Shown here: positions 1-64,000 of the stretch, in pieces | Position numbering within the stretch: position 1 is the stretch's first letter | Layout: each line of letters starts with the position of its first letter | Origin: Alphaproteobacteria bacterium | GTDB lineage: Bacteria > Pseudomonadota > Alphaproteobacteria > Bin95 | Length of the DNA stretch: 64,000 bases | Direction of reading: 5' to 3' | NCBI GenBank assembly: GCA_965220855.1 | Contig: CBDCQY010000001.1 | Location: 1,384,592 to 1,448,591 of the forward strand | Translations under genes and position numbers: made by a program | Notes under the pieces: model-generated | What the model saw: the letters and a program-made list of their open reading frames with translations, nothing else | What the model was told of the DNA's origin: nothing | Databases searched by the model: none

Positions 1-614
1 ATCAGATAGGCGGTGTGGCCGGGCGTGTGGCCGTGCGCCGGCACGGCCGTCACGCCGGGAAACACCTCGCCGGAGCGGAACAGGCGCGTGGCGTCTTTCC
101 AGGGCGCGACCTGGTCCCGGCCGGCCTGGAAATAGAGCAGCTTCTCGCGTTCCGTCGCGCGGCTCATGGCGGCGTCGTCATGCCAGTGGCCCGGCTCGTT
201 CTCATGCATGGCGAGTTCGGCGTTGGGGAAGAGGCGCGCCCCGGTCTCGCGGTCGGAGAGGCCGGCGGAATGGTCGGGATGCATGTGGGTCAGCAGCACC
301 GTGTCGATATCGCCCGCCGCGACGCCGGCGGCCGCCAGATTGCGGCCGAGCCAGCCCGCCGTCGGGCCGAGATAGTCGCCGGAGCCGGTGTCGATCAGCG
401 CCGTCCGCCCGGCGGAGTGGACGACGAAGGTGTTGATGGCGATGCGCGGAGCCTGCCGGAACGCCGCCGCCATGACCGCCTCGCCGTCCGCCCGCTCGAT
501 GCCCTGCAGGATGGCGAGATCGCCGTTGAGATAGCCGTCGCTCAGCGCCGTGACCGTGATGTCGCCGATGCGCCGGTGATAGACGCCCGGAATCTGGCTT
601 GCCGGTATCGTCAT
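1..614 (-). CDS. MBL-fold metallo-hydrolase (metallo-beta-lactamase superfamily); 3' end lies beyond the window start
   Basis: I translated the reverse strand by hand from the ATG at 614..612: MTIPASQIPGVYHRR...LLTHMHPDHSAGL... This contains the HxHxDH zinc-binding motif. The ORF track misses it because it runs off the window edge. High GC3. Confidence 0.75.
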   Translation of the reverse strand, partial: MTIPASQIPGVYHRRIGDITVTALSDGYLNGDLAILQGIERADGEAVMAAAFRQAPRIAINTFVVHSAGRTALIDTGSGDYLGPTAGWLGRNLAAAGVAAGDIDTVLLTHMHPDHSAGLSDRETGARLFPNAELAMHENEPGHWHDDAAMSRATEREKLLYFQAGRDQVAPWKDATRLFRSGEVFPGVTAVPAHGHTPGHTAYL

Positions 615-689
615 GGAATCGCCGCCCTTCCGCATTGTCGAAGCCCGGATACAATCACGACCCGGTTCGCGCTTGCAAAGGAAAACCCG

Positions 690-1019
690 ATGGCCGCTCC
701 CAAACCCGCCGACCGCGAGGCCGTGCGCGGCTTCGCCCCGAAGCTGATCGAGATGACCGAGCGGGTCGTCTATGGCGATGTCTGGGAGCGGGATGCGCTC
801 TCAAAGCGCGACCGCAGCCTGATCACCGTGGCCACGCTGGTGGCGCTCGGGCGCGAGCGGCAGCTGAAAGGCCATGTCGGGCGGGCGCTCGACAATGGCG
901 TGACGGCGGAGGAACTCTCCGAGCTCATCACCCATCTGGCGCTCTACGCCGGCTGGCCGGCGGCGATGACCGCCGCTTTGGTCGCCAAGGACGCGCTCGC
1001 CGAGCGCGAGGCCGGCTGA
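690..1019 (+). CDS. carboxymuconolactone decarboxylase (CMD/AhpD-like) family protein
   Basis: C-terminal part of ORF 15..1019. ATG at 690 is preceded by AAGGAAAA. The 109-aa product MAAPKPADREAVRGFAPKLIEMTERVVYGDVWERDALSKRDRSLITVATLVALGR... is typical of the CMD family. The upstream part of the ORF is antisense to the MBL gene. Confidence 0.8.
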   Translation: MAAPKPADREAVRGFAPKLIEMTERVVYGDVWERDALSKRDRSLITVATLVALGRERQLKGHVGRALDNGVTAEELSELITHLALYAGWPAAMTAALVAKDALAEREAG

Positions 1020-1020
1020 C

Positions 1021-1037
1021 GGGGGAGGGGGGGGGCC
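1021..1037. repeat. G5-A-G9 homopolymeric G tract that forms the SD/RBS of the downstream gene
   Basis: The sequence gggggagggggggggcc lies directly between the TGA at 1017-1019 and the ATG at 1038. Confidence 0.9.
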
Positions 1038-2225
1038 ATGACCCGCATAACGCCGCTTGCGGTCGAGGAAGCCGTCGCGCGCGGCGCGGAGGTTCGCATC
1101 CATCCCGACCTCGCCCGGCTCGAAGTGATGCGCGCGCTGCTGCATCACCCGCCGCTCGCCAAGGCGATCCAGACGCTGCTGATCATGCTGCTCTACAAGG
1201 GCCGGGTGCTGGACGAGCGGCTGCGCGAATTGGTCATCATGCGCATCGCCTGGCGCATGGCGGCGCTCTATGAGTGGGTGCAGCACTGGCGCGTCGCCCG
1301 CGAGCTCGGCATGGCGGAGGGGGACATTCTGGGCGTGCGCGACTGGCGGGCCCACGCCGGCTACGGCGAGCCGGAGCGCGCCGTGCTCGCCGCCGTGGAC
1401 GAGACGCTCGACACCGGCGCGGTCTCGCCGGAGGCGATGGCGCGCTGCCTGGCGGTCCTGGGCGGTCCGGCCGAGGCGCTGGAGCTTCTGGCGGCGATCG
1501 GCAACTGGCGCATGTTCTCGGAATTGCTGCGCAGCCTGCATATTCCGCTGGAGGCGGGCGTCGCGCCCTGGCCGCCGGACGGCGCGGAGCCGCCCGCGCC
1601 CGCCATCGGCGTCGCCGGCGGCCGGGCGGGACGCGAAGGCGTGGAGGGCGCGCCAACGCTGCCCTTGCTCTCGCCGGAGGAGGCCGTCGCCCGCGCCCGC
1701 GAGGCCGGCATCGACGAGGGGCAGGCGCAGCGCGCGCCCTACCGGCTGCTGCTGCTGCATCCGCCGCTGGCGCGGGCGCTGAACGGGCTGTTGCGCCGCC
1801 TGCTCTATGAGGGCGTGCTGGACGGGCGGGTGCGCGAGCTGGTCATCATGCGCATCGCCTGGCGCACCGGCTCGGCGGTGGAGTGGGCGCGCCATGCGCC
1901 CTTCTGCCGCCGGGTCGGCGTCGGCGAGGCGGACCTGCTGGCGCTGCGCGGTCCGCTGGCGGAGACCGGCTTCGGCCCGGCCGAACTGGCGGCGCTCCGG
2001 GCCGCCGACGACACGCTGGAGACCGGCGCCATCGGCGACGCCGCCTGGGCGGCCTGCGAGGCGGCGTTCCCCGATCTGCCCGAGCGGCTGGAGCTGGTGG
2101 CGGCGATCTCGCACTGGCGCATCTATTCGCAGCTGCTGCGCAGCAGCGGCGCGCCGCTGGAGCCGGGCGACAAGGTGTGGACCCCGGACGGGCGCTTTCC
2201 GGAGGCTGAAAGGAACATGCCGTGA
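1038..2225 (+). CDS. tandem-domain carboxymuconolactone decarboxylase family protein (two CMD repeats)
   Basis: The 395-aa ORF has an internal duplication: ELVIMRIAWR occurs twice and each half has a CMD-like LLHHPPLA motif. Typical high GC3. Confidence 0.75.
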   Translation: MTRITPLAVEEAVARGAEVRIHPDLARLEVMRALLHHPPLAKAIQTLLIMLLYKGRVLDERLRELVIMRIAWRMAALYEWVQHWRVARELGMAEGDILGVRDWRAHAGYGEPERAVLAAVDETLDTGAVSPEAMARCLAVLGGPAEALELLAAIGNWRMFSELLRSLHIPLEAGVAPWPPDGAEPPAPAIGVAGGRAGREGVEGAPTLPLLSPEEAVARAREAGIDEGQAQRAPYRLLLLHPPLARALNGLLRRLLYEGVLDGRVRELVIMRIAWRTGSAVEWARHAPFCRRVGVGEADLLALRGPLAETGFGPAELAALRAADDTLETGAIGDAAWAACEAAFPDLPERLELVAAISHWRIYSQLLRSSGAPLEPGDKVWTPDGRFPEAERNMP

Positions 2226-2434
2226 CGCTTGAGCTGATTGCCGTCTTCGCCGTTGACGGCGCCATCGTCGCCGTCAATATTGCGCTCTTTGGCTGGCTGA
2301 GGGCGGACCTCGGCCAGATTCGCCGGGGCGTTGCCGGCCTCCGAGAGGGTCTCGCCGCGCTTGAAGCCCGGGTCGATCTGGCGCTCGCCCGGAGGCCATC
2401 GGCGGTTATCCCCGCGCCCCGACGCACGGGTTGA
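2222..2434 (+). CDS. small hypothetical protein (hydrophobic N-terminus, 70 aa), translationally coupled
   Basis: The GTG start overlaps the upstream stop (GTGA). Its own stop lies 4 nt before the SDR start. GC3 is ~75%. There is no recognisable family. Confidence 0.35.
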   Translation: MTLELIAVFAVDGAIVAVNIALFGWLRADLGQIRRGVAGLREGLAALEARVDLALARRPSAVIPAPRRTG

Positions 2435-2438
2435 AGGG

Positions 2439-3161
2439 ATGCTGCGCTTCGACGGCTATCGGGTGCTGGTGACGGGCGGGTCGAGCGGCATCGGCAATGC
2501 CATCGCGACCGCCTTTCGCGACGCCGGGGCCGAGGTGGTCGCCACCGGCACGAAGCCTCGCGACGCCTATACCAGCGACCTGGAGGGCATCGACTTCCGC
2601 ACGGTCGATCTGGGCGAGGCCGGTCAGCGCGAGGCGCTGGCGGCCGGCCTCGACCGGCTGGACGTGCTGGTCAACAATGCCGGCATGGTGGCCTGGCGGC
2701 GCGCGGAATATGCGCCCGAGACCTTCCGCCGCGTGGTCGAGGTCAATCTCGACGCCGGCTTCCATCTGGCGGTGCTGCTGCGCGACCGGCTGGCGGCGCG
2801 GCCGGGCTCGGTCGTCAATCTCTCGTCCATGACCGCCTTCGCCGGCAGCCAGGGCAATCCCGCCTATGGCGCCAGCAAGGCGGCGATCGTGCAGTTGACC
2901 AAGACGCTGGCGGTCGCCTGGGGCGGCGAGGGCGTGCGCGTCAACGCCATCGCGCCCGGCTATGTGCACACGCAGATGACCGACCGCTTCAAGCGGAACG
3001 CCGAGGCAGACCGCGCCATCGCCGCCGGCACGCCGCTCGGCCGCTGGGGCCGGCCGGAAGACATGGCCCGCGTGGCGCTCTTCCTCGCCTCAGACCTCGC
3101 CGGCTTCGTCACCGGCCAGACCATCGCCGTCGATGGCGGCTACGGCGCCGCCCTCGGCTGA
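2439..3161 (+). CDS. SDR family NAD(P)-dependent oxidoreductase
   Basis: MLRFDGYRVLVTGGSSGIGNAIA...NNAG...YGASKAA contains the TGxxxGIG and YxxxK motifs. ATG at 2439 is preceded by GAAGGG. The longer ORF starting at 2331 is an upstream extension. Confidence 0.85.
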   Translation: MLRFDGYRVLVTGGSSGIGNAIATAFRDAGAEVVATGTKPRDAYTSDLEGIDFRTVDLGEAGQREALAAGLDRLDVLVNNAGMVAWRRAEYAPETFRRVVEVNLDAGFHLAVLLRDRLAARPGSVVNLSSMTAFAGSQGNPAYGASKAAIVQLTKTLAVAWGGEGVRVNAIAPGYVHTQMTDRFKRNAEADRAIAAGTPLGRWGRPEDMARVALFLASDLAGFVTGQTIAVDGGYGAALG

Positions 3162-3207
3162 CGGCGCGGATCTGCGGCTTGCTGGCGCGGTCACAAATGC
3201 TTTTCGT

Positions 3208-3236
3208 TTGCTTGATATTCCAGCGCCTGCTAGTAT
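3208..3236 (+). promoter_or_regulatory. putative sigma70-like promoter (TTGCTT-17 bp-TAGTAT) for autotransporter copy 1
   Basis: The -35/-10 hexamers have 17-bp spacing, and their positions and sequences are conserved upstream of copy 2 (6732-6760) despite divergence in the surrounding sequence. Confidence 0.35.
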
Positions 3237-3285
3237 TGTGAGCATATTCGACGTGACGCCGGTAGGGCTGCTTCTGGGGCAGAAA

Positions 3286-6200
3286 ATGACAACTTTACTT
3301 CACAGAGCGCCTGTGCTGCGGGGCCTGCTTTGGTCCGCGCTTCTGGCCTGCGCGCTGATCGCCAGTCCGGCCTGGTCTCAATCTACCGGGGAGTGCAATG
3401 CCGGCGGTGGCGAAGGTGGAGATGGTCACCCTAAAGCAGATCCGCAGGGGACGGTCACGAAGCTGGCGGCATCGAATAAATACCGGATTGACGTGACCTG
3501 GCCGCGAGCCGACTTTACAGAAACCAAAAGATGTGACGAGACGAACTGGCATTCTTCGGAACTGGCGGTCGGAGATGGACAGACTTGCTATGTACAGCCC
3601 GAGGAGACCCAAGAACCGATTCGAGGAACCAATGCGGGCGGAAGCCTGCGAATTGACGTTACGCGAATCAGTTCGGCTGCCGAGCGCGATTGCAGTTATT
3701 CATCCGCTGGACGATATGAGGCTAAACTGCTTGCGGAAGATGATCTTCAAATCAGAGTATATACCATTTGCGGCTTCGCCGCTGACTTCAGCAACCCCGG
3801 CGACGCTTGCGCGTCCGATGTCCGAACCTTGAGCATCGACTCCGCGCCGCGCTTCGTAGAGTCGATTCCGGACCGGACGTGGAAGCAGCAGGAGGCGATT
3901 GCGACGGTTACGCTGCCTGTGGCCAGCGGCGGCGACGCGCCGTTCACCTATGCGTTGACACCGACGCCGCCGGCGGGGCTTGTATTCGACGCCGCCGCCC
4001 GGACGATCGCCGGCGCGCCGACCGACGCGCAGGCGTCCACGACCTACACCTACAAGGCGACCGACAACGACGGCGACGCCGTGGAACTGGTCTTCCAATT
4101 GGAGGTGCTTGCGCCGCCGACCTTCGGCGCCGAGAGCGTCGGCGATCAAAGTTGGGCAAGCAACAGCGCCATCCAGCCGCTCACCCTGCCCGCAGCAACG
4201 GGCGGCCTCCTTCCGTTGACCTACACGCTGAGGCCGGCGCTGCCGGACGGCGTTTCGTTCGACCCTACGACCCGGCGGATTTCCGGCGCGCCCACGGTCG
4301 CGCAGACTACGACGACCTACACCTATACCGCCACCGACAGCGATACGCCCGCCGATATGGCGACGCTTACCTTCACCATCGCGGTGTCCGGGGAGTTGAC
4401 CTTCGGTGGCGGCAATATCGAGGATCGGACCTACAGCACGGGGCTGGAAATTGCGCCGCTGCAGCTGCCCGCAGCGGCGGGCGGCGATCCTCCGCTGGTC
4501 TATACGCTCACGCCGCCGCCGCCGGCGGGGCTTGTATTCGACGCCGCCACCCGGCGACTGTCCGGCGCGCCGTCCACGCCGCAGGTCGCGACCGCCTACA
4601 CCTACACGGTGACGGACGGCCATGGCGCCACGGCGACGCTCGGCTTCGCCATTGCCGTTGACGAGAACAGCCGCCCGAGCTTCGGCGGCGCCGTCATCGA
4701 CGACCGGACCTACAGCCAGGGGCTGGCTATTGCGACCGTGCAACTGCCCGCGGCAACAGGCGGCAACGGTCTGCTGACCTACACGCTGACAGGCGCTCTG
4801 CCGATCGGGCTGTCGTTCGACGCCGCCAGCCGGCAGATCGCTGGCGCGCCGTCGAGTCTCCAGGCGGCGACGGGCTACACCTACATGGCGACCGACCGCG
4901 ACGGCGAGAGCGTGGCGCTGAACTTCACCATTGCGGTGGAGACCGACAGCAGCCCGAGCTTCGGCGGCGTCGGCGTCCCCGACCAGAACTATGCTCGCGG
5001 CGAAGAGATCGAGCCATTACAACTGCCCGCCGCGACCGGCGGCAATGGCGTGCTTACCTATGCGCTGACGCCGGCGCCGCCGGCGGGCCTCGCCCTCGCC
5101 AGCCGGCGGCTCAGCGGCGCGCCGACCGGCGCGCAGGCCGCCGCGACTTATACTTGGCGGGCGACCGACCGCGACGGCGACACGGCCATGCTGACCTTCG
5201 CCATCGCCGTGGAGGAAACCACGGAGGAGATGCGCCGGCTGGCGTGGGACGTGCTGGCGGATATAGGTCGGGCGTCGCTGGCGAGCGCGGCGGATACGAT
5301 CCACCAGCGCCTCGACACGCCGCCGGACGCGACCATGAAGCTGGCCGGCCAAAGAGTCGAGCTGATGTCTCTTGCATCGGGAAGTTTCCAGTGGCCGAAC
5401 CGCAGGGCTGTAAGCCAGTGGCTGAACGCTGACACCCTGCTCGCCCGGAGCGCTTTCCTTTTGCCGCTTGCGAAGGGCGACGGCGCGCGGTCGGACTGGA
5501 CCTTCTGGGGCCGTGGCGATCTACGCCGCTTCGAGGGCGGGCGCCAGCGGGCGAGCCATGAAAGCTCGCTCGCCTCCGGCTGGCTCGGCCTTGACGCGCA
5601 GCTGGGCGACGGCCTGCTGGCGGGCGCGGCCCTTTCGCGCAGCCGGAGCGAGACCGACTGGCGTCTGGCGGAGGACAAGGGCGAAATCGAGACCTCTCTC
5701 AACAGCGTCTATGGCTATATGCAGAAGAAGCTGGCTGCGGGCGGGGCGCTGCACGCTGCGGTCGGCGTCGGTTACGGCGATATGGAGCATGCGCCCGCCG
5801 GCGAGGATCGGACGAGGGCGGATCTGGACATGCTGCTGGCCTTGGCGGGAGGCCGCTGGCCGGCGGCGCGGAGCGGCGGTCTGGCGCTGTCGGTCACCGG
5901 CGATGCGGGTCTGGCGCGCATGGAGACCGATGGCGACGGCGACGACAGCCCGATCGCGGGTCTCAAGGCGGAGGTTTGGCGGCTGCGCGCCGGTCTGGAG
6001 GCGGCGCATGACGGTTTGATGCTGGCGGACACCGGTTCTGGCCTCCGGCTGACGCCGCTTCTGTCGCTCGCGCTCCGGCAGGATGGCGGCGACGGACAGA
6101 CCGGAACCGGCCTGGAGGCCGGGGCGCGCTTTGCCTTCGCCGGTCCGGGATCGCGCCTCGGCTTGGACGTGCATGGCCATTGGCTGGCGCTGCATTCCGA

Positions 6201-6606
6201 AAGCAGCCGCCGTGAGTGGGGCGCTGGTCTGCAAGCGACCTTGAGGCCGGATGTTGGCGGCCGGGGCCTCTCGCTCTCGCTCGGCCCGCGCTGGGGCGCG
6301 CCGGGTGGAAGCATGGACGCGTTGCGGAGCGACGACGCCTTCTCCGGGAGCGCTGCGCCGACGGACCGGGCTTCTCTGGCCGCCGGCGTCGCCTGGGGCA
6401 TGGGCGTGGCCGATGGCGGACTGCTGTCGCCCTTCATGGAACTGGACCTGGCCGGGGGCGAGGACGGCCGTCGGCGCTACAGCGCCGGAGCGGAACTGGG
6501 CCTGGCCGAGCAGCGGGTCCGGGCCCGACTGGCGGCCGAATGGATCGACGACAGCGCGGAAGGCAACGAAACCGGCATCGGCGTTCGCTTGCGTCTGCGC
6601 TTCTGA
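3286..6606 (+). CDS. type Va autotransporter adhesin, copy 1: Sec signal, Cys-rich tip domain, ~8 putative-Ig (He_PIG/cadherin-like) repeats, C-terminal beta-barrel translocator
   Basis: ATG at 3286 gives MTTLLHRAPVLRGLLWSALLACALIASPAWSQ as signal peptide. Repeats have the pattern LPxAxGGxxPLTYTL...GLxFDxxTRxxSGAPT...TYTYTATD. The C-terminus shows WTFWGRGDLRRFEG and alternating beta-strand patterning and ends ...GVRLRLRF, the aromatic terminus of an autotransporter barrel. Confidence 0.85.
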   Translation: MTTLLHRAPVLRGLLWSALLACALIASPAWSQSTGECNAGGGEGGDGHPKADPQGTVTKLAASNKYRIDVTWPRADFTETKRCDETNWHSSELAVGDGQTCYVQPEETQEPIRGTNAGGSLRIDVTRISSAAERDCSYSSAGRYEAKLLAEDDLQIRVYTICGFAADFSNPGDACASDVRTLSIDSAPRFVESIPDRTWKQQEAIATVTLPVASGGDAPFTYALTPTPPAGLVFDAAARTIAGAPTDAQASTTYTYKATDNDGDAVELVFQLEVLAPPTFGAESVGDQSWASNSAIQPLTLPAATGGLLPLTYTLRPALPDGVSFDPTTRRISGAPTVAQTTTTYTYTATDSDTPADMATLTFTIAVSGELTFGGGNIEDRTYSTGLEIAPLQLPAAAGGDPPLVYTLTPPPPAGLVFDAATRRLSGAPSTPQVATAYTYTVTDGHGATATLGFAIAVDENSRPSFGGAVIDDRTYSQGLAIATVQLPAATGGNGLLTYTLTGALPIGLSFDAASRQIAGAPSSLQAATGYTYMATDRDGESVALNFTIAVETDSSPSFGGVGVPDQNYARGEEIEPLQLPAATGGNGVLTYALTPAPPAGLALASRRLSGAPTGAQAAATYTWRATDRDGDTAMLTFAIAVEETTEEMRRLAWDVLADIGRASLASAADTIHQRLDTPPDATMKLAGQRVELMSLASGSFQWPNRRAVSQWLNADTLLARSAFLLPLAKGDGARSDWTFWGRGDLRRFEGGRQRASHESSLASGWLGLDAQLGDGLLAGAALSRSRSETDWRLAEDKGEIETSLNSVYGYMQKKLAAGGALHAAVGVGYGDMEHAPAGEDRTRADLDMLLALAGGRWPAARSGGLALSVTGDAGLARMETDGDGDDSPIAGLKAEVWRLRAGLEAAHDGLMLADTGSGLRLTPLLSLALRQDGGDGQTGTGLEAGARFAFAGPGSRLGLDVHGHWLALHSESSRREWGAGLQATLRPDVGGRGLSLSLGPRWGAPGGSMDALRSDDAFSGSAAPTDRASLAAGVAWGMGVADGGLLSPFMELDLAGGEDGRRRYSAGAELGLAEQRVRARLAAEWIDDSAEGNETGIGVRLRLRF

Positions 6607-6708
6607 GCTACGCCTCCCGGATTGCGCGCTGAATGGGGACGGCCGCCGGAACGGTCGATGAGGTCGCCAACGCCCTTCAGAGGCCCGTGCAGCGCCTCGG
6701 GCGAGCTG
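6607..6708 (-). pseudogene. remnant of the 3' region of the coxL-like gene, a duplication scar (last 23 bp plus an internal ~60-bp block)
   Basis: Positions 6607-6629 match 10687-10709 (the coxL stop region). Positions 6642-6701 match coxL 11141-11200, which encodes LPEALRGPLEGVGDITDRSGG. About 420 bp between the two blocks is deleted. Antisense ORF 6477..6740 translates to ...SPEALHGPLKGVGDLIDRSGG. Confidence 0.7.
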
Positions 6709-6731
6709 ACGCGGTCACAAATACTTGCCAT

Positions 6732-6760
6732 TTGCTTCACATTCTGACGCCTTCTAGTAA
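6732..6760 (+). promoter_or_regulatory. putative sigma70-like promoter (TTGCTT-17 bp-TAGTAA) for autotransporter copy 2
   Basis: Same architecture as upstream of copy 1. Confidence 0.35.
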
Positions 6761-6810
6761 GATAAATGCCTTCGACTTGACGTCGGCGGCGATGCTTCCG
6801 GGAGCATAGA

Positions 6811-9800
6811 ATGACAACTTTGCTTGACAGAGCGCCTGTGCTGTGGGGCCTGCTTTGGCCAGCGCTGGTGGCCTGCGCGCTGATCGCCAGCCCGGCCTGG
6901 TCGCAGTCCCAGCAGTGCGAGTCTGGCGGTGAAGGTTCATCTCATCACCCTAAAGCAGAACCGAAGGGGACGATCACGAAGCTGGCGGCGGCTAACGAAT
7001 ACCGGATTGAGGTGGCTTGGCCGCTCGCCAGATTTACGGAAGACGGCAGCGTCTGCTCCAGCACGACCTGGCATTATCCGTTTCTGTCAGACGCGGGCTC
7101 ACGAAGTTGCCAAATCGACCCCGTTAGCGACCACGCCATTGATGGAGACAATTCAGGCGGGAGTCTGCAAGTCGATGTCACACGGATCGACTCGGGTAAC
7201 CCGAGTTGCGACTATATAAGCACAGGGCGATACAGGGCCAGCCTGCGCGAGGAAGATAGTCTAGGTATCAACATATATACCATATGCAGCCTTAGCGCAA
7301 ATACCTTTAGAAACAGATTCGATGCTTGCGAGTCCGATTTTGTGACCCTTAGTCTTGCTTCCGCGCCGCGCTTCGAAGAGACGATCTCCGACCGGACCTG
7401 GGAGCAGTATGCGGCGATTGAGACGGTGACGCTGCCTGTGGCCAGCGGCGGCGAAGCGGCGCTCGTCTATACGCTGACCCCGGCGCTGCCGGCAGGACTT
7501 TCGTTCGACGCCGACGCCCGGACGATCGCCGGCGCGCCGACCGACGCGCAGGCGTCCACGACCTACACCTACAAGGCGACCGACAATGACGGCAATGCCG
7601 CATTGCTTACCTTCCAGCTGGAGGTGGTGACGCCGCCGCTGACCTTCGGCGGCGAGAGCATCGACGATCAGACCTGGCCCATCGGCCGCGCCATCCAGCC
7701 GCTCACCCTGCCCGCAGCGGCGGGTGGCCTCCTGCCGTTGACCTACACGCTGAGGCCGGCGCTGCCGGACGGCGTTTCGTTCGACCCTTCGACCCGGCGG
7801 ATCTCCGGCGCGCCCACGGTCGCGCAGACTGCGACGACCTACACCTATACCGCCACCGACAGCGATACGCCCGCCGATATGGCGACGCTTACCTTCACCA
7901 TCGCGGTGTCCGGGGAGCTGACCTTCGGTGGCGGCAATATCGAGGATCGGACCTACAGCACGGGGCTGGAAATTGCGCCGCTGCAGCTGCCCGCAGCGGC
8001 GGGTGGCGATCCTCCGCTGGTCTATACGCTCACGCCGCCGCCGCCGGCGGGGCTTGTATTCGACGCCGCCACCCGGCGACTGTCCGGCGCGCCGTCCACG
8101 CCGCAGGTCGCGACCGCCTACACCTACACGGTGACGGACGGCCATGGCGACACGGCGACGCTTGGCTTCGCCATTGCCGTTGACGCGAACAGCCGCCCGA
8201 GCTTCGGCGGCGCCGTCATCGACGACCGGACCTACAACCAGGGGCTGACTATTGCGACCGTGCAACTGCCCGTTGCAACAGGCGGCAACGGTCCGTTGAC
8301 CTACACGCTGAGGCCGGCGCTGCCGGACGGCGTTTCGTTCGACCCTTTGACCCGGCGGATTTCCGGCGCGCCCACAGTCGCGCAGACTACGACGACCTAC
8401 ACCTATACCGCCACCGACAGCGATACGCCCGCCGCTGTGGCGACGCTTACCTTCACCATCTTGGTGTCCGGGGAGCTGACCTTCGATGGCGGCAATATCG
8501 AGGATCGGACCTACAGCACGGGGCTGGAAATTGCGCCGCTGCAGCTGCCCGCAGCGGCGGGTGGCGATCCTCCGCTGGTCTATACGCTCACGCCGCCGCC
8601 GCCGGCGGGGCTTGTATTCGACGCCGCCACCCGGCGACTGTCCGGCGCGCCGTCCACGCCGCAGGTCGCGACCGCCTACACCTACACGGTGACGGACGGC
8701 CATGGCGCCACGGCGACGCTCGGCTTCGCCATTGCCGTTGACGCGAACAGCCGCCCGAGCTTCGGCGGCGCCGTCATCGACGACCGGACCTACAGCCAGG
8801 GGCTGGCTATTGCGACCGTGCAACTGCCCGCGGCAACAGGCGGCAACGGTCCGCTGACCTACACGCTGACAGGCGCTCTGCCGACCGGGCTGTCGTTCGA
8901 CGCCGCCAGCCGGCAGATCGCTGGCGCGCCGTCGAGTCTCCAGGCGGCGACGGGCTACACCTACATGGCGACCGACCGCGACGGCGAGAGCGTGGCGCTG
9001 AACTTCACCATTGCGGTGGAGACCGACAGCAGCCCGAGCTTCGGCGGCGTCGGCGTCCCCGACCAGAACTATGCTCGCGGCGAAGAGATCGAGCCATTAC
9101 AACTGCCCGCCGCGACCGGCGGCAATGGCGCGCTTACCTATGCGCTGACGCCGGCGCCGCCGGCGGGCCTCGCCCTCTCCAGCCGATGGCTCAGCGGCGC
9201 GCCGACCGGCGCGCAGGCCGCCGCGACTTATACTTGGCGGGCGACCGACCGCGACGGCGACACGGCCATGCTGACCTTCGCCATCGCCGTGGAGGAAACC
9301 ACGGAGGAGATGCGCCGGCTGGCGTGGGACGTGCTGGCGGATATAGGTCGGGCGTCGCTGGCGAGCGCGGCGGATACGATCCACCAGCGCCTCGACACGC
9401 CGCCGGACGCGACCATGAAGCTGGCCGGCCAAAAAGTCGAGCTGATGTCTTTTGCATCGGGAAGTTTCCAGTGGCCGAACCGCAGGGCTGTAAGCCAGTG
9501 GCTGAACGCTGACACCCTGCTCGCCCGGAGCGCTTTCCTTTTGCCGCTTGCGAAGGGCGGCGGCTCGCGGTCGGACTGGACCTTCTGGGGCCGTGGCGAT
9601 CTACGCCGCTTCGAGGGCGGGCGCCAGCGGGCGAGCCATGAAAGCTCGCTCGCCTCCGGCTGGCTCGGCCTTGACGCGCAGCTGGGCGACGGCCTGCTGG
9701 CGGGCGCGGCCCTTTCGCGCAGTTGGAGCGAGACCGACTGGCGTCTGGCGGAGGACAAGGGCGAAATCGAGACCTCTCTCAACAGCGTCTATGGCTATAT

Positions 9801-10686
9801 GCAGAAGAAGCTGGCTGCGGGCGGGGCGCTGCACGCTGCGGTCGGCGTCGGTTACGGCGATATGGAGCATGCGCCCGCCGGCGAGGATCGGACGAGGGCG
9901 GATCTGGACATGCTGCTGGCCTTGGCGGGAGGCCGCTGGCCGGCGGCGCGGAGCGGCGGTCTGGCGCTGTCGGTCACCGGCGATGCGGGTCTGGCGCGCA
10001 TGGAGACCGATGGCGACGGCGACGACAGCCCGATCGCGGGTCTCAAGGCGGAGGTTTGGCGGCTGCGCGCCGGTCTGGAGGCGGCGCATGACGGTCTGAT
10101 GCTGGCGGACACCGGTTCTGGCCTCCGGCTGACGCCGCTTCTTTCGCTCGCGCTCCGGCAGGATGGCGGCGACGGACAGACCGGAACCGGCCTGGAGGCC
10201 GGGGCGCGCTTTGCCTTCGCCGGTCCGGGATCGCGCCTCGGCTTGGACGTGCATGGCCATTGGCTGGCGCTGCATTCCGAAAGCAGCCGCCGTGAGTGGG
10301 GCGCTGGTCTGCAAGCGACCTTGAGGCCGGATGTTGGCGGCCGGGGCCTCTCGCTCTCGCTCGGCCCGCGCTGGGGCGCGCCGGGCGGAAGCATGGGCGC
10401 GTTGCGGAGCGACGACGCCTTCTCCGGGAGCGCTGCGCCGACGGACCGGGCTTCTCTGGCCGCCGGCGTCGCCTGGGGCATGGGCGTGGCCGATGGCGGA
10501 CTGCTGTCGCCCTTCATGGAACTGGACCTGGCCGGGGGCGAGGACGGCCGTCGGCGCTACAGCGCCGGAGCGGAACTGGGCCTGGCCGAGCAGCGGGTCC
10601 GGGCCCGACTGGCGGCCGAATGGATCGACGACAGCGCGGAAGGCAACGAAACCGGCATCGGCGTTCGCTTGCGTCTGCGCTTCTGA
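6811..10686 (+). CDS. type Va autotransporter adhesin, copy 2 (paralog of 3286..6606 with ~10 putative-Ig repeats)
   Basis: Signal peptide MTTLLDRAPVLWGLLWPALVACALIASPAWSQ. The 3' ~1.4 kb is ~99% identical to copy 1. The N-terminal ~170 aa are divergent but have 6 positionally conserved Cys. Ends ...GVRLRLRF. Confidence 0.85.
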   Translation: MTTLLDRAPVLWGLLWPALVACALIASPAWSQSQQCESGGEGSSHHPKAEPKGTITKLAAANEYRIEVAWPLARFTEDGSVCSSTTWHYPFLSDAGSRSCQIDPVSDHAIDGDNSGGSLQVDVTRIDSGNPSCDYISTGRYRASLREEDSLGINIYTICSLSANTFRNRFDACESDFVTLSLASAPRFEETISDRTWEQYAAIETVTLPVASGGEAALVYTLTPALPAGLSFDADARTIAGAPTDAQASTTYTYKATDNDGNAALLTFQLEVVTPPLTFGGESIDDQTWPIGRAIQPLTLPAAAGGLLPLTYTLRPALPDGVSFDPSTRRISGAPTVAQTATTYTYTATDSDTPADMATLTFTIAVSGELTFGGGNIEDRTYSTGLEIAPLQLPAAAGGDPPLVYTLTPPPPAGLVFDAATRRLSGAPSTPQVATAYTYTVTDGHGDTATLGFAIAVDANSRPSFGGAVIDDRTYNQGLTIATVQLPVATGGNGPLTYTLRPALPDGVSFDPLTRRISGAPTVAQTTTTYTYTATDSDTPAAVATLTFTILVSGELTFDGGNIEDRTYSTGLEIAPLQLPAAAGGDPPLVYTLTPPPPAGLVFDAATRRLSGAPSTPQVATAYTYTVTDGHGATATLGFAIAVDANSRPSFGGAVIDDRTYSQGLAIATVQLPAATGGNGPLTYTLTGALPTGLSFDAASRQIAGAPSSLQAATGYTYMATDRDGESVALNFTIAVETDSSPSFGGVGVPDQNYARGEEIEPLQLPAATGGNGALTYALTPAPPAGLALSSRWLSGAPTGAQAAATYTWRATDRDGDTAMLTFAIAVEETTEEMRRLAWDVLADIGRASLASAADTIHQRLDTPPDATMKLAGQKVELMSFASGSFQWPNRRAVSQWLNADTLLARSAFLLPLAKGGGSRSDWTFWGRGDLRRFEGGRQRASHESSLASGWLGLDAQLGDGLLAGAALSRSWSETDWRLAEDKGEIETSLNSVYGYMQKKLAAGGALHAAVGVGYGDMEHAPAGEDRTRADLDMLLALAGGRWPAARSGGLALSVTGDAGLARMETDGDGDDSPIAGLKAEVWRLRAGLEAAHDGLMLADTGSGLRLTPLLSLALRQDGGDGQTGTGLEAGARFAFAGPGSRLGLDVHGHWLALHSESSRREWGAGLQATLRPDVGGRGLSLSLGPRWGAPGGSMGALRSDDAFSGSAAPTDRASLAAGVAWGMGVADGGLLSPFMELDLAGGEDGRRRYSAGAELGLAEQRVRARLAAEWIDDSAEGNETGIGVRLRLRF
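7921..9036 (+). repeat. internal 558-bp tandem duplication (two He_PIG repeat pairs) inside autotransporter copy 2
   Basis: The string accttcgg/atggcggcaatatcgaggatcggacctacagcacggggctggaaattgcgccg recurs at 7921 and 8479. Identical antisense ORFs at 7928..8134 and 8486..8692 are 558 bp apart. This accounts for copy 2 being 555 bp longer than copy 1. Confidence 0.8.
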
Positions 10687-10687
10687 G

Positions 10688-13036
10688 CTACGCCTCCCGG
10701 ATTGCGCGCCAGATGCGTTCGGGGGTGGCGGGCATTTCGATGTGGCGGACGCCGAGGTCGGCCAGGGCGTGGCATAGGGCGTTCACGACCAGGCCGAGGG
10801 CGGGGGTCGTGCCGCCCTCGCCGCCGGGGCGGACGCCGTGCGGGTGCGAGCTTGCCGGCGTTTCTCCGAGCAGCGTCCTGAGCGGCGGCAGGTCGTCGGC
10901 GCGCGGCATGGCGTAGTCCATGAAGGAGCCGGTCAGCAGCTGGCCGTCCTCTGGCCGGTAGCAGACCGCCTCCAGCAGCGCCTGGCCCGCCCCCTGCGCG
11001 ATGGCGCCCTGCGCCTGGCCGTGCAGGATGAGCGGGTTGACCGCGAGGCCCACATCGTCGATCCCGGTCCAGGCGACGATGCGCGCCCGCCCGGTCTCGG
11101 GATCGACTTCCACCTCGCAGACATGCGCGCCATAAGGATAGCCGCCGGAACGGTCGGTGATGTCGCCGACGCCCTCCAGCGGCCCGCGCAGCGCCTCGGG
11201 CAGGCTCGCGCCCTCCGCCGCCCCGGCCAGCTGCTCCAGGCGGATGCTGGCCCCGCCGCCGGCGTGGAAGGCGCCCTCGCGCCAGCGAAGCTCCTCCGGC
11301 CGGGCCTGCAGCAGATGCGCCGCCATGGCCCGGCCGCGCGCGAGCAGCGCCGCCACCGCCTGTTCGATGGCGATGCTGGCGAGGCGCATCGATCGCCCGG
11401 AATGCGAGCCGCCGCCGACGGTTATCCGATCGGTGTCGTTGGCGACATAACGGATGCGCTCGAAGGCGACGCCCAGCCAGTCGCCCGCCAGCTGCGGAAA
11501 GCTGGTCTCATGGCCCTGGCCGCTGCTCATCGTGCCGACCGCAAGCTCGATCTCGCCCGAGGCGAGCGCCCGGAGTTCGGCCCGCTCGCGGGGGATGCCG
11601 CTGGTCACCTCGATATAGTTGGCGACCGCGATGCCCCGCCGGAGCCCGCGCCGGGCCGCCTCCGCCCGGCGCGCCTCGAAGCCGGTCCAGTCGGCCGCCG
11701 CGAGCGCCCGGTCCATGGCGGCGGGATAGTCGCCGCTGTCATAGGTGACGCCGACGGCGTTGGTAAACGGCATGGCGTCCGGGCGGATCAGGTTGCGCCG
11801 GCGCAGCTCCGCCCGGTCGCAGCCGAGCCGCCCGGCGGCGAGTTCGATCAGCCGCTCGATCGTGTAGATCGCTTCCGGGCGCCCGGCGCTGCGATAGACG
11901 GCCGTCGGCGCGGTGTTGGTCAGCACCGCATGGCCGCGAAAGTGGACGGCGGGGATGCGGTAGCTGCCCTGCATCATCGAAAGGCCCTTGCGCAGCGGCC
12001 AGAAATAGACCGCATAGGCGCCGAGATTGAGCGTGTTGACGCCCCGGAGCGCGAGGAAGTTGCCGTCTGCGTCCAGCGCCAGTTCCGCTTGCGAGAACAG
12101 GTCGCGGGCCTGATAGTCGGAGAGGAAGCATTCGCGCCGGTCGGCGACCCACTTCACCGGGCGCCCCGTGCGCCGGGCCGCCCAGGGCATGAGCGCGAAT
12201 TCCGGCGAGAAGGCGTTGCGCGTGCCGAAATTGCCGCCCATGTCGCCGAAGACCGCGCGGCACGTCTCCAGAGGCGCGCCGAGCACGGCCGCAAGCCGCT
12301 CGCGCGTCTGCACCGCGCCGCGCCCGGAGGCCGCCCGCAGCGTGTAGCGCTCCGTCGCCGAGTCATACTCGCCGATGACGGCGCGCGGCTCCATCGGCGC
12401 GCCGTTGACGCGCTGGACATGGCTCTCGAACGAGACGGTGTGCGCGGCGCGCGCAAAGGCCGCCGCCACCGCCTGCGCATCGCCGACCTCGGCGGTGAGC
12501 GCCAGATTGTCGGCGCGGTCCGGCCAGAGGCGGGGCGCGTCGGCCGCCAGCGCCGCCCGCGCCTCCGTCACCGCCGGCAGCGGCTCATACTCGACCGCGA
12601 CCAGCTCCGCCGCTTCGGCGGCCAGTGCGGCGGTCTCCGCGACGACCAGCGCCACCGCCTCGCCGCAATAGCGCGCCCGGTCCGCCGGCAGCGGCAGGTT
12701 GGGCGTGTCGGCGACCTCGAAGCCGGGCGGCAGGCGAAGCTCCGCGTCCGGCGGGCCGGTCCAGTCCGGCTTGTGCGGGATCGGCTGCAAGCCGTCCGCT
12801 GCGGCGTCGGCCCCGGTCAGCACCGCCAGCACGCCCGGCAGGGCGGCCGCGCGGGCGCCGTCGATGGCGCGGATGCGGGCATGGGCGTGGGGCGAGCGCA
12901 CCATGGCGGCGTGGGCCAGGCGCTTGGGCGCGACGTCATCGACATAGCGCCCGCGCCCGGTCAGCAGCCGCCGGTCCTCCGTCCTTCGGCGCGGCTTGCC
13001 GATCTCGCCGCCGCCGGCTCCGCTTGCCCCCGTCAT
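10688..13036 (-). CDS. xanthine dehydrogenase / aldehyde oxidase / CO-dehydrogenase family molybdopterin-binding large subunit (CoxL-like)
   Basis: 782 aa with IGKPRRRTEDRRLLTGRGRYVDDV at the N-terminus and typical MoCo-binding domains. I prefer the ATG at 13036 because GGGGAGAAG lies 7 nt upstream. The stop is 1 nt from the stop of autotransporter copy 2 (convergent). Confidence 0.85.
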   Translation of the reverse strand: MTGASGAGGGEIGKPRRRTEDRRLLTGRGRYVDDVAPKRLAHAAMVRSPHAHARIRAIDGARAAALPGVLAVLTGADAAADGLQPIPHKPDWTGPPDAELRLPPGFEVADTPNLPLPADRARYCGEAVALVVAETAALAAEAAELVAVEYEPLPAVTEARAALAADAPRLWPDRADNLALTAEVGDAQAVAAAFARAAHTVSFESHVQRVNGAPMEPRAVIGEYDSATERYTLRAASGRGAVQTRERLAAVLGAPLETCRAVFGDMGGNFGTRNAFSPEFALMPWAARRTGRPVKWVADRRECFLSDYQARDLFSQAELALDADGNFLALRGVNTLNLGAYAVYFWPLRKGLSMMQGSYRIPAVHFRGHAVLTNTAPTAVYRSAGRPEAIYTIERLIELAAGRLGCDRAELRRRNLIRPDAMPFTNAVGVTYDSGDYPAAMDRALAAADWTGFEARRAEAARRGLRRGIAVANYIEVTSGIPRERAELRALASGEIELAVGTMSSGQGHETSFPQLAGDWLGVAFERIRYVANDTDRITVGGGSHSGRSMRLASIAIEQAVAALLARGRAMAAHLLQARPEELRWREGAFHAGGGASIRLEQLAGAAEGASLPEALRGPLEGVGDITDRSGGYPYGAHVCEVEVDPETGRARIVAWTGIDDVGLAVNPLILHGQAQGAIAQGAGQALLEAVCYRPEDGQLLTGSFMDYAMPRADDLPPLRTLLGETPASSHPHGVRPGGEGGTTPALGLVVNALCHALADLGVRHIEMPATPERIWRAIREA

Positions 13037-13082
13037 CGCTTCTCCCCGCATCCCGACGCCCGGCGGCGACCTTGCCCGCGAT

Positions 13083-13107
13083 GCGGCCGCGGTTCAATCG
13101 CGGCCGC
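13083..13107. promoter_or_regulatory. perfect inverted repeat GCGGCCGCG-N7-CGCGGCCGC in the divergent coxL / amidohydrolase intergenic region
   Basis: Seen directly: gcggccgcggttcaatcgcggccgc. This is a 9-bp stem with no mismatches, between two divergently transcribed genes. Confidence 0.4.
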
Positions 13108-13132
13108 TTGAGCTTCCGGCGGCGAGGCGGCA

Positions 13133-14161
13133 ATGATGCGCGCGACAGGGACCCGAAGAGGGAGTGCGCCGGTGCAGGCGATCGATTCTCACGCCCATTT
13201 CGCTCCGCAGGCGATGTTCGACGCGCTGGCGGGGGGCCGGGCGCGTTTCGCGGGCGTCGAGTGCCTGCAGCAGGACGGCGCCTTCCGGCTCGCTTTCGCC
13301 GGGCGCGCGCCCACGCGGCCGGTGATGGCGAAGCTCCGCGAAAGCGACGAGCGGCTCGCCTGGATGGACGAGCAGGGCCTCGACCGCCAGGTGGTCGCGC
13401 CCTGGACCGACAGTTTCGGCTATGAGCTGGACGCGCGGGGCGGGGCGGACTGGAGCCGCTTTCTCAACGAGGCGCTCTGGCGGGCCTGCGAGCGCGAGGA
13501 CCGGCTGATTCCGCTCGCCAGCGTGCCGTTGCAGGACGGCGCGGCGGCGGCGGAAGCCTTGTGCGAGGCGCTCGATCACGGTTTCCGGGGCGCGATGATC
13601 GGCACGCAGCCGAGGGGCGATTCCGGCGTGCTCGACGATCCGGGCCTGGAGCCGTTCTGGGCGGCGGCGCATGAGCGCGGGGCGGCGCTCTACATCCACC
13701 CCATGTATGTCGTCGGCGACCCGCGCGTCGCCGACTATGACATGGTGAACGCCGTCGGCCGGCTGACCGACACCACCATCGCCGTGGCGCGGCTGCTGTT
13801 CTCCGGCCACGTGCTCGACTATCCGGGCGCGAAGCTGATCCTGAGCCATGGCGGCGCGGCGCTGCCGTTCGCGCTCGGCCGGCTGGCGCGCAATGTCGAG
13901 GCGCATCCGGGCCGCTACGCCGATCCGGCGGCGGGGCTGGCGCGGCTCTATGTCGATAGCTGCGTCTTCCGTGCGGACGCGCTGCGCTTCCTGGTCGATC
14001 TGCTGGGCGCGGAGCGGGTGATGCTCGGCTCCGACTATCCCTTCCCGATCGGCGATCCGGCCCCGCGCAAGGTGGTGGAGGAGGCCCGGCTCAGCAGCGC
14101 GGAGCGCGCCGAAATCCTCTCGCATTCGACCGCACGCGTGCTGGGACTCCAAATCTCCTAA
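13133..14161 (+). CDS. amidohydrolase family protein (amidohydrolase-2 / ACMSD-like metal-dependent hydrolase)
   Basis: IDSHAHF near the N-terminus plus conserved His/Asp motifs. An alternative GTG start at 13172 is preceded by AGAGGGAG. Confidence 0.75.
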   Translation: MMRATGTRRGSAPVQAIDSHAHFAPQAMFDALAGGRARFAGVECLQQDGAFRLAFAGRAPTRPVMAKLRESDERLAWMDEQGLDRQVVAPWTDSFGYELDARGGADWSRFLNEALWRACEREDRLIPLASVPLQDGAAAAEALCEALDHGFRGAMIGTQPRGDSGVLDDPGLEPFWAAAHERGAALYIHPMYVVGDPRVADYDMVNAVGRLTDTTIAVARLLFSGHVLDYPGAKLILSHGGAALPFALGRLARNVEAHPGRYADPAAGLARLYVDSCVFRADALRFLVDLLGAERVMLGSDYPFPIGDPAPRKVVEEARLSSAERAEILSHSTARVLGLQIS

Positions 14162-14265
14162 ATGTCCGCCTTGCATTCCGGCGCGCCATGGGGTCTTGTC
14201 GCGTCTTCCGGTCGGAGACCGGACCCGGACATGCAGAGGCTATCCGCTGACAGGGGAGAGATGCG

Positions 14266-15813
14266 ATGCGACGATTGGCGAAGGCTTGCGCGGCGCTGGC
14301 CGCGGTCGCCTGCCTGGCGGGCGGCGGCGCCCATGCCGGCAAGGACAACGACACGCTGGTCTGGGCGACGGACCGGGAGGCCGATGTCGCCCTGCCGTAT
14401 TACAACAACATCCGCGAGCTGGTCATCATCTCGGAGCTGGTGTGGGACACGCTGATCTTCCGCGACCCCCACAGCTTCGAATACAAGCCGCTGCTGGCGA
14501 CCGGCTGGGAGTGGATCGACGACAAGACCATCGACCTCGACCTGCGCCAGGGCGTGCGCTTCCATGACGGTTCGGACTTCGGCTCCGAAGACGTCGTCGC
14601 CACCTTCAACCATGTCGTGGCCGACGAGAGCGGCGTGCTGACCCGGCGCAATGTCGATTGGATCAAGACGGTCGAGGCGCTCGGCCCCTACAAGGTGCGC
14701 ATCCATCTCGCCAAGACCTTCCCGGCGGCGCTGGAGTTCCTGGCCATGGCGCTGCCGGTGTTCCCGAGCGAGATCTGGCAGACGGCCCGCAACGACGCCA
14801 CCGGCAAGCCCGACTGGGCGACCATCGACGAGATCGGCGCCGGTCCCTACAAGATCGCCGAGGTCGTGCCCGGCGAGTCGATCACCATGGTCCGCAACGA
14901 GGACTATTGGGCGGACAGCCCGAAAGGCCGGCCCGAGATCGGCACGGTGATCTTCAAGACGGTGCCCGACGCCGAAGCGCAGGTGGCCCAGCTGCTGACC
15001 GGCGAGATCGACTGGATCTGGGACGTCTCGAAGGACAAGGCCGCCGATCTCGCCGCGAGCGGCCAGGTGCAGGTGGTCAACGCCAAGACCTTCCGGGTCA
15101 GCTATCTGACCATGGACCGGGCCGGACGGTCGGGGACCGACATGGCGGCCAATCCCCTCTACGACAAGCGCGTCCGCCAGGCCATCGCCCATGCGATCGA
15201 CCGCAACGCCATCGCCAAGCAGCTGGTGGGCGAGGCCTCGGAGATGATCCACTCGGCCTGCCATCCGGCGCAGTTCGGCTGCACCCAGGAGGTGCCGCAA
15301 TATGAATACGATCCCGAGAAGGCCAAGGCGCTGCTCGCCGAGGCGGGCTTCCCCGACGGCTTCGAGATCGACCTCTACGCCTATCGCCAGCGGGAATACA
15401 CCGAGGCGGCGATGGGCTTCCTCGCCAAGGTCGGCATCCGCGCCAACCTCAAATACATGCAATACAAGACGTTGCGCGGCCTGGTGTGGGACGGCACGGC
15501 GGCCTTCCACCACATGACCTGGGGCTCCTACTCCATGGCGGACTCCTCCGCCATCACGAGCCACTTCTTCAAGCACGGCAAGGACGACTACTGCCTGGAC
15601 GACCAAATCCGGGACTGGCTGGACACCGCCGACACCAGCGTCGATCCGAAAGTGCGCGCCGAGCATTACAAGCTCGCGCTGGCCCGCATCCAGGAGGAGT
15701 TGTGCTGGCTGCCGATGTTCACCTACGCGAAATATTACGCCTTCGGCAACGAGGTGGACTTCACGCCGACCGACGACGAGATCCCGCGCTTCTATCTCGC
15801 GCGCTGGAAATAG
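14266..15813 (+). CDS. ABC transporter substrate-binding protein, family 5 (DppA/OppA/NikA-like)
   Basis: Signal peptide MRRLAKACAALAAVACLAGGGAHA. It is the first gene of a five-gene ABC operon. Confidence 0.85.
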   Translation: MRRLAKACAALAAVACLAGGGAHAGKDNDTLVWATDREADVALPYYNNIRELVIISELVWDTLIFRDPHSFEYKPLLATGWEWIDDKTIDLDLRQGVRFHDGSDFGSEDVVATFNHVVADESGVLTRRNVDWIKTVEALGPYKVRIHLAKTFPAALEFLAMALPVFPSEIWQTARNDATGKPDWATIDEIGAGPYKIAEVVPGESITMVRNEDYWADSPKGRPEIGTVIFKTVPDAEAQVAQLLTGEIDWIWDVSKDKAADLAASGQVQVVNAKTFRVSYLTMDRAGRSGTDMAANPLYDKRVRQAIAHAIDRNAIAKQLVGEASEMIHSACHPAQFGCTQEVPQYEYDPEKAKALLAEAGFPDGFEIDLYAYRQREYTEAAMGFLAKVGIRANLKYMQYKTLRGLVWDGTAAFHHMTWGSYSMADSSAITSHFFKHGKDDYCLDDQIRDWLDTADTSVDPKVRAEHYKLALARIQEELCWLPMFTYAKYYAFGNEVDFTPTDDEIPRFYLARWK

Positions 15814-15867
15814 CCGGATGAGGCGGGGCGCGGCCGGCCGCGCCCCGTCCGCCGGGCGGACGCGCCC

Positions 15868-16788
15868 ATGCTGATCTTCACCCTGCGCCGCCTCGGCTAC
15901 GCGATTCTGGTGGCGGTCACCGTGTCGATCGTCACCTTCTCGCTGCTGCGGCTTTCGGGCGACCCCGCCGCCGCCATGGCCGGCGAGGGGGCCACCGAAG
16001 TCGATATCGAATATGTCCGCAAGGCCTACGGTTTCGACCGGCCGCTGCCGGAGCAATATTGGGACTGGGCCACGCGCGCCCTCGGCGGCGATTTCGGCGT
16101 CTCCGTCTATCTCAAGGAAAAGCCGGTGGCGGAGATCATCGCCGAGCGCGCGCCGGTCACCATGCAGCTCGGCTTCTTCGCGCTCGCCTTCGCGCTCGCG
16201 CTCTCCATACCGCTCGGCGTGCTGGCGGCGATGCGCCCCAACACGCTGATCGACCGCATCGCGCTCACCGTCGCGGTCTTCGGCCAGGCCATGCCGAGCT
16301 TCTTCTTCGGCCTGAGCCTGATCTTCATCTTCTCCGTCACCTGGCGCATCCTGCCGAGTTCCGGCAACGCCACGCTCGCGCACTACATCCTGCCCTCGAT
16401 CGCGCTCGGCTATTACGCCACGCCGCAGATCATGCGGCTGACGCGCGCCGGCATGATCGAGGTGCTGGGCTCCGACTATATCCGCACGGCGCGCGCCAAG
16501 GGGTTGCGCACGCCGATCGTGCTGTTCAAGCACGGGCTGCGCAACGCCATCATTCCGGTGGTGTCGCTCTCGGCGGCGCAGCTCGGCTTCATGCTGGGCG
16601 GGTCGGTGGTGATCGAGTCTATCTTCACCCTGAACGGCCTCGGGCGGCTGGCCTGGCAGTCCATCCAGCGCTCGGACTTCGAGGTGATGCAGGCCATCGT
16701 GCTCACCATTGCGAGCTTCTACATCCTCTTCAACCTGCTGGCGGACCTGCTGAACGCATTTCTCGATCCGCGCATCCGGGTCCACTAG
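15868..16788 (+). CDS. ABC transporter permease (DppB/OppB-like)
   Basis: Multi-TM protein with a C-terminus typical of BPD-transport permeases (...LNAFLDPRIRVH). Confidence 0.85.
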   Translation: MLIFTLRRLGYAILVAVTVSIVTFSLLRLSGDPAAAMAGEGATEVDIEYVRKAYGFDRPLPEQYWDWATRALGGDFGVSVYLKEKPVAEIIAERAPVTMQLGFFALAFALALSIPLGVLAAMRPNTLIDRIALTVAVFGQAMPSFFFGLSLIFIFSVTWRILPSSGNATLAHYILPSIALGYYATPQIMRLTRAGMIEVLGSDYIRTARAKGLRTPIVLFKHGLRNAIIPVVSLSAAQLGFMLGGSVVIESIFTLNGLGRLAWQSIQRSDFEVMQAIVLTIASFYILFNLLADLLNAFLDPRIRVH

Positions 16789-16790
16789 CC

Positions 16791-17702
16791 ATGGCCGAGA
16801 AACCGAGACCGCAGGAAGGCGCGGAGGGTCCGGCGATCCTGGAGCCCAGCCCCGGAGCCATTATGTTCCGGCGCGCGCGCCGCGACTGGGGCGTCATGCT
16901 GGGCGGCGGCATCATGCTGGCGCTGCTGATCGTCGCGCTCGCCGCCCCGCTGCTCACCTGGCACGACCCGCTGGAGCAGGACCTGCTGAACCGCTACGCG
17001 CCGCCGGTCTGGCATGAGGAGGGCAGCTGGAACCACCCCTTCGGCACCGACAAGTTCGGACGCGACTATTACGCCCGCATCGTCTATGGGGCGCGCGTCT
17101 CGCTCATGATCGGCTTCGCCGTCATGCTGATCTCGGGCGTGATCGGCACGGTGATGGGCGTCGCGGCGGGCTATTTCGGCGGCCGGCTGGACATGATCGT
17201 CACCTTCATGATCAACACGCGCCTCGCCATGCCGGTGGTGCTGATCGCGCTTGCGGTGATCGCGCTCACCGGCAGTTCGCTGGAAATCGTGATCGCGGTG
17301 CTCGGCTTCCTGCTCTGGGAGCGGTTCGCGCTGGTGATGCGCAGCTCGACGCAACAGGTGCGCAATCTCGACTATGTGGCGGCGGCGGAGGCGGCCGGCT
17401 GCTCGGCGCTGCGCATCCTCGCCACCGAGATCATGCCGAACGTGATGAACAATCTGATCGTGGTGGCGACGCTGGAGGTCGCGCACGCCATCCTGCTGGA
17501 GGCCGCGCTGTCCTTCCTCGGCCTCGGCGTGCAGCCGCCGGAGCCGTCCTGGGGGCTGATGATCGCCGAGGGCAAGGGCGACATGTATTTCAAGCCCTGG
17601 GTGATCGGCATTCCGGGCGTCGCGCTGTTCATGCTGCTGCTGGCGATCAACCTTCTGGGCGATGGCATTCGCGACGTGACGGCGCCGGAGAGCCGCAATT
17701 GA
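16791..17702 (+). CDS. ABC transporter permease (DppC/OppC-like)
   Basis: ATG at 16791 lies 2 nt after the upstream stop. The longer in-frame ORF starting at 16059 is an artefactual extension through dppB. Confidence 0.85.
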   Translation: MAEKPRPQEGAEGPAILEPSPGAIMFRRARRDWGVMLGGGIMLALLIVALAAPLLTWHDPLEQDLLNRYAPPVWHEEGSWNHPFGTDKFGRDYYARIVYGARVSLMIGFAVMLISGVIGTVMGVAAGYFGGRLDMIVTFMINTRLAMPVVLIALAVIALTGSSLEIVIAVLGFLLWERFALVMRSSTQQVRNLDYVAAAEAAGCSALRILATEIMPNVMNNLIVVATLEVAHAILLEAALSFLGLGVQPPEPSWGLMIAEGKGDMYFKPWVIGIPGVALFMLLLAINLLGDGIRDVTAPESRN

Positions 17703-18709
17703 GCCCGGTTCTCGAAGTCGCCAACCTGTCGGTCGATATCCCCATCGCGGCCGGGCTGCTGCATCCGGTGCGCGGCGTGAGCTTCCGCCTCAACCGGGGC
17801 GAGACGCTGGCCATCGTCGGCGAGTCGGGCTGCGGCAAGTCGCTGACCTCGCTCGCCGTGATGGGCCTCCTGCCCCAGGCCGCCCGGCGGCGCGCCGACC
17901 GGCTGCTGTTTCGGGGCGACGACATGCGCGCCTTCTCCGAGGCCCGGATGGCGGACATTCGCGGCAACCGCATGTCGATGATCTTCCAGGACCCGATGAC
18001 CTCGCTGAACCCGACCTACACCATCGGCAACCAGCTGGTGGAGGTGATGCTGCGGCATCGCAAGGTCGGCCGGCGCGCGGCCCTGGACCGCGCCGTACAC
18101 CTGCTGGAGCGGGTCGGCATCACGGCGGCCTCCAGCCGGCTCAAGCAATATCCGCATCAGCTTTCCGGCGGGCTGCGCCAGCGGGTGATGATCGCCATGG
18201 CGCTGATGTGCGATCCGGAAGTGCTGATCGCCGACGAGCCGACCACGGCCCTCGACGTGACCATCCAGGCGCAGATCCTGCTGCTGATCGCGCAACTCCA
18301 GAAGGAGTTCGACATCGGGGTGATCCTGATCACGCACGATCTGGGCGTGGTGGCGCGCGTCGCGGACCGGGTGGCGGTCATGTATGCCGGGCGCATCGTG
18401 GAGTCGGGCGCCGGGCGCGAGGTGTTCGGCAATCCGCGCCACCCCTACACGCAGGGCCTGATGGCCTGCATCCCGATACCCGGCCGCACCCGGCCGGGCG
18501 AGCATCTGGGCTCGATTCCGGGCATCGTGCCGACGCTGGTGGGCGGGCTGGAGGGCTGCATGTTCCGGGACCGCTGCCCGGCGGCCGACGCCGGCTGCCG
18601 CTCCTCCCCGCCGGAGCGCGCGCTCGGCCCCGGCCATCGCTATGAATGCCACCTCGCGCCCGAAGCGGCGGCCCGCGCCTGGCCCGCCGGCGGGGAGCGG
18701 CCGGCGTGA
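17699..18709 (+). CDS. ABC transporter ATP-binding protein (DppD/OppD-like)
   Basis: Walker A GESGCGKS and signature LSGGLRQR. The TTG start overlaps the upstream stop (TTGA). Confidence 0.85.
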
Positions 18710-19695
18710 GCGCGCCGCTGATCGAGGCGCGCGAGGTCGCCAAGACCTTCACCGTCAGCCAGGGGCTGTTCCGCGCCCGGCGTCCGCTCCACGCCGTCAA
18801 CGGCGTCTCGCTGGAAATCCGCAAGGGCGAGGTGCTGGCGCTGGTCGGGGAGTCGGGCTGCGGCAAGACCACCATGGCGCGGCTGATCCTCGGCCTCGAA
18901 CGCCCCAGCAGCGGCGAGATTCTGCTGGACTCGACCCCGCTCTCCAGCCTGAACCGCATCGCGGTCGCGCGGCGGGTGCAGCCGGTGTTTCAGGACCCCT
19001 ATTCATCGCTGAACCCGCGCAAGTCGGTCGGCTCGATCATCTCGCTGCCGCTGCGCGTCCACCGGGTCGGCGACCCGTCCGGCTGGCGGCGGCGGGTCGA
19101 GGAGATGATGGAGATCGTCGGGCTGCCCCGGCGGCTCTACCGCAACTATCCGAGCCAGCTTTCCGGCGGCCAGCGCCAGCGCGTCGCGATCGCGCGCGCG
19201 CTCATCATGCGCCCCGATATCGTCATCTGCGACGAGCCGACCTCGGCCCTCGACGTCTCGGTGCAGGCCCAGATCCTCAACCAGCTGCTGGACCTGCGGC
19301 GCGACCTGGAGCTGACCTATCTGCTGATCACGCACGATCTGGCGGTGGTCGAGCATATGGCGACGCGCGTGGCGGTGATGTATCTCGGGCGCATCGTCGA
19401 GCTTGCCGACGCGGCGGCGATCTTCCGCGCGCCGCAGCATCCCTACACGAAGGCGCTGCTCGGCTCGATCCTGACGCCGGACCCGACGCTCGACCTGCCG
19501 GACATGCAGCTGGGCGCGGGCTTTCCCAATCCCGTCGATCCGCCTTCGGGCTGCAGCTTCCACCCGCGCTGCCCGTTCGTCATGCCCCATTGCCGGGAGC
19601 GCGCGCCCGCCAGCCACGACACCGGGCAGGCGACGGTCGCCTGCCATCTGTTCGCGCCGGAGGCCGCCGGCGGCGGGGCAGGCCCGTCCGGGTGA
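18706..19695 (+). CDS. ABC transporter ATP-binding protein (DppF/OppF-like)
   Basis: Walker A GESGCGKT and signature LSGGQRQR. The GTG start is coupled to the upstream stop by a GTGA overlap. The longer ORF from 18646 is an upstream extension. Confidence 0.85.
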   Translation: MSAPLIEAREVAKTFTVSQGLFRARRPLHAVNGVSLEIRKGEVLALVGESGCGKTTMARLILGLERPSSGEILLDSTPLSSLNRIAVARRVQPVFQDPYSSLNPRKSVGSIISLPLRVHRVGDPSGWRRRVEEMMEIVGLPRRLYRNYPSQLSGGQRQRVAIARALIMRPDIVICDEPTSALDVSVQAQILNQLLDLRRDLELTYLLITHDLAVVEHMATRVAVMYLGRIVELADAAAIFRAPQHPYTKALLGSILTPDPTLDLPDMQLGAGFPNPVDPPSGCSFHPRCPFVMPHCRERAPASHDTGQATVACHLFAPEAAGGGAGPSG

Positions 19696-19701
19696 CGCCT
19701 C

Positions 19702-20904
19702 TCAGTCGGCGGCGTCCTCGTCGGGGGGCAGGTCGCCGGCGCCCAGCGTGCGGTCCTCGAAGCCGGCCGGAACCTCGCGCCCGCTGTCGGTGAAGGCGCG
19801 GCGCACGGCCTCCACATTGCCTTCCAGCACGCGCAGGCGATTGTCGCGCACGAAGGCGTTGGACGCGTGGAGCATGTCGGTCGAGCCCTGGAAGCGGGGC
19901 GCCACATGGCGGGCGAACAGCTCGTAGCTCTTCATGGTCTGCTCGCGATTGGCCCATTCGTTCGCGCGGAAGAGGATGCCGCCGAAGCCGCCCTGGGAGA
20001 GCTCCAGCAGATATTCGATGCCGCGAATGGCGGTCTCGGGCGAGCCGATCAGCGTGGTGCCCATCTTCACGCCCTCGCGCACCGGGTCGTCGGCCCGGCC
20101 CGGCGGGCGGCCGAGCGTCTGCTCGAAATAGGTCACGGTCTCCAGCCGCTCGCCGGCCTTCACCTGCCGCAGCGCCTCCTCGTCGTCCTCCGCGAGATGC
20201 ATGTTGACCACCACGCGCCAGTCTTGGCGGTCCATGGTCTTGCCATGCTTCGCGGCCTCGTCTTCGGCGATCCGCCATTGCTTCGCCAGCATTTCCGGTC
20301 CGCCCGGAATGCCCGCGCCAATGGACAGCACGCCGAGCCCGTGCCGGCCCGCCGCCATCATGCCGAAGGGGGTGATGGTGGAGGCGACCGCGATCGGGAA
20401 GCGCCCCTCGGTCCAGGGCGCCAGATGCAGCCGCGCCTCGCGCAGCGTGAACCAGTCGGTCTCCATCGTCACCGGCTCGCCGCAGTCCAGCAGCGCGACG
20501 ATGGCGTCCAGCGCCTCGATCATGCGCCGGCGCTGGTCGGTCGGCTTGATGCCCATCATGTAGGCGTCGGTGATCAGCGCGCCCGGCCCGCAGCCCAGCA
20601 TGGTGCGTCCCCGGCTCATATGGTCCAGCTGCACGAAGCGCTGCGCCACCAGCAGCGGGTGGTGATAGGGCAGGGAGGTGACGCCGGAGCCGAGCCGGAT
20701 ATGGCGGGTGCGCTGCAGGGCCGCGCCGATGAAGATCTCGGGCGCGGCGATGATCTCCCAGCCGGCGGAGTGATGCTCGCCGATCCAGGCCTCGTCATAG
20801 CCCAGATGGTCGAGCCACTCGATCAGCTCCAGGTCCCGGTCCATGGCCAGCGTCGGGTTCTCGCCGAGCGCATGGAAGGGGGCGAGGAAGACGCCGAAAC
20901 TCAT
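19702..20904 (-). CDS. LLM-class flavin-dependent (luciferase-like) monooxygenase
   Basis: A ~400-aa luciferase-like TIM-barrel family pattern (MSFGVFLAPFH...). Convergent with dppF with a 6-bp gap. Confidence 0.8.
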   Translation of the reverse strand: MSFGVFLAPFHALGENPTLAMDRDLELIEWLDHLGYDEAWIGEHHSAGWEIIAAPEIFIGAALQRTRHIRLGSGVTSLPYHHPLLVAQRFVQLDHMSRGRTMLGCGPGALITDAYMMGIKPTDQRRRMIEALDAIVALLDCGEPVTMETDWFTLREARLHLAPWTEGRFPIAVASTITPFGMMAAGRHGLGVLSIGAGIPGGPEMLAKQWRIAEDEAAKHGKTMDRQDWRVVVNMHLAEDDEEALRQVKAGERLETVTYFEQTLGRPPGRADDPVREGVKMGTTLIGSPETAIRGIEYLLELSQGGFGGILFRANEWANREQTMKSYELFARHVAPRFQGSTDMLHASNAFVRDNRLRVLEGNVEAVRRAFTDSGREVPAGFEDRTLGAGDLPPDEDAAD

Positions 20905-21039
20905 GCCGCGCCGCGCCATGACGATCTCCCGATATGGCAGGAAAGGGCGTCATCATGCCGCAAACCCACCCCCGACGCCAGCGACGGGAGCGGGGCGCGC
21001 GCGCCGGAGGGTAGCCGCCTCCGAGCGGACACGCCCCGG

Positions 21040-21288
21040 CTATCTGTGGCGTGCGGCGCGCGCAAGCAACAAGCGCAGGTCCTCTCTTGGCGGCCCGGAT
21101 TTTGCCAGGGCCATTGCTCTGGATCGCTCCACGTCGTCCAGCACTTCCGCGATCAATCCGGAATCCCCATCCTCAAGCGCCGCTTCGAGAAAAGCCACGA
21201 CGTCGTCCGGGTCTTCGAGATAGTCCGCAGGGTCCCACGGACGCGACATCTCCCTTACTGCAGCCGCCAACTCTTTATCTTCATTCAT
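21040..21288 (-). CDS. orphan, C-terminally truncated addiction-module antidote (HigA-like HTH antitoxin remnant)
   Basis: WDPADYLEDPDDVVAFLEAALEDGDSGLIAEVLDDVERSRAMALAKSGPPREDL matches the conserved antidote-family pattern (DYL...AYLEAALEDGD...ARGM..A...G..RE.LY.AL). Similarity ends inside the HTH recognition helix. The C-terminal half is missing and no toxin gene is adjacent. The start is at MNEDKE, with GGAGA 7 nt upstream. Confidence 0.4.
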   Translation of the reverse strand: MNEDKELAAAVREMSRPWDPADYLEDPDDVVAFLEAALEDGDSGLIAEVLDDVERSRAMALAKSGPPREDLRLLLARAARHR

Positions 21289-21315
21289 AGCCGTCTCCAT
21301 ATAGACCCGCCCAGC

Positions 21316-22152
21316 CTAGCGGACCAGGGTGCGGTGCATGATGCGCTCCTGGGTGCGATCATAGTCGTGGCGGACCATGTGGAGGGCTTGGGCGTTGTCC
21401 CAGAGCAGCACGTCGCCCGGCCGCCAGCGGTGGCGATAGACGAAGCGCTCCTGCTCGCAATGCGCCGTCAGGCGGGCCATGAGCGCCTGCGAGGCCTCCA
21501 CGTCCAGGCCGTCGAAGCGCTCGATGCGGATCGGGTTGAAATAGAGCGCCTTTTGCCCGCTCACCGGATGCGGGCGCACCAGCGGGTGGCGGGCGCTCGG
21601 CGCCTCGCGCGCCTCCTCGGCGGTCATCTTCGCCATACGGCGCGGCGCGAAGCGGCTGTTGTAGATGTGGTGGCCGACCAGCGGCTCCACCTCCCGGCGG
21701 GTCGCCTCGTCGAGCGCCTCATAGGCCGCGCGCTGATTGGTGAAGCTGGTGTCGCCGCCCCGGTCGGGCAGCCGGATGGCGCGCAGCATGGTGCCGCGCG
21801 GCGGCTCCGGCAGGTGGGAGTGGTCGGTGTGCCAGGTGCCGCCCGTATCCAGCGGCTTGCCGTCGCCGAGCGTGTCGCGATGCCGGCTGGAGAGCAGGCG
21901 GATCTGCGGGAAGCCCTCCACCCGATATTCCGGGCGCTGCACCGGCTGCGCCACATTGTCGCCGAAGAGGCCGGCCAGCGCCACGAAGCCCGCCGGGTCG
22001 AGCGCCATGTCGCGGAACACCAGCACCACCCGGTCGGTCCAGGCCTCCTGCAAGCGCCGGCGCGCCGCCGCGTCGCCGCTATGGCGGGCGATGTCCAGCC
22101 CCGACACTTCCGCGCCGATGACGCCCGGCAGGGCGCGAATCTCGAAATCCAT
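21316..22152 (-). CDS. TauD/TfdA-family Fe(II)/2-oxoglutarate-dependent dioxygenase
   Basis: WHTDHSH places His and Asp in the facial triad, with typical length and order. Confidence 0.85.
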   Translation of the reverse strand: MDFEIRALPGVIGAEVSGLDIARHSGDAAARRRLQEAWTDRVVLVFRDMALDPAGFVALAGLFGDNVAQPVQRPEYRVEGFPQIRLLSSRHRDTLGDGKPLDTGGTWHTDHSHLPEPPRGTMLRAIRLPDRGGDTSFTNQRAAYEALDEATRREVEPLVGHHIYNSRFAPRRMAKMTAEEAREAPSARHPLVRPHPVSGQKALYFNPIRIERFDGLDVEASQALMARLTAHCEQERFVYRHRWRPGDVLLWDNAQALHMVRHDYDRTQERIMHRTLVR

Positions 22153-22157
22153 CGCCG

Positions 22158-22976
22158 TCAGCCTCCCCTTGCCTCCGCGCCGTCCTGCAGCAGCAGCATG
22201 ACGGCGCCGTTATTGTCGTCTCCGCCGACGAAGGGCCGGCCGTCTGCGGTCTGCCGCACCCGCACGCCGTTTCGCTCCATCAGCCCAACGGCCCGCCCGA
22301 GATCGGCGAAGGCGACCGCATGGCCGGCCATGCAGGACAGGCCGGGCGGCCGCTCGCCCGGAAAGAGCGTCCCGAACGCCTCGGGGGCGAGCGCGCGCCA
22401 ACCCTCCGCGTCTGCGCCCAGCGCCCGCAGCCGGTCGGCGAGCGCCTCCGCCCGGTCGGAGACGAAGAAGCAGTGCGAGAGCGCCGCCGCGCCGTTCGGG
22501 TGGTCCAGCAGTTCCGGCAGCCAGAGCAGCTCCGGCGTCTCGTGCTCGATGACGATGATGCGGCCCTCGGGCCAGGCGGCGTCCTTCGAGAAGATGTTGC
22601 GAAAGCGCATCTCCCCGGCGGGCGTCAGGCGCGCGCGCTGCGCCGGCGGCGCGAAGCCGAGCGCGGCCAGTCCGGGCCAGGCGCCGTCCGCCGAAGCGCA
22701 GCGAAAGGCCGCGATATGCATGCCCTCATGCCGGGCCATATAGCCCGCCCAGGGGTTGAAGCGCTCCGGCGCGCGGAGGCCGATCAGCTCCAGATAGCCC
22801 CGCCGGAAGAGCGCGCAGCGATTGGCGGTGGCCCAGGGCCGCATTCCGCTTTCTCCCGGAACCGCGCCCTGCTGCGGCGTTTCCGGCGAGAGGCGGAAGC
22901 CGAGCCGCGCCCAGGTCTCCGCGCCCGCGTCGAGATCGGCGCGCATCTGCCCGGTATGATCGAGCGGGAAGCTCAC
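22158..22976 (-). CDS. VOC (glyoxalase/bleomycin-resistance/dioxygenase) family protein, two-domain
   Basis: 272 aa in a two-module layout typical of VOC proteins. Compact spacing with neighbouring genes. Confidence 0.6.
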   Translation of the reverse strand: MSFPLDHTGQMRADLDAGAETWARLGFRLSPETPQQGAVPGESGMRPWATANRCALFRRGYLELIGLRAPERFNPWAGYMARHEGMHIAAFRCASADGAWPGLAALGFAPPAQRARLTPAGEMRFRNIFSKDAAWPEGRIIVIEHETPELLWLPELLDHPNGAAALSHCFFVSDRAEALADRLRALGADAEGWRALAPEAFGTLFPGERPPGLSCMAGHAVAFADLGRAVGLMERNGVRVRQTADGRPFVGGDDNNGAVMLLLQDGAEARGG

Positions 22977-24979
22977 GGCAGCCGCACATCGGTGAGCGGC
23001 CGGCCCCAGTCCTCCGCCCGCGCCAGCACGCGCGGCAGATCCTCCTCCAGCATGAAGCCCGCGGCGATGAGCTTGCGGGCCGCCGCCTCGACGGCGCGGA
23101 GATAGCCCGCCGCATCGCCGTAGCGCTCCAGCAGCGAAGCGCGCGGATCGCCCGTGGCGGCGCGCTCCTCGGGCGTGTCGGGGAAGGGGATGTAGCCGCC
23201 GGAGAACTCATGCATGGCGCCGCCGGCAAACTCGCGCCGGCGCAGGTTCCAGCCGGTGAAGCTGCCGACCGGGGCCGCCACCATCGGGGCCAGCACGCCC
23301 GAGGTCTCGTTGCCGTCGGCATCGACGGCCGGCACCAGCACCGGATAGCCCGCCTCCGCCAGCACGTCCGGCGGCTCCTTGTCGAGAATGCCCTCGTCTT
23401 CGCGCGGGCCGAAATCGAGCGCCGGCATGAGGTTGGGCGATTGCGGAACCGCGACGCCGGGGATCGCGGGAAACTGCCGCCGCCACGCCTCGTACTCCAC
23501 CAGCGTGCCGTCGTCCGCGCGCGGATGGCGGCTCGCCGGCGGCGGCGCGCCCTCGCTGGCCCAGCGGTCGAGCGCGTCCAGCAGGGCGCGGAACAGCATC
23601 GAGGTCTGGGCGACATTCAGCCATTGCTGGCAGACGGCGCGGCGCGGGAGCTTCTGATTCGGGTCGGAGCCGTGCTGCGCGCCGGCCCAGTGATAGATGC
23701 GCACGCCTTCCGGCTCCGGCAGGTCGCGGCCTTCGCAATCGGTGTGCACGAGCGAGCCGCGCCGCTGCCAATATTCGGTCGCGGTCTGGGTGTGCAGGAT
23801 GAGCGGGTCGGTCTCCGGGCGCTTCAGGATGGCGTCGCTCCGCCCGCTCCAGGGGTCCCGGCACGGCGCGTAGGCGAAGGGGAAGCGGTCGGCGGGCGCG
23901 TAATGGTCCTCATGTTGCTGGCCGCCGGAGACCACGGCGTTGGCGAAGCGCTGGTTGAGCCACTTGCCGCCGGCCCCGGAGACATGCGGCATCAGCCCGT
24001 CGAACACGCGCCGCCCGGCGGCGTCGGCGTTGAAGCCCCGCCAGACGAAATCCCGGATCGCGCGCCCGGTCTGCGAGCGCCCGTAGCCATAGGCGCGGTC
24101 GATGCCGCCGAGCGGATTGCCAACCCCTTCCTCATAGCGCAGGAAGCTCACCAGATCGCGCACCGCGACATGTCCGAGGCCCATCACCAGCGGGTCGCGG
24201 CCCTCATAGACCAGCTCGTAGATCCAGCCGGGGCGGAAGCCCTCGGGCAGGTGGATGTGGCTGTCCGAGGGCACGATCGCCCGGTTGGGCCCGAGACCGT
24301 CCAGGCCGCCGCCGGACTCGATGCGCGCGAAGGACCAGGCCTCCGGCGCGACCGGCTGGCGTTCGGCGTCGGCATAGGCGCGCACGGTCAGCCGGGCCTT
24401 GCTCGTGTCGAGCGACACGGTCGGGTGCGAGCGCGTCGAGCCGCGTCCGCTGAGCGGCAGGCAGGTTACGCCCGGCTCGTCGGCGATGAACTCGGTGCGC
24501 ACCGGGCCGGTCACCGGCGCCTCGCCATGGCGCGCGACCGGCAGGTCGAGCAGCAGCCGCCCGTCGCCCGGCAGCAGGTCGCCCTGCCAGGCGCCGAATA
24601 CCATCGTATAGCCGCGCCGGAAGAGGAAGCCGTTGCCGGCATGGGCGCCGGAGGCGGGGTCGTTGCTGTGCTCCGCGTCGCAGAAATATTGCAGCGCGCG
24701 CATATTGCCGCGATTGCCCCAGTCGAACAGCAGGCGGCGATTGCCGAGCGCGGGGTCAGCCGGCTGGAGGATGAAGACATCGGCGCCGAACGCGATCCGG
24801 CCCTCGCCGTCGCGCGGCGCAAGCGCGATGTCGGTGACGCCCGCCTGGGCCGTGGCCAGCGGATCGACCCGGTAATGCGCCCGCGCCCGGAGGCGCTCAT
24901 AAGCGCCGGTGGCGCCGAAAGGCTCGCCGTCGGCGAACGGCCGGCGGTCGAGGATTTCCAGTCGAACGGCGTTGCTCAT
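22973..24979 (-). CDS. conserved hypothetical protein (668 aa), possible hydrolase fold
   Basis: Long ORF with host-like codon usage. I recognise no diagnostic motif. It overlaps the VOC start by 4 bp. Confidence 0.55.
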   Translation of the reverse strand: MSNAVRLEILDRRPFADGEPFGATGAYERLRARAHYRVDPLATAQAGVTDIALAPRDGEGRIAFGADVFILQPADPALGNRRLLFDWGNRGNMRALQYFCDAEHSNDPASGAHAGNGFLFRRGYTMVFGAWQGDLLPGDGRLLLDLPVARHGEAPVTGPVRTEFIADEPGVTCLPLSGRGSTRSHPTVSLDTSKARLTVRAYADAERQPVAPEAWSFARIESGGGLDGLGPNRAIVPSDSHIHLPEGFRPGWIYELVYEGRDPLVMGLGHVAVRDLVSFLRYEEGVGNPLGGIDRAYGYGRSQTGRAIRDFVWRGFNADAAGRRVFDGLMPHVSGAGGKWLNQRFANAVVSGGQQHEDHYAPADRFPFAYAPCRDPWSGRSDAILKRPETDPLILHTQTATEYWQRRGSLVHTDCEGRDLPEPEGVRIYHWAGAQHGSDPNQKLPRRAVCQQWLNVAQTSMLFRALLDALDRWASEGAPPPASRHPRADDGTLVEYEAWRRQFPAIPGVAVPQSPNLMPALDFGPREDEGILDKEPPDVLAEAGYPVLVPAVDADGNETSGVLAPMVAAPVGSFTGWNLRRREFAGGAMHEFSGGYIPFPDTPEERAATGDPRASLLERYGDAAGYLRAVEAAARKLIAAGFMLEEDLPRVLARAEDWGRPLTDVRLP

Positions 24980-25047
24980 CGCCAGCAGGCCCCAACTCCA
25001 TAAGCGAAGGGGCTAGAATAGTCGCTCTCTCCGGGAGGTCGAAAGCC

Positions 25048-25806
25048 ATGACCGAATCCGTCGTGCTGACCGAGCAGCAGGGCCCTGTGCGCCATATCGT
25101 GCTGAACCGTCCCGAGGCGCTGAACGCGATCAGCGACGCCATGGTGGCCGAGCTCGGCGCGGCCTTCCGCGCCGCCAACGCCGACGGCGCAACGCGCGCC
25201 ATCGTCTTTCGCGGCGCCGGGCGGGCGTTTTGCGCCGGGGCCGACCTCAAGGCGCGCCGGCTGGCGGCGAGCGAGGCCGAGGCGCGCTCGCGCGCGCAGG
25301 CGATCCAGGATGTCACGCGCGCCATCGTCTTCGGCGATGCGCCGGTGGTCGGCGCGATCCATGGCTGGGCGGTCGGCGGCGGCTTCGAATGGGCGCTCAA
25401 TTGCGACTTTCCGATCTGGGCCGAGAGCGCGCGCGGCTTCTTCCCGGAAGTCTCCTGGGGGCTGTTCGTCACCGGCGGCGTCTCGGCCATCCTGCCGGGC
25501 CTGATCGGGCTGCAGAAAACGAAGGAGATGCTGCTGCTGGGCGAGCGCTATAGCGCGGGCGACCTGCGCGAACTGGGCGTCGCCTGGCGGGTGGCGGCGG
25601 ACGAGGCGCTGCTGGAGGAGGCAGAGGCGCTGGCCGAGAAGCTGGCGGACCTGCCGGCGCGCGCCGTGCGCGACATGAAGCGCACGCTCAACCGCGCCGC
25701 CTATGGCGACATCGCGGACGCGCTGGAGCGCGAGGTGGAGGCGGTAGTGCGCTCCTACAACGATCCCGAGACCTTCGAGCGCACGGCCGCCTTCAGCGAC
25801 CGCTGA
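25048..25806 (+). CDS. enoyl-CoA hydratase/isomerase (crotonase) family protein
   Basis: RAFCAGADLK and the oxyanion-hole region GAIHGWAVGGGFEWAL. Confidence 0.85.
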   Translation: MTESVVLTEQQGPVRHIVLNRPEALNAISDAMVAELGAAFRAANADGATRAIVFRGAGRAFCAGADLKARRLAASEAEARSRAQAIQDVTRAIVFGDAPVVGAIHGWAVGGGFEWALNCDFPIWAESARGFFPEVSWGLFVTGGVSAILPGLIGLQKTKEMLLLGERYSAGDLRELGVAWRVAADEALLEEAEALAEKLADLPARAVRDMKRTLNRAAYGDIADALEREVEAVVRSYNDPETFERTAAFSDR

Positions 25807-26230
25807 ACGCGCTGTCGGGATCGGTCAGCGCCTGCAGGCGCAGGCTGGCCACGCGTCCGAAGCGGGTGATGAGCGACTTGCGCCGGGCCGGGTCGAGCCG
25901 CCCGCCCGCCGGCTCGCGCAATAGCGCCGCGCCGAAGCCGTCGGCCACCATCAGGCCGCAGCTTGCCGGAATCAGATGCCTCGGAAAGCCGTCCGGGACG
26001 GCGAAATAGAACGCGTCGCAATAGTCCAGATATTCGGTCCACTTGGCGTCGGCGCGGTAGTCGGCCTCGGAGGACTTCACCTCCACCACGGCGATCCGCC
26101 CGTTCTCGCCGAGCGCGATCACATCCACCCGGCGGCGGTTGCGCAAGGTGAACTCGGTCAGCACGCCATAGCCGCCGCTGCGCAGGAAGCGGCAGACGCC
26201 GCGCGCCAGGATTGCGCCATTGTTCGTCAT
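25793..26230 (-). CDS. mmcB: MmcB-family DNA repair protein (PD-(D/E)XK nuclease-like)
   Basis: RRVDVIALGENGRIAVVEVKSSEADYRADAKW...FYFAV. It sits immediately downstream of mutY, the conserved alphaproteobacterial arrangement. Confidence 0.7.
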   Translation of the reverse strand: MTNNGAILARGVCRFLRSGGYGVLTEFTLRNRRRVDVIALGENGRIAVVEVKSSEADYRADAKWTEYLDYCDAFYFAVPDGFPRHLIPASCGLMVADGFGAALLREPAGGRLDPARRKSLITRFGRVASLRLQALTDPDSAFSGR

Positions 26231-26234
26231 TTGT

Positions 26235-27305
26235 TCAGATTAGCCGCTCCCGGGCGGCGAGCGCAAGCCGCACGACCTTCTTCATCGCCGTCGGCAGCGC
26301 ATAGCGGTCCAGCCGGTCGATCGGCGCCCAGAGGCAATGCTCGGGCGGCGGCCCGGCGGCCGCGCCGGCGCGCAGCTCCAACTCCAGGATGAAATGGGTG
26401 AAGCCGTGGCGCATCACGGCGTCGAGCGGCCGCCAGGCCCCGGCCATGGGCGGCTCTTCGGGCGGCGCGCCGGTCTCGACCCAGGGGCCGGAGGGCACCT
26501 CCATCATGCCGCCGAGCAGGCCCCGCTCCGGCCGGCGGCGCAGCAGCACGCGGCCGGCGCCGTCCTCCGTCCACCAGGCGATGCCGCGCCGCACCGGGCG
26601 GGGCGGCTTGGCCGCCTTCGCCGGCAGGCGTTCGGCGATTCCGGCCGCCCGGCCGCGGCAGGCGTCCGTCCAGGGGCAGGCGTCGCAGCGGGGCGCGCGC
26701 GGCAGGCAGACGGTCGCGCCCAGGTCCATGACCGCCTGGGCGTAGTCGCCGGGCCGGCGGTCGGGCGTCAGGCCGGCGGCGGCGCGGCGAATCTCCGCCT
26801 TCGCGGCCGGCAGCGGCGTTTCGATGGCGAACAGGCGCGCCATCACCCGCTCGACATTGCCGTCCACCGCGACGGCCTTGCGGTCATGGGCGATGGCGGC
26901 GATCGCGGCAGCCGAATAGGCCCCGATGCCCGGCAGCGCCCGCAGGCCGGCCTCGTCCTCGGGCAGCCGCCCGCCATGGCGCTCCGCGATCTGCCGCGCG
27001 GCGGCGTGCAGATTGCGCGCGCGGGCGTAGTAGCCGAGCCCCTGCCACTCGCCCAGCACCTCGTCCAGCGAGGCCGCCGCCAGCGCTTCGACCGTCGGCC
27101 AGCGCGCGACGAAGCGCTCGAAATAGGGGCCGACGACCGCCGCGCCGGTCTGTTGCAGCATGATCTCGCTGAGCCAGACCCGATAGGGCGGGGCGCGCTC
27201 CCCCGGCGGCGCGCGCCAGGGCAGCGTGCGGCGATGGACGTCGTACCAGGCCAGCAATGCCTCCGCTTTCGGCTCCAGGGCAGGCTCCTTTCCGGCGCGC
27301 CGCAA
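26235..27305 (-). CDS. mutY: A/G-specific adenine DNA glycosylase
   Basis: HhH-GPD region LPGIGAYSAAAI, Fe-S cluster cysteines CLPRAPRCDACPWTDAC, and a C-terminal NUDIX-like domain. Confidence 0.9.
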   Translation of the reverse strand: MRRAGKEPALEPKAEALLAWYDVHRRTLPWRAPPGERAPPYRVWLSEIMLQQTGAAVVGPYFERFVARWPTVEALAAASLDEVLGEWQGLGYYARARNLHAAARQIAERHGGRLPEDEAGLRALPGIGAYSAAAIAAIAHDRKAVAVDGNVERVMARLFAIETPLPAAKAEIRRAAAGLTPDRRPGDYAQAVMDLGATVCLPRAPRCDACPWTDACRGRAAGIAERLPAKAAKPPRPVRRGIAWWTEDGAGRVLLRRRPERGLLGGMMEVPSGPWVETGAPPEEPPMAGAWRPLDAVMRHGFTHFILELELRAGAAAGPPPEHCLWAPIDRLDRYALPTAMKKVVRLALAARERLI

Positions 27306-27415
27306 CGGGTCCGGGCCAGTATGTCAGAAAGCGCCCGGACGAGGCGGCATTCCGTCGTCGCCCCGGCGGGGCGCGCGCCCTATGCTCGGCTGTGAGGGGC
27401 GGGCGAGCGAGGACC

Positions 27416-27859
27416 ATGGCGAGACGGGCGAGGAAGCGCGGCGGCGGGCTGCGGGCCGTGGGCGCGGCGATCGAGAGCGGGCTCGGCGGGCGCGGCTTTC
27501 CCGCGCCGCGCCTGCTGATGCGCTGGGAGGGCGTGGTCGGCGGCGAGATCGCGGCCTGGACGCAGCCCGAGCGACTCGTCCGTGGCACGCTGCATCTGCG
27601 CGTCGCCTCCGGCTGGGCGCCCTATATCCAGCATCAGGCGCCGCAGATCTGCGAGCGCGTCAACGCCTTTCTCGGCCGCCGGGCGGTGGCGCGTCTGGCG
27701 CTCCGGCAGGGCCGTCTGGCGGCGCCGCCGACCCGGCCGCGGCTCGCGGCTCCGGGCGAACCGGTCGCGGTCTCCGGCGTCGGCGATCCGCAACTGCGCG
27801 CCGCGCTGGCCCGGCTCGGCGGCGCCGTCCGGGCGGCGGAGCGGCCGGGCGTCTGTTGA
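27416..27859 (+). CDS. DUF721 (DciA-like) domain protein
   Basis: WEGVVGGEIAAWTQPERLVRGTLHLRVASGWAPYIQHQAPQICERVNAFLG fits the DUF721 pattern. ATG at 27416 is preceded by GAGGA. It lies between mutY and dsbA, as is typical. Confidence 0.6.
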   Translation: MARRARKRGGGLRAVGAAIESGLGGRGFPAPRLLMRWEGVVGGEIAAWTQPERLVRGTLHLRVASGWAPYIQHQAPQICERVNAFLGRRAVARLALRQGRLAAPPTRPRLAAPGEPVAVSGVGDPQLRAALARLGGAVRAAERPGVC

Positions 27860-27965
27860 AAACACCGGCATGACGCAGAAAATAAAGCGACCTGAGAGGC
27901 CGATGGCCTTGTTCACGCCTTACTTTCGCGGCTAGATTACAACATGTTGCGTTGAGGGCGGGCCG

Positions 27966-28634
27966 ATGCGGAAGGTGTGGATTTTCGTCACGGTCGCGGC
28001 GGTCGCCGTCGCGGCCATTTTCGCCTATGACCGGTTCTTCGGCGAAACCGGGGAGGCGGGACTGGAGGCGGCTTCCGGCGCGCCCACCGCCGCCGTCGCG
28101 GTCGCCAATCCGGAGATCAAGCCGGGCGACCATGTGCTGGGCGACCCCGACGCGCCGGTTGCGATCGTCGAATATTCGTCCATGACCTGCCCGCATTGCG
28201 CGCATTTCCACGCCGAGGGCTACAAGCATCTGAAGGCGACCTATATCGACGCCGGCAAGGTCAAGCTGGTCTTCCGCGACTTCCCGCTCGACCAGCTGGC
28301 GCTGCGCGCGGCCGCGCTCGCGGAATGCATGCCGCCGGAGCGCTATTTCGGCTTCATCGAAATGCTGTTCCAGGGCCAGTCCGACTGGGCGGGCGCGGAG
28401 GATCCGATGGGGGAGCTGGTCCGCCTCGGCAAGCTGGCCGGGCTGGACGAGGCGCGCGCCCAGGCCTGTCTCAGCGACGAGGCCAGGCTGGAGGAGGTCA
28501 TCCAGGAGCGGCTGGAGGGCGACCGGCAATATCAGATCGCCTCCACGCCGAGCTTCATCATCAACGCGCAGCGCCATCCGGGCGCGCTGACGGCGGAGGA
28601 GCTCGACGCCGTGCTGCAACCGCTGTTGAACTGA
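27966..28634 (+). CDS. DsbA-family thiol:disulfide interchange protein
   Basis: TM/signal anchor MRKVWIFVTVAAVAVAAIFA and active site CPHC. Confidence 0.85.
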   Translation: MRKVWIFVTVAAVAVAAIFAYDRFFGETGEAGLEAASGAPTAAVAVANPEIKPGDHVLGDPDAPVAIVEYSSMTCPHCAHFHAEGYKHLKATYIDAGKVKLVFRDFPLDQLALRAAALAECMPPERYFGFIEMLFQGQSDWAGAEDPMGELVRLGKLAGLDEARAQACLSDEARLEEVIQERLEGDRQYQIASTPSFIINAQRHPGALTAEELDAVLQPLLN

Positions 28635-28643
28635 GCCGGCCTC

Positions 28644-29597
28644 TCACCCGAACGCCCAGAGCGCGGCGAGCAGGAGGGCGTGCAGGGCGGCCGCGGCGAT
28701 GAACAGGCGGAGCGCGCGGCGGATGTCCTCCGGCCTCGCCCGGCTGCGGCCGCGGCCCATCCAGGCGTCCGGCGCCGTTCTGCCTGCGTAGCGGCGCGGT
28801 CCCGCCAGCGCGAGGCCGAGCGCGCCCGCCATGGCGGCCTCCGGCCAGCCGGCATTGGGCGAGCGATGGCGGTGGGCGTCCTCCATGACCGCGCGCCAGG
28901 CGCCGTGCGGGCTGGCGCGGCGAAAGCAGAAGGCCGCCGCCATCACCAGCAGCGCCGCCAGCCGGGCCGGCAGGAAACAGGCCACATCGTCGGCGCGGGC
29001 CGACCAGGCCCCGAAAGCCTCATGGCGCGGCGTGCGATGGCCGATCATGCTGTCCAGCGTGTTGATCGCCTTGAACATGCACAGCCCCGGCAGGCCGAGC
29101 AGCAGGAACCAGAAGACCGGCGCGACCACGCTGTCGGAGAAGTTCTCCGCCAGCGACTCGATGCCGGCGCGCGCCACGCCATGCGCGTCGAGCGACTCCG
29201 GATCGCGCCCGACGACATGCGAGACCGCCTCGCGCCCTTCCTCGAGCCCGCGCTCCAGCCCCGAGGCGACGGCCGCCACATGGTCGTGAAGGCCGCGCTG
29301 GGAGACCAGCAGAAAGACCAGCAGCAGCGCCGCCGGCCAGCCGAACAGCTCCAGCAGCCAGCCGAGCAGGGCCGCGCCCGCCACTACCAGGGCGAGCGCG
29401 AAGGCGCCCCGCATCCGGCGCTCGCCGGCGTCGAGTTCCGGGCGGTTCAGCCGGCCGTCCAGCCGGTCGATGGCGCGGCCGAGCAGCGCCACCGGATGCG
29501 GGATGCGGCGGAACAGGCGCGGCAGGTCGCCCAGCAGCGCGTCCAGCAGCAGTGCGGCGAGCAGGATCGGGACGGCGCTTGCGGTTCCGTCTATCAT
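28644..29597 (-). CDS. cobD: adenosylcobinamide-phosphate synthase CobD/CbiB
   Basis: LLAALLLDALLGDLP...PHPVALLGR is the typical CobD N-terminus. Membrane protein. The start at MIDGTAS is preferred. Confidence 0.85.
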   Translation of the reverse strand: MIDGTASAVPILLAALLLDALLGDLPRLFRRIPHPVALLGRAIDRLDGRLNRPELDAGERRMRGAFALALVVAGAALLGWLLELFGWPAALLLVFLLVSQRGLHDHVAAVASGLERGLEEGREAVSHVVGRDPESLDAHGVARAGIESLAENFSDSVVAPVFWFLLLGLPGLCMFKAINTLDSMIGHRTPRHEAFGAWSARADDVACFLPARLAALLVMAAAFCFRRASPHGAWRAVMEDAHRHRSPNAGWPEAAMAGALGLALAGPRRYAGRTAPDAWMGRGRSRARPEDIRRALRLFIAAAALHALLLAALWAFG

Positions 29598-29629
29598 GGG
29601 CGGCGATCCTAGCCGAATTGAGAGACGCA

Positions 29630-30589
29630 ATGCCCAAAACCGGAGTCATGGTGTGCGGCCATGGCAGCCGCGACGCCGGCGCGGTTCGCGAGTTCCTGGC
29701 CCTTGCCGACGGGCTGCGGCCCCGGCTGCCGCAGGAATACGACCTGGAAATCGGCTTCCTGGAATTCGCCCGCCCGGTGATCCGCGACGGGCTGGAGGCG
29801 CTGGTCCGGCGCGGCAACCGGCGCATTCTCGCCGTGCCGGGGATGCTGTTCGCGGCCGGCCATGTGAAGAACGACGTGCCCTCCGAGATCCAGGAATTCG
29901 CCCGTGACCATCCCGGGATCGACATCCAGCTCGGCCGCGACCTCGCCATCGACGCCAAGCTGCTGCGCGCGGCCGAGGCGCGCATCGCGAGCGTGCTGGA
30001 GCCGGGCCGGGACCTCTCCGACACGCTGCTGACGGTCGTCGGCCGCGGCACCAACGATCCCGACGCCAACTCGAATGTGAGCAAGGTGGCGCGGATGCTC
30101 TGGGAGGGGATGGGCTTCGGCTGGGCCGAGACCTGCTATTCCGGCGTCGCCCACCCGCGCGTCGATGCGGGGCTGGAGCGCGCCGTCCGGCTCGGCTTCC
30201 GGCGGATCGTGGTCTTCCCCTATTTCCTGTTCACCGGCGTGCTGGTGCGGCGCATTTACGATCAGGCCGACGAGGTGGCCCGGGCGCACCCGGAGGTCGC
30301 CTTCCTCAAGGCGCCCTATCTCAACGACCATCCGCTGGTGCTCGACAGCTTCGCCGAGCGGGTCGGGGAAATCCTGACCGGCGACAACCGGATGAATTGC
30401 GGGCTGTGCAAATATCGCGAACGCATCGTCGGGCGCGAGGAGGAGCAGGGAGCGCCGCAGGTCGGCCACCACCACCATGTGCGCGGCGGCGGACACGGGC
30501 ACTCCCACGACCACGATCATCATCATCACCACCACCATCACGACCACGATCATCATCGCGGGCATGGCCACGAACAGGAGCGGGGCTGA
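29630..30589 (+). CDS. cbiX: sirohydrochlorin cobaltochelatase CbiX (long form with His-rich C-terminal tail)
   Basis: MPKTGVMVCGHGSRD and a second HGS-like half. The tail reads HHHHVRGGGHGHSHDHDHHHHHHHHDHDHHRGHGHE. Confidence 0.85.
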   Translation: MPKTGVMVCGHGSRDAGAVREFLALADGLRPRLPQEYDLEIGFLEFARPVIRDGLEALVRRGNRRILAVPGMLFAAGHVKNDVPSEIQEFARDHPGIDIQLGRDLAIDAKLLRAAEARIASVLEPGRDLSDTLLTVVGRGTNDPDANSNVSKVARMLWEGMGFGWAETCYSGVAHPRVDAGLERAVRLGFRRIVVFPYFLFTGVLVRRIYDQADEVARAHPEVAFLKAPYLNDHPLVLDSFAERVGEILTGDNRMNCGLCKYRERIVGREEEQGAPQVGHHHHVRGGGHGHSHDHDHHHHHHHHDHDHHRGHGHEQERG

Positions 30590-30597
30590 GAGCGCCG

Positions 30598-31209
30598 ATG
30601 CCGGCCTATCTCCGCGATCCGGCGGCGATCTATCGCCTCTCCTTCCAGATCGCGCGCCGGGAAACCGACCTCTCGCGCCTGCCACCCTGCGCGCACGACC
30701 TCGCGCTGCGGCTGGTCCACGCCTGCGGCCGGCCGGAGGTCGCGCAGGAGCTGATGCTCAGCCCCGGCGTCGTCGAGCGGCTGCAGGCGGCGCTCGCCGC
30801 CGGCGCGCCGCTTATCGCCGACAGCCGCATGACGGCGGAAGGCATTACCGGGCGCCGGGCGCTCTGCCTGATCGCCGACCCGGAGGTCGCGGCCGCCGCC
30901 TCCGCCGGCGGGCGCACCCGCGCGATGGCGGCCATGGACGCGCTGGCGGACCGCTTCCAGGGTGCGGTCGTGGTCATCGGCAATGCGCCGACGGCGCTCT
31001 TCCGGCTGCTGGAACTGGTGGCCGGCGGCGCGCCGGCTCCGCTCGCCGTGCTGGGCTTTCCGGTCGGCTTCGTGGGCGCGGCCGAGTCCAAGGCGGCGCT
31101 CGCGGAGAGCGGCCTGCCGCATATCGCGCTGCGCGGCCGCGCGGGCGGCAGCGCGCTGGCGGCCGCCGCGGTCAACGCCCTCTTGCATCCGGGCGAGTGG
31201 GGCGCATGA
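30598..31209 (+). CDS. cobH: precorrin-8X methylmutase CobH/CbiC
   Basis: Length (204 aa) and conserved blocks typical of CbiC. Confidence 0.85.
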   Translation: MPAYLRDPAAIYRLSFQIARRETDLSRLPPCAHDLALRLVHACGRPEVAQELMLSPGVVERLQAALAAGAPLIADSRMTAEGITGRRALCLIADPEVAAAASAGGRTRAMAAMDALADRFQGAVVVIGNAPTALFRLLELVAGGAPAPLAVLGFPVGFVGAAESKAALAESGLPHIALRGRAGGSALAAAAVNALLHPGEWGA

Positions 31210-32396
31210 CCGCCTGGCTGACCGTGCTCGGCGTCGGCGAGGACGGGCTGGACGCGGCCGGCCGGGCGGCGGTCGAGAGCGCCGCCCTGCTGGTCGGCGG
31301 CGAGCGTCACCTGGCGCTCGCCGGCCCGGCGTCGGCGGCCGAGCGCCTGGTCTGGCAGCGCCCGCTCTCGCGCACCATCGACGCCATTCTCGCCCGCCGG
31401 CCGGCGCCGGTCGCGGTGCTGGCGACCGGCGACCCGATGTGGTTCGGCATCGGCGCGGCGCTCGCCCGGCGGGTTCCGGCGGATGAGATGCGCATCCTGC
31501 CGGTCGCCGGCGCCTTCTCGCTGGCGGCCGCGCGCCTGGCCTGGCCGCTGGAGGGCGTGGCGGCCTTCTCGCTGCACGGTCGGCCGCTGGGCCTGCTGGC
31601 GCTGCATGTCGCGCCCGGCGCGCGCCTGCTGGCGCTCTCGCACGACGGCGGCACGCCGGCGGGCGTGGCCGACTGGCTCACGCGCCACGGTTACGGGGCG
31701 AGCCGCATGACCGCGCTCTCCCATATGGGCGGCCCGCTGGAGGCGCGACGCGACGGACGCGCCGACGAGTGGTCGGGCGAGACGCCCGACCTCAACACGC
31801 TGGCGATCGAATGCGTGGCCGGCCCCGAGGCCCGCATCCTGTCGCGCGCGCCGGGCCTGCCGGACGAGCTGTTCGAGCATGACGGGATGCTGACGCGCGC
31901 GCATGTCCGCGCGGCGACGCTCTCGCTGCTGGCGCCGACGCCGGGCGCGCGCCTCTGGGACATCGGCGCGGGCTCGGGCGCGATCGCCATCGAGTGGATG
32001 CGCGCCGGCGGCCGGGCCAGCGCCGTCGAACCGGTGGCGGAGCGCCGGGCCGTCATCGCGCGCAACGCCGAGGCGCTGGGCGCACCGTGGCTGGAGTTGC
32101 ATGACGGCCGCGCGCCGGAGGCGCTGGAGGGCCTGCCGGCCCCGGATGCGGTGTTCGTCGGCGGGGGCCTCTCCGCCGAGGGCGTGCTGGAGGCGGCCTG
32201 GGCGGCGCTCGGGCCGTCGGGGCGGCTGGTCGCCAACGCGGTCACGCTGGAAGGCGAGGCGCGGCTGCTGCGCGCGCGCGCCGAACTGGGCGGCGAGCTC
32301 TGGCGCATCGCGACCGCCGCGGCCGGTCCGGTCGGGCGCTTCCAGGCCTTCCGCCCCGCCATGACCGTCACGCAATGGGCGGTGCGGAAGCCGTGA
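31206..32396 (+). CDS. cobL: precorrin-6Y C5,15-methyltransferase (decarboxylating) CobL (CbiE/CbiT fusion)
   Basis: ATGA overlap with the cobH stop. Two methyltransferase halves; ATGDPMWFGIG is the tetrapyrrole-MT motif. Confidence 0.9.
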   Translation: MTAWLTVLGVGEDGLDAAGRAAVESAALLVGGERHLALAGPASAAERLVWQRPLSRTIDAILARRPAPVAVLATGDPMWFGIGAALARRVPADEMRILPVAGAFSLAAARLAWPLEGVAAFSLHGRPLGLLALHVAPGARLLALSHDGGTPAGVADWLTRHGYGASRMTALSHMGGPLEARRDGRADEWSGETPDLNTLAIECVAGPEARILSRAPGLPDELFEHDGMLTRAHVRAATLSLLAPTPGARLWDIGAGSGAIAIEWMRAGGRASAVEPVAERRAVIARNAEALGAPWLELHDGRAPEALEGLPAPDAVFVGGGLSAEGVLEAAWAALGPSGRLVANAVTLEGEARLLRARAELGGELWRIATAAAGPVGRFQAFRPAMTVTQWAVRKP

Positions 32397-33112
32397 CCGG
32401 CCGGTCGCCGCGCGCCTGGGTGGCGGGCGTCGGGGTCGGTCCGGGCGACCCGGAACTGCTGACGCTCAAGGCGCTGCGCATCGTGCGCAAGGCGGATGTG
32501 CTGGCCTATCCGGCCCCGCTCGAAGGCGAGAGCTTCGCGCGCCGGGTGGTCGCGCCGCATCTCGACGGCCCCGCCATCGAACTGCCGATCCGCATGCCGA
32601 TGTCTCCGTCGCGCTTCCCGGCCCAGCCGGTCTATGACCGGGCGGCGGACGCTATCGGGGCGCATCTCGAAGCCGGCCGGGGCGTGGCGGTGCTCTGCCA
32701 GGGCGATCCGTTCTTCTACGGCTCCTTCCTCTATCTGTTCGCGCGGCTCGCGGAAGACTGGCCGGTCGAGGTGGTGCCCGGCGTCTCGGCGCTGACCGCC
32801 TGCGCGGCCGTCGCCGGCCGACCGCTCGCCACGCGCAACGATGCGCTCGCGGTGCTGCCCGCGCCGCTCGACGATGCGGCGCTGGAGGCCAGGCTCGCCG
32901 CCTGCGACGCGGCCGCGCTGGTCAAGGTCGGGCGGCATTTCGGGCGCATCCGCGCCCTGCTCGCCCGGCTGCAACTCGCGGACCGCGCCTGCCTGGTCGT
33001 CCATGCCGGGCTGCCGGACGAGCGCGTGCTCGCCCTCGACGCCGTGGGCCCCGAGGATGCGCCCTATTTCTCCACCATCCTGCTGCACAAGCGGGGCAGG
33101 GCGTGGCGATGA
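32393..33112 (+). CDS. cobI: precorrin-2 C20-methyltransferase CobI/CbiL
   Basis: GTGA start/stop overlap. VGVGPGDPELLTLKA is the tetrapyrrole-MT motif. Confidence 0.85.
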   Translation: MTGRSPRAWVAGVGVGPGDPELLTLKALRIVRKADVLAYPAPLEGESFARRVVAPHLDGPAIELPIRMPMSPSRFPAQPVYDRAADAIGAHLEAGRGVAVLCQGDPFFYGSFLYLFARLAEDWPVEVVPGVSALTACAAVAGRPLATRNDALAVLPAPLDDAALEARLAACDAAALVKVGRHFGRIRALLARLQLADRACLVVHAGLPDERVLALDAVGPEDAPYFSTILLHKRGRAWR

Positions 33113-34749
33113 CGGTCGCGGTGGTGCTGAACGCGCGCGGCGCGGCGCTGGCCCGGCGGCTGGAGCTGGAGAGCGTCGGGCTGGAGGCGCTGGAGGAGCG
33201 CTTCGCCGCCGGAGAGCCGATCGTCGCCATCATGGCCGCCGGCATCGTCATCCGCCGCCTGGCCCCGCTGCTGGCGGGAAAGCGGACCGACGCGCCGGTC
33301 GTCGCCCTGGCGGAGGACGGCAGCGCGGTCGCGCCCCTGCTCGGCGGGCATCGGGGCGCGAACCGGCTGGCGCGCGAACTCGCCCGGCGGCTCGGCGTGG
33401 CGGCGGCGGTGACCACGGCGAGCGACGCGCTGTTCGGCGTGGCGCTGGACGACCCGCCGCCCGGCTGGACGCTCGCCAATCCCGAGATGGCGAAGCCGGT
33501 CATGGCGGCGCTGATCCGTGGGGAGCCGGTGCGGCTCCGGGTCGAGGCCGGCGACGCGCGCTGGCTCGCCCGGCTGCCCTGGTCGGAGGAGGGGCGCCGG
33601 TCGGTCCGCGTCTCGGACCGCTCCGCGCCGCCGGGCGAGGACGAACTGCTGCTGCATCCGCCGAGCCTCGCGCTGGGCGTCGGGCTGGAGCGGGACGCGC
33701 CTGCGCCCTCGCTGCTGGATCATGTGGCAAGGACGCTGGCCGCGGCCGGGCTGGCGCGGGCCTCGGTCGCGCTCGCTGCGACGCTCGACCTGAAGGCCGA
33801 CGAGCCGGCCGTCGCGGCGCTCGACCTGCCGCTTCGCACCTTCGACGCCGCCACGCTCCGGCGCGTGCCCGCGCCCAATCCCTCGCAGATCGTGGCGGCG
33901 GCGGTCGGCACGCCGAGCGTGGCCGAGGCGGCCGCCCTTGCGGCGGCGGGCGACGGGGCGGAACTGGTCGCGCCCAAGCGTATCGGCCGGCGCGTCACCG
34001 CTGCCGTCGCCCGCATCGCGCCGCCGCCCGGCCGGCTGACCGTGGCCGGAATAGGCCCCGGCGACCCGGCCATGCGCACGGCGGAGGTCGAGGCCGCGAT
34101 CTCGGCCGCGAGCGATGTCGTCGGCTATGCGCCCTATCTCGACCTGGTGGCGGACCTCACCGGAACCGCGCGCCGCCACCCGATGCCGATCGGCAGCGAG
34201 GCGGCGCGCGTCGATCTGGCGCTCAGGCTCGCGGGAGAAGGCCGCGAGGTCGCGCTGCTGGCCTCGGGCGACGCCGGCGTCTATGCGCTGGCGGGGCTGG
34301 CGCTGGAGCGCGGCCCGGCGGCGCTGCCCATCGCCGTGCTGCCCGGCGTCTCGGCCATGCAGGCGGCGGCGGCGCGGGCCGGCGCGCCGCTCGGCCACGA
34401 TTTCGCGGCGATCTCGCTCTCCGACCTGCTGACGCCGCCGGAGACCATTCGCGCGCGCGTCGAGGCGGCGGCGGCGGCGGACTTCGTCATCGCCTTCTAC
34501 AATCCGGCCTCGAAGACGCGGCGCCGGCCGCTGGCCGAGGCGCTGGAGACGCTCGCCCGCCACCGCGCGCCGACGACGCCCGTGGTCCGGGCGCGCAATC
34601 TCGGCCGGCCGGGAGAGGAGGTCGCGATCGGGACGCTGGCGGAACTCGACCCGGAGCGCGTCGATATGAACACCGTGCTGATCGTCGGCAACAGCCGCAG
34701 TTTCCTGCGCCACGGCCGCGTGGTCACGCCGCGCGGCTATCCGGCATGA
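33109..34749 (+). CDS. cobJ: bifunctional CbiG-like / precorrin-3B C17-methyltransferase (CbiG::CobJ/CbiH fusion)
   Basis: The N-terminal ~300 aa are CbiG-like. The C-terminal methyltransferase carries AGIGPGDPAMRT. ATGA overlap with the cobI stop. Confidence 0.8.
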   Translation: MTVAVVLNARGAALARRLELESVGLEALEERFAAGEPIVAIMAAGIVIRRLAPLLAGKRTDAPVVALAEDGSAVAPLLGGHRGANRLARELARRLGVAAAVTTASDALFGVALDDPPPGWTLANPEMAKPVMAALIRGEPVRLRVEAGDARWLARLPWSEEGRRSVRVSDRSAPPGEDELLLHPPSLALGVGLERDAPAPSLLDHVARTLAAAGLARASVALAATLDLKADEPAVAALDLPLRTFDAATLRRVPAPNPSQIVAAAVGTPSVAEAAALAAAGDGAELVAPKRIGRRVTAAVARIAPPPGRLTVAGIGPGDPAMRTAEVEAAISAASDVVGYAPYLDLVADLTGTARRHPMPIGSEAARVDLALRLAGEGREVALLASGDAGVYALAGLALERGPAALPIAVLPGVSAMQAAAARAGAPLGHDFAAISLSDLLTPPETIRARVEAAAAADFVIAFYNPASKTRRRPLAEALETLARHRAPTTPVVRARNLGRPGEEVAIGTLAELDPERVDMNTVLIVGNSRSFLRHGRVVTPRGYPA

Positions 34750-35507
34750 CGGTGCATTTCATCGGCGCGGGGCCGGGCGCGCCGGACCTCATCACGCTGC
34801 GCGGGCTGCGCCTGATCCGCCGCTCGCCGGTGGTGCTCTACGCCGGCTCGCTGGTGCCGGCGGAGGTCGTGGCCGAGGCGCCGGCGGGCGCGCTGGTCCG
34901 CGACAGCGCCGCCATGACGCTCGACGAGATCGAGGCGCTGTTCGTCGAGGCCGAGGCGGCCGGGCGGGATGTCGCGCGGGTGCATTCCGGCGACCCCTCT
35001 CTCTACGGGGCCATCGCCGAGCAGATCGCGCGGCTGGAGCGGCTCGGCATCGCCTATACGATCACGCCGGGCGTGCCGGCCTTCGCCGCCGCCGCCGCCG
35101 CGCTCGGCCTGGAACTGACGCTGCCCGGCGTCGCCCAGACCGTGACGCTGACCCGCACGGCCGTGCGCGCCACGCCCATGCCCGAAGGCGAACACCTGGC
35201 CGCCCAGGCGGAGAGCGGCGGCACGCTCGCCATCCACCTCTCGACCGCCAATCTCGCCCGCGTGGTGCGCGACCTGCTGCCGGCGCTCGGGCCGGACTGT
35301 CCGGCGGCGGTGGTCTGGCGCGCCAGCCAGCCGGAGCAGCGCATCGTGACCGGCACGCTCGCCACCATCCGCGAGCGGGTGAAGGCGGCGGGCTTCACTC
35401 GGACGGCGCTGATCCTGGTCGGTCGGGCGCTGGGCGCGCGCGAATTTCAGGAGAGCCGGCTTTACGATCCGGCGCACCATCACGCATCGCGACCGCGGCG
35501 GCGATGA
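34746..35507 (+). CDS. cobM: precorrin-4 C11-methyltransferase CobM/CbiF
   Basis: VHFIGAGPGAPDLITLRG. ATGA overlap with the upstream stop. The long ORF starting at 32841 is an artefactual in-frame run. Confidence 0.9.
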   Translation: MTVHFIGAGPGAPDLITLRGLRLIRRSPVVLYAGSLVPAEVVAEAPAGALVRDSAAMTLDEIEALFVEAEAAGRDVARVHSGDPSLYGAIAEQIARLERLGIAYTITPGVPAFAAAAAALGLELTLPGVAQTVTLTRTAVRATPMPEGEHLAAQAESGGTLAIHLSTANLARVVRDLLPALGPDCPAAVVWRASQPEQRIVTGTLATIRERVKAAGFTRTALILVGRALGAREFQESRLYDPAHHHASRPRRR

Positions 35508-35899
35508 TGCGCCGCGTCTCCGACCAGAGCCGGTAGCCGTCGAGGCCGGCGAGCGGCGTCCAGCGCGCTTCGGCCGCGTCGTCGCCCGCCACGGCCTCGC
35601 CCGAGAGCCATTCGGCGGCGAAATCGACCAGCGTGTAGTGGCTGACGACGGCCCCGGCCGCATCGCGGCGGACGCCATCGACCACATCGACCAGGCCGAG
35701 CAGGGCGATCTCGACGCCGGTCTCTTCCCGGACCTCGCGGCGCGCGGCCTCGCGGACCGTCTCGCCCAGCTCCTGCTTGCCGCCCGGAATGCTCCACTCG
35801 CCCTGTCTCGGCGGCCTGCCGCGCCGGACCAGCAGCACCTCGGCCCCGCGCAGCACGACGACGCCGACCCCGACCACGGGCCGCCCGGAGCCGGCCATC
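35395..35899 (-). CDS. NUDIX hydrolase
   Basis: Nudix box GGKQELGETVREAARREVREETGV. Its 3' end overlaps the cobM 3' end convergently by ~110 bp. Confidence 0.7.
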
Positions 35900-35917
35900 G
35901 AACCCTCCCCTCGCGGA

Positions 35918-36640
35918 TCAGGCCATATACTGGCCGCCATTGACCGAGACTGTCGAGCCGGTCACGAAGCAGGCGTCGTCCGCCACCAGGAAGCGCACCA
36001 CATGGCAGATCTCCCTCGGGTCGCCGAAGCGCCCGACGGGAATCTTGCTCTTGATCGCGTCCTGCACGCGCTCCGGCACCGCGCGCACCATGTCGGTATC
36101 GACATAGCCGGGGCAGATCGCGTTGACGGTGACGCCCTTGGGCGCGCTCTCCAGCGCCAGCGCCTTGGTGAAGCCCAGAATGCCGGCCTTGGCGGCGGCG
36201 TAGTTGGTCTGCCCGATCTGGCCCGCCTGGCCGTTGACCGAGGAGATGTTGACGATGCGCCCGAAGCCCCGGTCGCGCATCTTGCCGATCACCACCCGGC
36301 ACATGTTGAAGCAGGAGGTGAGATTGGTCTCGATCACCTCATGCCAGGCGTCCTCCGGCATCCGGTGCAGGAAGACATCGTGCGTGATGCCGGCATTGTT
36401 GACCAGGATATCGACCGGGCCGTAGCTCTCCTCGATCTCGTGCACCGCCCGGTCGCAGGCGGCGTAGTCGGCGACGTCGAAGGACTGGATGTCGATGCCG
36501 GTCTCCTCGTGGAAGCGCTGGGCGCGCTCGAAATTGCGGTGGAAGCTGGCGATCACGGTGTAGCCGTCGGCCTGCATCCCGCGCGAGATTTCGGCGCCGA
36601 TGCCCCGCGTGCCTCCGGTGATAAGTGCGACTCTCGGCAT
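35918..36640 (-). CDS. phaB: acetoacetyl-CoA reductase (PHB pathway SDR)
   Basis: ITGGTRGIG...NNAG...NYAAAKAG. AAGGAGGG lies 8 nt upstream of the ATG. Confidence 0.85.
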   Translation of the reverse strand: MPRVALITGGTRGIGAEISRGMQADGYTVIASFHRNFERAQRFHEETGIDIQSFDVADYAACDRAVHEIEESYGPVDILVNNAGITHDVFLHRMPEDAWHEVIETNLTSCFNMCRVVIGKMRDRGFGRIVNISSVNGQAGQIGQTNYAAAKAGILGFTKALALESAPKGVTVNAICPGYVDTDMVRAVPERVQDAIKSKIPVGRFGDPREICHVVRFLVADDACFVTGSTVSVNGGQYMA

Positions 36641-36728
36641 GGCGCCGACCCTCCTTCATGTTGCAACGCACAACAGATAGCGATTGAATGCTGCATCGCA
36701 ATATATTTCCGGGCGAGGCGGCATCGTG

Positions 36729-37826
36729 TCACGCCAGACCGTCCATCCAGTCGAGCAGCGGCCGCCAGACGCGCCGGGGCGCGCTTTCGGAGGCCATCAG
36801 GCCGATATGCCCGAGGCGCGGGCGCTTCACGCTCGCATCCGGCAGGGCGCGGGCGAGGGCCAGCGCCGAGGCGGGCGGCACGATCCGGTCGCCGGAAGGC
36901 GCGACCACCCGGGCGGGCAGCCGCACCGCCTCCGGGCGGACCGGCTCGCCCGCGACCCGCCAGCATCCGCGCGCCGGCTGGTTGCGGCCGTACCAGCCGG
37001 CGAAGCATTCCCGCGCGACCGGGGCGGCGAGCGGCGCGCCGTCATTCACCCAATCTTCGAGCTCGACGAAGGCGCGCTCGGCCTCCGAGCCTGCCTCGAT
37101 GCGGTCGAAAGCCAGGAACTTGCGCAGCGTCAGCATCGGGTCGAGCGCATAGAAGCAGGTTTGCAGCGCATCGACCGGCAGCTCCCCGCCCGCGCCCGCC
37201 AGCCGCGCCAGCGCCTCGCCGGCAAAGGCGAGCCGCCGCGCTTCCGGGCCGCCGCCGGCGTGGAAGTCCCAGGGCGTGGCGAGCAGCGCCAGGCCGGAAA
37301 GCGCCACCCGCCCGCGCGCCGCCAGCGCCAGCGCCAGCAGCCCGCCCATGCAATAGCCGACGACGATCGGCGGGCGCGCCGCCAGCCGGGCCGCCTCGCG
37401 GGCCAGCGGCTCCAGGGTGGCGCATACATAGCCGCCGCAGTCGAATGCGCGCTCGCGCTCGCCGGGCGCGCCCCAATCGACCAGCAGCACGCGCCAGCCG
37501 CGACCGGCGAGCCAGCCGGCGAAACTCCGCCGCCCGGCCAGGTCGCAGACATGGTAGCGGTTCACCAGCGAAGGCACGATCAGCGCCACGCGACCGCCCT
37601 CGCCCCAGGAAAGCAGCCGCGCGGCGCCCGCGCGCGCCACCGTGCGCTCGCCGTCGGCGGGGCGCCGGAAGGGGTGGGCGCGATAGCGGGCGACGGCGGC
37701 CTCGAAGCGTTGCAGACGGCGGATGGCGGCCGCGCCGACGGCCGCCGGGTCGGGCTCCAGGCCTTCCAGTTCGCCCCTGAGGTCGGGATGCCAGGCCGGC
37801 GCGCTAGCCGGGCCCGCCATCGCCAT
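36729..37826 (-). CDS. phaC: PHA synthase-like alpha/beta hydrolase (class III/IV PhaC-like, Cys lipase box)
   Basis: LIVPSLVNRYHVCDLAGRRSFAGWLAGRGWRVLLVDWGAPG...VVGYCMGG parallels class III PhaC, with the lipase box G-Y-C-M-G-G and downstream D.IVP and GHIG. The exact start is uncertain (M at 37826 or 37820). Confidence 0.5.
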   Translation of the reverse strand: MAMAGPASAPAWHPDLRGELEGLEPDPAAVGAAAIRRLQRFEAAVARYRAHPFRRPADGERTVARAGAARLLSWGEGGRVALIVPSLVNRYHVCDLAGRRSFAGWLAGRGWRVLLVDWGAPGERERAFDCGGYVCATLEPLAREAARLAARPPIVVGYCMGGLLALALAARGRVALSGLALLATPWDFHAGGGPEARRLAFAGEALARLAGAGGELPVDALQTCFYALDPMLTLRKFLAFDRIEAGSEAERAFVELEDWVNDGAPLAAPVARECFAGWYGRNQPARGCWRVAGEPVRPEAVRLPARVVAPSGDRIVPPASALALARALPDASVKRPRLGHIGLMASESAPRRVWRPLLDWMDGLA

Positions 37827-38104
37827 CGCCGCCCCGCCGCCCCACACCGCGGCTGCGGTCGCCAGGTGGAGCGCGAGCGGCCTCGGGCCGGTTCTCGGAG
37901 CCGTTGCGGTCATCGGGGTCGGCCTCGAACAGCAGGCGGGCGCTGTCGCGCCACCATGACAGCACATTCCGTTCCCACAGGTCGAGGAATCGGTCCGCCG
38001 GGTCTTGACTCATTGCAGAATCATTATACTCTGGTTGCACAAACACCCGCGCCCTAAAATCGCGTCCCGATAGAGCAGCACATACTGACAGGATCCACTC
38101 GATC

Positions 38105-39427
38105 ATGATGCCTTCCCGTCCCGGCCGCGTTCGGGCGGCCCTGTTCGTCGATTTCGACAATCTGTATCTCGGCCTCGAGGCCGCCGATGCGCGCGCCGCG
38201 AAATATTTCGCGGAGCAGCCGATGCGATGGATGAACTGGCTCGAACGCGGCTGCCACACCAACGCCGCCGGCAAGGATGGCCGCACGCGCCGCTCCGTGC
38301 TGCTGCGCAATTGCTATCTCGGTCCGGGCTCCGCCTCGCGCTTCCGCAACTTCCTCGCGCGCGGCGCCTTCTCGCTGGTCGATTGCCCGCCGCAGGAGGG
38401 CGCCGACAAGACCAACGTCCAGGTCCGGATGGCCATGGACATCATGGATGCGCTCGCCCATCCGACGCCCTTCGACGAATTCATCGTCCTGGCCCCGGAT
38501 GTCGATCTGCTGCCGCTGCTGCAGCGCCTGCGCGCCCACGACCGGCGCACGGCGGTGCTCGCCGGCGCGGCCGCCGCCCCGGCGCTCGCCGCCGCCTGCA
38601 CCTTCCTCGTCGATCAGGCGGTCTTCATCGAGACCGCGCTCGGCGACACGCCGCCCGCCCCGCCGCCGCCGCTCCACGCGGTGTCCGATGCGACGGCGAG
38701 GGCCTATGCGCCGCGGCCGTTCGCGCCGCGCCCCTTCATGCCGAGGCCGTCGCCGACCGGCGACTATGCGGTGCTGCCCGAGGTGGCGGCGGTGCTGCAT
38801 GAGTCGATCGAGCAGGACGGCCCGATACCTGCCGCCGAACTGCCGCATTTCTTCTTCCGGTTCGCGAACTTCCGCAACAGCGACTGGTTCGGATTCCGCT
38901 CGCTCCGTCGCCTCGCCGAGGCGCTGACGACCGTCGATCCGATGCTGGAATGCGGCGAGCCGGGCGAGGAGTGGCAGATGGCGCTCCGGGAAGAGCCGCT
39001 GGAGTCGGCGGCGGACGCGCCGTTGGACCCCGGGCGCGCAGGGGCCGGCGGCAGCGACGGCCTCGCGGCCCTGATCGCGACCATCCATCAGCTGCTGGGC
39101 GTGCCGGCGCTCGGCCCGGACGGCTTCGACCTGCTGTTCGAGCATATGGCGAAGCTCTTCGACGAAGGCGTCACCGACCGGGTCGTCATGTCGAGGATGC
39201 TGCGCGAGCGCGTCGGCGAGGAGGGCGTGTCGCTGGCGCTCGAGGCGGCGGAATTCGTCACCGCCGGCCTCTGGCAGTCGGGCTTCGACGCCGGTTCGGA
39301 CGCCTCCGACCCCGATGTCGTCGCCAAGGCCTTCCGCGACTATGTGGTGGTGCGCTGCGAGCAGGCGCGCCATCCGCTGAACGAGGAGGAGCTGGCGCTG
39401 GTGGACGAGTGGCTGGTCGGAGCCTGA
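38105..39427 (+). CDS. NYN (PIN-like nuclease) domain protein with C-terminal OST-HTH/LOTUS-like region (LabA-like)
   Basis: The N-terminus ALFVDFDNLYLG...LVDCPP...KTNVQVRMAMDIMDAL...FIVLAPDVDLLPLLQRLR fits NYN. Later FFFRFANFRNSDWFGFRSLRRLAEAL resembles OST-HTH. High GC3. Confidence 0.7.
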   Translation: MMPSRPGRVRAALFVDFDNLYLGLEAADARAAKYFAEQPMRWMNWLERGCHTNAAGKDGRTRRSVLLRNCYLGPGSASRFRNFLARGAFSLVDCPPQEGADKTNVQVRMAMDIMDALAHPTPFDEFIVLAPDVDLLPLLQRLRAHDRRTAVLAGAAAAPALAAACTFLVDQAVFIETALGDTPPAPPPPLHAVSDATARAYAPRPFAPRPFMPRPSPTGDYAVLPEVAAVLHESIEQDGPIPAAELPHFFFRFANFRNSDWFGFRSLRRLAEALTTVDPMLECGEPGEEWQMALREEPLESAADAPLDPGRAGAGGSDGLAALIATIHQLLGVPALGPDGFDLLFEHMAKLFDEGVTDRVVMSRMLRERVGEEGVSLALEAAEFVTAGLWQSGFDAGSDASDPDVVAKAFRDYVVVRCEQARHPLNEEELALVDEWLVGA

Positions 39428-39491
39428 CGGAACCCGACGCCCGCCCGTGCTATGCTGCGGCCCAACCGAGCCCCGATGAGGCGCCACCGTC

Positions 39492-40067
39492 ATGGCCGCA
39501 CAGAAGCAGGAAGGACCGGTTCGCATCCGCAAATATGCGAACCGGCGCCTCTATAACACCGGGACCAGCAGCTATGTCACGCTGGCGGACCTCGCCCAGC
39601 TGGTCCGCGACGGGGTGGAGTTCAGCGTCGAGGACGCCAAGACCGGCGAGGACCTGACGCGGGCGATCCTGACGCAGATCATCGTCGAGGAAGAACAGAA
39701 CGGCGCCAATCTGCTGCCCGTGTCGCTGCTGCGCAGCATCATCGCCATGTATCGCGACAACAATATGGGCTGGATGCTGCCGGCCTATCTCGAACAGTCG
39801 ATGGAGTGGTTCACGGCCAACCGGGACGCCATGCGCCGGGAGGCCGAGCGCGCCTACGGCTCCGGCCTGGCGTTCGACTCGCTGGACGAGATCGGCCGGC
39901 GCAACATGGCGGTCTTCCAGCAGGCCATGCAGATGTGGAACCCGTTCGGCGCCGCAAAGCCCGACTCCGCCGCAGAAGCCGAGGACGGCGAGCTGCAGGC
40001 GATGCGCGGCGAGATCGCGAAAATGCAGGAGCGGCTCGACGAACTGGCGCGCAAGCAGGGCGAATAG
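39492..40067 (+). CDS. phaR: polyhydroxyalkanoate synthesis repressor PhaR
   Basis: IRKYANRRLYNTGTSSYVTLADLAQLVRDGVEFSVEDAKTGEDLTRAILTQIIVEEE is a near-canonical PhaR N-terminus. Confidence 0.9.
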   Translation: MAAQKQEGPVRIRKYANRRLYNTGTSSYVTLADLAQLVRDGVEFSVEDAKTGEDLTRAILTQIIVEEEQNGANLLPVSLLRSIIAMYRDNNMGWMLPAYLEQSMEWFTANRDAMRREAERAYGSGLAFDSLDEIGRRNMAVFQQAMQMWNPFGAAKPDSAAEAEDGELQAMRGEIAKMQERLDELARKQGE

Positions 40068-40073
40068 GCCGCC

Positions 40074-41225
40074 TCAGGGGCCGCTATAGAGCCAGGCGAG
40101 CCCCTCGCGGATTTCCGTGCCGCCGGCCAGCAGTTCGTTGCGCAGCTCCCGGCGCACGCCTTCGGCATGGTAGAGCTCGCCCATCATCCGGGCCGTCAGC
40201 TGCACGCGCGCCGTGCGCAGATAGCGCGCCCTGGCGTAGCTCTCGAAGGCGCGTTCGACATCGCTGTCGGCGGCGAGCGCGTCGGCCAGCGTCACTGCGT
40301 CCTCCAGCGCCATGCAGGCGCCCTGGGCCAGATATTGCAGCATCGGATGCGCGGCGTCGCCCAAGAGGCAGAGCCGCCCGCGCGACCAGCGGGCAACCGG
40401 CTCGCGGTCGCAGAGCACCCACATGCGCCAGGTCTCGATCTTCTCCAGAAGCCCCATCTGCCGGTCCGAGACGCCGGCGAAGCGCGCCATCAGCTCCTCC
40501 GGGTCGCCCTCGCTGTCCCAGCCTTCCACATAGCGGTCGGAATGGAACACGGCGACGAGGTTGAACAGGGTTCCGCGCCGCAGCGGATAATGCACCAAAT
40601 GGTTGCGCGGGCCGGCCCAGAGCGCGGCGGCGTTCCAGCGCATCTCCTCCGGCGCCTCCGCCATCGGCAGCACGGCCCGGTAGGCGATATGGCCGGAGAC
40701 GATGGGCGGCCCGTCGCCGACCACCTCGGCGCGGACCCGCGACCAGAGGCCGTCCGCGCCGATCAGGAAGGCGCCCTCGCGCCGGCCGCCATCGCCGAGC
40801 GCCGCGCGCACCCGCCCGCCAAGGTCTTCCAGGCCGACGACCTGCGCATCGGTCTCCAGCGTCACCTGCTCCGAGGCCTGGCACGCCTCCAGCAGCGCGC
40901 GATGCAGGTCGGCCCGGTGCGTCACCGCATAGGGGGCGCGGAAGCGGGCGCGGAACGCCTCGCCCAGATCGGCGGTGACGACGGTCTCGCCCGAGAGCGC
41001 GTCCATCATCACCAGCCGCTCGACGAACACGGCCTCGCGCGCCACCGCCTCGCGCACGCCCAGCCGGTCGAACATGCGGAACGCATTGGGGCCGAGCTGG
41101 ATGCCGGCGCCGATCTCGCCGAAGGCCGGCGCCTGCTCCAGCACATGCGACGCCATGCCCCGGCGCGCCAGCGCCAGCGCCGCCGCCAGGCCGCCGAGGC
41201 CGCCGCCGACGATCAGCGCCGTCAC
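40074..41225 (-). CDS. FAD-dependent monooxygenase (salicylate / 3-hydroxybenzoate hydroxylase-like)
   Basis: IVGGGLGGLAAALALARRG (GxGxxG), GADGLWSRVR and GDAAHPMLQYLAQGACMALED. Confidence 0.85.
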   Translation of the reverse strand: MTALIVGGGLGGLAAALALARRGMASHVLEQAPAFGEIGAGIQLGPNAFRMFDRLGVREAVAREAVFVERLVMMDALSGETVVTADLGEAFRARFRAPYAVTHRADLHRALLEACQASEQVTLETDAQVVGLEDLGGRVRAALGDGGRREGAFLIGADGLWSRVRAEVVGDGPPIVSGHIAYRAVLPMAEAPEEMRWNAAALWAGPRNHLVHYPLRRGTLFNLVAVFHSDRYVEGWDSEGDPEELMARFAGVSDRQMGLLEKIETWRMWVLCDREPVARWSRGRLCLLGDAAHPMLQYLAQGACMALEDAVTLADALAADSDVERAFESYARARYLRTARVQLTARMMGELYHAEGVRRELRNELLAGGTEIREGLAWLYSGP

Positions 41226-41283
41226 GGCCGCGCCGCCCGGCGCATGGAACGGTCGGTGACGAACATGGCGGCGCCGACACGCG

Positions 41284-42222
41284 TCACGGGATGAGCCGCT
41301 TCTCGAGCATGGCGTGCACGCCCTGCTGCTGGTTGACGATCTGGGTGATCCGGAGGTCGCAGGCGAGGCTGCACAGCATATAGGCGTCCTCGCGCGAGAG
41401 GTTGGAGCGCTGGCGGATGAAATCGATCGTCCGCCGCAGCGCGATGCGCGCCGCCCGGTCGAGCGAGGCGTCGAAGGCGAATTGCAGCCAATGGTCGGCG
41501 GTCTCGGCCATCGGCGCCTCCAGGGGCGGCAGGTCGCGGCGCAGCGTCAGCCGGAAGCGGCCGGTGAGCGCGGTCTCGATGGCGGTCAGGCAGACCTCGC
41601 CGTCGCCTTGCGCGGCATGGCCGTCGCCGCAGGAAAACAGCGCGCCGGGCGCGAACACCGGCAGATAGAGGGTGCTGCCGGCGGTCAGCTCCTTGCAGTC
41701 GATATTGCCGCCGAAGGCGCGCGGCTGGATGCTGCTGAGCACGCCCCAGGCCGCCGGCGGCGCGGTGCCCATGACGCCGAAGAACGGCCGGCAGGCGAGC
41801 CGCTCGCCCCAGGGCAGCAGGGCCTCGCCGGCCTCGCGGTCGAGCGGGATCGCGGTCATGCGCCCCTCGGGGAAGTCGTCCGGCAGCGCCCCGCCCAGCG
41901 GCCGGATCGCGTTCCAGCCCCAGTCGGTGCCGAGCCGCACATCCAGGATCTCGATCTGGAGCGCATCGCCGGGGGCCGCGCCCGCCACCGCCACCGGCCC
42001 GGTCAGGATATGCCCGGAGCCGAGCGGGCGGGGCGTTTCGGCATGGATGCGGCGGAGCGCCTCGGGAATCTCGAAACCGGGACCGGGCAGGGCGTCGGGC
42101 CCGCCGGAGACGGTCTCGACCTCGACCACAGCCCCGCTCTCCACGGTCAGCGCCGGCGTCAGCCCGGCGTCGAAAAAGCCCCAATGCGCGCTCTCGGGGC
42201 CGGCGGCGAGCTTGTGCGTCAC
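41284..42222 (-). CDS. acetamidase/formamidase (FmdA/AmdA) family protein
   Basis: Family-typical length and the GGNIDCKELTAGSTLYLPV block. Confidence 0.8.
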   Translation of the reverse strand: MTHKLAAGPESAHWGFFDAGLTPALTVESGAVVEVETVSGGPDALPGPGFEIPEALRRIHAETPRPLGSGHILTGPVAVAGAAPGDALQIEILDVRLGTDWGWNAIRPLGGALPDDFPEGRMTAIPLDREAGEALLPWGERLACRPFFGVMGTAPPAAWGVLSSIQPRAFGGNIDCKELTAGSTLYLPVFAPGALFSCGDGHAAQGDGEVCLTAIETALTGRFRLTLRRDLPPLEAPMAETADHWLQFAFDASLDRAARIALRRTIDFIRQRSNLSREDAYMLCSLACDLRITQIVNQQQGVHAMLEKRLIP

Positions 42223-43391
42223 GGGCGGGCCGCTCCCATGGCGGCGCGCAAGGGGCGCGCGAAGGCGCGAATGTCGCGGATCAGCAGTTCGGGTTCCTCC
42301 AGGGCGGCGAAATGGCCGCCGCGCGGCATCTCGGTCCAGTGCGTGACATTATAGACGCGCTCGACATAGCTGCGGGGCGGCCAGGCCAGCAGCTCCCTCG
42401 GGAACAGCGCGCAGCCCGTGGGCGTCTCCACCCGGCCGCCCTCGGGCGAGAGCACGCGCCCGCCTTCCTCGCGCCTGCCGTAATAGATCCAGCTGGCGGT
42501 GTTGAAGGTGCGCGTCACCAGATAGACCATAATGTTGGTCAACAAGAGATCCTTGCTGTAGGCGCTTTCCACATCGTCGCCCGCAATATCGGACCACTGC
42601 TTGAACTTCTCCACGATCCAGGCGGCCGCGCCGACGGGGCTGTCCATCATGGCGTAGCTCAGCGTCTGCGGTCGGGTCGCCTGCTGGATGCGATAGCCTT
42701 CCTCCAGCGCCTGCTCCTCGGCGAAGCGCCGGGCCCAGGCCTCCTCCTCCGGCCCCTTCGGGCCGTCCGGGGCGCGCATGGTCATGATGTTGAGGTGAAT
42801 GCCGGCGCAGGCGGGCCCGTGCTCATAGCCGAGCCAGGAGGAGATCGCCCCGCCCCAGTCGCCGCCCTGGGCGATGTAGCGCTCATAGCCGAGCGCCTCG
42901 GTCATCAGCCGGGCGAACATGGCCGCCATGCGGCGCGGACCGATGGGCCGGCCGGGCTTGCCGGAGAAGCCGAAGCCGGGCAGCGAAGGCGCCACGATAT
43001 CGAAGGCGTCCCCGGCGTCGCCGCCGAAGCGTTCGGGGTGCGCCAGCGGCTCGATAATGTCGAGAAACTCCACCACCGATCCGGGCCAGCCGTGAGAGAT
43101 AATGAGCGGCAGCGGCGCCGGACCGCTGCCCTTCTCGTGGATGAAGTGGATATCGACGCCGTCCACCGGCGCCGTGAACTGGTCGAAGCGGTTGATCGCC
43201 GCTTCCTGCCGGCGCCAGTCGAATCCCTCCAGCCAGTAGGCGCACAGCTCCTTCATATAGTCGAGATTGGCGCCGTAGGCCCAGCCGCCATCCTCCGGCA
43301 TCTCATGCCAGTCATACCCGGCCACCCGCCGGGCGATCGCGGCGAGGGTCCGCTCGGGAATGTCGATGCGAAACGGGCGGATCGGGATCAT
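42219..43391 (-). CDS. epoxide hydrolase (microsomal-type, N-terminal EHN domain + alpha/beta hydrolase)
   Basis: RPFRIDIPERTLAAIARRV is EHN. HGWPGS is the HGXP oxyanion motif. Core GGDWG. Confidence 0.85.
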   Translation of the reverse strand: MIPIRPFRIDIPERTLAAIARRVAGYDWHEMPEDGGWAYGANLDYMKELCAYWLEGFDWRRQEAAINRFDQFTAPVDGVDIHFIHEKGSGPAPLPLIISHGWPGSVVEFLDIIEPLAHPERFGGDAGDAFDIVAPSLPGFGFSGKPGRPIGPRRMAAMFARLMTEALGYERYIAQGGDWGGAISSWLGYEHGPACAGIHLNIMTMRAPDGPKGPEEEAWARRFAEEQALEEGYRIQQATRPQTLSYAMMDSPVGAAAWIVEKFKQWSDIAGDDVESAYSKDLLLTNIMVYLVTRTFNTASWIYYGRREEGGRVLSPEGGRVETPTGCALFPRELLAWPPRSYVERVYNVTHWTEMPRGGHFAALEEPELLIRDIRAFARPLRAAMGAARP

Positions 43392-43444
43392 GGGGCGACC
43401 TTAGCACGGCCGCTTGCCGGTAGCGGCCGGCCGGACCATGCGGT

Positions 43445-45571
43445 ATGACTGGCGGCATGAATGCAGACGAAGAGCAGTCGGGGGCCAGCCGGGCCCGCTG
43501 GCGCATCGGTGTGGATATTGGCGGCACCTTTACCGATATCGTCTGCCTTCGCGACGACGGGGCGCTGTTGACGCGCAAGGTGTCGTCCTCGACCGACGAT
43601 TACGCCCGCGCGATCACGCGCGCGCTCGCGGCGATGATCGCGGAGACGGCGCTCGAGGCCGCGCGCGTCGGCGAGCTGCGCCACGGCACCACCATCGCCT
43701 CCAACGCCATCCTCGAAGGCAAGGGCGCGCGCACCGGGCTGATCGCGACCGAAGGCTTCCGCGACATCCTGGAAATCCGCAATCTGCGCATGCCGCGCCT
43801 TTACGACATGGCCTGGCGGAAGCCGCCGCCGCTGGTCCCGCGCTATCTGCGCCGCACCGTCGCCGAGCGCATGACGCATGAGGGGCGCGTCCAGACGCCG
43901 CTCGACCCGCAGGAGGCGGAGGCGGCAATCCGCTTCCTGCTGGCCGAGGGCGTCGAGGCGATCGCCGTCGCGCTGCTGCACAGCTACGCCAATCCCGAGC
44001 ATGAGGCGCGCATCGCCGAGACGGTCGAACGCCTCGCCCCCGGCGTCGAGACCAGCATCAGCCACCGCGTGCTGCCCGAGGCGAAGGAATATGAGCGCAC
44101 CTCCACCACGGTGGTGAACGCCTATCTGAAGCCGGTGGTCTCGCGCTATCTGGGCGCGCTGGAGCGGGGGCTCGAGGAGACCGGACTCTCCGCGCCGCTG
44201 CTGCTGATGCAGTCCAGCGGCGGGCTGATGCCGGCGGCGGCGGCGCGGCGGCTGCCGATGCATATCGTCGAGTCCGGCCCCGCCGGCGGGGTGATCGGCG
44301 CGCAGGCGCTCGCGCGCCTGGCCGGCCTCGACAATATCCTGACCTTCGACATGGGCGGCACCACCGCCAAGGCCTCCATCGTCGAGCGCGGCGCGGTCAC
44401 GCGCGCGCTGGAGTTCAGCGTCGGCGGCGGCGTGATCGCCGGCTCGCGGCTGATGACCGGTGCCGGCTACATCGTCAAGACGCCGGCCATCGACCTCGCC
44501 GAGGTGGGCGCCGGCGGCGGCTCGCTCCTGCGCCTCGATCCGGCCGGCGCGCTGCAGGTCGGGCCGGAAAGCGCCGGGGCCGATCCGGGCCCGATCTGCT
44601 ACGGGGCGGGCGGCGTCGAGCCGACGCTCACCGACGCCAATCTGCTGCTGGGCTATCTCAACCCCGACCATCTGGTCGGCGGCGCGCTCAGGCTCGACTA
44701 CGCCGCCGCCGAAGCGGCCTTCGCGGAGAAGATCGCCCGGCCCATGGGCCTCTCGGTCGAGGAGGCGGCGCTCGGCGCGCACCGCATCGCCGCCTCCAAC
44801 ATGATCCGCGCCATCCGCGCCGTCTCCTCCGAGCGCGGGCGCGACCCGCGCGACTATGCGCTGTTCGCCTTCGGCGGCAACGGGCCGCTGTTCGCCGCCG
44901 GCATGGCGAAGGCGCTGGGCGTCGCCCGCGTGCTGGCGCCGCCCTCGCCGGGGCTGTTCTCCTCCTTCGGCCTGCTCTACGCCGAGGTCGAGCATCATTA
45001 TTCGCGCGCCTGCCGCTGCATCCTGCGCGATGCGGACCCGGCGGAGCTGGAGGCCGTCTGGGCCGGGCTCGAGGCGGAGGCCGAGGCGCAGCTCGCGGCC
45101 GGCGGCGTGCCGGCGGAGAGCCGCGCGCTCTCCCGCAGCGCGCTGCTGCACTATCACGGCCAGATCTTCGAGCTCCAGGTCGATGCGCCGCCGGGGCCGA
45201 TCGACGCCGCCTGGATCCGGGCGCTGGAAGAGGCCTTCGGCGTCGAGCATGAGCTGAGCTACGGCCACCGCGCGGGGCCGGAGGAGCCGGTGGAGCTGAT
45301 GACCGCGCAGCTGGTGGGGCGCGGCCTGGCGCCGCGCCGCCCGGAGCCGCAGCGCCCGCCGCCGCCCGCCGCAGCGCCCCGCACCCGGCGCGCCTGGTTC
45401 GGGCGCGAGGAGGGCTGGCGCGAGGCGGCCGTGCTGGAGCGCGGCCATCTCGGACCGCAGCCCGTCCCCGGCCCCGTCATCGTCGAGGAATATGACGCGA
45501 CCTGCCTGGCCCCGCCCGGCGCCGCGATGCGGCTCGACGATTATGGCAATATCGTCATCGAGATCGCCTGA
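43445..45571 (+). CDS. hydantoinase/oxoprolinase family protein, A subunit (HyuA-like)
   Basis: IGVDIGGTFTD N-terminus, 708 aa. No HyuB partner is adjacent. Confidence 0.85.
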   Translation: MTGGMNADEEQSGASRARWRIGVDIGGTFTDIVCLRDDGALLTRKVSSSTDDYARAITRALAAMIAETALEAARVGELRHGTTIASNAILEGKGARTGLIATEGFRDILEIRNLRMPRLYDMAWRKPPPLVPRYLRRTVAERMTHEGRVQTPLDPQEAEAAIRFLLAEGVEAIAVALLHSYANPEHEARIAETVERLAPGVETSISHRVLPEAKEYERTSTTVVNAYLKPVVSRYLGALERGLEETGLSAPLLLMQSSGGLMPAAAARRLPMHIVESGPAGGVIGAQALARLAGLDNILTFDMGGTTAKASIVERGAVTRALEFSVGGGVIAGSRLMTGAGYIVKTPAIDLAEVGAGGGSLLRLDPAGALQVGPESAGADPGPICYGAGGVEPTLTDANLLLGYLNPDHLVGGALRLDYAAAEAAFAEKIARPMGLSVEEAALGAHRIAASNMIRAIRAVSSERGRDPRDYALFAFGGNGPLFAAGMAKALGVARVLAPPSPGLFSSFGLLYAEVEHHYSRACRCILRDADPAELEAVWAGLEAEAEAQLAAGGVPAESRALSRSALLHYHGQIFELQVDAPPGPIDAAWIRALEEAFGVEHELSYGHRAGPEEPVELMTAQLVGRGLAPRRPEPQRPPPPAAAPRTRRAWFGREEGWREAAVLERGHLGPQPVPGPVIVEEYDATCLAPPGAAMRLDDYGNIVIEIA

Positions 45572-45606
45572 TCCGAGAAACCCCAGGGACAGGAGCACGC
45601 TTCCCC

Positions 45607-46161
45607 ATGGCCCGCATCGATTACGCCGGCAAGGCGGACCTGCCGCCCCGCCTCCACGAGCTGTTCGACGACGCCGCGGCCTATGGGCCGTTCGGCAGCC
45701 TGGTCGGCGCGCTCGGCCGCCGCCCGGTCATCCTGGAGCATATGTTCGGACTGCTGACGGCGCTGCGGCGCGAGGCGGTGGTGCCGCGCCGGGCGCTCGA
45801 ACTGGCCCTGGTCGCCGTCTCGCAGAAGAACGCCTGCGACTATTGCGTGGCGCATCACGGACCGATGCTGACCGTCGAGGGCGTGAGCCCGGCCGGCGTC
45901 GCCACCCTGCTCGACGACCCGGAGAACCATCCCGAGCTCGACGAGGCGGATCGCCTGGTGATCGACTACGCTTTGCAGGTCACCGAGCGCGCCGGGCGGA
46001 TTCGCGACGGCGTCTTCGAGCGCCTGAAGGCGCATTTCAGCGAGGAGCAGATCGTGGAGCTGACCTGGCGGATCGCGCTTTGCGGGGCCTTCAACCGCTT
46101 CAACGACGCGCTGCAGCTCGATCTCGAGGACGACGCGAAGGCGCTGCTCGACGCCGCCTGA
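45607..46161 (+). CDS. carboxymuconolactone decarboxylase / AhpD-like family protein
   Basis: CDYCVAHH CxxH motif, 184 aa. Confidence 0.8.
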   Translation: MARIDYAGKADLPPRLHELFDDAAAYGPFGSLVGALGRRPVILEHMFGLLTALRREAVVPRRALELALVAVSQKNACDYCVAHHGPMLTVEGVSPAGVATLLDDPENHPELDEADRLVIDYALQVTERAGRIRDGVFERLKAHFSEEQIVELTWRIALCGAFNRFNDALQLDLEDDAKALLDAA

Positions 46162-46221
46162 CGCCGCGCCCGGTTCTTCGCGGGCGGCGACCCGCCGGAC
46201 TCCGTCCGCGGACCGACCGGG

Positions 46222-47628
46222 TCAGCGCTGCGAGGGCTCGACCAGGCCCAGCATCAGCGCCTTGCCGGTCAGGCGTTCGATGTCCAGCAGATGGGCCGCG
46301 AGCGAGCGGGCGGCGGCCGCGCCCAGCACCGGGCCGGCATTGTCGTCGAATTTGGCGGCGATCTCGGCGTTGGAGAGCGCGCGCTCGCCGGCGCCGCGAT
46401 TGACCGGCTCGTGCGCGCAGACCCTTCGCCCGTCCAGGGTCTCGACCTCGACGCCGGCGGAGAAATAGCGCGGGAAGAGCGAGTCGGGGTCCGGGCGGCA
46501 ATGCGTGCGGGCGGCGAGCGCCAGCACGGCCGGGTCGCGGAGCGCTTCCGGCTCCAGCTCCGCCAGGCCGAGCCGCCCGAGCGCCAGCCCGCAGGCCGCC
46601 GCCCAGGGGGCGCTGAAGCGCGCGGCGTAGCCGTCCGGCGGCCGGCGCTTCAGCGCCTCCGGCTCCATCAGCGGCGGAATCAGATCCTCATGCACCCGCA
46701 CGGTGACGGATGCGATTTGCTCCGGGCGGAGTTCGTGCTCGTCGCGCAGCCGGATGGCGCTGTCGATGATGGCGTGGGTGTAGTGGCAGGTCGGGAAGGG
46801 CTTGACCGCGCTTTCCAGCAGCTCCCAGCGTTCGCCCAGCCCATCCGCGAGGCGGGTGAAGTCCACCGCCTCGGCGTCGGCCCCCAGATGCATGCGGAAG
46901 AGGCCGTAGCGCCCGTCATAGGGACGCTCGCAGCCCTTGAAGCCCGCGCCCGCGAGGCCGGCGGCGGTGATGCCGGCCGCCGCCGCCCAGCCCGGATGGA
47001 AGCGCTTGTTCCAGGCGCCGTCGGACCAGAACTCGCGGCTCGCCGTGGCGGTGGAGACGCACACGCCCTGCGCGGCGTGGAGGCCCTCCGCATCCAGCCC
47101 CATCAGCCGCCCGGCGGCGAGCGCGGAGGAGAAATGGCCCGCAACGCCGGTGGCGTGATAGCCATGGCGGTGAAAGCCGTAGTCCGCAGCCAGCCCGATG
47201 CGCGCGGCGGCCTCCATGGCGGCGATATAGGCGGTCAGGATCTCATGGCCCGGCAGGTCGCGCGCCTCGCCGATCGCCAGCGCCGCCGGCAGCGACACCG
47301 CCGTGCCGTGCACCACCGCGCCCGGATGGGTGTCGTCGAAGTCGAGACCGTGGACGAGCGCGGCGTTGAGCGCCGCCGCATCGCGGAGCGCCAGGCGCGC
47401 GCCCATGGCGATGACGCCCGCCTCGCCCGTCTCGCCGACCGCCCGGAAGCCGGCCAGCATGACCTCGGCGAAGTCCTGCCGGCTGGAGGCGACCGCGACG
47501 CCGATGGCGTCGAGCAGCAGGTAGCGGGCGCGCTCGCGCACAGGCCCCGGCGCATCCCCGGCGCCGAGGCCGGCCGCGAAGGCCGCGAGCCGCGCCGCCG
47601 GATTGTCGGTCTCGCACTCAGTCGCCAT
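46222..47628 (-). CDS. MmgE/PrpD (2-methylcitrate dehydratase-like) family protein
   Basis: 468 aa with family-typical blocks (HGLDFDDTHPGAVVHGTA). Confidence 0.85.
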   Translation of the reverse strand: MATECETDNPAARLAAFAAGLGAGDAPGPVRERARYLLLDAIGVAVASSRQDFAEVMLAGFRAVGETGEAGVIAMGARLALRDAAALNAALVHGLDFDDTHPGAVVHGTAVSLPAALAIGEARDLPGHEILTAYIAAMEAAARIGLAADYGFHRHGYHATGVAGHFSSALAAGRLMGLDAEGLHAAQGVCVSTATASREFWSDGAWNKRFHPGWAAAAGITAAGLAGAGFKGCERPYDGRYGLFRMHLGADAEAVDFTRLADGLGERWELLESAVKPFPTCHYTHAIIDSAIRLRDEHELRPEQIASVTVRVHEDLIPPLMEPEALKRRPPDGYAARFSAPWAAACGLALGRLGLAELEPEALRDPAVLALAARTHCRPDPDSLFPRYFSAGVEVETLDGRRVCAHEPVNRGAGERALSNAEIAAKFDDNAGPVLGAAAARSLAAHLLDIERLTGKALMLGLVEPSQR

Positions 47629-48559
47629 AGCCGGGCATGACCTCCGTCGCGAAGCGCTCCAGGGTCGCGAGCGCCCGATCGACGCCCGGCTCGTGGATCA
47701 GTCCCGGAATCGTGTACCAGGGATTGAGCACGATATGGCCGAGGCCGATGGCGCGCGCCGCATCGAGATTGCGGCGGATTCGGTCGCGGGAGCCGATCAG
47801 GGAGAAGGCGTCGCCGAGGAAGGGCGTCGGGTCGAGGTCGAAGGCGAGCGGCGTGTGCAGCGAGCGCGCGATGCCGGCCGGGTCGCGCCCGGCGTCGGCC
47901 GCCATGGCGTCGAGCGTCTTCTGCCGGCGGGCCAGATCGTCAAGCGTCCATTGCACCGAGCCCGGCCGGCGCGCCGAGGTGATCGGATGCCAGCCGTCGC
48001 CGTAGCGCACGACGCGTTCGAGCGCGCGCTCATTGTTGCCGCCGATCCAGATGGGCGGCTTGCGGGCCGGGCGCGGCTCGAAGGCGAAATCCTCGAAGCG
48101 GTAGAACTCGCCCTCGAAGTCGTTGGGGCCGGGGGACCAGAGCCGGTCGAGAATGCGCAGCATCTCGTCGGCGCGCGCGCCGCGCCGGGCGAAGGGAATG
48201 TCGAGGATGTCGTATTCCTCGCGGATCCAGCCGAAGGCGACGCCGAAAATGGCGCGCCCGCCGGAGAGGTCGTCGATGCTGGCCATCTCCTTGGCGAGCG
48301 TGACCGGGTGGCGATAGGGCAGCACGATCACCGTGGTGCCGAGCCGCACCCGGCGGGTGAGGCCGGCGAGCAGGCCGAGCGTGCTGAACAGGCCATAGAC
48401 GCGCTCCGAGAAGCGCTCGACGAAGGGGCGCGGGACGATCACATGGTCGATCGCCCAGATGGAGTCGAAACCCGCCTCCTCCGCCATCCGCGCCATCCGC
48501 TCCAGGCTCTCCCGCGAGGCGAAAGCGCCATGCTGCGGCATCACCACTCCGAACTTCAT
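47618..48559 (-). CDS. LLM-class (luciferase-like) flavin/F420-dependent oxidoreductase
   Basis: MKFGVVMPQH...IWAIDHV... TIM-barrel LLM pattern. Overlaps the prpD-like start by 11 bp. Confidence 0.8.
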   Translation of the reverse strand: MKFGVVMPQHGAFASRESLERMARMAEEAGFDSIWAIDHVIVPRPFVERFSERVYGLFSTLGLLAGLTRRVRLGTTVIVLPYRHPVTLAKEMASIDDLSGGRAIFGVAFGWIREEYDILDIPFARRGARADEMLRILDRLWSPGPNDFEGEFYRFEDFAFEPRPARKPPIWIGGNNERALERVVRYGDGWHPITSARRPGSVQWTLDDLARRQKTLDAMAADAGRDPAGIARSLHTPLAFDLDPTPFLGDAFSLIGSRDRIRRNLDAARAIGLGHIVLNPWYTIPGLIHEPGVDRALATLERFATEVMPGYGD

Positions 48560-48650
48560 GTCGCTTCCTCCCTCCGATTCGGACCCGCCGCGCCGATAGT
48601 GCGCCCGGTTGCCTGTCCCGCGCGATCACGGCGCCAGACGGCTCGCCAGC

Positions 48651-49220
48651 CTAGACCAAATGCAACTCTTCCCGCTCCAGCCTCAACATAACCCTCTCGT
48701 CCGGAGTAACCCGTCGCTCCATGTCTCGAAGCAACTTCGACAGGCAACGGGTAAGAAATGTCTCCCAATCTCCCCTGTTCCTGAACTCAATTCCCGATTT
48801 TTCTGCAACACTGACCAGAACCGCTTTCTTCGATTCTTGGACCAGCCGCAGAATATTCAGCACCGTTCCCGGACTCCTGCCGTCCCAGATCATCAGCCCG
48901 AAATCAGCCTGCCGCGCCATTTCACGGTCCTTGGCGGCGTAAAACTGAAAATTTCTTTCACGCTCCTCTGTATCGACGCTGTGAGTTGGCCATTGACCGA
49001 TATTATTGCGGCTTGCACCACCCGAGCAGTAAACGATCACCTTGTCGTAATTTGCTTTGGCCAGGTGTTGTTGCGCCGCCTTATCTGCTCCGTTCGCATC
49101 CCCGACGAGGATTACGAATCCCCGATTCACGACATTGTCGATCCGCGCCTTCGCCTCCATCGGCAGACATGCGATCCGCCGGGAACCCCCGACAAATATC
49201 GCGCTCACCATCTGCTCCAT
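48651..49220 (-). CDS. standalone SLOG-superfamily (DprA/Smf-like Rossmann) domain protein in a low-GC islet
   Basis: IFVGGSRRI...VILVGDANGADKAAQQHLAKANYDKVIVYCSGG matches the DprA/SLOG pattern (VGSRx...SGxAxGxDxxAHxxAL...TIaV). The gene is ~52-55% GC against ~70% in its flanks, and its GC3 is far below host genes. Confidence 0.5.
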   Translation of the reverse strand: MEQMVSAIFVGGSRRIACLPMEAKARIDNVVNRGFVILVGDANGADKAAQQHLAKANYDKVIVYCSGGASRNNIGQWPTHSVDTEERERNFQFYAAKDREMARQADFGLMIWDGRSPGTVLNILRLVQESKKAVLVSVAEKSGIEFRNRGDWETFLTRCLSKLLRDMERRVTPDERVMLRLEREELHLV

Positions 49221-49375
49221 ATTCTCGCTATCGCCAACACGCGGACACCTTCAGCTTATCCTTTCGTCATAAGCGAACTCGCAACGGTGCGCATCGTCTT
49301 GTCCTCCCCCTTGTCGATCCGTCGCTGTCTGCGACAAGAGGAAGCAGACGGCCGGCGGGGCGGGGGAGTCAAGCG

Positions 49376-50047
49376 TCAGGGCTTGATGACGTGCTCCTTC
49401 GTCACCACGAAGGCGAGGCGGGGCTCGTCGATGAAGTTGGCTTCGTCGGCGCGGGTGCGGGCGTAGGCCTCGGAGGCGGCCGATGCGCGCATGGCGTCGG
49501 TGTCGTCGAACCAGGCGATCGCCAGGCCGTCGAGCGCCGGGGCCTTGCCGCCGCGATAGGCGCCGGGGCGCAGATGGTTCTGCTCATAGCGGCGGATCTG
49601 CCCGATGCGCGCGGCGAGCGGCCCGTGGGTCTCGCGCCAGTAGCGCTGGAAGTCGTCGACCGCCATGCCCGGCTTGCGCGCCACCAGCTCGATATTCTTC
49701 ACCCCGTCCGCCGGGCGGGGGCCGTCCACGATCACATGCTCCTCCACCAGCAGCGTCGTCATGGTGCTGCGGTCGATGAAGCGCGCCTCGTCCTCGCAGA
49801 GCGCGGCGAATTCCGGCAGCGCGGCGTTGCGGCGAAGCGTGTCCATATCCTCCCACCAGGTCTCCGCCACGCCGTCGCAGGCGAGCTCGCCCCGGGCGTA
49901 GCCGCCCATCAGCGGATGGTTCTGGCGGTAGCCGACCAGGCCCGGCATCCGCAGCACGGCCTTCGGGTGCTCCTCCAGCCAGTAGGACCGGAAGGCGTCG
50001 AGCGCCATGCCCGGCTTGCGCCGGAAGACGATGGCGGCCTTGATCAT
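49376..50047 (-). CDS. tandem EthD-domain protein
   Basis: Two ~100-aa EthD-like halves: MIKAAIVFRRKPGMALDAFRSYW... and ...NIELVARKPGMAVDDFQRYW... Confidence 0.7.
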   Translation of the reverse strand: MIKAAIVFRRKPGMALDAFRSYWLEEHPKAVLRMPGLVGYRQNHPLMGGYARGELACDGVAETWWEDMDTLRRNAALPEFAALCEDEARFIDRSTMTTLLVEEHVIVDGPRPADGVKNIELVARKPGMAVDDFQRYWRETHGPLAARIGQIRRYEQNHLRPGAYRGGKAPALDGLAIAWFDDTDAMRASAASEAYARTRADEANFIDEPRLAFVVTKEHVIKP

Positions 50048-50077
50048 CGCTTCCCTCCTCTTCCCTCCTCTTCCCGC

Positions 50078-50836
50078 CTAGACGGTCAGATAGCCGCCAT
50101 CGGCGGCGATCGTCACGCCGGTCACATATTGCGCCATGTCCGAGGCCAGGAAGAGCACCGGGCCGGCAATGTCTTCCGGCGCGCCGGGGCGGCCCATCGG
50201 GATATGGCGCATGAAGCGGGCCAGCATCTCCGGGTTCTTCTGGATGCCGTCCTCGTTGAGCGGCGTGAAGATCAGCCCCGGCGCCACGGCGTTCACCCGG
50301 ACGCCGAAGGGCGCGAGCTCGGCCGCAAGCGCCGTGGTGAAGTTCCTGACCGCGCCCTTCGAGGTCGTATAGGCCACCGAATTGGGCGTGTGCACGGTGG
50401 ACTGGATCGAGCCGGTATTCACGATCCGCCCCTTGGTCTGCTTCAGCTGGTCGAGAAAGGCGTGCGTCATGTAGAACAGGCTGTTGATATTGACGGCGAC
50501 CGTGTCTTCCCAGTCCTGCCGGGCGGTGTTGGAGGAAAGCGTCGCGCGGCGCACGATGCCGGCATTGTTGAACAGGATGGAGGCCGGCCCGAGCTCCAGA
50601 TGCACCCGCCCGGCGAGCGCCTGGCAGGCGTTGGCGTCGGTCACGTCCACTGCATAGGCCAGCGCCGCCGCCCCGATGCCGCTCGCCACGGCCTTGGCCT
50701 TGTCGCCCGCTATATCGACCACCGCCACCCTGGCGCCGGCCTCCGCCATGGCCTCGGCCGCGCCCCGCCCGATGCCGGAGCCGCCGCCGGTGACGACGGC
50801 GATATGGCCCGCCAGCAGTCCCTCAGGCACGATCAT
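50078..50836 (-). CDS. SDR family oxidoreductase
   Basis: VVTGGGSGIGRG, NNAG and YTTSKGA. Confidence 0.85.
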   Translation of the reverse strand: MIVPEGLLAGHIAVVTGGGSGIGRGAAEAMAEAGARVAVVDIAGDKAKAVASGIGAAALAYAVDVTDANACQALAGRVHLELGPASILFNNAGIVRRATLSSNTARQDWEDTVAVNINSLFYMTHAFLDQLKQTKGRIVNTGSIQSTVHTPNSVAYTTSKGAVRNFTTALAAELAPFGVRVNAVAPGLIFTPLNEDGIQKNPEMLARFMRHIPMGRPGAPEDIAGPVLFLASDMAQYVTGVTIAADGGYLTV

Positions 50837-51621
50837 CGCGAGGCCTCCTCCTTCACGGGCACGGTGTACATCAGCGGCAGCCGCCCGCCCTCGGCGAAGA
50901 TCGTCTGGCCGGTGACATAGGAGGAGTCGTCACTGGCGAGGAACACCGCCACCGAGGCGATCTCGTCCGGCTCCGCCGCGCGCCCCATCGGCGTGCGCGA
51001 CAGCACCATGCGGCGCGACTCCGGCGAGGCGAACACCATGTTGCGCATGAGTTCGGTGTTGGTGGAGCCCGGCCCGATGGCGTTCGCCCGGATGCCCCGG
51101 TCGGCCAGCGCCAGCGCCATGCCGGCGGTCATGTGGTTCACCGCCGCCTTGCTAGTGCAATAGGGCAGCTGCGTCGGGATGATCCGCTTGCCGGCGACCG
51201 AGCCGATGGTGATCAGCGCGCCGCCCTCGCCCTGGGCCGCCATCTGGCGGGCCGCCGCCTGGCAGGTCAGCATGACGCCGTTCACATTGACGCGCATCAC
51301 CCGGTCGAAATCGGCTTCCTCCAGCTCCAGGAAGTCCGAGCCGAAGCCGATGCCGGCATTGGCGACCGCGATGTCCAGCCGCCCGTAGCGCGCGACGGCG
51401 AGCGCCACCATGTCGCGCACCTCGCCCGCCTCGGTGACATCGGTAGCGGTGGCGGAGCAGGCGTCGTCATTGGCGATCGCGCGCGCGGCGGCTTCGGCCT
51501 TGTCGCCGTCGATGTCGGAAAGCAGCACCCTGGCTCCCTCGCGCACGAAGCGGGCGGCGATGGCGCTGCCGATCCCCTGTCCGGCTCCGGTGACGATGGC
51601 GACCTTGTTCTGCAGGCGCAT
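50833..51621 (-). CDS. SDR family oxidoreductase
   Basis: MRLQNKVAIVTGAGQGIGSA and YCTSKAA. GGAGAA lies upstream of the ATG at 51621. A 4-bp overlap with the downstream SDR suggests an operon. Confidence 0.85.
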   Translation of the reverse strand: MRLQNKVAIVTGAGQGIGSAIAARFVREGARVLLSDIDGDKAEAAARAIANDDACSATATDVTEAGEVRDMVALAVARYGRLDIAVANAGIGFGSDFLELEEADFDRVMRVNVNGVMLTCQAAARQMAAQGEGGALITIGSVAGKRIIPTQLPYCTSKAAVNHMTAGMALALADRGIRANAIGPGSTNTELMRNMVFASPESRRMVLSRTPMGRAAEPDEIASVAVFLASDDSSYVTGQTIFAEGGRLPLMYTVPVKEEASR

Positions 51622-51885
51622 GGCTGTTCTCCCCTGGGGCTTCCTTGCAAATCGTCCCTGTGCGCGATCCGGCGCCGCTCGGATAGTGCCACATTCTGCC
51701 GCTCTAATCGCGAACACGGATCGTGTCCTCGGATCGTGTCCCGAAGCGCTGACGCACCGTCGATGCGCCGCTTCTTCTGCAAGTGTCGTCCGGCCGGGAA
51801 AAAGCAGGTGTTCCTTCGGCTGCCTTCCGCTCGCCATTCTGGCGTTGCGTCAGGAATAAGCCTGTTTTGACTATTGGCGTTCGCA

Positions 51886-54800
51886 TCAGAAGTTGAAGCG
51901 AAAGTTGAAGTGGAGGCGGCGGTTGTCAGCGGAGCCGCCGCGGTTCTCATGGCCGGCGATCAGTTCCAGATCGATATGGCGGGCGGCGGCCTGGAAGGCG
52001 AGGCCGGCCTCCAGTTTGCTCCGGTCGCCCGTCTCCTCCGAGAGGCGCAGCAGGGGTGACAGCAGGCCGGATGAGGCCGGCAGCTGGAAGCCGTAGCGGG
52101 CCTCCAGTTCCAGCAGGGTTGCATCGTTGCTTCCGAAGCTGGCTTCGTCATAGTCGAGATCGTCCGCCAGCATCGCGGACCTGTCCGCGCGCGGACCGGT
52201 CGTCAGGCGCACCGACCAGGAGAGGCCGCGCCCGCGGGCGCCCGGCGCCAGCCGCGCCTCTAGGCTCGCGCCCCATTCGCGCACGCCACGCCCGGAATGC
52301 GCCGCCAGCCAGCGGCCGCTCGCATCCAGGCTGAAGCGCGAGCCGGGGTCCGTGAGGCGCCCGCCGACCGAAACCTCGACGCCGGAGCCCGTCACCCCGT
52401 CGCCGCCGTCCTGGCGCAGCGTCAGTGCGCCGTGCGGCGCCAGCGTCAGTTCGGAGCTGGAGAACACAAATCCGTCATGTTCGGCTTCCACGCCGACGCC
52501 GAGGCGCCAACTCGCCGCCTTCAGCCCGCCGATCGAGGTCGCTCGGGAGCCGTCGGTCTCGATTTGCGCCAGGCCCAACTCGCCGGTTGCAGAGAGAGCG
52601 AAGCGGTCGTGCTGCGCTACGGGCATGCGCCCGCCGGCCGACAAGGCTAGCAATTCGAGGTCGGCCCGCTCCACCGCTCCTTCTCTCGGGCGATGCTCCA
52701 TCTCGCCCTGCCCGGCTCCGAGCACCAGGCGCAACCGGCCGCCGCCTTCCGTCGTCATCTGCAGATAGGGCCAGACCGCGGTCACCGAGGTCTCGACGCT
52801 GCCGCTGTCCTCGTCGATGCGGTAGTCGGTCTCGCCGTCGCTCATCGAGAGTCCGAGGCCGGCCAGCAGCCGTTCGTCCAGCCGCGCGTCCAGCCCCAGC
52901 CAGCCGGCCCGCTGCTCCCCTTCATAGCGCCCCGTCTCCGCCGGGCCCTCGAACTGCCGCCAGTCGCCCCGGCCCCAGACCGTCCAGGCCGCGCCGCTGT
53001 CCGCAGTTTCGTCCGACGCAGCCAGCGGCAGCGTGAAGGCGCTGCCGCCCAACAGGGTCTCGGCGCTCACCGCGTCATGCCGCCCGGCCGCCCCGCCCGG
53101 GGTTCGCACGATCCGGTTGCCCGTTTCGGAAGCGGCGAGTTGGCGCGCGTCGCCTACCCGGCGCCCGGCAAGCGACAGCGCCGGCGCGCCCGGCGTCGCA
53201 TCGAACCGCAAGCGGATCGCATCCGTCGCGCTCGACAAGGCGGTCCGCGCGATCCTGGCGAGCATCGCCTTCAGCACTTGCCGCTCGACCTCCGGCGGGG
53301 CGTCCTCGATCTCGTTGGTCACCGTCACCGTCACCGACCGGTCCGCCATATTGCCGTCGGCGTCGGTCGCGGTCAGCGTGTAGGCGTAGCCATTGTCCGC
53401 GTCGCTGTCGTCCGGCTTCTCGAAGTCCCGCCCGGCCAGCGTCACCGTGACGCCGCTGTTGCTCGCGCCCGAGAGCGCGAACAGGTCCGCATCGGCGCCC
53501 GAGAGCGACCAGGCGACGGCGCCGATCGGCGCATCGCCCGTCAACACCGCCGCGCCGGCATAGTCGGCGTTCTCCGCCACGCTGGCGTTGGCCACGCCGC
53601 CGAGAGCCAGCGCCGCCGCCTCGATGACATCCGTCACCGTCACCGTCACCGCAAGGCTCGTGATGTTGTCGTCATCGTCGGTCGCGGTCAGCGTGTAGGC
53701 GTAGCCATTGTCCGCGTCGCTGTCGCCCGGGTTCTCATAGTTGCGCGCGGCCATCGACACCGTAACGCCGCTGTTGCTCCCGCCCGAAAGCGCGAACAGG
53801 CCGGCGTCCGCCCCCGAGAGCGACCAGGCGACGGCGCCGATCGGCGCATCGCCCGTGAGCGTCGCCATTCCGCTGTAGCCGGCGTTCTCCGCCACGCTGG
53901 CGTCGCCCACCCCCGCGATGGCCAGAGCCGCAGTCTCGTCCGCGTCCGTCACCGCGATCGTCACCGAGGCGTTCGTGGTGTTGCTGTCGTCGTCGGTCGC
54001 AGTCAGCGTGTAGGCGTAGCTGTTGCCGCCGTCGGCGTCGCTCGGGTTCTCGAAGTCCTTCGGGGTCATCGACACCGTGACGCCGCCATTGCTCGCGCCC
54101 GAGAGCGTGAACAGGTCCGCGTCGGCGCCCGAAAGCGACCAGGAGACCGCGCCGATCGGCCCGCCCGTGAGCGTCGCCGTTCGGCTATAGGCCGCGCCCT
54201 CCGCCACGCTGGCGTCAGCCACCCCCGCCAAGGTCAGCGTCGCGGTCTCGATCGCGTCCGTCACCGTGACGGTCACCGTCCGGCTCACCGTGTTTTCGTC
54301 ATCGTCGGTGGCGGTCAGCGTGTAGATATAGCTGTTGTCGGCGTCGGCGTCGGTCGGGTTTTCGAAGTCGCGCACCGTCAGCGTCACCGTGACCCCGCTG
54401 TTGCTCTCGTCCGAGAGTTCGAACAGCTCTCCGTCATCGCCGTCGAGCTTCCAGGCGACGGAGCCGATCGGCGCCTCGCCCGCCATCACCGCCGCGCCGC
54501 TATAGACGGCGTTCTCCGCCACACTGGCGTCGGCCACGCCCGCCACCGCGAGCGCAGCGACCTCTTTCGCGTCCGTGACCGTCACCGTGAAGACATCCGA
54601 GGTCACCGTGTCGCCGTCGCGATCCGTCGCCTTCAGCGTGTATTCGTAACGGTTGTCCCCGTCGCTGTCGGCGGGGTTCTCGAAGTCCTGCTCCGCCAGC
54701 GTCACGGTCGCCTCGGTGGCGCTCTCGCCCGACAGCGCGAACTTCCCGGCGTCGGCTCCGCCAAGCTCCCAGTTCACCGGCGCGTCGGCCCCGGCCAGCG

Positions 54801-57800
54801 TCGCCTTGTCGGTGAAGGTCCCGTTCTCCTCCACTTCGCCGCTGTCGAGCTCCGTCAGGACCAGTATCCGGTCATCGTCCGCGACCGTCACCGTCACGCT
54901 GCCCGCGACCTCGTCATATTCCACGCCCGACGCCGCCAGCGCCACCGTCACGGTCTCGTTCGCCGCATCGTCGCCATCGTCATCGACCGGCGAGACCGTC
55001 ACCGTCTGCGCCATCTCCCAGTCGTCGGCGGTGAAGGTCAGCTCCGCCGGCGAAACCGTCGCCGCGCCCGCGTCACCGCTCGACACCGCCACCGTCACCG
55101 CCGCCGTCGGCACATGCGAAAGCGCAACCGTGAATGTCCCGGCGCCCTGGCCTTCGCTCAGCGCCAGCGCGCCATTCGTCAGCCCCGCCAGACTCAAGGA
55201 CGCGATCTCGTCATCCGCAACCGTCACCGAAACGCTGCCGGCGGCCTCGTCATATTCCACGCCCGACGCCGCCAGAGACACCGACAGGGCCTCGTTCCCC
55301 GCATCCGCGTCATCGACCGGCGTCACCGTCACCGTCTGCGCCACATTCCAGTTCGTCGGCGTGAATGACAGGGTCGTCGGCGTCGCCGCCGCCGCGCCCG
55401 CGTCACCGCTGGCTACCGCCACCGTCACCGCCGCCGTCGGCACATGCGAAAGCGCAACCGTGAATGTCCCGGCAGAGCCGCCCTCCGTCAGCGACACCGG
55501 ACCCCCGGCAACCGCCAGCGACGCCGTCTCGTCATCCGCAACCGTCACCGAAACGCTGCCCGCGACCTCGTCATATTCCACGCCCGACGCCGCCAGAGAC
55601 ACCGACAGGGCCTCGTTCCCCGCATCCGCGTCATCGACCGGCGTCACCGTCACCGTCTGCGCCGTATTCCAGTTCGTCGGCGTGAATGACAGGGTCGCCG
55701 GCGCCGCCGCCGCCGCGCCCGCGTCACCGCTGGCTACCGCCACCGTCACCGCCGCCGTCGGCACATGCGAAAGCGCAACCGTGAATGTCCCGGCAGAGCC
55801 GCCCTCCGTCAGCGACACCGGACCCCCGGCAACCGCCAGAGACGCCGTCTCGTCATCCGCAACCGTCACCGAAACGCTGCCGGTAACCGATCCATACTCC
55901 GTCGCCCCGGACGCCGTGAGCGAGACCGACAGGGCCTCGTTCCCCGCATCCGCATCATCGACCGGCGTCACCGTCACCGTCTGCGCCGCATTCCAGTTCG
56001 TCGGTGTGAACGACAGGGTCGCCGGCGTCGCCGCCGCCGCGCCCGTATCACCGCTGGCTACCGCCACCGTCACCGCCGCCGTCGGCACATGCGAAAGCGC
56101 AACCGTGAATGTCCCGGCGGAGCCGCCCTCCGTCAGCGACACAGGACCCCCGGCAACCGCCAGAGACGCCGTCTCGTCATCCGCAACCGTCACCGAAACG
56201 CTGCCGGTAACCGATCCATACTCCGTCGCCCCGGACGCCGTGAGCGAGACCGACAGCGACTCGTTCCCCGCATCCGCATCATCGACCGGCGTCACCGTCA
56301 CCGTCTGCGCCGTATTCCAGTTCGTCGGCGTGAATGACAGGGTCGTCGGCGTCGCCGCCGCCGCGCCCGCGTCACCGCTGGCTACCGCCACCGTCACCGC
56401 CGCCGTCGGCGCATGCGAAAGCGCAACCGTGAATGTCCCGGCAGAGCCGCCCTCCGTCAGCGCCACCGGACCCCCGGCAACCGCCAGAGACGCCGTCTCG
56501 TCATCGTCAACCGTCACCGAAACGCTGCCCGCGACCTCGTCATATTCCACGCCCGACGCCGCCAGAGACACCGACAGGGCCTCGTTCCCCGCATCCGCGT
56601 CATCGACCGGCGTCACCGTCACCGTCTGTGCCGCATTCCAGTTCGTCGGCGTGAATGACAGGGTCGCCGGCGTCGCCGCCGCCGCGCCCGTATCACCGCT
56701 GGCTACCGCCACCGTCACCGCCGCCGTCGGCACATGCGAAAGCGCAACCGTGAATGTCCCGGCAGAGCCGCCCTCCGTCAGCGACACCGGACCCCCGGCA
56801 ACCGCCAGAGACGCCGTCTCGTCATCCGCAACCGTCACCGAAACGCTGCCCGCGACCTCGTCATATTCCACGCCCGACGCCGCCAGAGACACCGACAGGG
56901 CCTCGTTCCCCGCATCCGCGTCATCGACCGGCGTCACCGTCACCGTCTGCGCCGCATTCCAGTTCGTCGGCGTGAATGACAGGGTCGTCGGCGTCGCCGC
57001 CGCCGCGCCCGTATCACCGCTGGCTACCGCCACCGTCACCGCCGCCGTCGGCACATGCGAAAGCGCAACCGTGAATGTCCCGGCGGAGCCGCCCTCCGTC
57101 AGCGCCACCGGACCCCCGGCAACCGCCAGAGACGCCGTCTCGTCATCCGCAACCGTCACCGAAACGCTGCCCGCGACCTCGTCATATTCCACGCCCGACG
57201 CCGCCAGAGACACCGACAGCGACTCGTTCCCCGCATCCGCGTCATCGACCGGCGTCACCGTAACCGTCTGCGCCGCATTCCAGTTCGTCGGCGTGAATGA
57301 CAGGGTCGTCGGCGTCGCCGCCGCCGCGCCCGCGTCACCGCTGGCTACCGCCACCGTCACCGCCGCCGTCGGCACATGCGAAAGCGCAACCGTGAATGTC
57401 CCGGCAGAGCCGCCCTCCGTCAGCGCCACCGGACCCCCGGCAACCGCCAGAGACGCCGTCTCGTCATCGTCAACCGTCACCGAAACGCTGCCCGCGACCT
57501 CGTCATATTCCACGCCCGACGCCGCCAGAGACACCGACAGGGCCTCGTTCCCCGCATCCGCGTCATCGACCGGCGTCACCGTCACCGTCTGCGCCGCATT
57601 CCAGTTCGTCGGCGTGAATGACAGGGTCGTCGGCGTCGCCGCCGCCGCGCCCGCGTCACCGCTGGCTACCGCCACCGTCACCGCCGCCGTCGGCACATGC
57701 GAAAGCGCAACCGTGAATGTCCCGGCAGAGCCGCCCTCCGTCAGCGACACCGGACCCCCGGCAACCGCCAGAGACGCCGTCTCGTCATCCGCAACCGTCA

Positions 57801-60800
57801 CCGAAACGCTGCCCGCGACCTCGTCATATTCCACGCCCGACGCCGCCAGAGACACCGACAGGGCCTCGTTCCCCGCATCCGCGTCATCGACCGGCGTCAC
57901 CGTCACCGTCTGCGCCGCATTCCAGTTCGTCGGCGTGAACGACAGGGTCGTCGGCGTCGCCGCCGCCGCGCCCGTATCACCGCTGGCTACCGCCACCGTC
58001 ACCGCCGCCGTCGGCACATGCGAAAGCGCAACCGTGAATGTCCCGGCGGAGCCGCCCTCCGTCAGCGACACCGGACCCCCGGCAACCGCCAGAGACGCCG
58101 TCTCGTCATCCGCAACCGTCACCGAAACGCTGCCCGCGACCTCGTCATATTCCACGCCCGACGCCGCCAGAGACACCGACAGGGCCTCGTTCCCCGCATC
58201 CGCGTCATCGACCGGCGTCACCGTAACCGTCTGCGCCGCATTCCAGTTCGTCGGCGTGAATGACAGGGTCGTCGGCGTCGCCGCCGCCGCGCCCGCGTCA
58301 CCGCTGGCTACCGCCACCGTCACCGCCGCCGTCGGCACATGCGAAAGCGCAACCGTGAATGTCCCGGCGGAGCCGCCCTCCGTCAGCGACACCGGACCCC
58401 CGGCAACCGCCAGAGACGCCGTCTCGTCATCCGCAACCGTCACCGAAACGCTGCCCGCGACCTCGTCATATTCCACGCCCGACGCCGCCAGAGACACCGA
58501 CAGGGCCTCGTTCCCCGCATCCGCGTCATCGACCGGCGTCACCGTCACCGTCTGCGCCGCATTCCAGTTCGTCGGCGTGAATGACAGGGTCGCCGGCGTC
58601 GCCGCCGCCGCGCCCGTATCACCGCTGGCTACCGCCACCGTCACCGCCGCCGTCGGCACATGCGAAAGCGCAACCGTGAATGTCCCGGCGGAGCCGCCCT
58701 CCGTCAGCGCCACCGGACCCCCGGCAACCGCCAGAGACGCCGTCTCGTCATCCGCAACCGTCACCGAAACGCTGCCGGTAACCGATCCATACTCCGTCGC
58801 CCCGCTCGCCGTGAGCGAGACCGACAGGGCCTCATCCCCCGCATCCGCATCATCGACCGGCGTCACCGTCACCGTCTGCGCCGCATTCCAGTTCGTCGGC
58901 GTGAATGACAGGGTCGTCGGCGTCGCCGCCGCCGCGCCCGCGTCACCGCTGGCTACCGCCACCGTCACCGCCGCCGTCGGCACATGCGAAAGCGCAACCG
59001 TGAATGTCCCGGCAGAGCCGCCCTCCGTCAGCGACACCGGACCCCCGGCAACCGCCAGAGACGCCGTCTCGTCATCCGCAACCGTCACCGAAACGCTGCC
59101 CGCGACCTCGTCATATTCCACGCCCGACGCCGCCAGAGACACCGACAGGGCCTCGTTCCCCGCATCCGCATCATCGACCGGCGTCACCGTCACCGTCTGC
59201 GCCGTATTCCAGTTCGTCGGCGTGAATGACAGGGTCGTCGGCGTCGCCGCCGCCGCGCCCGTATCACCGCTGGCTACCGCCACCGTCACCGCCGCCGTCG
59301 GCACATGCGAAAGCGCAACCGTGAATGTCCCGGCAGAGCCGCCCTCCGTCAGCGCCACCGGACCCCCGGCAACCGCCAGCGACGCCGTCTCGTCATCCGC
59401 AACCGTCACCGAAACGCTGCCCGCGACCTCGTCATATTCCACGCCCGACGCCGCCAGAGACACCGACAGGGCCTCGTTCCCCGCATCCGCGTCATCGACC
59501 GGCGTCACCGTCACCGTCTGCGCCGTATTCCAGTTCGTCGGCGTGAACGACAGGGTCGTCGGCGTCGCCGTCGCCGCGCCCGCGTCACCGCTCGACACCG
59601 CCACCGTCACCGCCGCCGTCGGCACATGCGAAAGCGCAACCGTGAATGTCCCGGCGGAGCCGCCCTCCGTCAGCGCCACCGGACCCCCGGCAACCGCCAG
59701 AGACGCCGTCTCGTCATCGTCAACCGTCACCGAAACGCCGCCCGTGACCGATCCATATTCGGCCGCCCCGCTCGCCGTGAGCGAGACCGACAGGGCCTCG
59801 TTCCCCGCATCCGCGTCATCGACCGGCGTCACCGTCACCGTCTGCGCCGCATTCCAGTTCGTCGGCGTGAATGACAGGGTCGTCGGCGTCGCCGCCGCCG
59901 CGCCCGTATCACCGCTCGACACCGCCACCGTCACCGCCGCCGTCGGCACATGCGAAAGCGCAACCGTGAATGTCCCGGCAGAGCCGCCCTCCGTCAGCGA
60001 CACAGGACCCCCGGCAACCGCCAGCGACGCCGTCTCGTCATCCGCAACCGTCACCGAAACGCTGCCCGCGACCTCGTCATATTCCACGCCCGACGCCGCC
60101 AGAGACACCGACAGCGACTCGTTCCCCGCATCCGCATCATCGACCGGCGTCACCGTCACCGTCTGCGCCGTATTCCAGTTCGTCGGCGTGAACGACAGGG
60201 TCGTCGGCGTCGCCGCCGCCGCGCCCGCGTCACCGCTCGACACCGCCACCGTCACCGCCGCCGTCGGCACATGCGAAAGCGCAACCGTGAATGTCCCGGC
60301 GGAGCCGCCCTCCGTCAGCGACACCGGACCCCCGGCAACCGCCAGAGACGCCGTCTCGTCATCCGCAACCGTCACCGAAACGCTGCCGGCGGCCTCGTCA
60401 TATTCCACGCCCGACGCCGCCAGAGACACCGACAGCGACTCGTTCCCCGCATCCGCGTCATCGACCGGCGTCACCGTCACCGTTTGCGCCGTATTCCAGT
60501 TCGTCGGCGTGAACGACAGGGTCGTCGGCGTCGCCGCCGCCGCGCCCGTATCACCGCTGGCTACCGCCACCGTCACCGCCGCCGTCGGCACATGCGAAAG
60601 CGCAACCGTGAAGCTCCCGGCAGAGCCGCCCTCCGTCAGCGCCACAGGACCCCCGGCAACCGCCAGAGACGCCGTCTCGTCATCGTCAACCGTCACAGCC
60701 ACCCCGTCCGTGACCGATCCATATTCGGCAGCCCCGCTCGCCGTGAGCGAAACCGACAGGGCCTCATCTCCCGCATCCGCGTCATCGACCGGCGTCACCG

Positions 60801-63800
60801 TCACCGTCTGCGCCACATTCCAGTTCGTCGGCGTGAATGACAGGGTCGTCGGCGTCGCCGCCGCCGCGCCCGTATCACCGCTCGACACCGCCACCGTCAC
60901 CGCCGCCGTCGGCACATGCGAAAGCGCAACCGTGAAGCTCCCGGCAGAGCCGCCCTCCGTCAGCGACACCGGACCCCCGGCAACCGCCAGAGACGCCGTC
61001 TCGTCATCGTCAACCGTCACCGCCACCCCGTCCGTGACCGATCCATATTCGGCAGCCCCGCTCGCCGTGAGCGAGACCGACAGGGCCTCATCTCCCGCAT
61101 CCGCGTCATCGACCGGCGTCACCGTCACCGTCTGCGCCGCATTCCAGTTCGTCGGCGTGAACGACAGGGTCGTCGGCGTCGCCGCCGCCGCGCCCGTATC
61201 ACCGCTGGCTACCGCCACCGTCACCGCCGCCGTCGGCACATGCGAAAGCGCAACCGTGAATGTCCCGGCAGAACCGCCCTCCGTCAGCGACACCGGACCC
61301 CCGGCAACCGCCAGAGACGCCGTCTCGTCATCCGCAACCGTCACCGAAACGCTGCCGGCGACCTCGTCATATTCCACGCCCGACGCCGCCAGAGACACCG
61401 ACAGCGACTCGTTCCCCGCATCCGCGTCATTGACCGGCGTCACCGTCACCGTCTGCGCCACATTCCAGTTCGTCGGCGTGAACGACAGGGTCGTCGGCGT
61501 CGCCGCCGCCGCGCCCGTATCACCGCTCGACACCGCCACCGTCACCGCCGCCGTCGGCACATGCGAAAGCGCAACCGTGAATGTCCCGACAGAGCCGCCC
61601 TCCGTCAGCGCCACCGGACCCCCGGCAACCGCCAGAGACGCCGTCTCGTCATCCGCAACCGTCACCGCCACGCTGCCGGCGACCTCGTCATATTCCACGC
61701 CCGACGCCGCCAGAGACACCGACAGCGACTCGTTCCCCGCATCCGCGTCATCGACCGGCGTCACCGTCACCGTTTGCGCCACATTCCAGTTCGTCGGCGT
61801 GAACGACAGGGTCGCCGGCGTCGCCGCCGCCGCGCCCGTATCACCGCTCGACACCGCCACCGTCACCGCCGCCGTCGGCACATGCGAAAGCGCAACCGTG
61901 AAGCTCCCGGCAGAGCCGCCCTCCGTCAGCGCCACAGGACCCCCGGCAACCGCCAGAGACGCCGTCTCGTCATCCGCAACCGTCACCGAAACGCTGCCGG
62001 TAACCGATCCATACTCCGTCGCCCCGGACGCCGTGAGCGAGACCGACAGGGCCTCATCTCCCGCATCCGCGTCATCGACCGGCGTCACCGTCACCGTCTG
62101 CGCCGTATTCCAGTTCGTCGGCGTGAATGACAGGGTCGTCGGCGTCGCCGCCGCCGCGCCCGTATCACCGCTCGACACCGCCACCGTCACCGCCGCCGTC
62201 GGCACATGCGAAAGCGCAACCGTGAATGTCCCGACAGAGCCGCCCTCCGTCAGCGACACCGGACCCCCGGCAACCGCCAGAGACGCCGTCTCGTCATCGT
62301 CAACCGTCACCGCCACGCTGCCGGCGACCTCGTCATATTCCACGCCCGACGCCGCCAGAGACACCGACAGCGACTCGTTCCCCGCATCCGCGTCATCGAC
62401 CGGCGTCACCGTCACCGTCTGCGCCGCATTCCAGTTCGTCGGCGTGAATGACAGGGTCGTCGGCGTCGCCGCCGCCGCGCCCGTATCACCGCTCGACACC
62501 GCCACCGTCACCGCCGCCGTCGGCGCATGCGAAAGCGCAACCGTGAAGCTCCCGGCAGAGCCGCCCTCCGTCAGCGACACCGGACCCCCGGCAACCGCCA
62601 GAGACGCCGTCTCGTCATCCGCAACCGTCACCGAAACGCTGCCGGTAACCGATCCATACTCCGTCGCCCCGCTCGCCGTGAGCGAAACCGACAGGGCCTC
62701 ATCTCCCGCATCCGCGTCATCGACCGGCGTCACCGTCACCGTCTGCGCCGTATTCCAGTTCGTCGGCGTGAACGACAGGGTCGTCGGCGTCGCCGCCGCC
62801 GCGCCCGTATCACCGCTCGACACCGCCACCGTCACCGCCGCCGTCGGCACATGCGAAAGCGCAACCGTGAATGTCCCGGCAGAGCCGCCCTCCGTCAGCG
62901 ACACCGGACCCCCGGCAACCGCCAGAGACGCCGTCTCGTCATCCGCAACCGTCACCGAAACGCTGCCCGCGACCTCGTCATATTCCACGCCCGACGCCGC
63001 CAGAGACACCGACAGGGCCTCGTTCCCCGCATCCGCGTCATCGACCGGCGTCACCGTCACCGTCTGCGCCGCATTCCAGTTCGTCGGCGTGAATGACAGG
63101 GTCGTCGGCGTCGCCGCCGCCGCGCCCGCGTCACCGCTGGCTACCGCCACCGTCACCGCCGCCGTCGGCACATGCGAAAGCGCAACCGTGAATGTCCCGG
63201 CAGAGCCGCCCTCCGTCAGCGCCACCGGACCCCCGGCAACCGCCAGAGACGCCGTCTCGTCATCGTCAACCGTCACCGTCACTGACTCGTCCGCCACGTC
63301 GTCATAGCCGCCGCCCGAGGGGTCGAGGTCGAGCGTGGCGCTGTCGTTCGCTGCATCGTCGTCGTGGGCCGCATCGACCGTCACCGTTTGCGCGAGACTC
63401 CAGTCCGAGGTCGTGAAGGTCAAGCTGGCGGGGCTGGCCGCCACCTCGTCATTGTCCGACGACAGCGCCACCGTCACCGTTCCCGTCGGGGCGGCCGCCA
63501 GCGCCAGGGTGAAGTTCCCCGACGAACCCTCCGTGATCGTCAGACTCGCCGGCGTCGCTGTCAGCCCCGCGCCCGGCTGGGCAGGGGTGACAGTGACGGT
63601 GAAGGTCTCGCTGACCGCCTCTCCGACGCCATAGTTTTCGGTAGCGGTGACAGTAATTGTCGCGGACCCGGAAGAAACGCCTGTAATTTCCACATTAAAA
63701 GTCACTCTAACTTCAAGAAAGTCATCCAAGATCTTGTTCACAATTTCTGCAACAGCGACAGAAGTATCGCTGCTCAAAGCGGTCACCTCCACCTCATCGG

Positions 63801-64000
63801 CGCTTCCTCCGTGGTTCACAAGGCCTGTGACTGTGACCTGCGGTGTTTCCTCCGTCTCCCCGAGGGCTACCGTGAGATCGTCAATGGAGCTGATGGATCC
63901 GTGAGAGAAGGTTTCGGCCGACTGCGCTCCCGCCAGCAGGAATATCGCGCTGGACAACATCGCCAGGCCGCTTCCGGAAAATCGCTTCGGCCTTCTGCCC
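51886..64000 (-). CDS. giant type Va autotransporter (>4,000 aa): N-terminal low-GC tip region, ~26 Calx-beta-like repeats, 5 cadherin-like repeats, C-terminal beta-barrel translocator. The 5' end is probably beyond the window.
   Basis: One uninterrupted minus-strand ORF of 12 kb. The reading frame remains open upstream of the M at 63960 (GRRPKRFSGSGLAMLSSAIFLLAGAQSA looks like a signal peptide). The C-terminus WTVWGRGDWRQFEG...LTLRQDGGDG...NRRLHFNFRFNF is clearly homologous to the translocators of the two smaller autotransporters and ends in aromatic residues. Confidence 0.85.
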   Translation of the reverse strand, partial: GRRPKRFSGSGLAMLSSAIFLLAGAQSAETFSHGSISSIDDLTVALGETEETPQVTVTGLVNHGGSADEVEVTALSSDTSVAVAEIVNKILDDFLEVRVTFNVEITGVSSGSATITVTATENYGVGEAVSETFTVTVTPAQPGAGLTATPASLTITEGSSGNFTLALAAAPTGTVTVALSSDNDEVAASPASLTFTTSDWSLAQTVTVDAAHDDDAANDSATLDLDPSGGGYDDVADESVTVTVDDDETASLAVAGGPVALTEGGSAGTFTVALSHVPTAAVTVAVASGDAGAAAATPTTLSFTPTNWNAAQTVTVTPVDDADAGNEALSVSLAASGVEYDEVAGSVSVTVADDETASLAVAGGPVSLTEGGSAGTFTVALSHVPTAAVTVAVSSGDTGAAAATPTTLSFTPTNWNTAQTVTVTPVDDADAGDEALSVSLTASGATEYGSVTGSVSVTVADDETASLAVAGGPVSLTEGGSAGSFTVALSHAPTAAVTVAVSSGDTGAAAATPTTLSFTPTNWNAAQTVTVTPVDDADAGNESLSVSLAASGVEYDEVAGSVAVTVDDDETASLAVAGGPVSLTEGGSVGTFTVALSHVPTAAVTVAVSSGDTGAAAATPTTLSFTPTNWNTAQTVTVTPVDDADAGDEALSVSLTASGATEYGSVTGSVSVTVADDETASLAVAGGPVALTEGGSAGSFTVALSHVPTAAVTVAVSSGDTGAAAATPATLSFTPTNWNVAQTVTVTPVDDADAGNESLSVSLAASGVEYDEVAGSVAVTVADDETASLAVAGGPVALTEGGSVGTFTVALSHVPTAAVTVAVSSGDTGAAAATPTTLSFTPTNWNVAQTVTVTPVNDADAGNESLSVSLAASGVEYDEVAGSVSVTVADDETASLAVAGGPVSLTEGGSAGTFTVALSHVPTAAVTVAVASGDTGAAAATPTTLSFTPTNWNAAQTVTVTPVDDADAGDEALSVSLTASGAAEYGSVTDGVAVTVDDDETASLAVAGGPVSLTEGGSAGSFTVALSHVPTAAVTVAVSSGDTGAAAATPTTLSFTPTNWNVAQTVTVTPVDDADAGDEALSVSLTASGAAEYGSVTDGVAVTVDDDETASLAVAGGPVALTEGGSAGSFTVALSHVPTAAVTVAVASGDTGAAAATPTTLSFTPTNWNTAQTVTVTPVDDADAGNESLSVSLAASGVEYDEAAGSVSVTVADDETASLAVAGGPVSLTEGGSAGTFTVALSHVPTAAVTVAVSSGDAGAAAATPTTLSFTPTNWNTAQTVTVTPVDDADAGNESLSVSLAASGVEYDEVAGSVSVTVADDETASLAVAGGPVSLTEGGSAGTFTVALSHVPTAAVTVAVSSGDTGAAAATPTTLSFTPTNWNAAQTVTVTPVDDADAGNEALSVSLTASGAAEYGSVTGGVSVTVDDDETASLAVAGGPVALTEGGSAGTFTVALSHVPTAAVTVAVSSGDAGAATATPTTLSFTPTNWNTAQTVTVTPVDDADAGNEALSVSLAASGVEYDEVAGSVSVTVADDETASLAVAGGPVALTEGGSAGTFTVALSHVPTAAVTVAVASGDTGAAAATPTTLSFTPTNWNTAQTVTVTPVDDADAGNEALSVSLAASGVEYDEVAGSVSVTVADDETASLAVAGGPVSLTEGGSAGTFTVALSHVPTAAVTVAVASGDAGAAAATPTTLSFTPTNWNAAQTVTVTPVDDADAGDEALSVSLTASGATEYGSVTGSVSVTVADDETASLAVAGGPVALTEGGSAGTFTVALSHVPTAAVTVAVASGDTGAAAATPATLSFTPTNWNAAQTVTVTPVDDADAGNEALSVSLAASGVEYDEVAGSVSVTVADDETASLAVAGGPVSLTEGGSAGTFTVALSHVPTAAVTVAVASGDAGAAAATPTTLSFTPTNWNAAQTVTVTPVDDADAGNEALSVSLAASGVEYDEVAGSVSVTVADDETASLAVAGGPVSLTEGGSAGTFTVALSHVPTAAVTVAVASGDTGAAAATPTTLSFTPTNWNAAQTVTVTPVDDADAGNEALSVSLAASGVEYDEVAGSVSVTVADDETASLAVAGGPVSLTEGGSAGTFTVALSHVPTAAVTVAVASGDAGAAAATPTTLSFTPTNWNAAQTVTVTPVDDADAGNEALSVSLAASGVEYDEVAGSVSVTVDDDETASLAVAGGPVALTEGGSAGTFTVALSHVPTAAVTVAVASGDAGAAAATPTTLSFTPTNWNAAQTVTVTPVDDADAGNESLSVSLAASGVEYDEVAGSVSVTVADDETASLAVAGGPVALTEGGSAGTFTVALSHVPTAAVTVAVASGDTGAAAATPTTLSFTPTNWNAAQTVTVTPVDDADAGNEALSVSLAASGVEYDEVAGSVSVTVADDETASLAVAGGPVSLTEGGSAGTFTVALSHVPTAAVTVAVASGDTGAAAATPATLSFTPTNWNAAQTVTVTPVDDADAGNEALSVSLAASGVEYDEVAGSVSVTVDDDETASLAVAGGPVALTEGGSAGTFTVALSHAPTAAVTVAVASGDAGAAAATPTTLSFTPTNWNTAQTVTVTPVDDADAGNESLSVSLTASGATEYGSVTGSVSVTVADDETASLAVAGGPVSLTEGGSAGTFTVALSHVPTAAVTVAVASGDTGAAAATPATLSFTPTNWNAAQTVTVTPVDDADAGNEALSVSLTASGATEYGSVTGSVSVTVADDETASLAVAGGPVSLTEGGSAGTFTVALSHVPTAAVTVAVASGDAGAAAAAPATLSFTPTNWNTAQTVTVTPVDDADAGNEALSVSLAASGVEYDEVAGSVSVTVADDETASLAVAGGPVSLTEGGSAGTFTVALSHVPTAAVTVAVASGDAGAAAATPTTLSFTPTNWNVAQTVTVTPVDDADAGNEALSVSLAASGVEYDEAAGSVSVTVADDEIASLSLAGLTNGALALSEGQGAGTFTVALSHVPTAAVTVAVSSGDAGAATVSPAELTFTADDWEMAQTVTVSPVDDDGDDAANETVTVALAASGVEYDEVAGSVTVTVADDDRILVLTELDSGEVEENGTFTDKATLAGADAPVNWELGGADAGKFALSGESATEATVTLAEQDFENPADSDGDNRYEYTLKATDRDGDTVTSDVFTVTVTDAKEVAALAVAGVADASVAENAVYSGAAVMAGEAPIGSVAWKLDGDDGELFELSDESNSGVTVTLTVRDFENPTDADADNSYIYTLTATDDDENTVSRTVTVTVTDAIETATLTLAGVADASVAEGAAYSRTATLTGGPIGAVSWSLSGADADLFTLSGASNGGVTVSMTPKDFENPSDADGGNSYAYTLTATDDDSNTTNASVTIAVTDADETAALAIAGVGDASVAENAGYSGMATLTGDAPIGAVAWSLSGADAGLFALSGGSNSGVTVSMAARNYENPGDSDADNGYAYTLTATDDDDNITSLAVTVTVTDVIEAAALALGGVANASVAENADYAGAAVLTGDAPIGAVAWSLSGADADLFALSGASNSGVTVTLAGRDFEKPDDSDADNGYAYTLTATDADGNMADRSVTVTVTNEIEDAPPEVERQVLKAMLARIARTALSSATDAIRLRFDATPGAPALSLAGRRVGDARQLAASETGNRIVRTPGGAAGRHDAVSAETLLGGSAFTLPLAASDETADSGAAWTVWGRGDWRQFEGPAETGRYEGEQRAGWLGLDARLDERLLAGLGLSMSDGETDYRIDEDSGSVETSVTAVWPYLQMTTEGGGRLRLVLGAGQGEMEHRPREGAVERADLELLALSAGGRMPVAQHDRFALSATGELGLAQIETDGSRATSIGGLKAASWRLGVGVEAEHDGFVFSSSELTLAPHGALTLRQDGGDGVTGSGVEVSVGGRLTDPGSRFSLDASGRWLAAHSGRGVREWGASLEARLAPGARGRGLSWSVRLTTGPRADRSAMLADDLDYDEASFGSNDATLLELEARYGFQLPASSGLLSPLLRLSEETGDRSKLEAGLAFQAAARHIDLELIAGHENRGGSADNRRLHFNFRFNF
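53390..54890 (-). repeat. five tandem cadherin-like ~98-aa repeats (DFENPxDxDxDNxYxYTLTATDxDxN motif) between the Calx array and the translocator
   Basis: Five units of pattern ...AGVADASVAEN..YSG.A.LTGDAPIGAVAWSLSGADA.LFALSG.SNSGVTV....RDFENP.DSDADN.Y.YTLTATDDD.N... Confidence 0.6.
54900..63600 (-). repeat. tandem array of ~26 Calx-beta-like repeat units (321/324-bp period), ~25 near-identical at the DNA level, two alternating subtypes
   Basis: The protein unit DDETASLAVAGGPV(S/A)LTEGGSAGTFTVALSHVPTAAVTVAV(A/S)SGD(T/A)GAAAATPTTLSFTPTNWN(A/T)AQTVTVTPVDDADAGNEALSVSL(A/T)ASG(VEYDEVAG/ATEYGSVTG)SVSVTVA is repeated. Identical antisense mini-ORFs recur every 321 or 324 bp from 55444 to 62527. Confidence 0.9.

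Follow-up and report, generated by a model that had tools for sequence, protein, structure and literature searches.

The window, a stretch of 64,000 nt from an uncultured bacterium with ~71% GC, contains two tandem open reading frames, gene A (3286..6606) and gene B (6811..10686). A preliminary description of this DNA had presented them as paralogous autotransporters, and this was borne out by the translated ORFs, both of which lie where they had been placed and contain He_PIG repeats and a PF03797 domain. The parts follow the same order in A and B: a signal peptide, a ~155-aa N-terminal domain with six cysteines (the tip), five or seven He_PIG repeats (the stalk) and a PF03797 barrel. Homology with the first ATG of B supports 3286 as the start of A; the mechanical ORF begins within the SDR gene upstream (3133). 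The locus is organised as follows.

3186..3285, forward strand: upstream region of A, with the 13-mer CGCGGTCACAAAT at 3186-3198 and a sigma-70-like TTGATA-16-TATTGT at 3212-3239; 72% identical to 6710-6810.
3286..3378, forward strand: signal peptide of A, MTTLLHRAPVLRGLLWSALLACALIASPAWS followed by QS, from inspection of the translation; 90.3% nt identity with B.
3379..3840, forward strand: tip A, six-cysteine domain, residues 32-185; the lowest-GC, most divergent core spans ~3472-3810.
3841..5229, forward strand: stalk of A, built from five Ig-like He_PIG repeats (PF05345), each 91-94 aa long, from Pfam, repeat dissection and identity matrix.
5230..6606, forward strand: linker and PF03797 beta-domain of A, ending in ...RLRLRF and stop; PF03797 score 34.2 bits (cut-off 26).
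6607..6629, forward strand: 23-nt relic of the sequence 3' of B's stop; the blastn match reaches 6629/10709, and the duplicated unit ends here on its right side.
6630..6709, forward strand: duplication junction, with weak similarity to 3140-3185 (57.8% identity).
6710..6810, forward strand: upstream region of B, with the 13-mer CGCGGTCACAAAT at 6710-6722 and hexamers TTCACA-16-TAAGAT at 6736-6763.
6811..6903, forward strand: signal peptide of B, from translation and alignment with A.
6904..7359, forward strand: tip B, six-cysteine domain, residues 32-183; 100% identical in the second-strain protein P0001.
7360..9309, forward strand: stalk of B, seven He_PIG repeats (Pfam), with 186 extra residues at about 7930-8487.
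9310..10686, forward strand: linker, PF03797 beta-domain and stop of B; PF03797 score 31.5 bits (cut-off 26).

The 1291-aa and 925-aa products recur in two separate assemblies, which shows that the gene pair is no assembly artefact. In both public assemblies the gene callers drop the low-GC tip from gene A, and related genes are truncated at the tip/stalk junction. Because gene callers cut the tips, the distal, ligand-facing domains of such autotransporters are under-represented in protein databases.

The stalks consist of tandem PF05345 matches, as expected for He_PIG repeat proteins (E 1.2e-38 with 5 stretches in A and E 1.2e-55 with 7 stretches in B). The 186-residue insertion of B follows residue 373 and comprises two repeats, with B4 being a chimera between the N-part of repeat 4 and the C-part of repeat 2, and B5 a copy of repeat 3. 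PF03797 scored above its cut-off in both barrels and also in all five related barrels (best E 8.1e-14), and sequence comparison revealed no PDB relative of the barrel. The C-terminal residues, ...RLRLRF, are typical of OMPs. The type Va arrangement, in which the signal peptide precedes an N-terminal passenger and a C-terminal PF03797 barrel, is present here; the beta-helical passenger that is usual, although not obligatory, in this type is replaced by He_PIG repeats. Type Ve inverse autotransporters have an N-terminal barrel and a C-terminal passenger, and the barrel is C-terminal here. Judged by their domain order, A and B are classical (type Va) autotransporters. A literature search on He_PIG autotransporters found no report.

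The shared promoter architecture that had been proposed was also recovered. Alignment and a hexamer scan placed a conserved 13-mer and -35/-10-like hexamers equivalently upstream of A and B (3212-3239 and 6736-6763), as putative promoters called by consensus match only. Each gene has such a promoter-like site, a ribosome-binding context and a signal peptide. On inspection, the signal peptides have the Sec features of a basic n-region and a hydrophobic core, and the cleavage-region motif PAWS/QS is kept in A, B and gene C, a homologue in a Rhodobacterales MAG. The A/B promoter block is absent from the upstream region of gene C.

We have compared A and B along their length. The synonymous divergence declines from the tip (dS 0.82) through repeat 1 (0.28) and repeat 2 (0.10) to repeats 3-5 (<=0.03) and the linker plus barrel (0.011), with amino acid identities of 76% in repeat 1 and 88% in repeat 2. 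The final 2199 nt differ by 18 mismatches (99.18% identity) and the final 458 codons are 99.3% identical in nucleotides and 98.7% in amino acids, in agreement with the ~99% identical 1.4-kb translocator reported before. In repeats 1-2, exact tracts of 54-86 nt are interspersed with divergent patches. The proposed opposition of a homogeneous body and a divergent tip is thus real at its extremes; between them, identity is graded, repeats 1-2 are mosaic and B carries the two-repeat insertion. Upstream, the block 3186-3378 is 81% identical to 6710-6903. The 23 nt 3' of both stops are identical, and at B they form the 3' end (...AIREA and stop) of a convergent molybdopterin dehydrogenase gene.

A four-way protein comparison with P0124 and P0001 of a second strain revealed changes that are shared by paralogs and distinguish genomes. 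The window strain has A and I in both paralogs at A-residues 1056 and 1087, the second strain V and T in both; we estimate the chance of two such coincident positions at <1e-3. Beyond residue 787 there were 0 fixed A-versus-B differences. The barrels differ at 3 residues between the two strains and tip B is unchanged. Together with the heterogeneous dS, falling from 0.82 to 0.01, this is the pattern of concerted evolution and supported the earlier proposal that gene conversion homogenises stalk and barrel, with conversion after the strain split being indicated, at the protein level, by two amino acid sites only.

The tips had been described as roughly half identical with six matching cysteines, and this proved accurate. 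Tips A and B share about 51-55% amino acid identity (82 of 161 columns, or 51%, in the pairwise alignment of mature residues ~32-185), and the alignment matches all six cysteines of one tip with those of the other; the sole other cysteine lies in the signal peptide. The six cysteines, spaced 13-46 residues apart, are invariant across tips A, B and C, consistent with the distal N-terminal cysteine-containing tip of the preliminary description. The strongly divergent core covers just ~340 nt (codons 63-175). The A-C and B-C identities (53-55%) are in the same range as that of A-B, and the informative amino acid sites of the three tips split 18/22/18, against 20/5/7, favouring A=B, in repeat 1. 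The tip dN of A-B (0.43) equals those of A-C and B-C, and its dS is lower, with the between-species tip dS being inflated by a GC3 difference. Mosaicism among the three tips was examined with a runs test: P was 0.08 with amino acids and 0.006 with nucleotides, the second value being suggestive only, because sites within codons are not independent. Tips A and B are old, stable types, each as far from the other in protein sequence as from C.

Relatives of the tip were scarce. An exhaustive HMM search of 1.84 billion representative proteins with both tips gave two hit clusters, B's own and P0010; a third HMM match, P0121, aligned to a Cys-containing repeat and was discarded as spurious. Neither tip had a match in Pfam, NCBIfam or PDB; a PKD match was weak (E 0.0046), occurred in a single member only and was not accepted as evidence. 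A word-indexed homologue search with tip A was empty because tip A is absent from the public gene calls. The sole genome found in the GTDB scan was the carrier of gene C, so that the Rhodobacterales MAG is the only other genome found with a six-cysteine tip. Scanning JGI metagenomes with tip peptides gave no match, and the GGSLxVDVTRI motif gave 19 matches there (~20 expected by chance, an estimate), 0 of which encode a tip. Megablast against plasmids had no match, hhalign revealed no homology to the two-Cys tip of a sister family (whose contigs stem, like that of gene C, from sample ERZ25072258), and no C-type lectin similarity was detectable. AlphaFold returned low confidence in two runs on the tip (pLDDT 49.5 and 41). 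In terms of sequence, the six-cysteine tip is an orphan domain.

The lower GC noted for the tips was confirmed in 200-nt windows, where they form a dip of 0.52-0.60 against ~0.70 elsewhere. The GC3 values are 0.545 for tip A and 0.579 for tip B; outside the tips the two genes reach 0.84, and their neighbours 0.88-0.91. With 450-nt windows, GC falls below 0.62 in four places of the 64 kb, two of which are tips A and B. Low-GC N-terminal domains recur in related Ig-stalk autotransporters, including those with unrelated tip types, and the dip by itself is therefore no proof of recent transfer. Across the family, low GC3 and a ~3-fold higher dS characterise the distal domains of these autotransporters. 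The cause of both may be weaker recombination and GC-biased repair, together with relaxed synonymous constraint.

We favour, with a probability of about 70%, the overall reading that A and B are two independently expressed type Va autotransporters that were duplicated in tandem, the anchor being converted and the tips being stable and functionally specialised. A unit of ~3.5 kb was duplicated in place; it took in the promoter region as well as 23 nt from the neighbour downstream. As seen at the protein level, recurrent, 3'-anchored gene conversion maintains about 99% identity in barrel and proximal repeats; it weakens through repeats 2 and 1 and stops short of the tip core, which may be too divergent to recombine. 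Unequal crossing-over between repeats altered the stalk length (5 vs 7). The six-cysteine domain would be all-beta and, in a topology with an N-terminal passenger, occupy the farthest point from the cell. The cell would thus display a disulfide-stapled binding module at the distal end of each protein, in two versions placed at unequal distances from its surface. Such an arrangement points to specialisation of a probable adhesin, a role read from the architecture, with no switch.

Alternatively, the duplication could be young (dS about 0.3 in promoter, signal peptide and repeat 1) and one tip core could have been swapped later for an older imported allele, via the signal-peptide and He_PIG flanks; we consider this possible but doubtful. 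It would account for the tip core having a dS of 0.90 (CI 0.55-1.46; dN/dS 0.53), ~3 times that of either flank, whereas the flanks resemble each other (0.29 and 0.36; dN/dS 0.47-0.56). At divergences of this size, and where GC3 is unequal, NG86 estimates of dS are not reliable. Also in its favour are the tip GC3 of 0.55-0.58 against about 0.9 in the genome, the equidistance of tips A, B and C in protein sequence and the unrelated tip types carried on homologous stalks and barrels. The location of gene C, between secE and nusG in another genome, suggests that over a longer timescale the whole gene is mobile. However, the tip/barrel dS ratio is similar (2.5-2.9x) between species as well, which means that a locally faster synonymous rate would produce the dS island and no import is needed. 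Moreover, the low GC3 is equal in both tips, A=B nucleotide sites are slightly in excess (78 vs 59 and 61), and the longest exact A/B matches in the 5' flank, of 13-22 nt, are a poor recombination substrate. No donor was found among the 1.84 billion representative proteins, the GTDB species genomes or the JGI metagenomes. On the horizontal tip swap suggested earlier, the evidence is divided: the ~3-fold excess of core dS speaks for it, and the between-species ratio, the family-wide low-GC tips and the missing donor weigh against it.

Two further ideas of the preliminary description fared worse. Positive diversifying selection on a tip surface exposed to ligands, or to antibodies or phage, seems quite unlikely. 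The tip is indeed the distal and most divergent segment, and its dN/dS of 0.53 within the A-B pair, against 0.26-0.31 between species, would fit an acceleration after duplication, but the between-species dS is inflated through the GC3 difference. The ratio stays under 1 and matches the flank values (0.47-0.56), the two strains differ at 3 barrel residues and have the same tip B, and three sequences are too few for site-level tests. A switchable cassette, or antigenic variation with tips moving between an expression site and silent copies, is highly improbable. The long direct-repeat homology would permit A-B recombination, but this would delete one tip instead of switching it, and both genes have their own promoter-like site, ribosome-binding context and signal peptide. 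In addition, tblastn revealed no further tip copy in the 64-kb window and inspection of the 5' ends of A and B by eye revealed no simple-sequence tract. The seven neighbouring products scanned against protein families are metabolic or transport proteins, with no recombinase, invertase, reverse transcriptase or mobile-element gene among them. Silent-cassette variation of the pilE/pilS, msp2 or vls type was likewise rejected, as both copies are complete and the window has no other tip copy. So was a diversity-generating retroelement, as neither tip has a second copy within the 64 kb and the seven flanking products include no reverse transcriptase. The parts required for an invertible promoter or for phase variation were not found at the locus.

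The A/B pair offers a clean natural case of mosaic concerted evolution, with three tiers of divergence and evidence of conversion from two strains. Keeping two variants of a probable adhesin in this way is clear but fairly ordinary for bacteria, and the practical impact is modest, since the organism is uncultured and the function is deduced from sequence architecture. The combination of a C-terminal barrel, an Ig-like stalk and a cysteine-rich cap provides a test case for type V secretion of disulfide-bonded, non-beta-helical passengers. A more far-reaching view, which we hold to be speculative and rather unlikely as a whole, is that the low-GC caps would form a population-wide pool of interchangeable receptor-binding modules on an uncharacterised Ig/fn3-stalk type Va class, a mirror image of intimin, kept by balancing selection, with phage, grazers or host surfaces as possible agents. 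In this view the cap with its six cysteines would represent a new fold, whose export breaks the rule of few, close cysteines. If so, export would need either oxidation after export only or the passage of a disulfide-bonded domain.

Known systems share parts of this organisation. The pilin, flagellin, O-antigen and pyoverdine regions of Pseudomonas aeruginosa are highly diverged surface loci of low GC on which balancing or diversifying selection acts. The tips of A and B are likewise deeply diverged surface types with low GC and atypical codon use in a GC-rich genome; however, the P. aeruginosa types are alleles at one locus in a population, whereas the A and B types stand side by side in one genome. 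The head of the Helicobacter pylori adhesin BabA also has disulfide loops. As in the Bab proteins, A and B combine a homogenised anchor with divergent heads. The babA/babB/babC genes have a conserved N-terminal region, a type-specific binding middle and a C-terminal membrane region that is >90% identical, and inter-locus gene conversion among them yields chimeras (PMC4552749). A and B have no homology to Bab, a Hop-family group, and are PF03797 autotransporters in which the stalk is built from He_PIG repeats. The bab loci lie apart from one another, and CT repeats make babB phase-variable, whereas A and B are in tandem, with no phase-variable repeat seen by eye and no chimeras observed.

Within type V secretion, A and B resemble pertactin, EstA and NalP in having a signal peptide, an N-terminal passenger, a C-terminal PF03797 barrel and a terminal aromatic residue. 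Type Va passengers are usually beta-helices, although other folds occur (PMC6555100). Intimin has an Ig-like rod capped by a lectin-like domain (PMC6555100), and the disulfide bridge of this cap needs DsbA (PMC8151025). The repeated Ig-like rod and the distal cap with cysteines are thus common to A and B and the type Ve intimin/invasin proteins, but the topology is mirrored, with a C-terminal PF03797 barrel and an N-terminal cap, and the Ig domains are He_PIG instead of BID/Big_1. Finally, a small number of cysteines set close together is the norm in type V passengers (PMC8151025), whereas A and B carry six of them, 13-46 residues apart, in the part that is exported last.

The preliminary description of two adjacent paralogous autotransporter genes was upheld, the feature being real and well-defined:

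3286..6606, same strand as gene B: gene A, 1106 aa
6811..10686, same strand as gene A: gene B, 1291 aa

A and B are tandem Ig-stalk classical autotransporter genes under mosaic concerted evolution, in which the distal domain, an orphan with six cysteines, has been spared homogenisation. The mechanical ORF of A begins at 3133, within the upstream SDR gene, and the real start was placed at 3286 based on homology with the first ATG of B. Pfam assigned five He_PIG repeats to A and seven to B, as well as an autotransporter beta-domain (PF03797, above the gathering score) to the final 458 residues of both. The first ~31 residues look like a Sec signal peptide and carry a conserved PAWS|QS motif. They are followed by a tip of ~155 residues that is 51% identical between A and B, with six cysteines in matching alignment columns. 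The sole other cysteine in either protein lies in the signal peptide, where a lipobox-like motif was seen at Cys22 (LLAC in A, 3340-3354; LVAC in B, 6865-6879). LVAC is an exact fit to [LVI][ASTVI][GAS]C, and Phe occupies the position in a third homologue (gene C). A and B could be lipoproteins instead of SPase I substrates.

A homogeneous body and a divergent tip had been proposed. The contrast itself stood (51% vs 98.7% amino-acid identity in tip and barrel), but not the two-state split, as identity changed along a gradient.

Table. Divergence between A and B along the gene
Tip: amino-acid identity 51%, nucleotide identity 63%, dS 0.82
Repeat 1: amino-acid identity 76%, dS 0.28
Repeat 2: amino-acid identity 88%, dS 0.10
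Repeats 3-5: amino-acid identity 97-99%, dS 0-0.03
Linker and barrel: amino-acid identity 98.7%, nucleotide identity 99.3%, dS 0.011

Repeats 1-2 are a mosaic in which divergent patches alternate with exact tracts of 54-86 nt, and the 3' 2199 nt hold 18 differences. Toward the 5' end, identity is 90% in the signal-peptide coding region and 72% over the 100 nt preceding it. A common putative promoter architecture is suggested by consensus matches to -35/-10 hexamers, which, like an exact 13-mer, stand at equivalent upstream positions of A and B. The 13-mer, CGCGGTCACAAAT (3186-3198 and 6710-6722), precedes the -35-like hexamer by ~25 nt in both genes, is not present upstream of gene C, and is a candidate regulator site.

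The claim of gene conversion was supported by a four-way protein comparison of A and B with their second-strain counterparts, P0124 (A', the call of which begins at an internal start) and P0001 (B'). The window-strain paralogs both carry A and I at A-residues 1056 and 1087, where the second-strain paralogs both have V and T. Six older A-vs-B differences (residues 496-787) are common to both strains, and past residue 787 the two strains retain no fixed paralog difference. By our estimate, the probability that 4 and 8 strain differences over ~925 residues would coincide at two positions by chance is <1e-3. These two concerted protein-level sites, together with the 80-fold dS range, support recurrent, 3'-anchored conversion that would have continued after the strain split.

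The 23 nt 3' of the A stop are identical to those 3' of the B stop, where they are the last codons (...AIREA*) of a convergent molybdopterin dehydrogenase gene. This indicates that the pair arose by tandem duplication in place, with a unit from ~3186 to 6629; two separate insertions were ruled out by this piece of downstream gene after the A stop. No mobile-element proteins were found among the seven neighbouring products scanned, all being ordinary metabolic or transport proteins. B carries 186 extra residues relative to A (7930-8487), its repeat 4 being a fusion of the repeat 4 N-part with the repeat 2 C-part, and its repeat 5 a repeat 3 copy. The extra repeats stem from an unequal crossover of repeat 4 with repeat 2 at the common LTYTL motif, showing that recombination inside the array alters stalk length.

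A search of 1.84 billion representative proteins with a profile built from both tips matched only B's own cluster and P0010, which is gene C, from a Rhodobacterales MAG (CBDCSI01). No tip relatives were found in Pfam, NCBIfam or PDB, and scans of GTDB species genomes and of JGI metagenomes yielded none beyond those known. By these searches, the six-cysteine tip is an orphan domain. Gene C has the same design as A and B, but with merely two He_PIG repeats, and sits between secE and nusG, two genes that normally form a tight, conserved pair, in a context wholly unlike the A/B locus (L001 9425-13064; gene C 10001-12496). It has ~570-nt non-coding flanks on either side, the upstream one being GC-poor (0.52). 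The three tips are 53-55% identical pairwise, with all six cysteines kept, and their informative amino-acid sites split 18/22/18. Thus, tips A and B are as far apart in protein sequence as from the other-species copy. Informative sites in repeat 1 favour A=B (20 vs 5 and 7), and tip B is 100% identical in the two strains. Type Va topology places the tip distally, and we infer a binding role for it.

Sliding-window analysis confirmed the low GC of the tips (0.52-0.60 over 3100-3900 and 6600-7450 vs ~0.70 elsewhere in the window). In 450-nt windows, GC drops below 0.62 at just four places in the 64 kb, two being the tips of A and B. The dip is a synonymous effect: tip GC3 is 0.545 in A and 0.579 in B, compared with 0.84 for the remainder of both genes and 0.88-0.91 for genes nearby, GC1 and GC2 falling far less. 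The fourth island (48377-49500, minimum 0.529), amid GC-rich metabolic genes, contains a 189-aa ORF without Pfam match (48651-49220, minus strand), and may be a small foreign insertion.

Public calls (P0123, P0124) begin A at an internal TTG, exactly where tip and stalk meet (3829-6606; 925 vs 1106 aa). The sister-family protein P0015 is called 209 codons short (L004 5374-6000), with signal peptide and tip missing. Three related proteins are called without signal peptide: the calls of P0012 and P0013 open with the first He_PIG repeat, that of P0017 inside it. Low-GC tips of such autotransporters thus drop out of protein databases, and their rarity there is partly an artefact of atypical composition; DNA-level scans offset this in part, with a reach limited to close relatives.

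The window also holds a third, giant autotransporter-like ORF (51886-63960, minus strand, 4024 aa), with ~30 near-identical ~105-aa repeats, ~5 more of ~100 aa and a PF03797 barrel that shares 42% identity with the A/B barrel. The ~105-aa repeats matched no convincing Pfam family. The true start is uncertain, since just 40 nt separate the ORF start from the end of the window and the N-terminus resembles a weak signal peptide.

Deep divergence between A and B is limited to ~340 nt (codons 63-175), with dS 0.90 (bootstrap 0.55-1.46) and flanks at 0.29 and 0.36. The diversification suggested earlier, taken as positive selection, lacks an indication, since the tip core and its flanks are equal in dN/dS (0.47-0.56). 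We tentatively favour, with a probability of roughly 0.45, a local rise in substitution rate with relaxed synonymous constraint, which would have acted on a segment without further recombination. Counted for it, dS in tip vs barrel between species (1.4-1.6 vs 0.55) has a ratio similar to that of core vs flank within the pair (0.9 vs 0.3), NG86 estimates being rough at such divergences and with unequal GC3. A horizontal swap had also been proposed. Replacement of one tip core by an older imported allele after a younger duplication would neatly account for the equal divergence of both flanks; no donor was found among the 1.84 billion representative proteins, GTDB species genomes and JGI metagenomes, and we consider this the less likely of the two readings.

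Also counted for the local rate effect, low-GC N-terminal domains recur in relatives. GC3 is 0.75 vs 0.84 in the gene C tip, and 0.66 in the first 150 codons of the giant ORF vs 0.80-0.85. GC is 0.42-0.51 in the P0015 tip, 0.52-0.57 in that of the related P0028, 0.46-0.51 in the sister-family P0035 and 0.39-0.44 in its fn3-stalk neighbour. The P0015, P0028 and P0035 tips are of a two-Cys type, unrelated to the six-Cys tip. P0035, a He_PIG autotransporter, stands in a tandem array (L025 1-6873) flanked by two fn3-stalk autotransporters, the 0.39-0.44 region belonging to the downstream one. In this bacterial group, tandem arrays as well as low-GC tips seem to be common.

The proposed adhesin-variant cassette system found no support. 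The 64-kb window yielded no additional tip copy of any kind, silent ones included. A scan of neighbouring products turned up neither a recombinase nor a reverse transcriptase, and, by eye, no simple-sequence tract was seen at the 5' ends of A and B. Each copy has promoter-like sites, and direct-repeat recombination between A and B would remove one tip, not switch tips.

A literature search found no paper on He_PIG autotransporters. In evolutionary logic, the closest parallel is the bab paralogs of H. pylori, in which the N-terminal region is conserved, the middle is type-specific and the C-terminal region is >90% identical, with inter-locus gene conversion (PMC4552749). The physical design mirrors that of inverse autotransporters, an Ig-like rod with a distal cap, which in intimin has a disulfide bridge (PMC6555100, PMC8151025); however, the A/B barrel is C-terminal, of the classical type. 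Unlike in classical type Va proteins, the passenger is not a beta-helix (PMC6555100). Finally, cysteines in type V passengers are generally few and closely spaced (PMC8151025), whereas A and B have six, at spacings of 13-46 residues, in the last part to be exported.

Follow-up and report, generated by a model that had tools for sequence, protein, structure and literature searches.

A decayed molybdoenzyme gene fragment between two tandem autotransporter genes as the probable remnant of an in-situ segmental duplication in an alphaproteobacterium

Two autotransporter genes lie head to tail in the window, the 64,000-nucleotide stretch of alphaproteobacterial DNA analysed here, and the spacer between them carries a short scar related to the molybdoenzyme gene that follows the second copy. 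The scar is very likely the remnant of a tandem segmental duplication that took place in situ and was followed by decay and gene conversion. The spacer is bounded by the stop codon of copy 1 (TGA, 6604–6606) and the start codon of copy 2 (ATG, 6811). At 6607–6702, the spacer most likely preserves part of the 3′ end of the adjacent molybdoenzyme gene as a non-functional remnant, or pseudogene fragment. The locus contains the following features.

2439–3161, plus strand: short-chain dehydrogenase (SDR) gene, bordering the autotransporter insertion on the left
3286–6606, plus strand: autotransporter copy 1, 1106 aa, with signal peptide, head, five He_PIG Ig-like repeats and β-domain
4200–6629, plus strand: homogenised tract of copy 1, with its partner at about 7722–7930 and 8490–10709 in copy 2
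6607–6629, minus strand: scar piece 1, the last six codons and stop (RAIREA-stop) of the molybdoenzyme gene plus 1 bp of intergenic DNA
6630–6641, no strand: 12 unassignable junction nucleotides, filler or heavily mutated, with 5 of 12 matching 11129–11140
6642–6702, minus strand: scar piece 2, a decayed internal fragment of the molybdoenzyme gene, homologous to 11141–11201
6700–6712, no strand: join zone, where molybdoenzyme-gene-derived sequence meets promoter-derived sequence in a three-way alignment
6703–6810, plus strand: duplicated promoter and 5′ leader of copy 2, the homolog of 3176–3285
6811–10686, plus strand: autotransporter copy 2, 1291 aa, with seven He_PIG repeats, an internal 558-bp duplication and β-domain
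10688–13051, minus strand: intact donor gene for a xanthine-dehydrogenase-family molybdopterin-binding subunit ('coxL-like'; Pfam PF01315, PF02738 and PF20256)
10710–11140, minus strand: segment absent from the scar, bounded in the intact gene by the 9-bp direct repeat TGCGCGCCA

Direct comparison with the region 3′ of copy 2 shows that scar piece 1 (GCTACGCCTCCCGGATTGCGCGC) is identical to 10687–10709 at all 23 positions, as a preliminary description of the locus had stated. Read on the minus strand, it gives ...RAIREA and a stop, the C-terminus of the gene at 10688–13051. Piece 2 matches the interior of the same gene at 55 of 61 positions (90%), ungapped and with the same strand and order. 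This is the block of about 60 bp (11141–11200) described earlier, and the alignment of the spacer with the 3′ end of the gene, which had been proposed as a check, returns it as a significant match (blastn E 4e-19 in a 271 × 2601 search). An ungapped extension to 6626–6712 against 11125–11211 retains 80% identity over 87 bp. Allowing up to three mismatches, the scar 61-mer matches nothing else in the 64-kb window, and none of 100 shuffled sequences produced a match.

The two pieces are collinear and keep the orientation they have in the intact gene, but they do not share a reading frame, and the fragment possesses neither a start codon nor an intact reading frame. The matching segment encodes PEALRGPLEGVGDITDRSGG in the intact gene and PEALHGPLKGVGDLIDRSGG in the fragment. 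The six differences between them comprise four non-synonymous and two synonymous changes, a small sample drawn from 61 bp. At four of the six sites, the outgroup loci L001 and L021 both have the base of the intact gene; the remaining two sites are ambiguous. The comparison supports a derived origin of four to six of the six substitutions on the lineage of the fragment, with only 61–87 bp available for polarising or dating. The fragment is 90% identical to the adjacent gene, against 79% over 66 bp to the nearest ortholog found.

The donor gene itself is an intact ORF of 787 codons with full-length Pfam domains and a probable true start at 13036. Its earlier name, 'coxL', is not established. The NCBIfam scores of the protein lie far below every cutoff, those of the two CO-dehydrogenase models included (437.8 against 991 for TIGR02416 and 462.7 against 950 for NF040766), and its best match, glyceraldehyde dehydrogenase alpha, is also under its cutoff. 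Form I CoxL proteins carry the active-site loop AYxCSFR, and form II proteins carry AYRGAGR. The motif of the donor protein, AVYRSAGR, is form-II-like and is not the form I loop. In addition, coxM (FAD) and coxS (2Fe-2S) are absent next to the gene, both in the window and in the relatives. On account of the scores, the motif and the neighbours, 'coxL' serves as a loose label only, and the doubt over the name leaves the structural argument unaffected. Upstream, the gene is neighboured by a divergent amidohydrolase gene and then by an ABC transporter (binding protein).

The C-terminus of the molybdoenzyme is 4–6 residues shorter than those of its relatives, ending in REA-stop in the window and in ...RAIRDAQRSG-stop or similar in the relatives, as if the last codons had been replaced by the insertion. 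At 10684–10690, the stop of copy 2 (TGA) and the convergent stop of the molybdoenzyme gene (TAG, minus strand) are 1 bp apart, so that there is no room for terminators between the two genes. Antisense within the molybdoenzyme gene, the plus strand of 10919–10990 gives a sub-threshold match to the Rfam family ASpks (27.5 bits against a gathering threshold of 52, E 0.074), which is almost certainly due to chance.

Between the two scar pieces, the spacer lacks the stretch of the gene from 10710 to about 11128–11140 (419–431 bp), in line with the deletion of about 420 bp reported before. The 9-mer TGCGCGCCA occurs in the intact gene at both edges of this segment, at 10703–10711 and 11124–11132. 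The plus strand of the window contains it only four times, and at no other position in the window does any 9-mer recur at +421. The loss probably occurred by slippage or short-homology deletion between the 9-bp repeats. Compared with the slippage product predicted from the repeats, the spacer is shifted by 2 nt in register and carries several substitutions in 6630–6641. Given this 2-nt offset and 12 nucleotides that fit neither side, the mechanism is put no higher than probable.

Past the second piece, the spacer runs straight into the promoter of copy 2, as had been noted: the match to the molybdoenzyme gene ends at about 6702–6712, and homology to the DNA upstream of copy 1 begins at about 6700–6705. 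The join zone would be either the join point of the duplication or the junction of a later trimming, and the original duplicated unit may have been larger and trimmed later. The tandem array contains a single novel join, which leads from the interior of the molybdoenzyme gene to sequence homologous to 3176 onward. No microhomology stands out at this join, the shared GGCnnGCTnnCGC being no better than in shuffled sequences. Beyond it, 3176–3235 and 6700–6759 are 78% identical (22% divergence over 60 bp). The region 3000–11400 contains only two sigma-70-like sites, which occupy the homologous positions 3212–3239 and 6736–6763. The promoter and leader of copy 2 have a GC content of 51%, against 71% for the window.

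The two autotransporter units, 3176–6629 and 6700–10709, align head to tail throughout, save for the 558-bp internal duplication in copy 2. The true start of copy 1 is the ATG at 3286, homologous to 6811, and not the mechanical ORF start at 3133. Both copies share a signal-peptide-like N terminus (MTTLL..ALIASPAWSQS) and a C terminus of ...RLRLRF with an aromatic end. The He_PIG family (PF05345) matches five stretches in copy 1 and seven in copy 2, and the autotransporter β-domain (PF03797) scores 34.1 bits in copy 1 and 31.5 bits in copy 2 against a cutoff of 26. The head domain gives no Pfam hits in either copy, and a search for PDB sequence relatives of the translocator domain found none. 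With a signal peptide, a passenger and a C-terminal β-barrel, both genes fit the type Va (classical) autotransporter, and secretion of their products is predicted.

The internal duplication of copy 2 is a tandem repeat of two He_PIG units (7750–8307 and 8308–8865, 94–100% identical), which accounts for the seven repeats against five and for the alignment offsets of 3522 and 4080. A giant ORF of 4024 aa is located on the minus strand at 51886–63960. Its C-terminal ~900 residues are 33–37% identical to both autotransporters, and the ORF is accordingly annotated as a putative third, much larger autotransporter-like paralog within the window. In a protein search, the best autotransporter homolog (P0030) lies on a third contig of 1.74 Mb. 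A 48% homolog (P0031) was considered as the orthologous locus and rejected, as its context is unrelated.

The site of the pair is empty in relatives. A scan of species-representative genomes with the molybdoenzyme yielded at least 80 loci, the closest among the matches listed having 79% amino acid identity, and tblastn detected no autotransporter homolog at the 80 listed loci. In one of them, L001, both flanks are syntenic: window 3–3157 and 10687–14145 align at 79–83% nucleotide identity, and 24 bp stand in place of window 3158–10686. Three further relatives, L082, L084 and L085, were taken from the protein matches near 80%. The stops of the SDR and molybdoenzyme genes are convergent and 6 bp apart in L001, L084 and L085, and the SDR of the window shares 81–82% amino acid identity with the SDR at this position. 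In L082 (L083 is a second contig with the same protein), the molybdoenzyme gene has a different convergent neighbour. The called genes of L082–L085 include no autotransporter. Since the site is empty in the relatives, the autotransporter pair is a lineage-specific insertion into the tiny gap between the SDR and molybdoenzyme genes.

At the left border, the duplicated unit ends about 15 bp past the SDR stop. The segment 3159–3200 shows no significant similarity indicative of a target-site duplication or of a second gene-tail remnant; with no remnant of the molybdoenzyme gene tail in the left flank, a target-site duplication is rejected. The SDR gene probably starts at 2439 by homology (240 aa) and not at the mechanical ORF start, 2331. 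Further upstream lie a 395-aa carboxymuconolactone-decarboxylase (CMD)-family gene at 1038–2225 (plus strand), which contains an internal duplication with 609-bp spacing and up to 92% identity over 52 bp, and directly upstream of it a second CMD-family gene at 15–1019. In L084 and L085, the CMD and SDR genes are interspersed with TauD and FMN_bind_2 genes (13137–13775 and 14959–15909 in L084). Both genes are absent from the window (1014–1043 and 2226–2438), so this neighbourhood has also lost genes.

Only two states of the locus were found, the empty site (L001 and L082–L085) and the two-copy arrangement (the sister strain, from proteins only), with no single-autotransporter relative and no genome carrying an undeleted fragment. 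For this reason, we infer the intermediate stages, including the state before duplication. Metagenome scans with an exact 29-mer across the autotransporter stop and gene end, and with the translocator domain as a protein query, returned nothing.

The two copies differ strongly in how similar they are along their length. The 5′ parts are 57–85% identical overall at the nucleotide level, with 66–73% in the promoters, 82–85% in the signal peptides and 57–63% in the head domains. Identity then climbs from 74% between about 3800 and 4200, and reaches 99% in a tract of ~2.4 kb that begins at about 4200 and ends at 6629, with 18 mismatches among 2192 bp. At the offset of 4080, identity ends exactly at 6629/10709, which is the deletion edge of the scar. 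The scar, with 6 mismatches in 61 bp, is more diverged than the tract (Fisher p = 3e-5). Measured against the scar, the 99%-identical part is homogenised rather than young. Conversion reaching to the deletion edge explains why the scar still opens with 23 perfect bp, whose identity is best read as the tail of the conversion tract, not as exceptional preservation of the original scar.

A sister assembly, represented by the proteins of a 1.8-Mb contig, encodes both copies. Ten paralog-specific residues are common to the two strains, which places the duplication before their divergence. Two C-terminal sites vary with the strain, with one residue in both copies of one strain and another in both copies of the other (A/A against V/V, and I/I against T/T), and the sharing of strain-specific residues by both paralogs is the signature expected of concerted evolution. 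The head domains (3505–3800 and 7024–7320) are more diverged than the neutral scar (80–90% identity) or the promoters. Divergence beyond that of equally old neutral DNA suggests either that the heads were under diversifying selection or that domains were replaced.

The flanking gene is intact, and part of its sequence recurs between the copies, collinear and unchanged in orientation. In-situ tandem duplication is the simplest explanation, because independent insertions would not copy part of a neighbour. The earlier proposal of a segmental tandem duplication, as opposed to independent insertion, is upheld by the collinear out-of-frame remnant, the derived substitutions, the empty site in relatives and the pair in the sister strain. 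The unit postulated there, consisting of the promoter, the autotransporter and at least 500 bp of the gene 3′ end, also agrees with the data, which extend the gene portion to at least 515–525 bp (to 11201–11211). The 23-bp piece has the shortened C-terminus specific to the window, so the copied sequence post-dates the insertion beside this gene.

Other origins of the scar are far less probable. The fragment might stem from another xanthine-dehydrogenase-family paralog, or from an ortholog in a donor genome, and have arrived with copy 1 in a separate event. Such enzymes occur in multiple copies (the MAG that contains L001 also has a 51% paralog, L037), and horizontal events at the site are plausible given that the GC content of the autotransporter genes is lower than that of the flanks (68% against 72–74%) and that the pair is an insertion relative to the relatives. 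We nevertheless regard this origin as very unlikely, since the fragment and the 23-bp gene end before it keep the order and orientation they have in the adjacent gene, and since the fragment is closer to that gene than to the nearest ortholog found. The sites at which it differs are derived on the fragment and not ancestral-like, and the 23-bp piece carries the REA-stop end absent from the relatives. The tandem array could also be an assembly artefact, in which the near-identical 2.4-kb repeat was collapsed or mis-joined and the scar is a chimeric junction. The source is apparently a metagenome-derived contig, and two 99%-identical stretches of this length are a classic assembly hazard. Against this stand the clear differences between the copies in their 5′ halves, promoters and repeat numbers, the point substitutions and deletion of the scar where a chimera would show a clean break, and the independent 1.8-Mb contig, whose two encoded copies are told apart by the same paralog-specific residues; an artefact is extremely improbable. 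Finally, short GC-rich matches do arise by chance in a window of 71% GC, as the motif in the join zone illustrates, and the spacer could then be plain intergenic DNA whose similarity reflects chance or GC-rich convergence. A 55/61 match at E 4e-19, which no shuffle reproduced and which adjoins a perfect 23-bp piece in the same order and orientation, already refutes this reading, and its remaining probability is negligible.

Under in-situ tandem duplication, the locus would have formed in five steps. The ancestor would have had the SDR and molybdoenzyme genes in convergent orientation about 6 bp apart, the arrangement seen in the relatives. A cassette of promoter and autotransporter would then have entered the gap, so that only 1 bp separated the autotransporter stop from a molybdoenzyme gene that had become slightly shorter, as the comparison with the relatives suggests. 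Unequal or illegitimate exchange would next have duplicated the unit from ~15 bp past the SDR stop to at least 515–525 bp inside the molybdoenzyme gene, giving the order promoter, first autotransporter, gene fragment, promoter, second autotransporter and intact gene. We infer this step because it is the only simple route to the order observed. The fragment would subsequently have shed ~420 bp, probably by slippage at the 9-bp repeats, and gained mostly non-synonymous substitutions, a step that is partly visible in the scar itself. Lastly, repeated gene conversion homogenised the 3′ 2.4 kb of both genes up to the deletion edge, and promoters and N-terminal heads diverged; the identity profile and the concerted changes in the sister strain demonstrate this final step.

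The scar is most likely inert spacer DNA with no further role. The spacer contains no match to an Rfam family, no unusual RNA fold (z = 0.48) and no terminator-like site between the copy 1 stop and the copy 2 promoter. The missing terminator lends some support to the idea that the remnant has been kept for a function, either as 84 nt antisense to the molybdoenzyme mRNA or as spacing or insulation for the copy 2 promoter, since read-through transcripts would carry the antisense segment. This idea is highly unlikely in view of the lack of a stable fold or family match and of the substitutions, which give no indication of constraint: they are spread along the fragment and amount to 10–20% divergence, much as in the diverged promoter. 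If the antisense reading were true, 84 nt of the copy 1 read-through transcript would be antisense to the molybdoenzyme mRNA in its 3′ portion, and transcription of copy 2 would also run directly into the molybdoenzyme gene. A trans-acting antisense link from the surface protein to the molybdoenzyme through the remnant, or a cassette acting as a compact mobile unit that targets convergent gaps, is scarcely credible.

Bacterial tandem segmental duplications, known from work on Salmonella and E. coli, arise through unequal or illegitimate (short-homology) exchange, and horizontally acquired genes are among those duplicated. The locus resembles them in its head-to-tail order, the truncated piece of a flanking gene, the one novel join between the copies and the unchanged outer flanks. 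Unlike the unstable amplifications of the laboratory, the duplication in the window appears old and fixed, with 5′ parts only 57–85% identical and both copies in two strains. It also departs from short-homology duplications, as no significant microhomology was found at its join. In bacterial genomes, which have a deletional bias, short direct repeats mediate deletions through which gene remnants decay. The scar is similar to such decaying pseudogene fragments, being without a start, out of frame, changed mainly at non-synonymous sites and deleted by ~420 bp at the edges of 9-bp repeats. The 12 unassignable nucleotides and the 2-nt register offset at its junction set it apart from simple slippage decay.

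Gene conversion of duplicated bacterial genes is known from Helicobacter bab, Neisseria opa and duplicated tuf genes. The 99%-identical 3′ tract of 2.4 kb beside diverged 5′ parts, and the strain-specific residues common to both paralogs, are reminiscent of these concerted-evolution systems. In contrast to the bab, opa and tuf cases, the window shows no sign of phase or antigenic variation, and its tract ends exactly at the deletion edge of the scar. Bacterial tandem segmental duplication is also a subject of related papers (PMC11111574; PMC6614815; bioRxiv 10.64898/2026.02.28.708716). Tandem duplication with a truncated copy of a flanking gene, deletional decay and concerted evolution are all well known in bacteria, and the locus adds no new principle. 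What it offers is a clean example of their combination that has not been described before.

Annotators should leave the spacer without a gene call, and the locus makes a good textbook-style example. The scar can be used as a neutral internal clock for the gene pair. It allows the history of a pair of surface-protein genes, through insertion, duplication, decay and conversion, to be reconstructed in an uncultured alphaproteobacterium.

Follow-up and report, generated by a model that had tools for sequence, protein, structure and literature searches.

A truncated HI1420-type antidote gene between TauD and LLM monooxygenase genes as a probable late-stage relic of a toxin-antitoxin cassette

In the window, the 64-kb stretch of alphaproteobacterial DNA analyzed here, a small open reading frame on the minus strand lies between two complete genes of the same orientation, a TauD-family dioxygenase upstream (21316..22152, minus strand, GC3 0.93) and an LLM-class (Bac_luciferase) flavin monooxygenase downstream (19702..20919, minus strand, GC3 0.92). 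Both identities were confirmed by precomputed Pfam matches on identical proteins, and the orthologues of TauD align over residues 1-277. As listed, the small frame has 86 codons (21300..21040), from an ATG at 21300 to a TAG stop at 21042-21040, and it corresponds to the 86-aa ORF that an earlier note on this DNA had placed at 21040-21300. A second in-frame ATG (21288-21286) falls on the start codons of all close relatives in the DNA alignment and stands 6 nt after a GGAG Shine-Dalgarno-like motif (21295..21298, minus strand), so this ATG was probably the ancestral start, giving an ORF of 82 aa (21040..21288, minus strand). The gene callers of public assemblies made the same choice (P0001, 82 aa, 100% identical to the window ORF), and the start given in the note is refined accordingly. 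The frame is not an assembly artefact, since two other assemblies contain its sequence as well, the first with 100% identity over 11.9 kb and the second with 99.8%, indels being the only differences; both copies come from the same strain.

The flanks of this ORF are short. The TauD stop (21316-21318) is separated from the first ATG by a 15-bp spacer (21301..21315), the distance given in the earlier note, which has no room for a toxin gene, carries no trace of one and marks the upstream breakpoint. In alignments with the toxin-antidote junctions of relatives, homology with the window starts at the ribosome-binding site, about 21295..21298. The LLM gene starts 120 bp after the ORF's stop. The ~65 nt that precede it (20920..20985, minus strand) constitute the native LLM upstream region, as they are also conserved ahead of an LLM orthologue of 92% identity (L109) that has different neighbors and whose genome has no such ORF there. 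The similarity to L109 ends at a GC-rich hairpin without a U-tract located right after the ORF's stop (20991..21038, minus strand, repeat I12), whose stability does not differ significantly from that of shuffled sequences (z = -1.76), and the alignment suggests that the downstream breakpoint of the foreign piece lies in or near this hairpin. As the LLM upstream region is native and TauD is complete to its last residues, the foreign piece would measure ~260-320 bp, from ~20990-21040 to ~21296-21315. No meaningful direct or inverted repeats, repeated copies within the window, tRNA genes or insertion-sequence ends were found flanking it, nor were sigma-70-like promoters, intrinsic terminators or a credible Rfam family.

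The base composition of the ORF departs from that of its surroundings. Its GC3 is 0.655 against 0.89-0.93 in four neighboring genes, and the local GC content falls to 0.58 at this point in a background of 0.71; the antidote genes of its relatives have a GC3 of 0.65-0.72, the same range as the window ORF. Judged by this difference in GC3, the ~300-bp piece is of horizontal or foreign origin.

The ORF product was compared with protein families and sequence databases. It matches the NCBIfam model TIGR02684 (E 2.8e-9, 37.1 bits) over profile positions 3-60 of 89 and the Pfam model PF21716 over positions 4-68 of 90, at 27.0 bits, which is exactly the gathering score of 27. Among the PHROGs it matches phrog_4268. 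A phmmer search against 1.84 billion representatives gave 575 matches at E<=1e-3, and all those inspected were antidote-family proteins. An NCBIfam scan at E<=1 returned TIGR02684 alone, with no match to the HigA model TIGR02607. The similarity to addiction-module antidotes that the earlier note had recognized is hence significant, the profile search it had proposed against TIGR02684 and HigA-like antidotes selects the former and not the latter, and the absence of similarity that it had named as grounds for rejection was not observed.

This homology is limited to the N-terminal part. The clearly homologous segment (21082..21288, minus strand), delimited by tblastn, TIGR02684 and alignments, covers an acidic N-terminal helix (WDPADYL...FLEAALEDGD), the first helix of the helix-turn-helix (HTH) and a shortened helix 2. 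The signature of the family, W-D-[PA]-A-[DE]-x-L ... Y-L-E-A-A-x-E-D-G-D, is present together with HTH helix 1, and nearly all the invariant or near-invariant N-terminal residues are retained (W, D, L, A, G, D), a Y to F replacement being the sole change. Helix 2 has lost two residues in the alignment (AMA--LAKSG, against GMTAVAAKAG in relatives), and the HTH turn reads G-P-P-R-E where relatives have G-L-G-R-E. The rest of the ORF (21040..21081, minus strand) is a degenerate recognition-helix segment with its stop (DLRLLLARAARHR and TAG), as judged from DNA and protein alignments and from the low model confidence, and the C-terminal tail of the 82-aa ORF reads ...REDLRLLLARAARHR. At the recognition-helix position the frame is still homologous (DLRLLLARA against SLYKALSRD(G), with 17 of 27 nt identical to locus L023 by hand count), yet the consensus residues of that helix have been replaced. 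The acidic N-terminal module has a pI of 4.05 and the tail (residues 63-82) a pI of 11.8.

Homology with the relatives fades at about the stop codon of the window ORF. With the intact antidote P0006 as a tblastn query, residues 1-71 align to the window at 56% identity, and none of four full-length antidotes aligned past residue ~71; in tblastn against plasmids, 65 of 65 matches were confined to query residues ~15-74. The earlier note had suggested looking in alternative frames downstream for a shifted C-terminal half, and neither the three-frame translation nor tblastn revealed one in any downstream frame. It had also stated that the N-terminal two-thirds of the antidote are conserved and that the match breaks off inside the recognition helix. 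The N-terminal homology and the truncation both stand, but what is kept is about half of a 149-aa ancestral protein, and the frame remains homologous through the recognition-helix position, so that the loss begins at the last HTH helix.

The profile scores point in the same direction. The ORF does not reach the TIGR02684 cutoff of 53.7 bits, and it covers positions 3-60 of the ~89 of the model, against 2-88 for intact members, which score 115-127 bits over that length. When the intact relatives are cut to profile positions 2-60, they still score 55-79 bits, against 36.9 for the window ORF, indicating that the retained part is itself extra-diverged; other truncated relatives score 52-62 bits. 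This unusual divergence, as read from the profile scores, would be expected under relaxed constraint, though divergence of the lineage could also account for it. A complete XRE-type HTH (helices 1-4) is not present, as the closing helix is absent, helix 2 is shortened and helix 3 is degenerate, and no TIGR02683 toxin is found directly upstream. Since the ORF falls short in score, coverage, HTH and toxin partner alike, it appears best classed as a dnstrm_HI1420-family fragment or pseudogene and not as a working member.

Structure predictions were compared for a full-length relative and the window ORF. The model of the full-length protein P0015 (pLDDT 84.7) consists of an N-terminal helix followed by four helices (18-31, 34-48, 50-57, 61-68 and 76-85) forming an XRE-like helical bundle, and it resembles HipB, C.AhdI and Mycobacterium tuberculosis HigA2 with target-normalized TM-scores of 0.54-0.70 over 54-66 aligned columns. 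No PDB chain of the antidote family could be detected by sequence similarity. In the model of the window ORF, only residues ~21-60 are confidently placed and residues 61-82 are of low confidence; helices 1 and 2 are merged and no HTH is formed, which is a prediction and not proof of instability. Helix 76-85 of the full-length model has no counterpart in the window ORF.

A tblastn search with four toxin queries gave no credible toxin homologue in the 64-kb window, in keeping with the earlier note, which had seen no toxin gene. One candidate (52131-52214, E 0.05-0.16) was put down to chance, as it sits in a 4024-aa gene on the other strand. This very long ORF (51886-63960, minus strand) consists of ~100-aa repeats, dozens in number and near-identical to one another (…ASLAVAGGPV.LTEGGSAGTFTVALSHVPTAAVTVAV.SGD…) followed by a non-repetitive C-terminal region, and it probably encodes a giant repeat adhesin or an autotransporter-like surface protein. 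Elsewhere in the window, a 189-aa ORF (48651-49220, minus strand) has a GC3 of 0.64, and the kilobase 48001-49000 has a GC content of 0.64 against the window average of 0.71, so this ORF may be another foreign gene. Two further kilobases of low GC, 3001-4000 and 7001-8000, fall within the 5′ parts of ORFs of 1157 and 1291 aa, both of which begin, or nearly begin, with a short MTTLL-RAP motif.

The intact members of the family come with a toxin. Three of three plasmid antidotes inspected (pWW0, a Roseobacter plasmid and a Martelella plasmid), of 98-113 aa, directly follow a RelE/ParE-family toxin gene. In 31 of 33 loci on viral contigs, the antidote aligned at least through the last HTH helix, with most or all of the toxin aligned and ending directly upstream. 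The toxins of intact members exceed the TIGR02683 cutoff.

The nearest relatives of the window ORF belong to a 149-aa antidote subfamily, with 54-62% identity over the retained part. Among the best 120 relatives, 60 are exactly 149 aa long, 87 have at least 140 aa and only three have fewer than 95 aa, these three being singletons, each with a different unrelated tail; no intact family of ~82 aa was found among these 120. The truncation proposed in the earlier note therefore survives the objection, raised there, that a full-length family of this exact short length might exist. Other short relatives (73, 75, 80 and 84 aa) lie within their contigs and are not cut by contig ends. The 90%-identity cluster of P0001 has one member.

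A ~50-aa C-terminal extension (GWxGGFxLPxxDLYVLSG...RRASDYR, residues ~100-149) is conserved in the 149-aa subfamily, where it was seen in P0003, P0006, P0298, P0300, P0307, P0330 and P0342, and it lies outside the 89-position family model. Directly after the 149-aa antidote there is a 210-aa gene without a Pfam match, found in L023 (3174-3806) and L143 (3473-4105) with 84% identity between the two; a remnant of it persists at the decayed locus L028 (5112-5231), and the window has no trace of it. The ancestral cassette may, on this gene order, have had three genes, for the toxin, the 149-aa antidote and the 210-aa protein. In some proteins, the N-terminal ~60 residues of the antidote are fused to unrelated C-termini, which are HicB-like (P0141), a tail common to P0062 and P0072, or Uma2-like (P0013/P0101). 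Such chimeras could be real domain shuffling, or frameshift or read-through artefacts of metagenome assemblies.

Seven loci, the window included, can be arranged as a series of increasing damage. Locus L023, the only fully intact example found in the 149-aa subfamily, has a 110-aa toxin (2370-2702; TIGR02683, 124 bits) overlapping the start of the intact 149-aa antidote P0006, then the 210-aa gene, with a Fic gene and two DDE transposase genes near P0006. In L143, toxin residues 38-94 have been deleted while the 149-aa antidote is intact and the 210-aa gene present; at 2843-2998 of this 7.8-Mb contig, toxin residues 1-37 are joined to 95-110, a clear snapshot of toxin-first inactivation. The toxin of L144 lacks its N-terminus, with residues 30-110 left, and the antidote ends at 84 aa. 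In L028, half of the toxin is left (residues 48-108), the antidote is frameshifted, and part of the 210-aa gene survives. An 18-residue toxin remnant and a 75-aa antidote are left in L024, and L026 has no trace of the toxin and a frameshifted antidote. The window, also without any trace of a toxin, has antidote residues 1-71 still recognizable and no 210-aa gene. The short forms have different endpoints, unrelated tails and unrelated contexts, and are thus independent decay products and not a short family. Along the series, inactivation of the toxin precedes that of the antidote, which is how toxin-antitoxin modules are expected to be lost, here illustrated for a specific, so far uncharacterized 149-aa antidote subfamily with a conserved 210-aa partner gene.

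To look at the history of the site itself, we inspected the neighborhoods of TauD and LLM orthologues. The TauD orthologues (80-85% identical) of 14 alphaproteobacterial metagenome-assembled genomes (MAGs) have no LLM, Glyoxalase_3 or antidote neighbors, and at the one such locus that was inspected, L004, TauD lies between an enoyl-CoA hydratase gene and lolD. The LLM relatives from JGI metagenomes (at most 81% identical) and the 92%-identical orthologue in L109 have other neighbors as well, and the TauD and LLM orthologues of relatives are not adjacent to each other. Among all the TauD and LLM orthologues examined, no relative showed an intact pair between the two genes, the comparison proposed in the earlier note, or an empty site. 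In one relative (L016, CAXXPN010000002.1), the TauD orthologue is split into residues 1-62 (2934-3119) and residues 60-277 (6001-6654), with ~2.9 kb between them, pointing to an insertion in the gene, perhaps of an IS element.

A sister genome, on an ENA contig of 1,801,921 bp, was compared at the protein level (P0286 (TauD), P0288, P0290, P0295, P0297 and P0003). It encodes MmcB-like, ECH, Abhydrolase_10, Glyoxalase_3 and TauD proteins 97.8-99.6% identical to those of the five window genes on the TauD side of the fragment, but neither the antidote ORF nor the two ABC ATPases beyond LLM have a mate there at 90% identity or more. Judged by these protein matches, the two genomes thus seem to have lost synteny recently at the TauD 3′ end, the position of the fragment. 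The same ENA contig as the sister TauD carries an intact 149-aa antidote (P0003).

On the whole, it is very probable that the window ORF has no function and is the late-stage remnant of a type II toxin-antitoxin cassette acquired by horizontal transfer. The homology, the truncation points, the missing toxin, the foreign composition and the decay series of the relatives are direct observations; what we infer from them is that the ORF has no function and in which order the site changed. The source would have been an HI1419/HI1420-type cassette, with a RelE/ParE-like toxin (TIGR02683, Gp49-like) ahead of an XRE-type HTH antidote (TIGR02684/PF21716), of the subfamily with 149-aa antidotes, in which the 210-aa gene follows in both loci with an intact antidote (L023 and L143). 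It would have been inserted between TauD and LLM, or left there by a rearrangement. Deletions would then have taken out all of the toxin, to a point ~25 bp short of the antidote start, together with everything beyond the recognition-helix position, leaving ~300 bp with the open frame and its ribosome-binding site. The toxin would have been lost first, as this is the only viable order, and the antidote, freed from selection, would then have eroded, presumably in place at the TauD/LLM site.

With the last HTH helix gone, two residues of helix 2 deleted, a Pro-Pro turn and the recognition-helix consensus lost, no DNA binding or autoregulation is expected, and the remnant, judged by its sequence, is almost certainly unable to bind DNA. 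Against its being a mere relic, 82 codons have stayed open, with GGAG 6 nt before the ATG and between two co-directional genes, and the remnant may on these grounds still be transcribed and translated; the retention of nearly all the family-invariant residues of its N-terminal helix likewise speaks against a mere relic. Of the three origins offered in the earlier note, the relic of a toxin-antitoxin module or eroded footprint of a mobile element agrees with the foreign codons, the missing toxin, the lost helix, the degenerate HTH and the graded decay in relatives, while a domesticated DNA-binding fragment finds no support, the HTH being incomplete.

The open frame could also have been kept by selection. 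In this case the acidic N-terminal ~60 residues would have been retained as a stand-alone toxin-neutralizing orphan antitoxin of the "anti-addiction" type, without DNA binding, acting on RelE/Gp49-type toxins from other genomic loci or from plasmids or phages that enter the cell; we regard this as unlikely. Toxin-first HigA-type antitoxins touch their toxins via N-terminal segments, an analogy that speaks for such a role, as do the open frame with its ribosome-binding site, the conserved signature residues, the presence of the same N-terminal module joined to other C-termini in some database proteins, and its retention in several independent short forms. Orphan antitoxins have moreover been proposed to neutralize toxins (PMC12654330). 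However, the 64-kb window has no toxin gene, the retained span scores 18-42 bits below equally cut intact members, and a GC3 of 0.655 against ~0.92 argues against long-term maintained expression. The sister genome lacks a mate at 90% identity or more, and the varied endpoints, unrelated tails and several out-of-frame remnants of the short relatives are as would be seen under random decay. We also know of no mapping of the toxin-binding region in the dnstrm_HI1420 antidote family, which, like the failure to find a solved structure for it, counts against this proposal. That the module is maintained as a free decoy against the RelE/Gp49-type toxins of incoming plasmids or phages, in anti-addiction or anti-defense, appears more doubtful still; if it were so, the recurrent survival of the same part in independent truncated copies would reflect selection and not chance.

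A domesticated small DNA-binding regulator of the TauD/LLM monooxygenase cluster is highly improbable. Its position between two co-directional metabolic genes, its descent from an HTH protein, the basic C-terminal tail (residues 63-82, pI 11.8) and the PHROGs family label "transcriptional repressor" would suit such a role, but the final HTH helix that would close the hydrophobic core is missing, helix 2 is short by two residues, the turn is Pro-Pro, the recognition-helix consensus is replaced and the model forms no HTH. In addition, the LLM upstream region is conserved in a genome without this ORF, and TauD and LLM orthologues elsewhere never have such a neighbor. The least credible proposal, that the ORF is intact and belongs to an antidote-like family of naturally short proteins, can draw on the short relatives (73, 75, 80 and 84 aa) lying inside contigs, but these are singletons with different endpoints, tails and genomic contexts, several of them with upstream toxin remnants and downstream out-of-frame C-terminal halves, at least 140 aa is the length of 87 of the best 120 relatives (exactly 149 aa for 60), and the 90%-identity cluster of P0001 contains that protein as its one member.

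Holding to the relic of a toxin-antitoxin cassette, we suggest that annotations flag the window ORF as a pseudogene or fragment and not as a working antitoxin or regulator. The remnant is of an already known kind, common and ordinary genomic debris; it provides a clean example of late-stage toxin-antitoxin erosion, situated between two native metabolic genes at an apparent break of synteny.

Among known systems, the HI1419/HI1420 pairs, such as that of Pseudomonas putida pWW0, are significantly similar over ~60 N-terminal residues, including WDPADYL, (Y/F)LEAA-EDGD and the first HTH helix; in contrast to them, the window copy has no toxin and no last HTH helix, and its helix 2 and recognition helix are degenerate. 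For one RelE/dnstrm_HI1420 pair, kill-rescue in E. coli confirmed toxin-antitoxin activity, and in marine MAGs dnstrm_HI1420 is reported to be the commonest domain among re-annotated hypothetical orphan antitoxins (PMC12654330). With the 149-aa subfamily (P0006, P0300 and P0003, from ENA/NCBI metagenome-assembled genomes), the window ORF has in common the N-terminal leader (MNE...) and the start-codon context, but it stops after roughly 71-80 of the 149 residues; the final HTH helix and the ~50-aa extension are gone, as are the accompanying toxin and 210-aa genes. The HigBA systems have the same toxin-then-antitoxin order and XRE-type HTH fold as the intact relatives of the window ORF, but they belong to a different sequence family, as TIGR02684 is matched and no HigA model is. 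Finally, chromosomal toxin-antitoxin systems are known to erode into truncated ORFs and DNA remnants, as described in a Photorhabdus study (PMC13617665). Like the orphan and eroded chromosomal antitoxins, the window copy is an orphan truncated ORF, and nothing essential sets it apart from them beyond its late stage and its location inside a metabolic cluster.

What the first reader, a model, noticed from the sequence alone, without database searches (positions are those of the whole stretch)
51886..64000. Giant autotransporter with ~8.7 kb of near-identical Calx-beta-like tandem repeats
This is a single >4,000-aa minus-strand ORF. Its C-terminus is an autotransporter beta-barrel, but its passenger is built from ~26 Calx-beta-like modules plus five cadherin-like modules. 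At least ~25 of the 321/324-bp units are almost identical at the nucleotide level and alternate between two subtypes (VEYDEVAG versus ATEYGSVTG). That level of identity points to recent expansion or ongoing concerted evolution by unequal recombination, so repeat copy number, and with it adhesin stalk length, is probably hypervariable between strains. Calx-beta arrays are usually seen in T1SS/RTX adhesins; pairing them with a type Va translocator is unusual. The repeat identity also makes this locus a hazard for short-read assembly, so the copy number here could itself be an assembly collapse or expansion.
Basis: partly seen in the sequence, partly recalled or inferred. Interest (0 to 1): 0.8.

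Follow-up and report, generated by a model that had tools for sequence, protein, structure and literature searches.

The report
Giant repeat-built autotransporter surface fibre
This is one intact gene of more than 4,000 codons for a very long bacterial surface fibre, made of 27 near-copies of a small Calx-beta-like domain plus five cadherin-like domains and anchored by an autotransporter-type outer-membrane barrel; it belongs to a large but undescribed family whose relatives recovered here come largely from sponge-associated bacteria.

Summary
Window 51886-63960 (-) is one uninterrupted ORF of 4,024 codons. It stays open to the window edge, so the true start lies beyond 64000. It holds 27 modules of one 107/108-aa beta-sandwich family. 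Twenty-five are 87-99.7% identical in DNA (mean 93.7%). Five cadherin-like modules and a C-terminal helix-plus-barrel unit follow; the barrel passes Pfam's Autotransporter threshold.

- The two subtypes (17 A, 8 B) do not alternate.
- The pairing with this translocator is common. 52 of the 150 most repeat-rich proteins in a 1.84-billion-protein library end in the same C-terminal unit.

An independent 5.8-kb metagenome contig reproduces units 6-23 in essentially the same order at 97% identity. The array is therefore real, and that contig breaks inside it.

Best reading: a Sec/BAM-dependent, calcium-stiffened adhesin or surface fibre, with repeats homogenised by intragenic recombination. One open point: the translocator is about 110 aa longer than a canonical 12-strand type Va barrel, and AlphaFold predicts about 18 strands.

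The parts
63916..63999 (-). Partial N-terminal signal-peptide-like segment (GRRPKRFSGSGLA-MLSSAIFLLAGAQSA). The reading frame is open to the window edge, so the true start codon lies beyond 64000.
   Evidence: no stop and no ATG/GTG/TTG in codons 63961-63999. A basic stretch (RRPKR) is followed by a hydrophobic stretch and AQSA. The signal-peptide reading is an inference from sequence; no predictor was run.
63571..63915 (-). Distal N-terminal 'head' (aa 16-130), unique sequence, probably one Ig-like domain. This is the candidate ligand-binding tip.
   Evidence: only sub-threshold fn3_6 and Ig_GEX2_N hits; not recognised by the repeat profile. The function is inferred from its position.
63259..63570 (-). 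Repeat module 0 (aa 131-234), a diverged copy of the same beta-sandwich family.
   Evidence: family profile A2 scores 103 bits, profile positions 3-107.
55210..63258 (-). 25 near-identical 321/324-bp units (aa 235-2917): 17 type A (VEYDEVAG) and 8 type B ((A/T)EYGSVT, in two sub-variants). Order: ABABAABBAABAABAAAAAAABBAA.
   Evidence: Searches give a mean nucleotide identity of 93.7% (A-A 96.8, B-B 94.5, A-B 90.5). The A/B difference is a cassette of about 45 nt near the 3' end of the unit. pN/pS is 0.41 for A and 0.33 for B. An AlphaFold model of two units has pLDDT 97 and is two beta-sandwiches.
54871..55209 (-). Repeat module 26 (aa 2918-3030), a diverged copy next to the cadherin-like block.
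   Evidence: 69-78% nucleotide identity to units 1-25; 103 bits to profile A2.
53290..54870 (-). Five cadherin-like modules of about 105 aa (aa 3031-3557), each with a D(F/Y)E(N/K)PxDxDxDNxYxYTLTATD motif.
   Evidence: 315 bp x 4.6 copies, 77% matches. K319L-like_PKD 50.4 bits summed over partial matches; Cadherin 21.4 bits, below the 28.8 cut-off; only trace similarity to the A2 repeat; no sequence relative in the PDB.
53200..53286 (-). Predicted 29-residue alpha-helix at the start of the translocator unit (aa 3559-3587).
   Evidence: helix at residues 2-30 of the 467-aa piece, pLDDT 83-90. Conserved across the family alignment A3.
52990..53199 (-). Linker of about 70 aa between the helix and the barrel (aa 3588-3657). 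Low model confidence, but it contains conserved short motifs (LTLAG, GSAFxLPL).
   Evidence: Its function is unknown.
51889..52989 (-). C-terminal outer-membrane beta-barrel (aa 3658-4024), ending ...HFNFRFNF. It belongs to the Pfam Autotransporter family but is about 110 aa longer than the model.
51886..51888 (-). Stop codon.

Best explanation
The gene encodes a giant monomeric autotransporter-type surface fibre, most likely an adhesin, of a high-GC bacterium. The closest translocator homologues come from Alphaproteobacteria/Rhodobacterales genomes assembled from metagenomes, and many of the relatives recovered are from sponge-associated bacteria.

Proposed pathway:
1. A Sec signal peptide, whose first residues lie outside the window, takes the protein to the periplasm.
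2. The C-terminal barrel is inserted into the outer membrane by BAM.
3. The passenger is threaded out from C-terminus to N-terminus. Sequential folding of the Ig-like modules outside the cell supplies directionality.
4. The product stays anchored: barrel, helix, five cadherin-like modules, 27 Calx-beta-like beta-sandwich modules, then a unique distal head.

Conserved acidic residues (E16, D74, D76, D106/D107 and the following E/D) sit, by strand order, at the end of each module that faces the next one. They probably bind Ca2+ and stiffen the stalk. With 33 modules the stalk would be roughly 130-160 nm long.

The 25 central units are kept nearly identical by intragenic recombination (gene conversion or unequal crossing-over). 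In principle this also lets copy number, and so reach, change.

Shown here: gene integrity, module families, beta-sandwich fold, barrel with autotransporter-family membership, mosaic repeat variation, and recurrence of the architecture. Inferred: secretion route, Ca2+ binding, adhesive function and length variation.
For: - Intact 4,024-codon ORF that is open upstream.
- 27 modules of one family at about 103-110 bits each.
- Two-unit AlphaFold model with pLDDT 97: two 7-pass beta-sandwiches.
- hhalign to a canonical Calx-beta module: 94.4% probability, E 8.6e-8, in register.
- Acidic positions conserved in 50 foreign units: E16 98%, D74 98%, D106 96%, D76 72%.
- Protein composition: D+E 12.6%, K+R 1.8%, no cysteine.
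- PF03797 above the gathering score.
- C-terminal ...FNFRFNF, a typical outer-membrane-protein end.
- No RTX repeats, and no type I or two-partner secretion genes among the flanking genes scanned.
- The same translocator ends 52 of the 150 most repeat-rich proteins, none of which has an RTX tail. It accompanies A2-type units in autotransporter ORFs at 36 of the related loci, from several phyla.
- Mosaic two-state variation among units and pN/pS 0.33-0.41.
- An independent contig is colinear over 17 units.
- Type V background (12-strand type Va barrel; Ig-like passengers folding sequentially in intimin) comes from PMC6555100. Ca2+-stiffened beta-sandwich extenders in RTX adhesins come from PMC7493085, abstract and highlights only.
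Against: - No experimental data exist for any family member, and no source names these proteins.
- The units fail Pfam Calx-beta. The family profile finds no Calx-beta chain in the PDB.
- Ca2+ binding rests on motif position inferred from strand order, not on inspected coordinates.
- The translocator is atypical: it is about 110 aa longer than the 12-strand model, about 70 poorly modelled residues separate the helix from the barrel, and about 18 strands are predicted with only pLDDT 61-81 for the last six.
- Characterised type Va passengers are mostly beta-helices, and Ig-like arrays are typical of inverse (type Ve) autotransporters (PMC6555100). The secretion mechanism is therefore extrapolated.
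- The start codon and the full signal peptide are outside the window.
- Copy-number variation was not observed.
Confidence: 0.75

Rival explanations
1. The gene is real, but the number and order of units in this window is an assembly artefact: collapse, expansion or mis-joining within an 8-kb array of 94%-identical units.
For: Several units are 98-99.7% identical (for example u15 against u20). The only related public contig is a 4x-coverage, 5.8-kb piece that ends inside the array on both sides, has 3% indels and carries fragmented ORF calls. This shows that assemblers do fail here.
Against: The frame is intact through all 27 modules. That independent contig matches window 55937-61493 at 97.2% in one register, against 95.4% or less in all shifted registers. 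It reproduces the A/B/b subtype order of units 6-23, with one ambiguous call. Each unit carries a distinguishing combination of variants. The related genomes recovered here are chromosome-scale metagenome assemblies. Sequencing technology was not checked for them or for this window.
Confidence: 0.12
2. The protein is surface-anchored as described, but its role is not adhesion. It could be a spacer or coat fibre, or a host-interaction ('eukaryote-like') protein that modulates recognition or phagocytosis by the animal host.
For: Many of the named relatives come from sponge-associated metagenome-assembled genomes of many phyla (Porisulfidus in a sponge metagenome). Calx-beta-like and cadherin-like folds are shared with animal surface proteins. 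No recognisable lectin or other binding domain was found in the head.
Against: Nothing separates this from adhesion. The architecture (anchor, long rigid extender, distal unique domain) is that of known fibrillar adhesins (PMC7616799).
Confidence: 0.2
3. The C-terminal domain is a large (about 16-18-strand) outer-membrane anchor that has diverged from autotransporters. It does not itself translocate the passenger; export needs another machine such as TAM or an unlinked partner.
Confidence: 0.15
4. It is a type I-secreted RTX/LapA-like adhesin, the usual context of Calx-beta and bacterial Ig-like repeat arrays.
For: It is repeat-rich, acidic and cysteine-free, with Ca2+-type motifs. Some sibling units hit Pfam LapA weakly.
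Against: The tail has no GGxGxD nonapeptides, and none of the 150 repeat-rich relatives has them either. The C-terminus is a membrane barrel that ends in Phe. There is an N-terminal signal-peptide-like sequence. No type I secretion ABC, MFP or TolC genes flank the gene.
Confidence: 0.02

Closest known systems
Classical (type Va) autotransporter adhesins, e.g. AIDA-I, Ag43, EstA, NalP (Pfam PF03797)
   Different: The passenger is a string of 33 Ig-like modules rather than a beta-helix. The barrel region is about 367 aa with about 18 predicted strands, against about 250 aa and 12 strands. About 70 aa are inserted between helix and barrel. No sequence match to any solved autotransporter was found.
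Inverse (type Ve) autotransporters: intimin, invasin
   Same: A long monomeric stalk of tandem Ig-like domains anchored by one outer-membrane barrel. In intimin, secretion is driven by sequential domain folding (PMC6555100), and the same is assumed here.
   Different: The domain order is opposite: the barrel is C-terminal here. The barrel family differs (PF03797, not the intimin/invasin barrel). No LysM or periplasmic domain and no lectin cap were detected.
Type I-secreted RTX giant adhesins with beta-sandwich extender repeats (LapA, MpIBP, SiiE, BapA)
   Same: A giant acidic protein with tens of roughly 100-aa near-identical beta-sandwich repeats that serve as an extender. Acidic clusters sit at the domain junctions, as in the Ca2+-stiffened linkers of PMC7493085 (abstract). 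Repeat homogenisation is also shared.
   Different: There are no RTX nonapeptides, no type I secretion genes and no retention module. Anchoring is by the protein's own C-terminal barrel.
Calx-beta domain (Pfam PF03160; NCX1/CALX CBD1-2, integrin beta4)
   Different: The window units do not reach PF03160 at all. The canonical 'GTA..G.DY' segment is replaced by a shorter SGD-AGAAAATP stretch, and an invariant 'F(T)..NW..AQTVTV' motif appears. ASH/PapD/MSP and S-layer Ig-like domains score as well or better in fold searches.

Membership tests
Type Va (classical) autotransporter | C-terminal domain matching the Autotransporter beta-domain family (PF03797) above threshold | tested here: met
   36.6 bits against a cut-off of 26, profile positions 2-214 of 255. 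Eight homologues score 34-47 bits.
Type Va (classical) autotransporter | 12-stranded beta-barrel | tested here: inconclusive
Type Va (classical) autotransporter | Alpha-helical linker immediately N-terminal to the barrel | tested here: inconclusive
   A confident 29-residue helix is present, but about 70 low-confidence residues separate it from the first barrel strand.
Type Va (classical) autotransporter | N-terminal Sec signal peptide | tested here: inconclusive
   A basic plus hydrophobic plus AQSA segment is present at the window edge, but the start codon lies outside the window. No predictor was available.
Type Va (classical) autotransporter | Passenger translocated by its own barrel with BAM | not testable with these tools
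   Needs surface-display or crosslinking experiments.
Calx-beta domain (PF03160) | Match to the Pfam model above the gathering score (27 bits) | tested here: not met
   No hit at E <= 0.1 for the window units. Only 8 of 57 homologous proteins hit the model. Some hits fall on the same module at 27-28 bits; others fall on an adjacent canonical module.
Calx-beta domain (PF03160) | Remote homology by profile comparison and a shared fold | tested here: met
Calx-beta domain (PF03160) | Ca2+ binding by acidic residues of the distal loops | not testable with these tools
   Acidic positions are conserved, and strand order places them at one end of the module. Binding itself needs ITC, crystallography or SAXS.
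Cadherin domain (PF00028) | Match above the gathering score (28.8 bits) | tested here: not met
   21.4 bits, E 3.5e-4. K319L-like_PKD reaches 50 bits, but only as partial matches. The DxDxDN and D(F)E motifs are cadherin-like by eye only.
RTX / type I-secreted adhesin | C-terminal GGxGxD nonapeptide repeats and adjacent type I secretion genes | tested here: not met
   None in the tail, and none in the 150 relatives. The flanking genes scanned encode two short-chain dehydrogenases, EthD, a luciferase-like oxygenase and PrpD.
Inverse autotransporter (type Ve) | N-terminal barrel with a C-terminal Ig-like passenger | tested here: not met
   The barrel is C-terminal.

The most novel reading that the evidence does not exclude
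This gene is a representative of a very large, unnamed class of type V-like surface fibres. In this class a Calx-beta-related Ig-fold array, rather than a beta-helix, is exported in the classical N-passenger/C-barrel orientation. The translocator would have expanded from 12 to about 18 strands and gained a roughly 70-aa segment between helix and barrel. That would amount to a distinct type V subclass, spread across many bacterial phyla of animal (sponge) microbiomes.
Probability: 0.3. Interest if true: 0.7.

Novelty: new variant of a known kind. Interest (0 to 1): 0.45.

Why it matters
If the reading is right, classical-orientation autotransporters are not limited to beta-helical passengers and 12-strand barrels. 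Fibres of 4,000-7,900 aa built from Ig-like modules would be exported through, or anchored by, a longer barrel. That bears on how type V secretion handles very long, independently folding passengers.

The repeat module is also a sizeable unannotated domain family: 36,090 cluster representatives at E <= 0.001. Pfam currently splits it among marginal fn3_6, LapA and Calx-beta hits. A dedicated model would annotate thousands of giant proteins.

Such fibres are also candidate attachment or recognition factors in sponge-microbe symbioses.

On the practical side, the locus is a proven trap. A short, low-coverage assembly broke inside it. A 2,884-codon antisense ORF invites mis-annotation.

Tried and rejected
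- A full-length homology search with the 4,024-aa protein timed out. No orthologue-level, full-length comparison was obtained. That tool also seemed to list only hits shorter than about 1.75 times the query.
- Exact look-ups of the giant protein and of the second downstream short-chain dehydrogenase gene (50078-50836) found nothing. The source genome is not in that collection, and no second strain could be compared.
- Two scans of JGI metagenome contigs with invariant 50-mer and 22-mer repeat sequences found nothing.
- NCBIfam gave no significant hit for any part.
- PDB sequence searches gave nothing useful. The unit pair hit only antibody light chains at E > 0.3. The unit profile's best hit was an IgA Fc receptor domain at 2.8e-4, with no Calx-beta chain. 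The translocator profile, the barrel alone and the cadherin-like block had no hits.
- The closest giant relatives among the 150 representatives share only 32-37% identity in the translocator, so they are not orthologues. Cluster look-ups returned no names.
- Literature searches combining autotransporter with Calx-beta, sponge, giant or tandem repeat, Ig-like passenger, or 18-stranded found no description of this architecture. This is absence within the open-access library only.
- Rejected: an RTX/type I-secreted adhesin, an inverse autotransporter, a pseudogene, and strict A/B alternation.
Full report
**Observation**

The minus-strand ORF 51886..63960 has 4,024 codons from its first ATG and no internal stop. 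The 13 in-frame codons between that ATG and the window edge read GRRPKRFSGSGLA and hold neither a stop nor a start codon. Together with MLSSAIFLLAGAQSA they look like the basic and hydrophobic parts of a signal peptide. The real start is therefore just beyond position 64000, and the gene is cut by the window.

Tandem Repeats Finder reports a 321-bp period with 26.0 copies and 93% matches at 54878-63278. It also reports a 315-bp period with 4.6 copies and 77% matches at 53305-54742.

Parsing the protein gives the following:
- 25 units (aa 235-2917) have pairwise DNA identity of 87.0-99.7%, mean 93.7%.
- They are flanked by one diverged unit on each side (aa 131-234 and 2918-3029).
- That makes 27 modules over 8.7 kb.
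- There are two subtypes, A (107 aa, VEYDEVAG, 17 units) and B (108 aa, (A/T)EYGSVT, 8 units, in two sub-variants).
- Their order is ABABAABBAABAABAAAAAAABBAA, so 'alternate' describes only the first four units.

**The repeat module**

Pfam and NCBIfam give no significant hit for the units, and in particular no Calx-beta hit.

A homology search found 275 proteins, almost all unnamed metagenome fragments. An AlphaFold model of two consecutive units built with 57 of them is very confident: pLDDT 97, two beta-sandwiches of seven strand passes each.

A profile of 52 diverse single units (A2) finds no Calx-beta chain among PDB sequences. The same profile aligns in register to a canonical Calx-beta module, one that scores 83 bits on PF03160. 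hhalign gives 94.4% probability and E 8.6e-8.

In a few homologues the very module that matches our unit also just reaches the Pfam Calx-beta cut-off at 27-28 bits.

The module is therefore a divergent sister of Calx-beta:
- It has lost the GTA..G.DY segment.
- It carries its own invariant signature: E16, L27, P31, F56, W61, V67, D74.
- 'Calx-beta-like' is acceptable as a superfamily statement, not as Pfam membership.

The conserved acidic positions are E16 98%, D74 98%, D106 96%, D76 72%, and D/N107 and E/D1 about 75-85%. By strand order they lie in the A-B and E-F loops and the C-terminal linker, all at the end of the module that abuts the next one. From my recollection of the NCX1 CBD1 structure, these are the positions that bind Ca2+ there.

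The whole protein has 12.6% D+E, 1.8% K+R and no cysteine. Ca2+-dependent stiffening of the stalk is therefore a reasonable inference. It parallels the RTX-adhesin extenders (PMC7493085, abstract), but it was not tested.

**How common the module is**

An exhaustive profile search of 1.84 billion representative proteins found 36,090 hits at E <= 0.001 and 10,957 at E <= 1e-30. The top hits are proteins of 2,000-7,900 aa with up to 67 units. A count of 27 units is unremarkable within this family.

**The other passenger modules**

The five modules at aa 3031-3557 carry cadherin-type motifs (D(F/Y)ENP, DxDxDN, YxYTLTATD). They reach only 21 bits on Pfam Cadherin (cut-off 28.8) and give partial K319L-like PKD matches. 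They have no PDB sequence relative. They are not the A2 family.

The first 130 or so residues are unique and probably form one Ig-like head.

**The C-terminal unit**

The last 467 aa pass Pfam Autotransporter (36.6 bits against 26). The match covers only profile positions 2-214 of 255, on residues 105-307 of the piece.

AlphaFold with 33 family members (pLDDT 76, pTM 0.70) predicts three parts:
- a 29-residue helix;
- about 70 poorly modelled residues;
- 18 consecutive amphipathic strands running to the terminal ...HFNFRFNF.

In eight homologues the Pfam match likewise stops about 130-170 residues before the C-terminus. No solved structure is detectable by sequence.

It is about 110 aa longer than a canonical 12-strand type Va barrel (the 12-strand definition is from PMC6555100). 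Whether it has 12 or about 18 strands is unresolved, because I could not inspect model coordinates.

**Context and relatives**

Downstream of the gene lie two short-chain dehydrogenases and genes for an EthD protein, a luciferase-like oxygenase and PrpD. No type I or two-partner secretion partner is present.

The window holds two more members of the same translocator family at 3133-6606 and 6811-10686 (+). Both have He_PIG Ig-like passengers. Their translocators align end to end with ours, at 41% identity for the first.

A scan of one genome per species with the translocator alignment returned 79 loci. All are metagenome-assembled genomes: Alphaproteobacteria, Gammaproteobacteria, Nitrospirales, Gemmatimonadota, Acidobacteriota, Latescibacterota, Nitrospinota, Binatia, Opitutales and Entotheonella. 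Several names point to sponges, such as Poriferihabitaceae and Porisulfidus, the latter reported from a sponge metagenome. The best identity is 53%, to an Alphaproteobacteria genome.

At 36 of these loci the translocator ORF also carries A2-type units:
- Nitrospirales, at least 26 units in more than 3,700 aa;
- Porisulfidus, 16 units;
- Binatia, 14 units.

Some arrays are partly homogenised (333 bp x 12 at 85%; 351 bp x 6 at 93%). None seen is as long and as uniform as the one here.

Among the 150 most repeat-rich representatives in the global library, 52 end in this same translocator over its full length (E 1e-39 to 1e-115). None has RTX repeats.

My literature searches found no description of it. 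The type V review states that type Va passengers are usually beta-helical and that Ig-like arrays are typical of inverse autotransporters.

**Repeat evolution and assembly**

Only 61 of 342 aligned columns vary among the 25 units. The same two-state variants occur in many combinations, and the A/B difference is a cassette of about 45 nt. This mosaic is what gene conversion or unequal crossing-over produces. pN/pS of 0.33-0.41 indicates purifying selection.

One public contig (ENA ERZ25072670, 5,769 bp, labelled 4x) consists entirely of 17.1 copies of this repeat. It matches window 55937-61493 at 97.2% in one register, against 95.4% or less in shifted registers. It reproduces the subtype order of units 6-23, apart from one ambiguous call.

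This has three consequences:
- It independently supports the reality and order of at least 17 units.
- It shows the assembly hazard: the contig is broken at both ends and its ORF calls are fragmented.
- It gives no sign of copy-number difference over that stretch.

I cannot tell whether that sample is independent of the window's source. Hypervariability between strains remains untested.

**Mechanism (inferred)**

1. Sec export to the periplasm.
2. BAM-assisted insertion of the C-terminal barrel.
3. C-to-N extrusion of the passenger, with sequential folding of Ig-like modules as shown for intimin (cited in PMC6555100).
4. Ca2+ binding at the module junctions.

The result would be a cell-anchored rod of 33 modules, roughly 130-160 nm long if each module spans 4-5 nm (general knowledge). 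It would present a unique head.

**Verdict**

The locus is a real, intact, giant autotransporter-family fibre gene. It is a new variant of a known kind rather than something categorically new, and it belongs to a large but undescribed family. The most interesting open point is the enlarged translocator.

Noticed in passing
window 3133-6606 (+) and 6811-10686 (+): Two tandem paralogous autotransporters of 1,157 and 1,291 aa. Their passengers carry 5 and 7 He_PIG Ig-like domains, and both have the same long translocator family (full-length profile matches, E about 1e-120). The two genes are 96% identical in DNA over 2.7 kb (3948-6629 against 8022-10709), which points to recent duplication or gene conversion.
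   Followed up: partly
window 54653-63307 (+): A 2,884-codon open frame antisense to the repeat array, plus many 81-404-codon '+' ORFs with a 321-bp periodicity. These are by-products of the GC-rich repeat and could be mis-called as genes.
   Followed up: no
window 63961-64000: The giant ORF runs off the window end, so the listed ATG at 63960 is probably not the true start. The upstream in-frame RRPKR supplies the basic part of a signal peptide.
   Followed up: partly
window 52990-53199 (-), aa 3588-3657: A segment of about 70 residues lies between the linker helix and the first barrel strand. It is conserved in the family (motifs LTLAG and GSAFxLPL) but modelled with low confidence. Canonical type Va proteins have no counterpart, and its role is unknown.
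   Followed up: no
loci L003-L081 (genome-contig scan): The long-barrel autotransporter family occurs, often in several copies per genome, in metagenome-assembled genomes of at least ten phyla. Many carry sponge-associated names (Poriferihabitaceae, Porisulfidus, Entotheonella). This suggests habitat-linked spread, possibly by horizontal transfer.
   Followed up: partly
L074 4298-8235; L048 5686-7805: Other members also carry partly homogenised arrays: Nitrospirales, 333 bp x 11.9 copies at 85%; Porisulfidus, 351 bp x 6.1 copies at 93%. Repeat homogenisation recurs in the family.
   Followed up: partly
window 52001-64000: There is strongly negative GC skew on the + strand (-0.10 to -0.24) across the gene. 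This reflects the G-rich codon usage (GCG, ACG, GTG, GAC) of the minus-strand repeat and is not a replication signal.
   Followed up: no
repeat family (alignment A2): Pfam has no dedicated model for this module. Homologous units are picked up inconsistently and weakly by fn3_6 (32 of 57 proteins), LapA (17) and Calx-beta (8). The family has at least 36,090 cluster representatives.
   Followed up: partly
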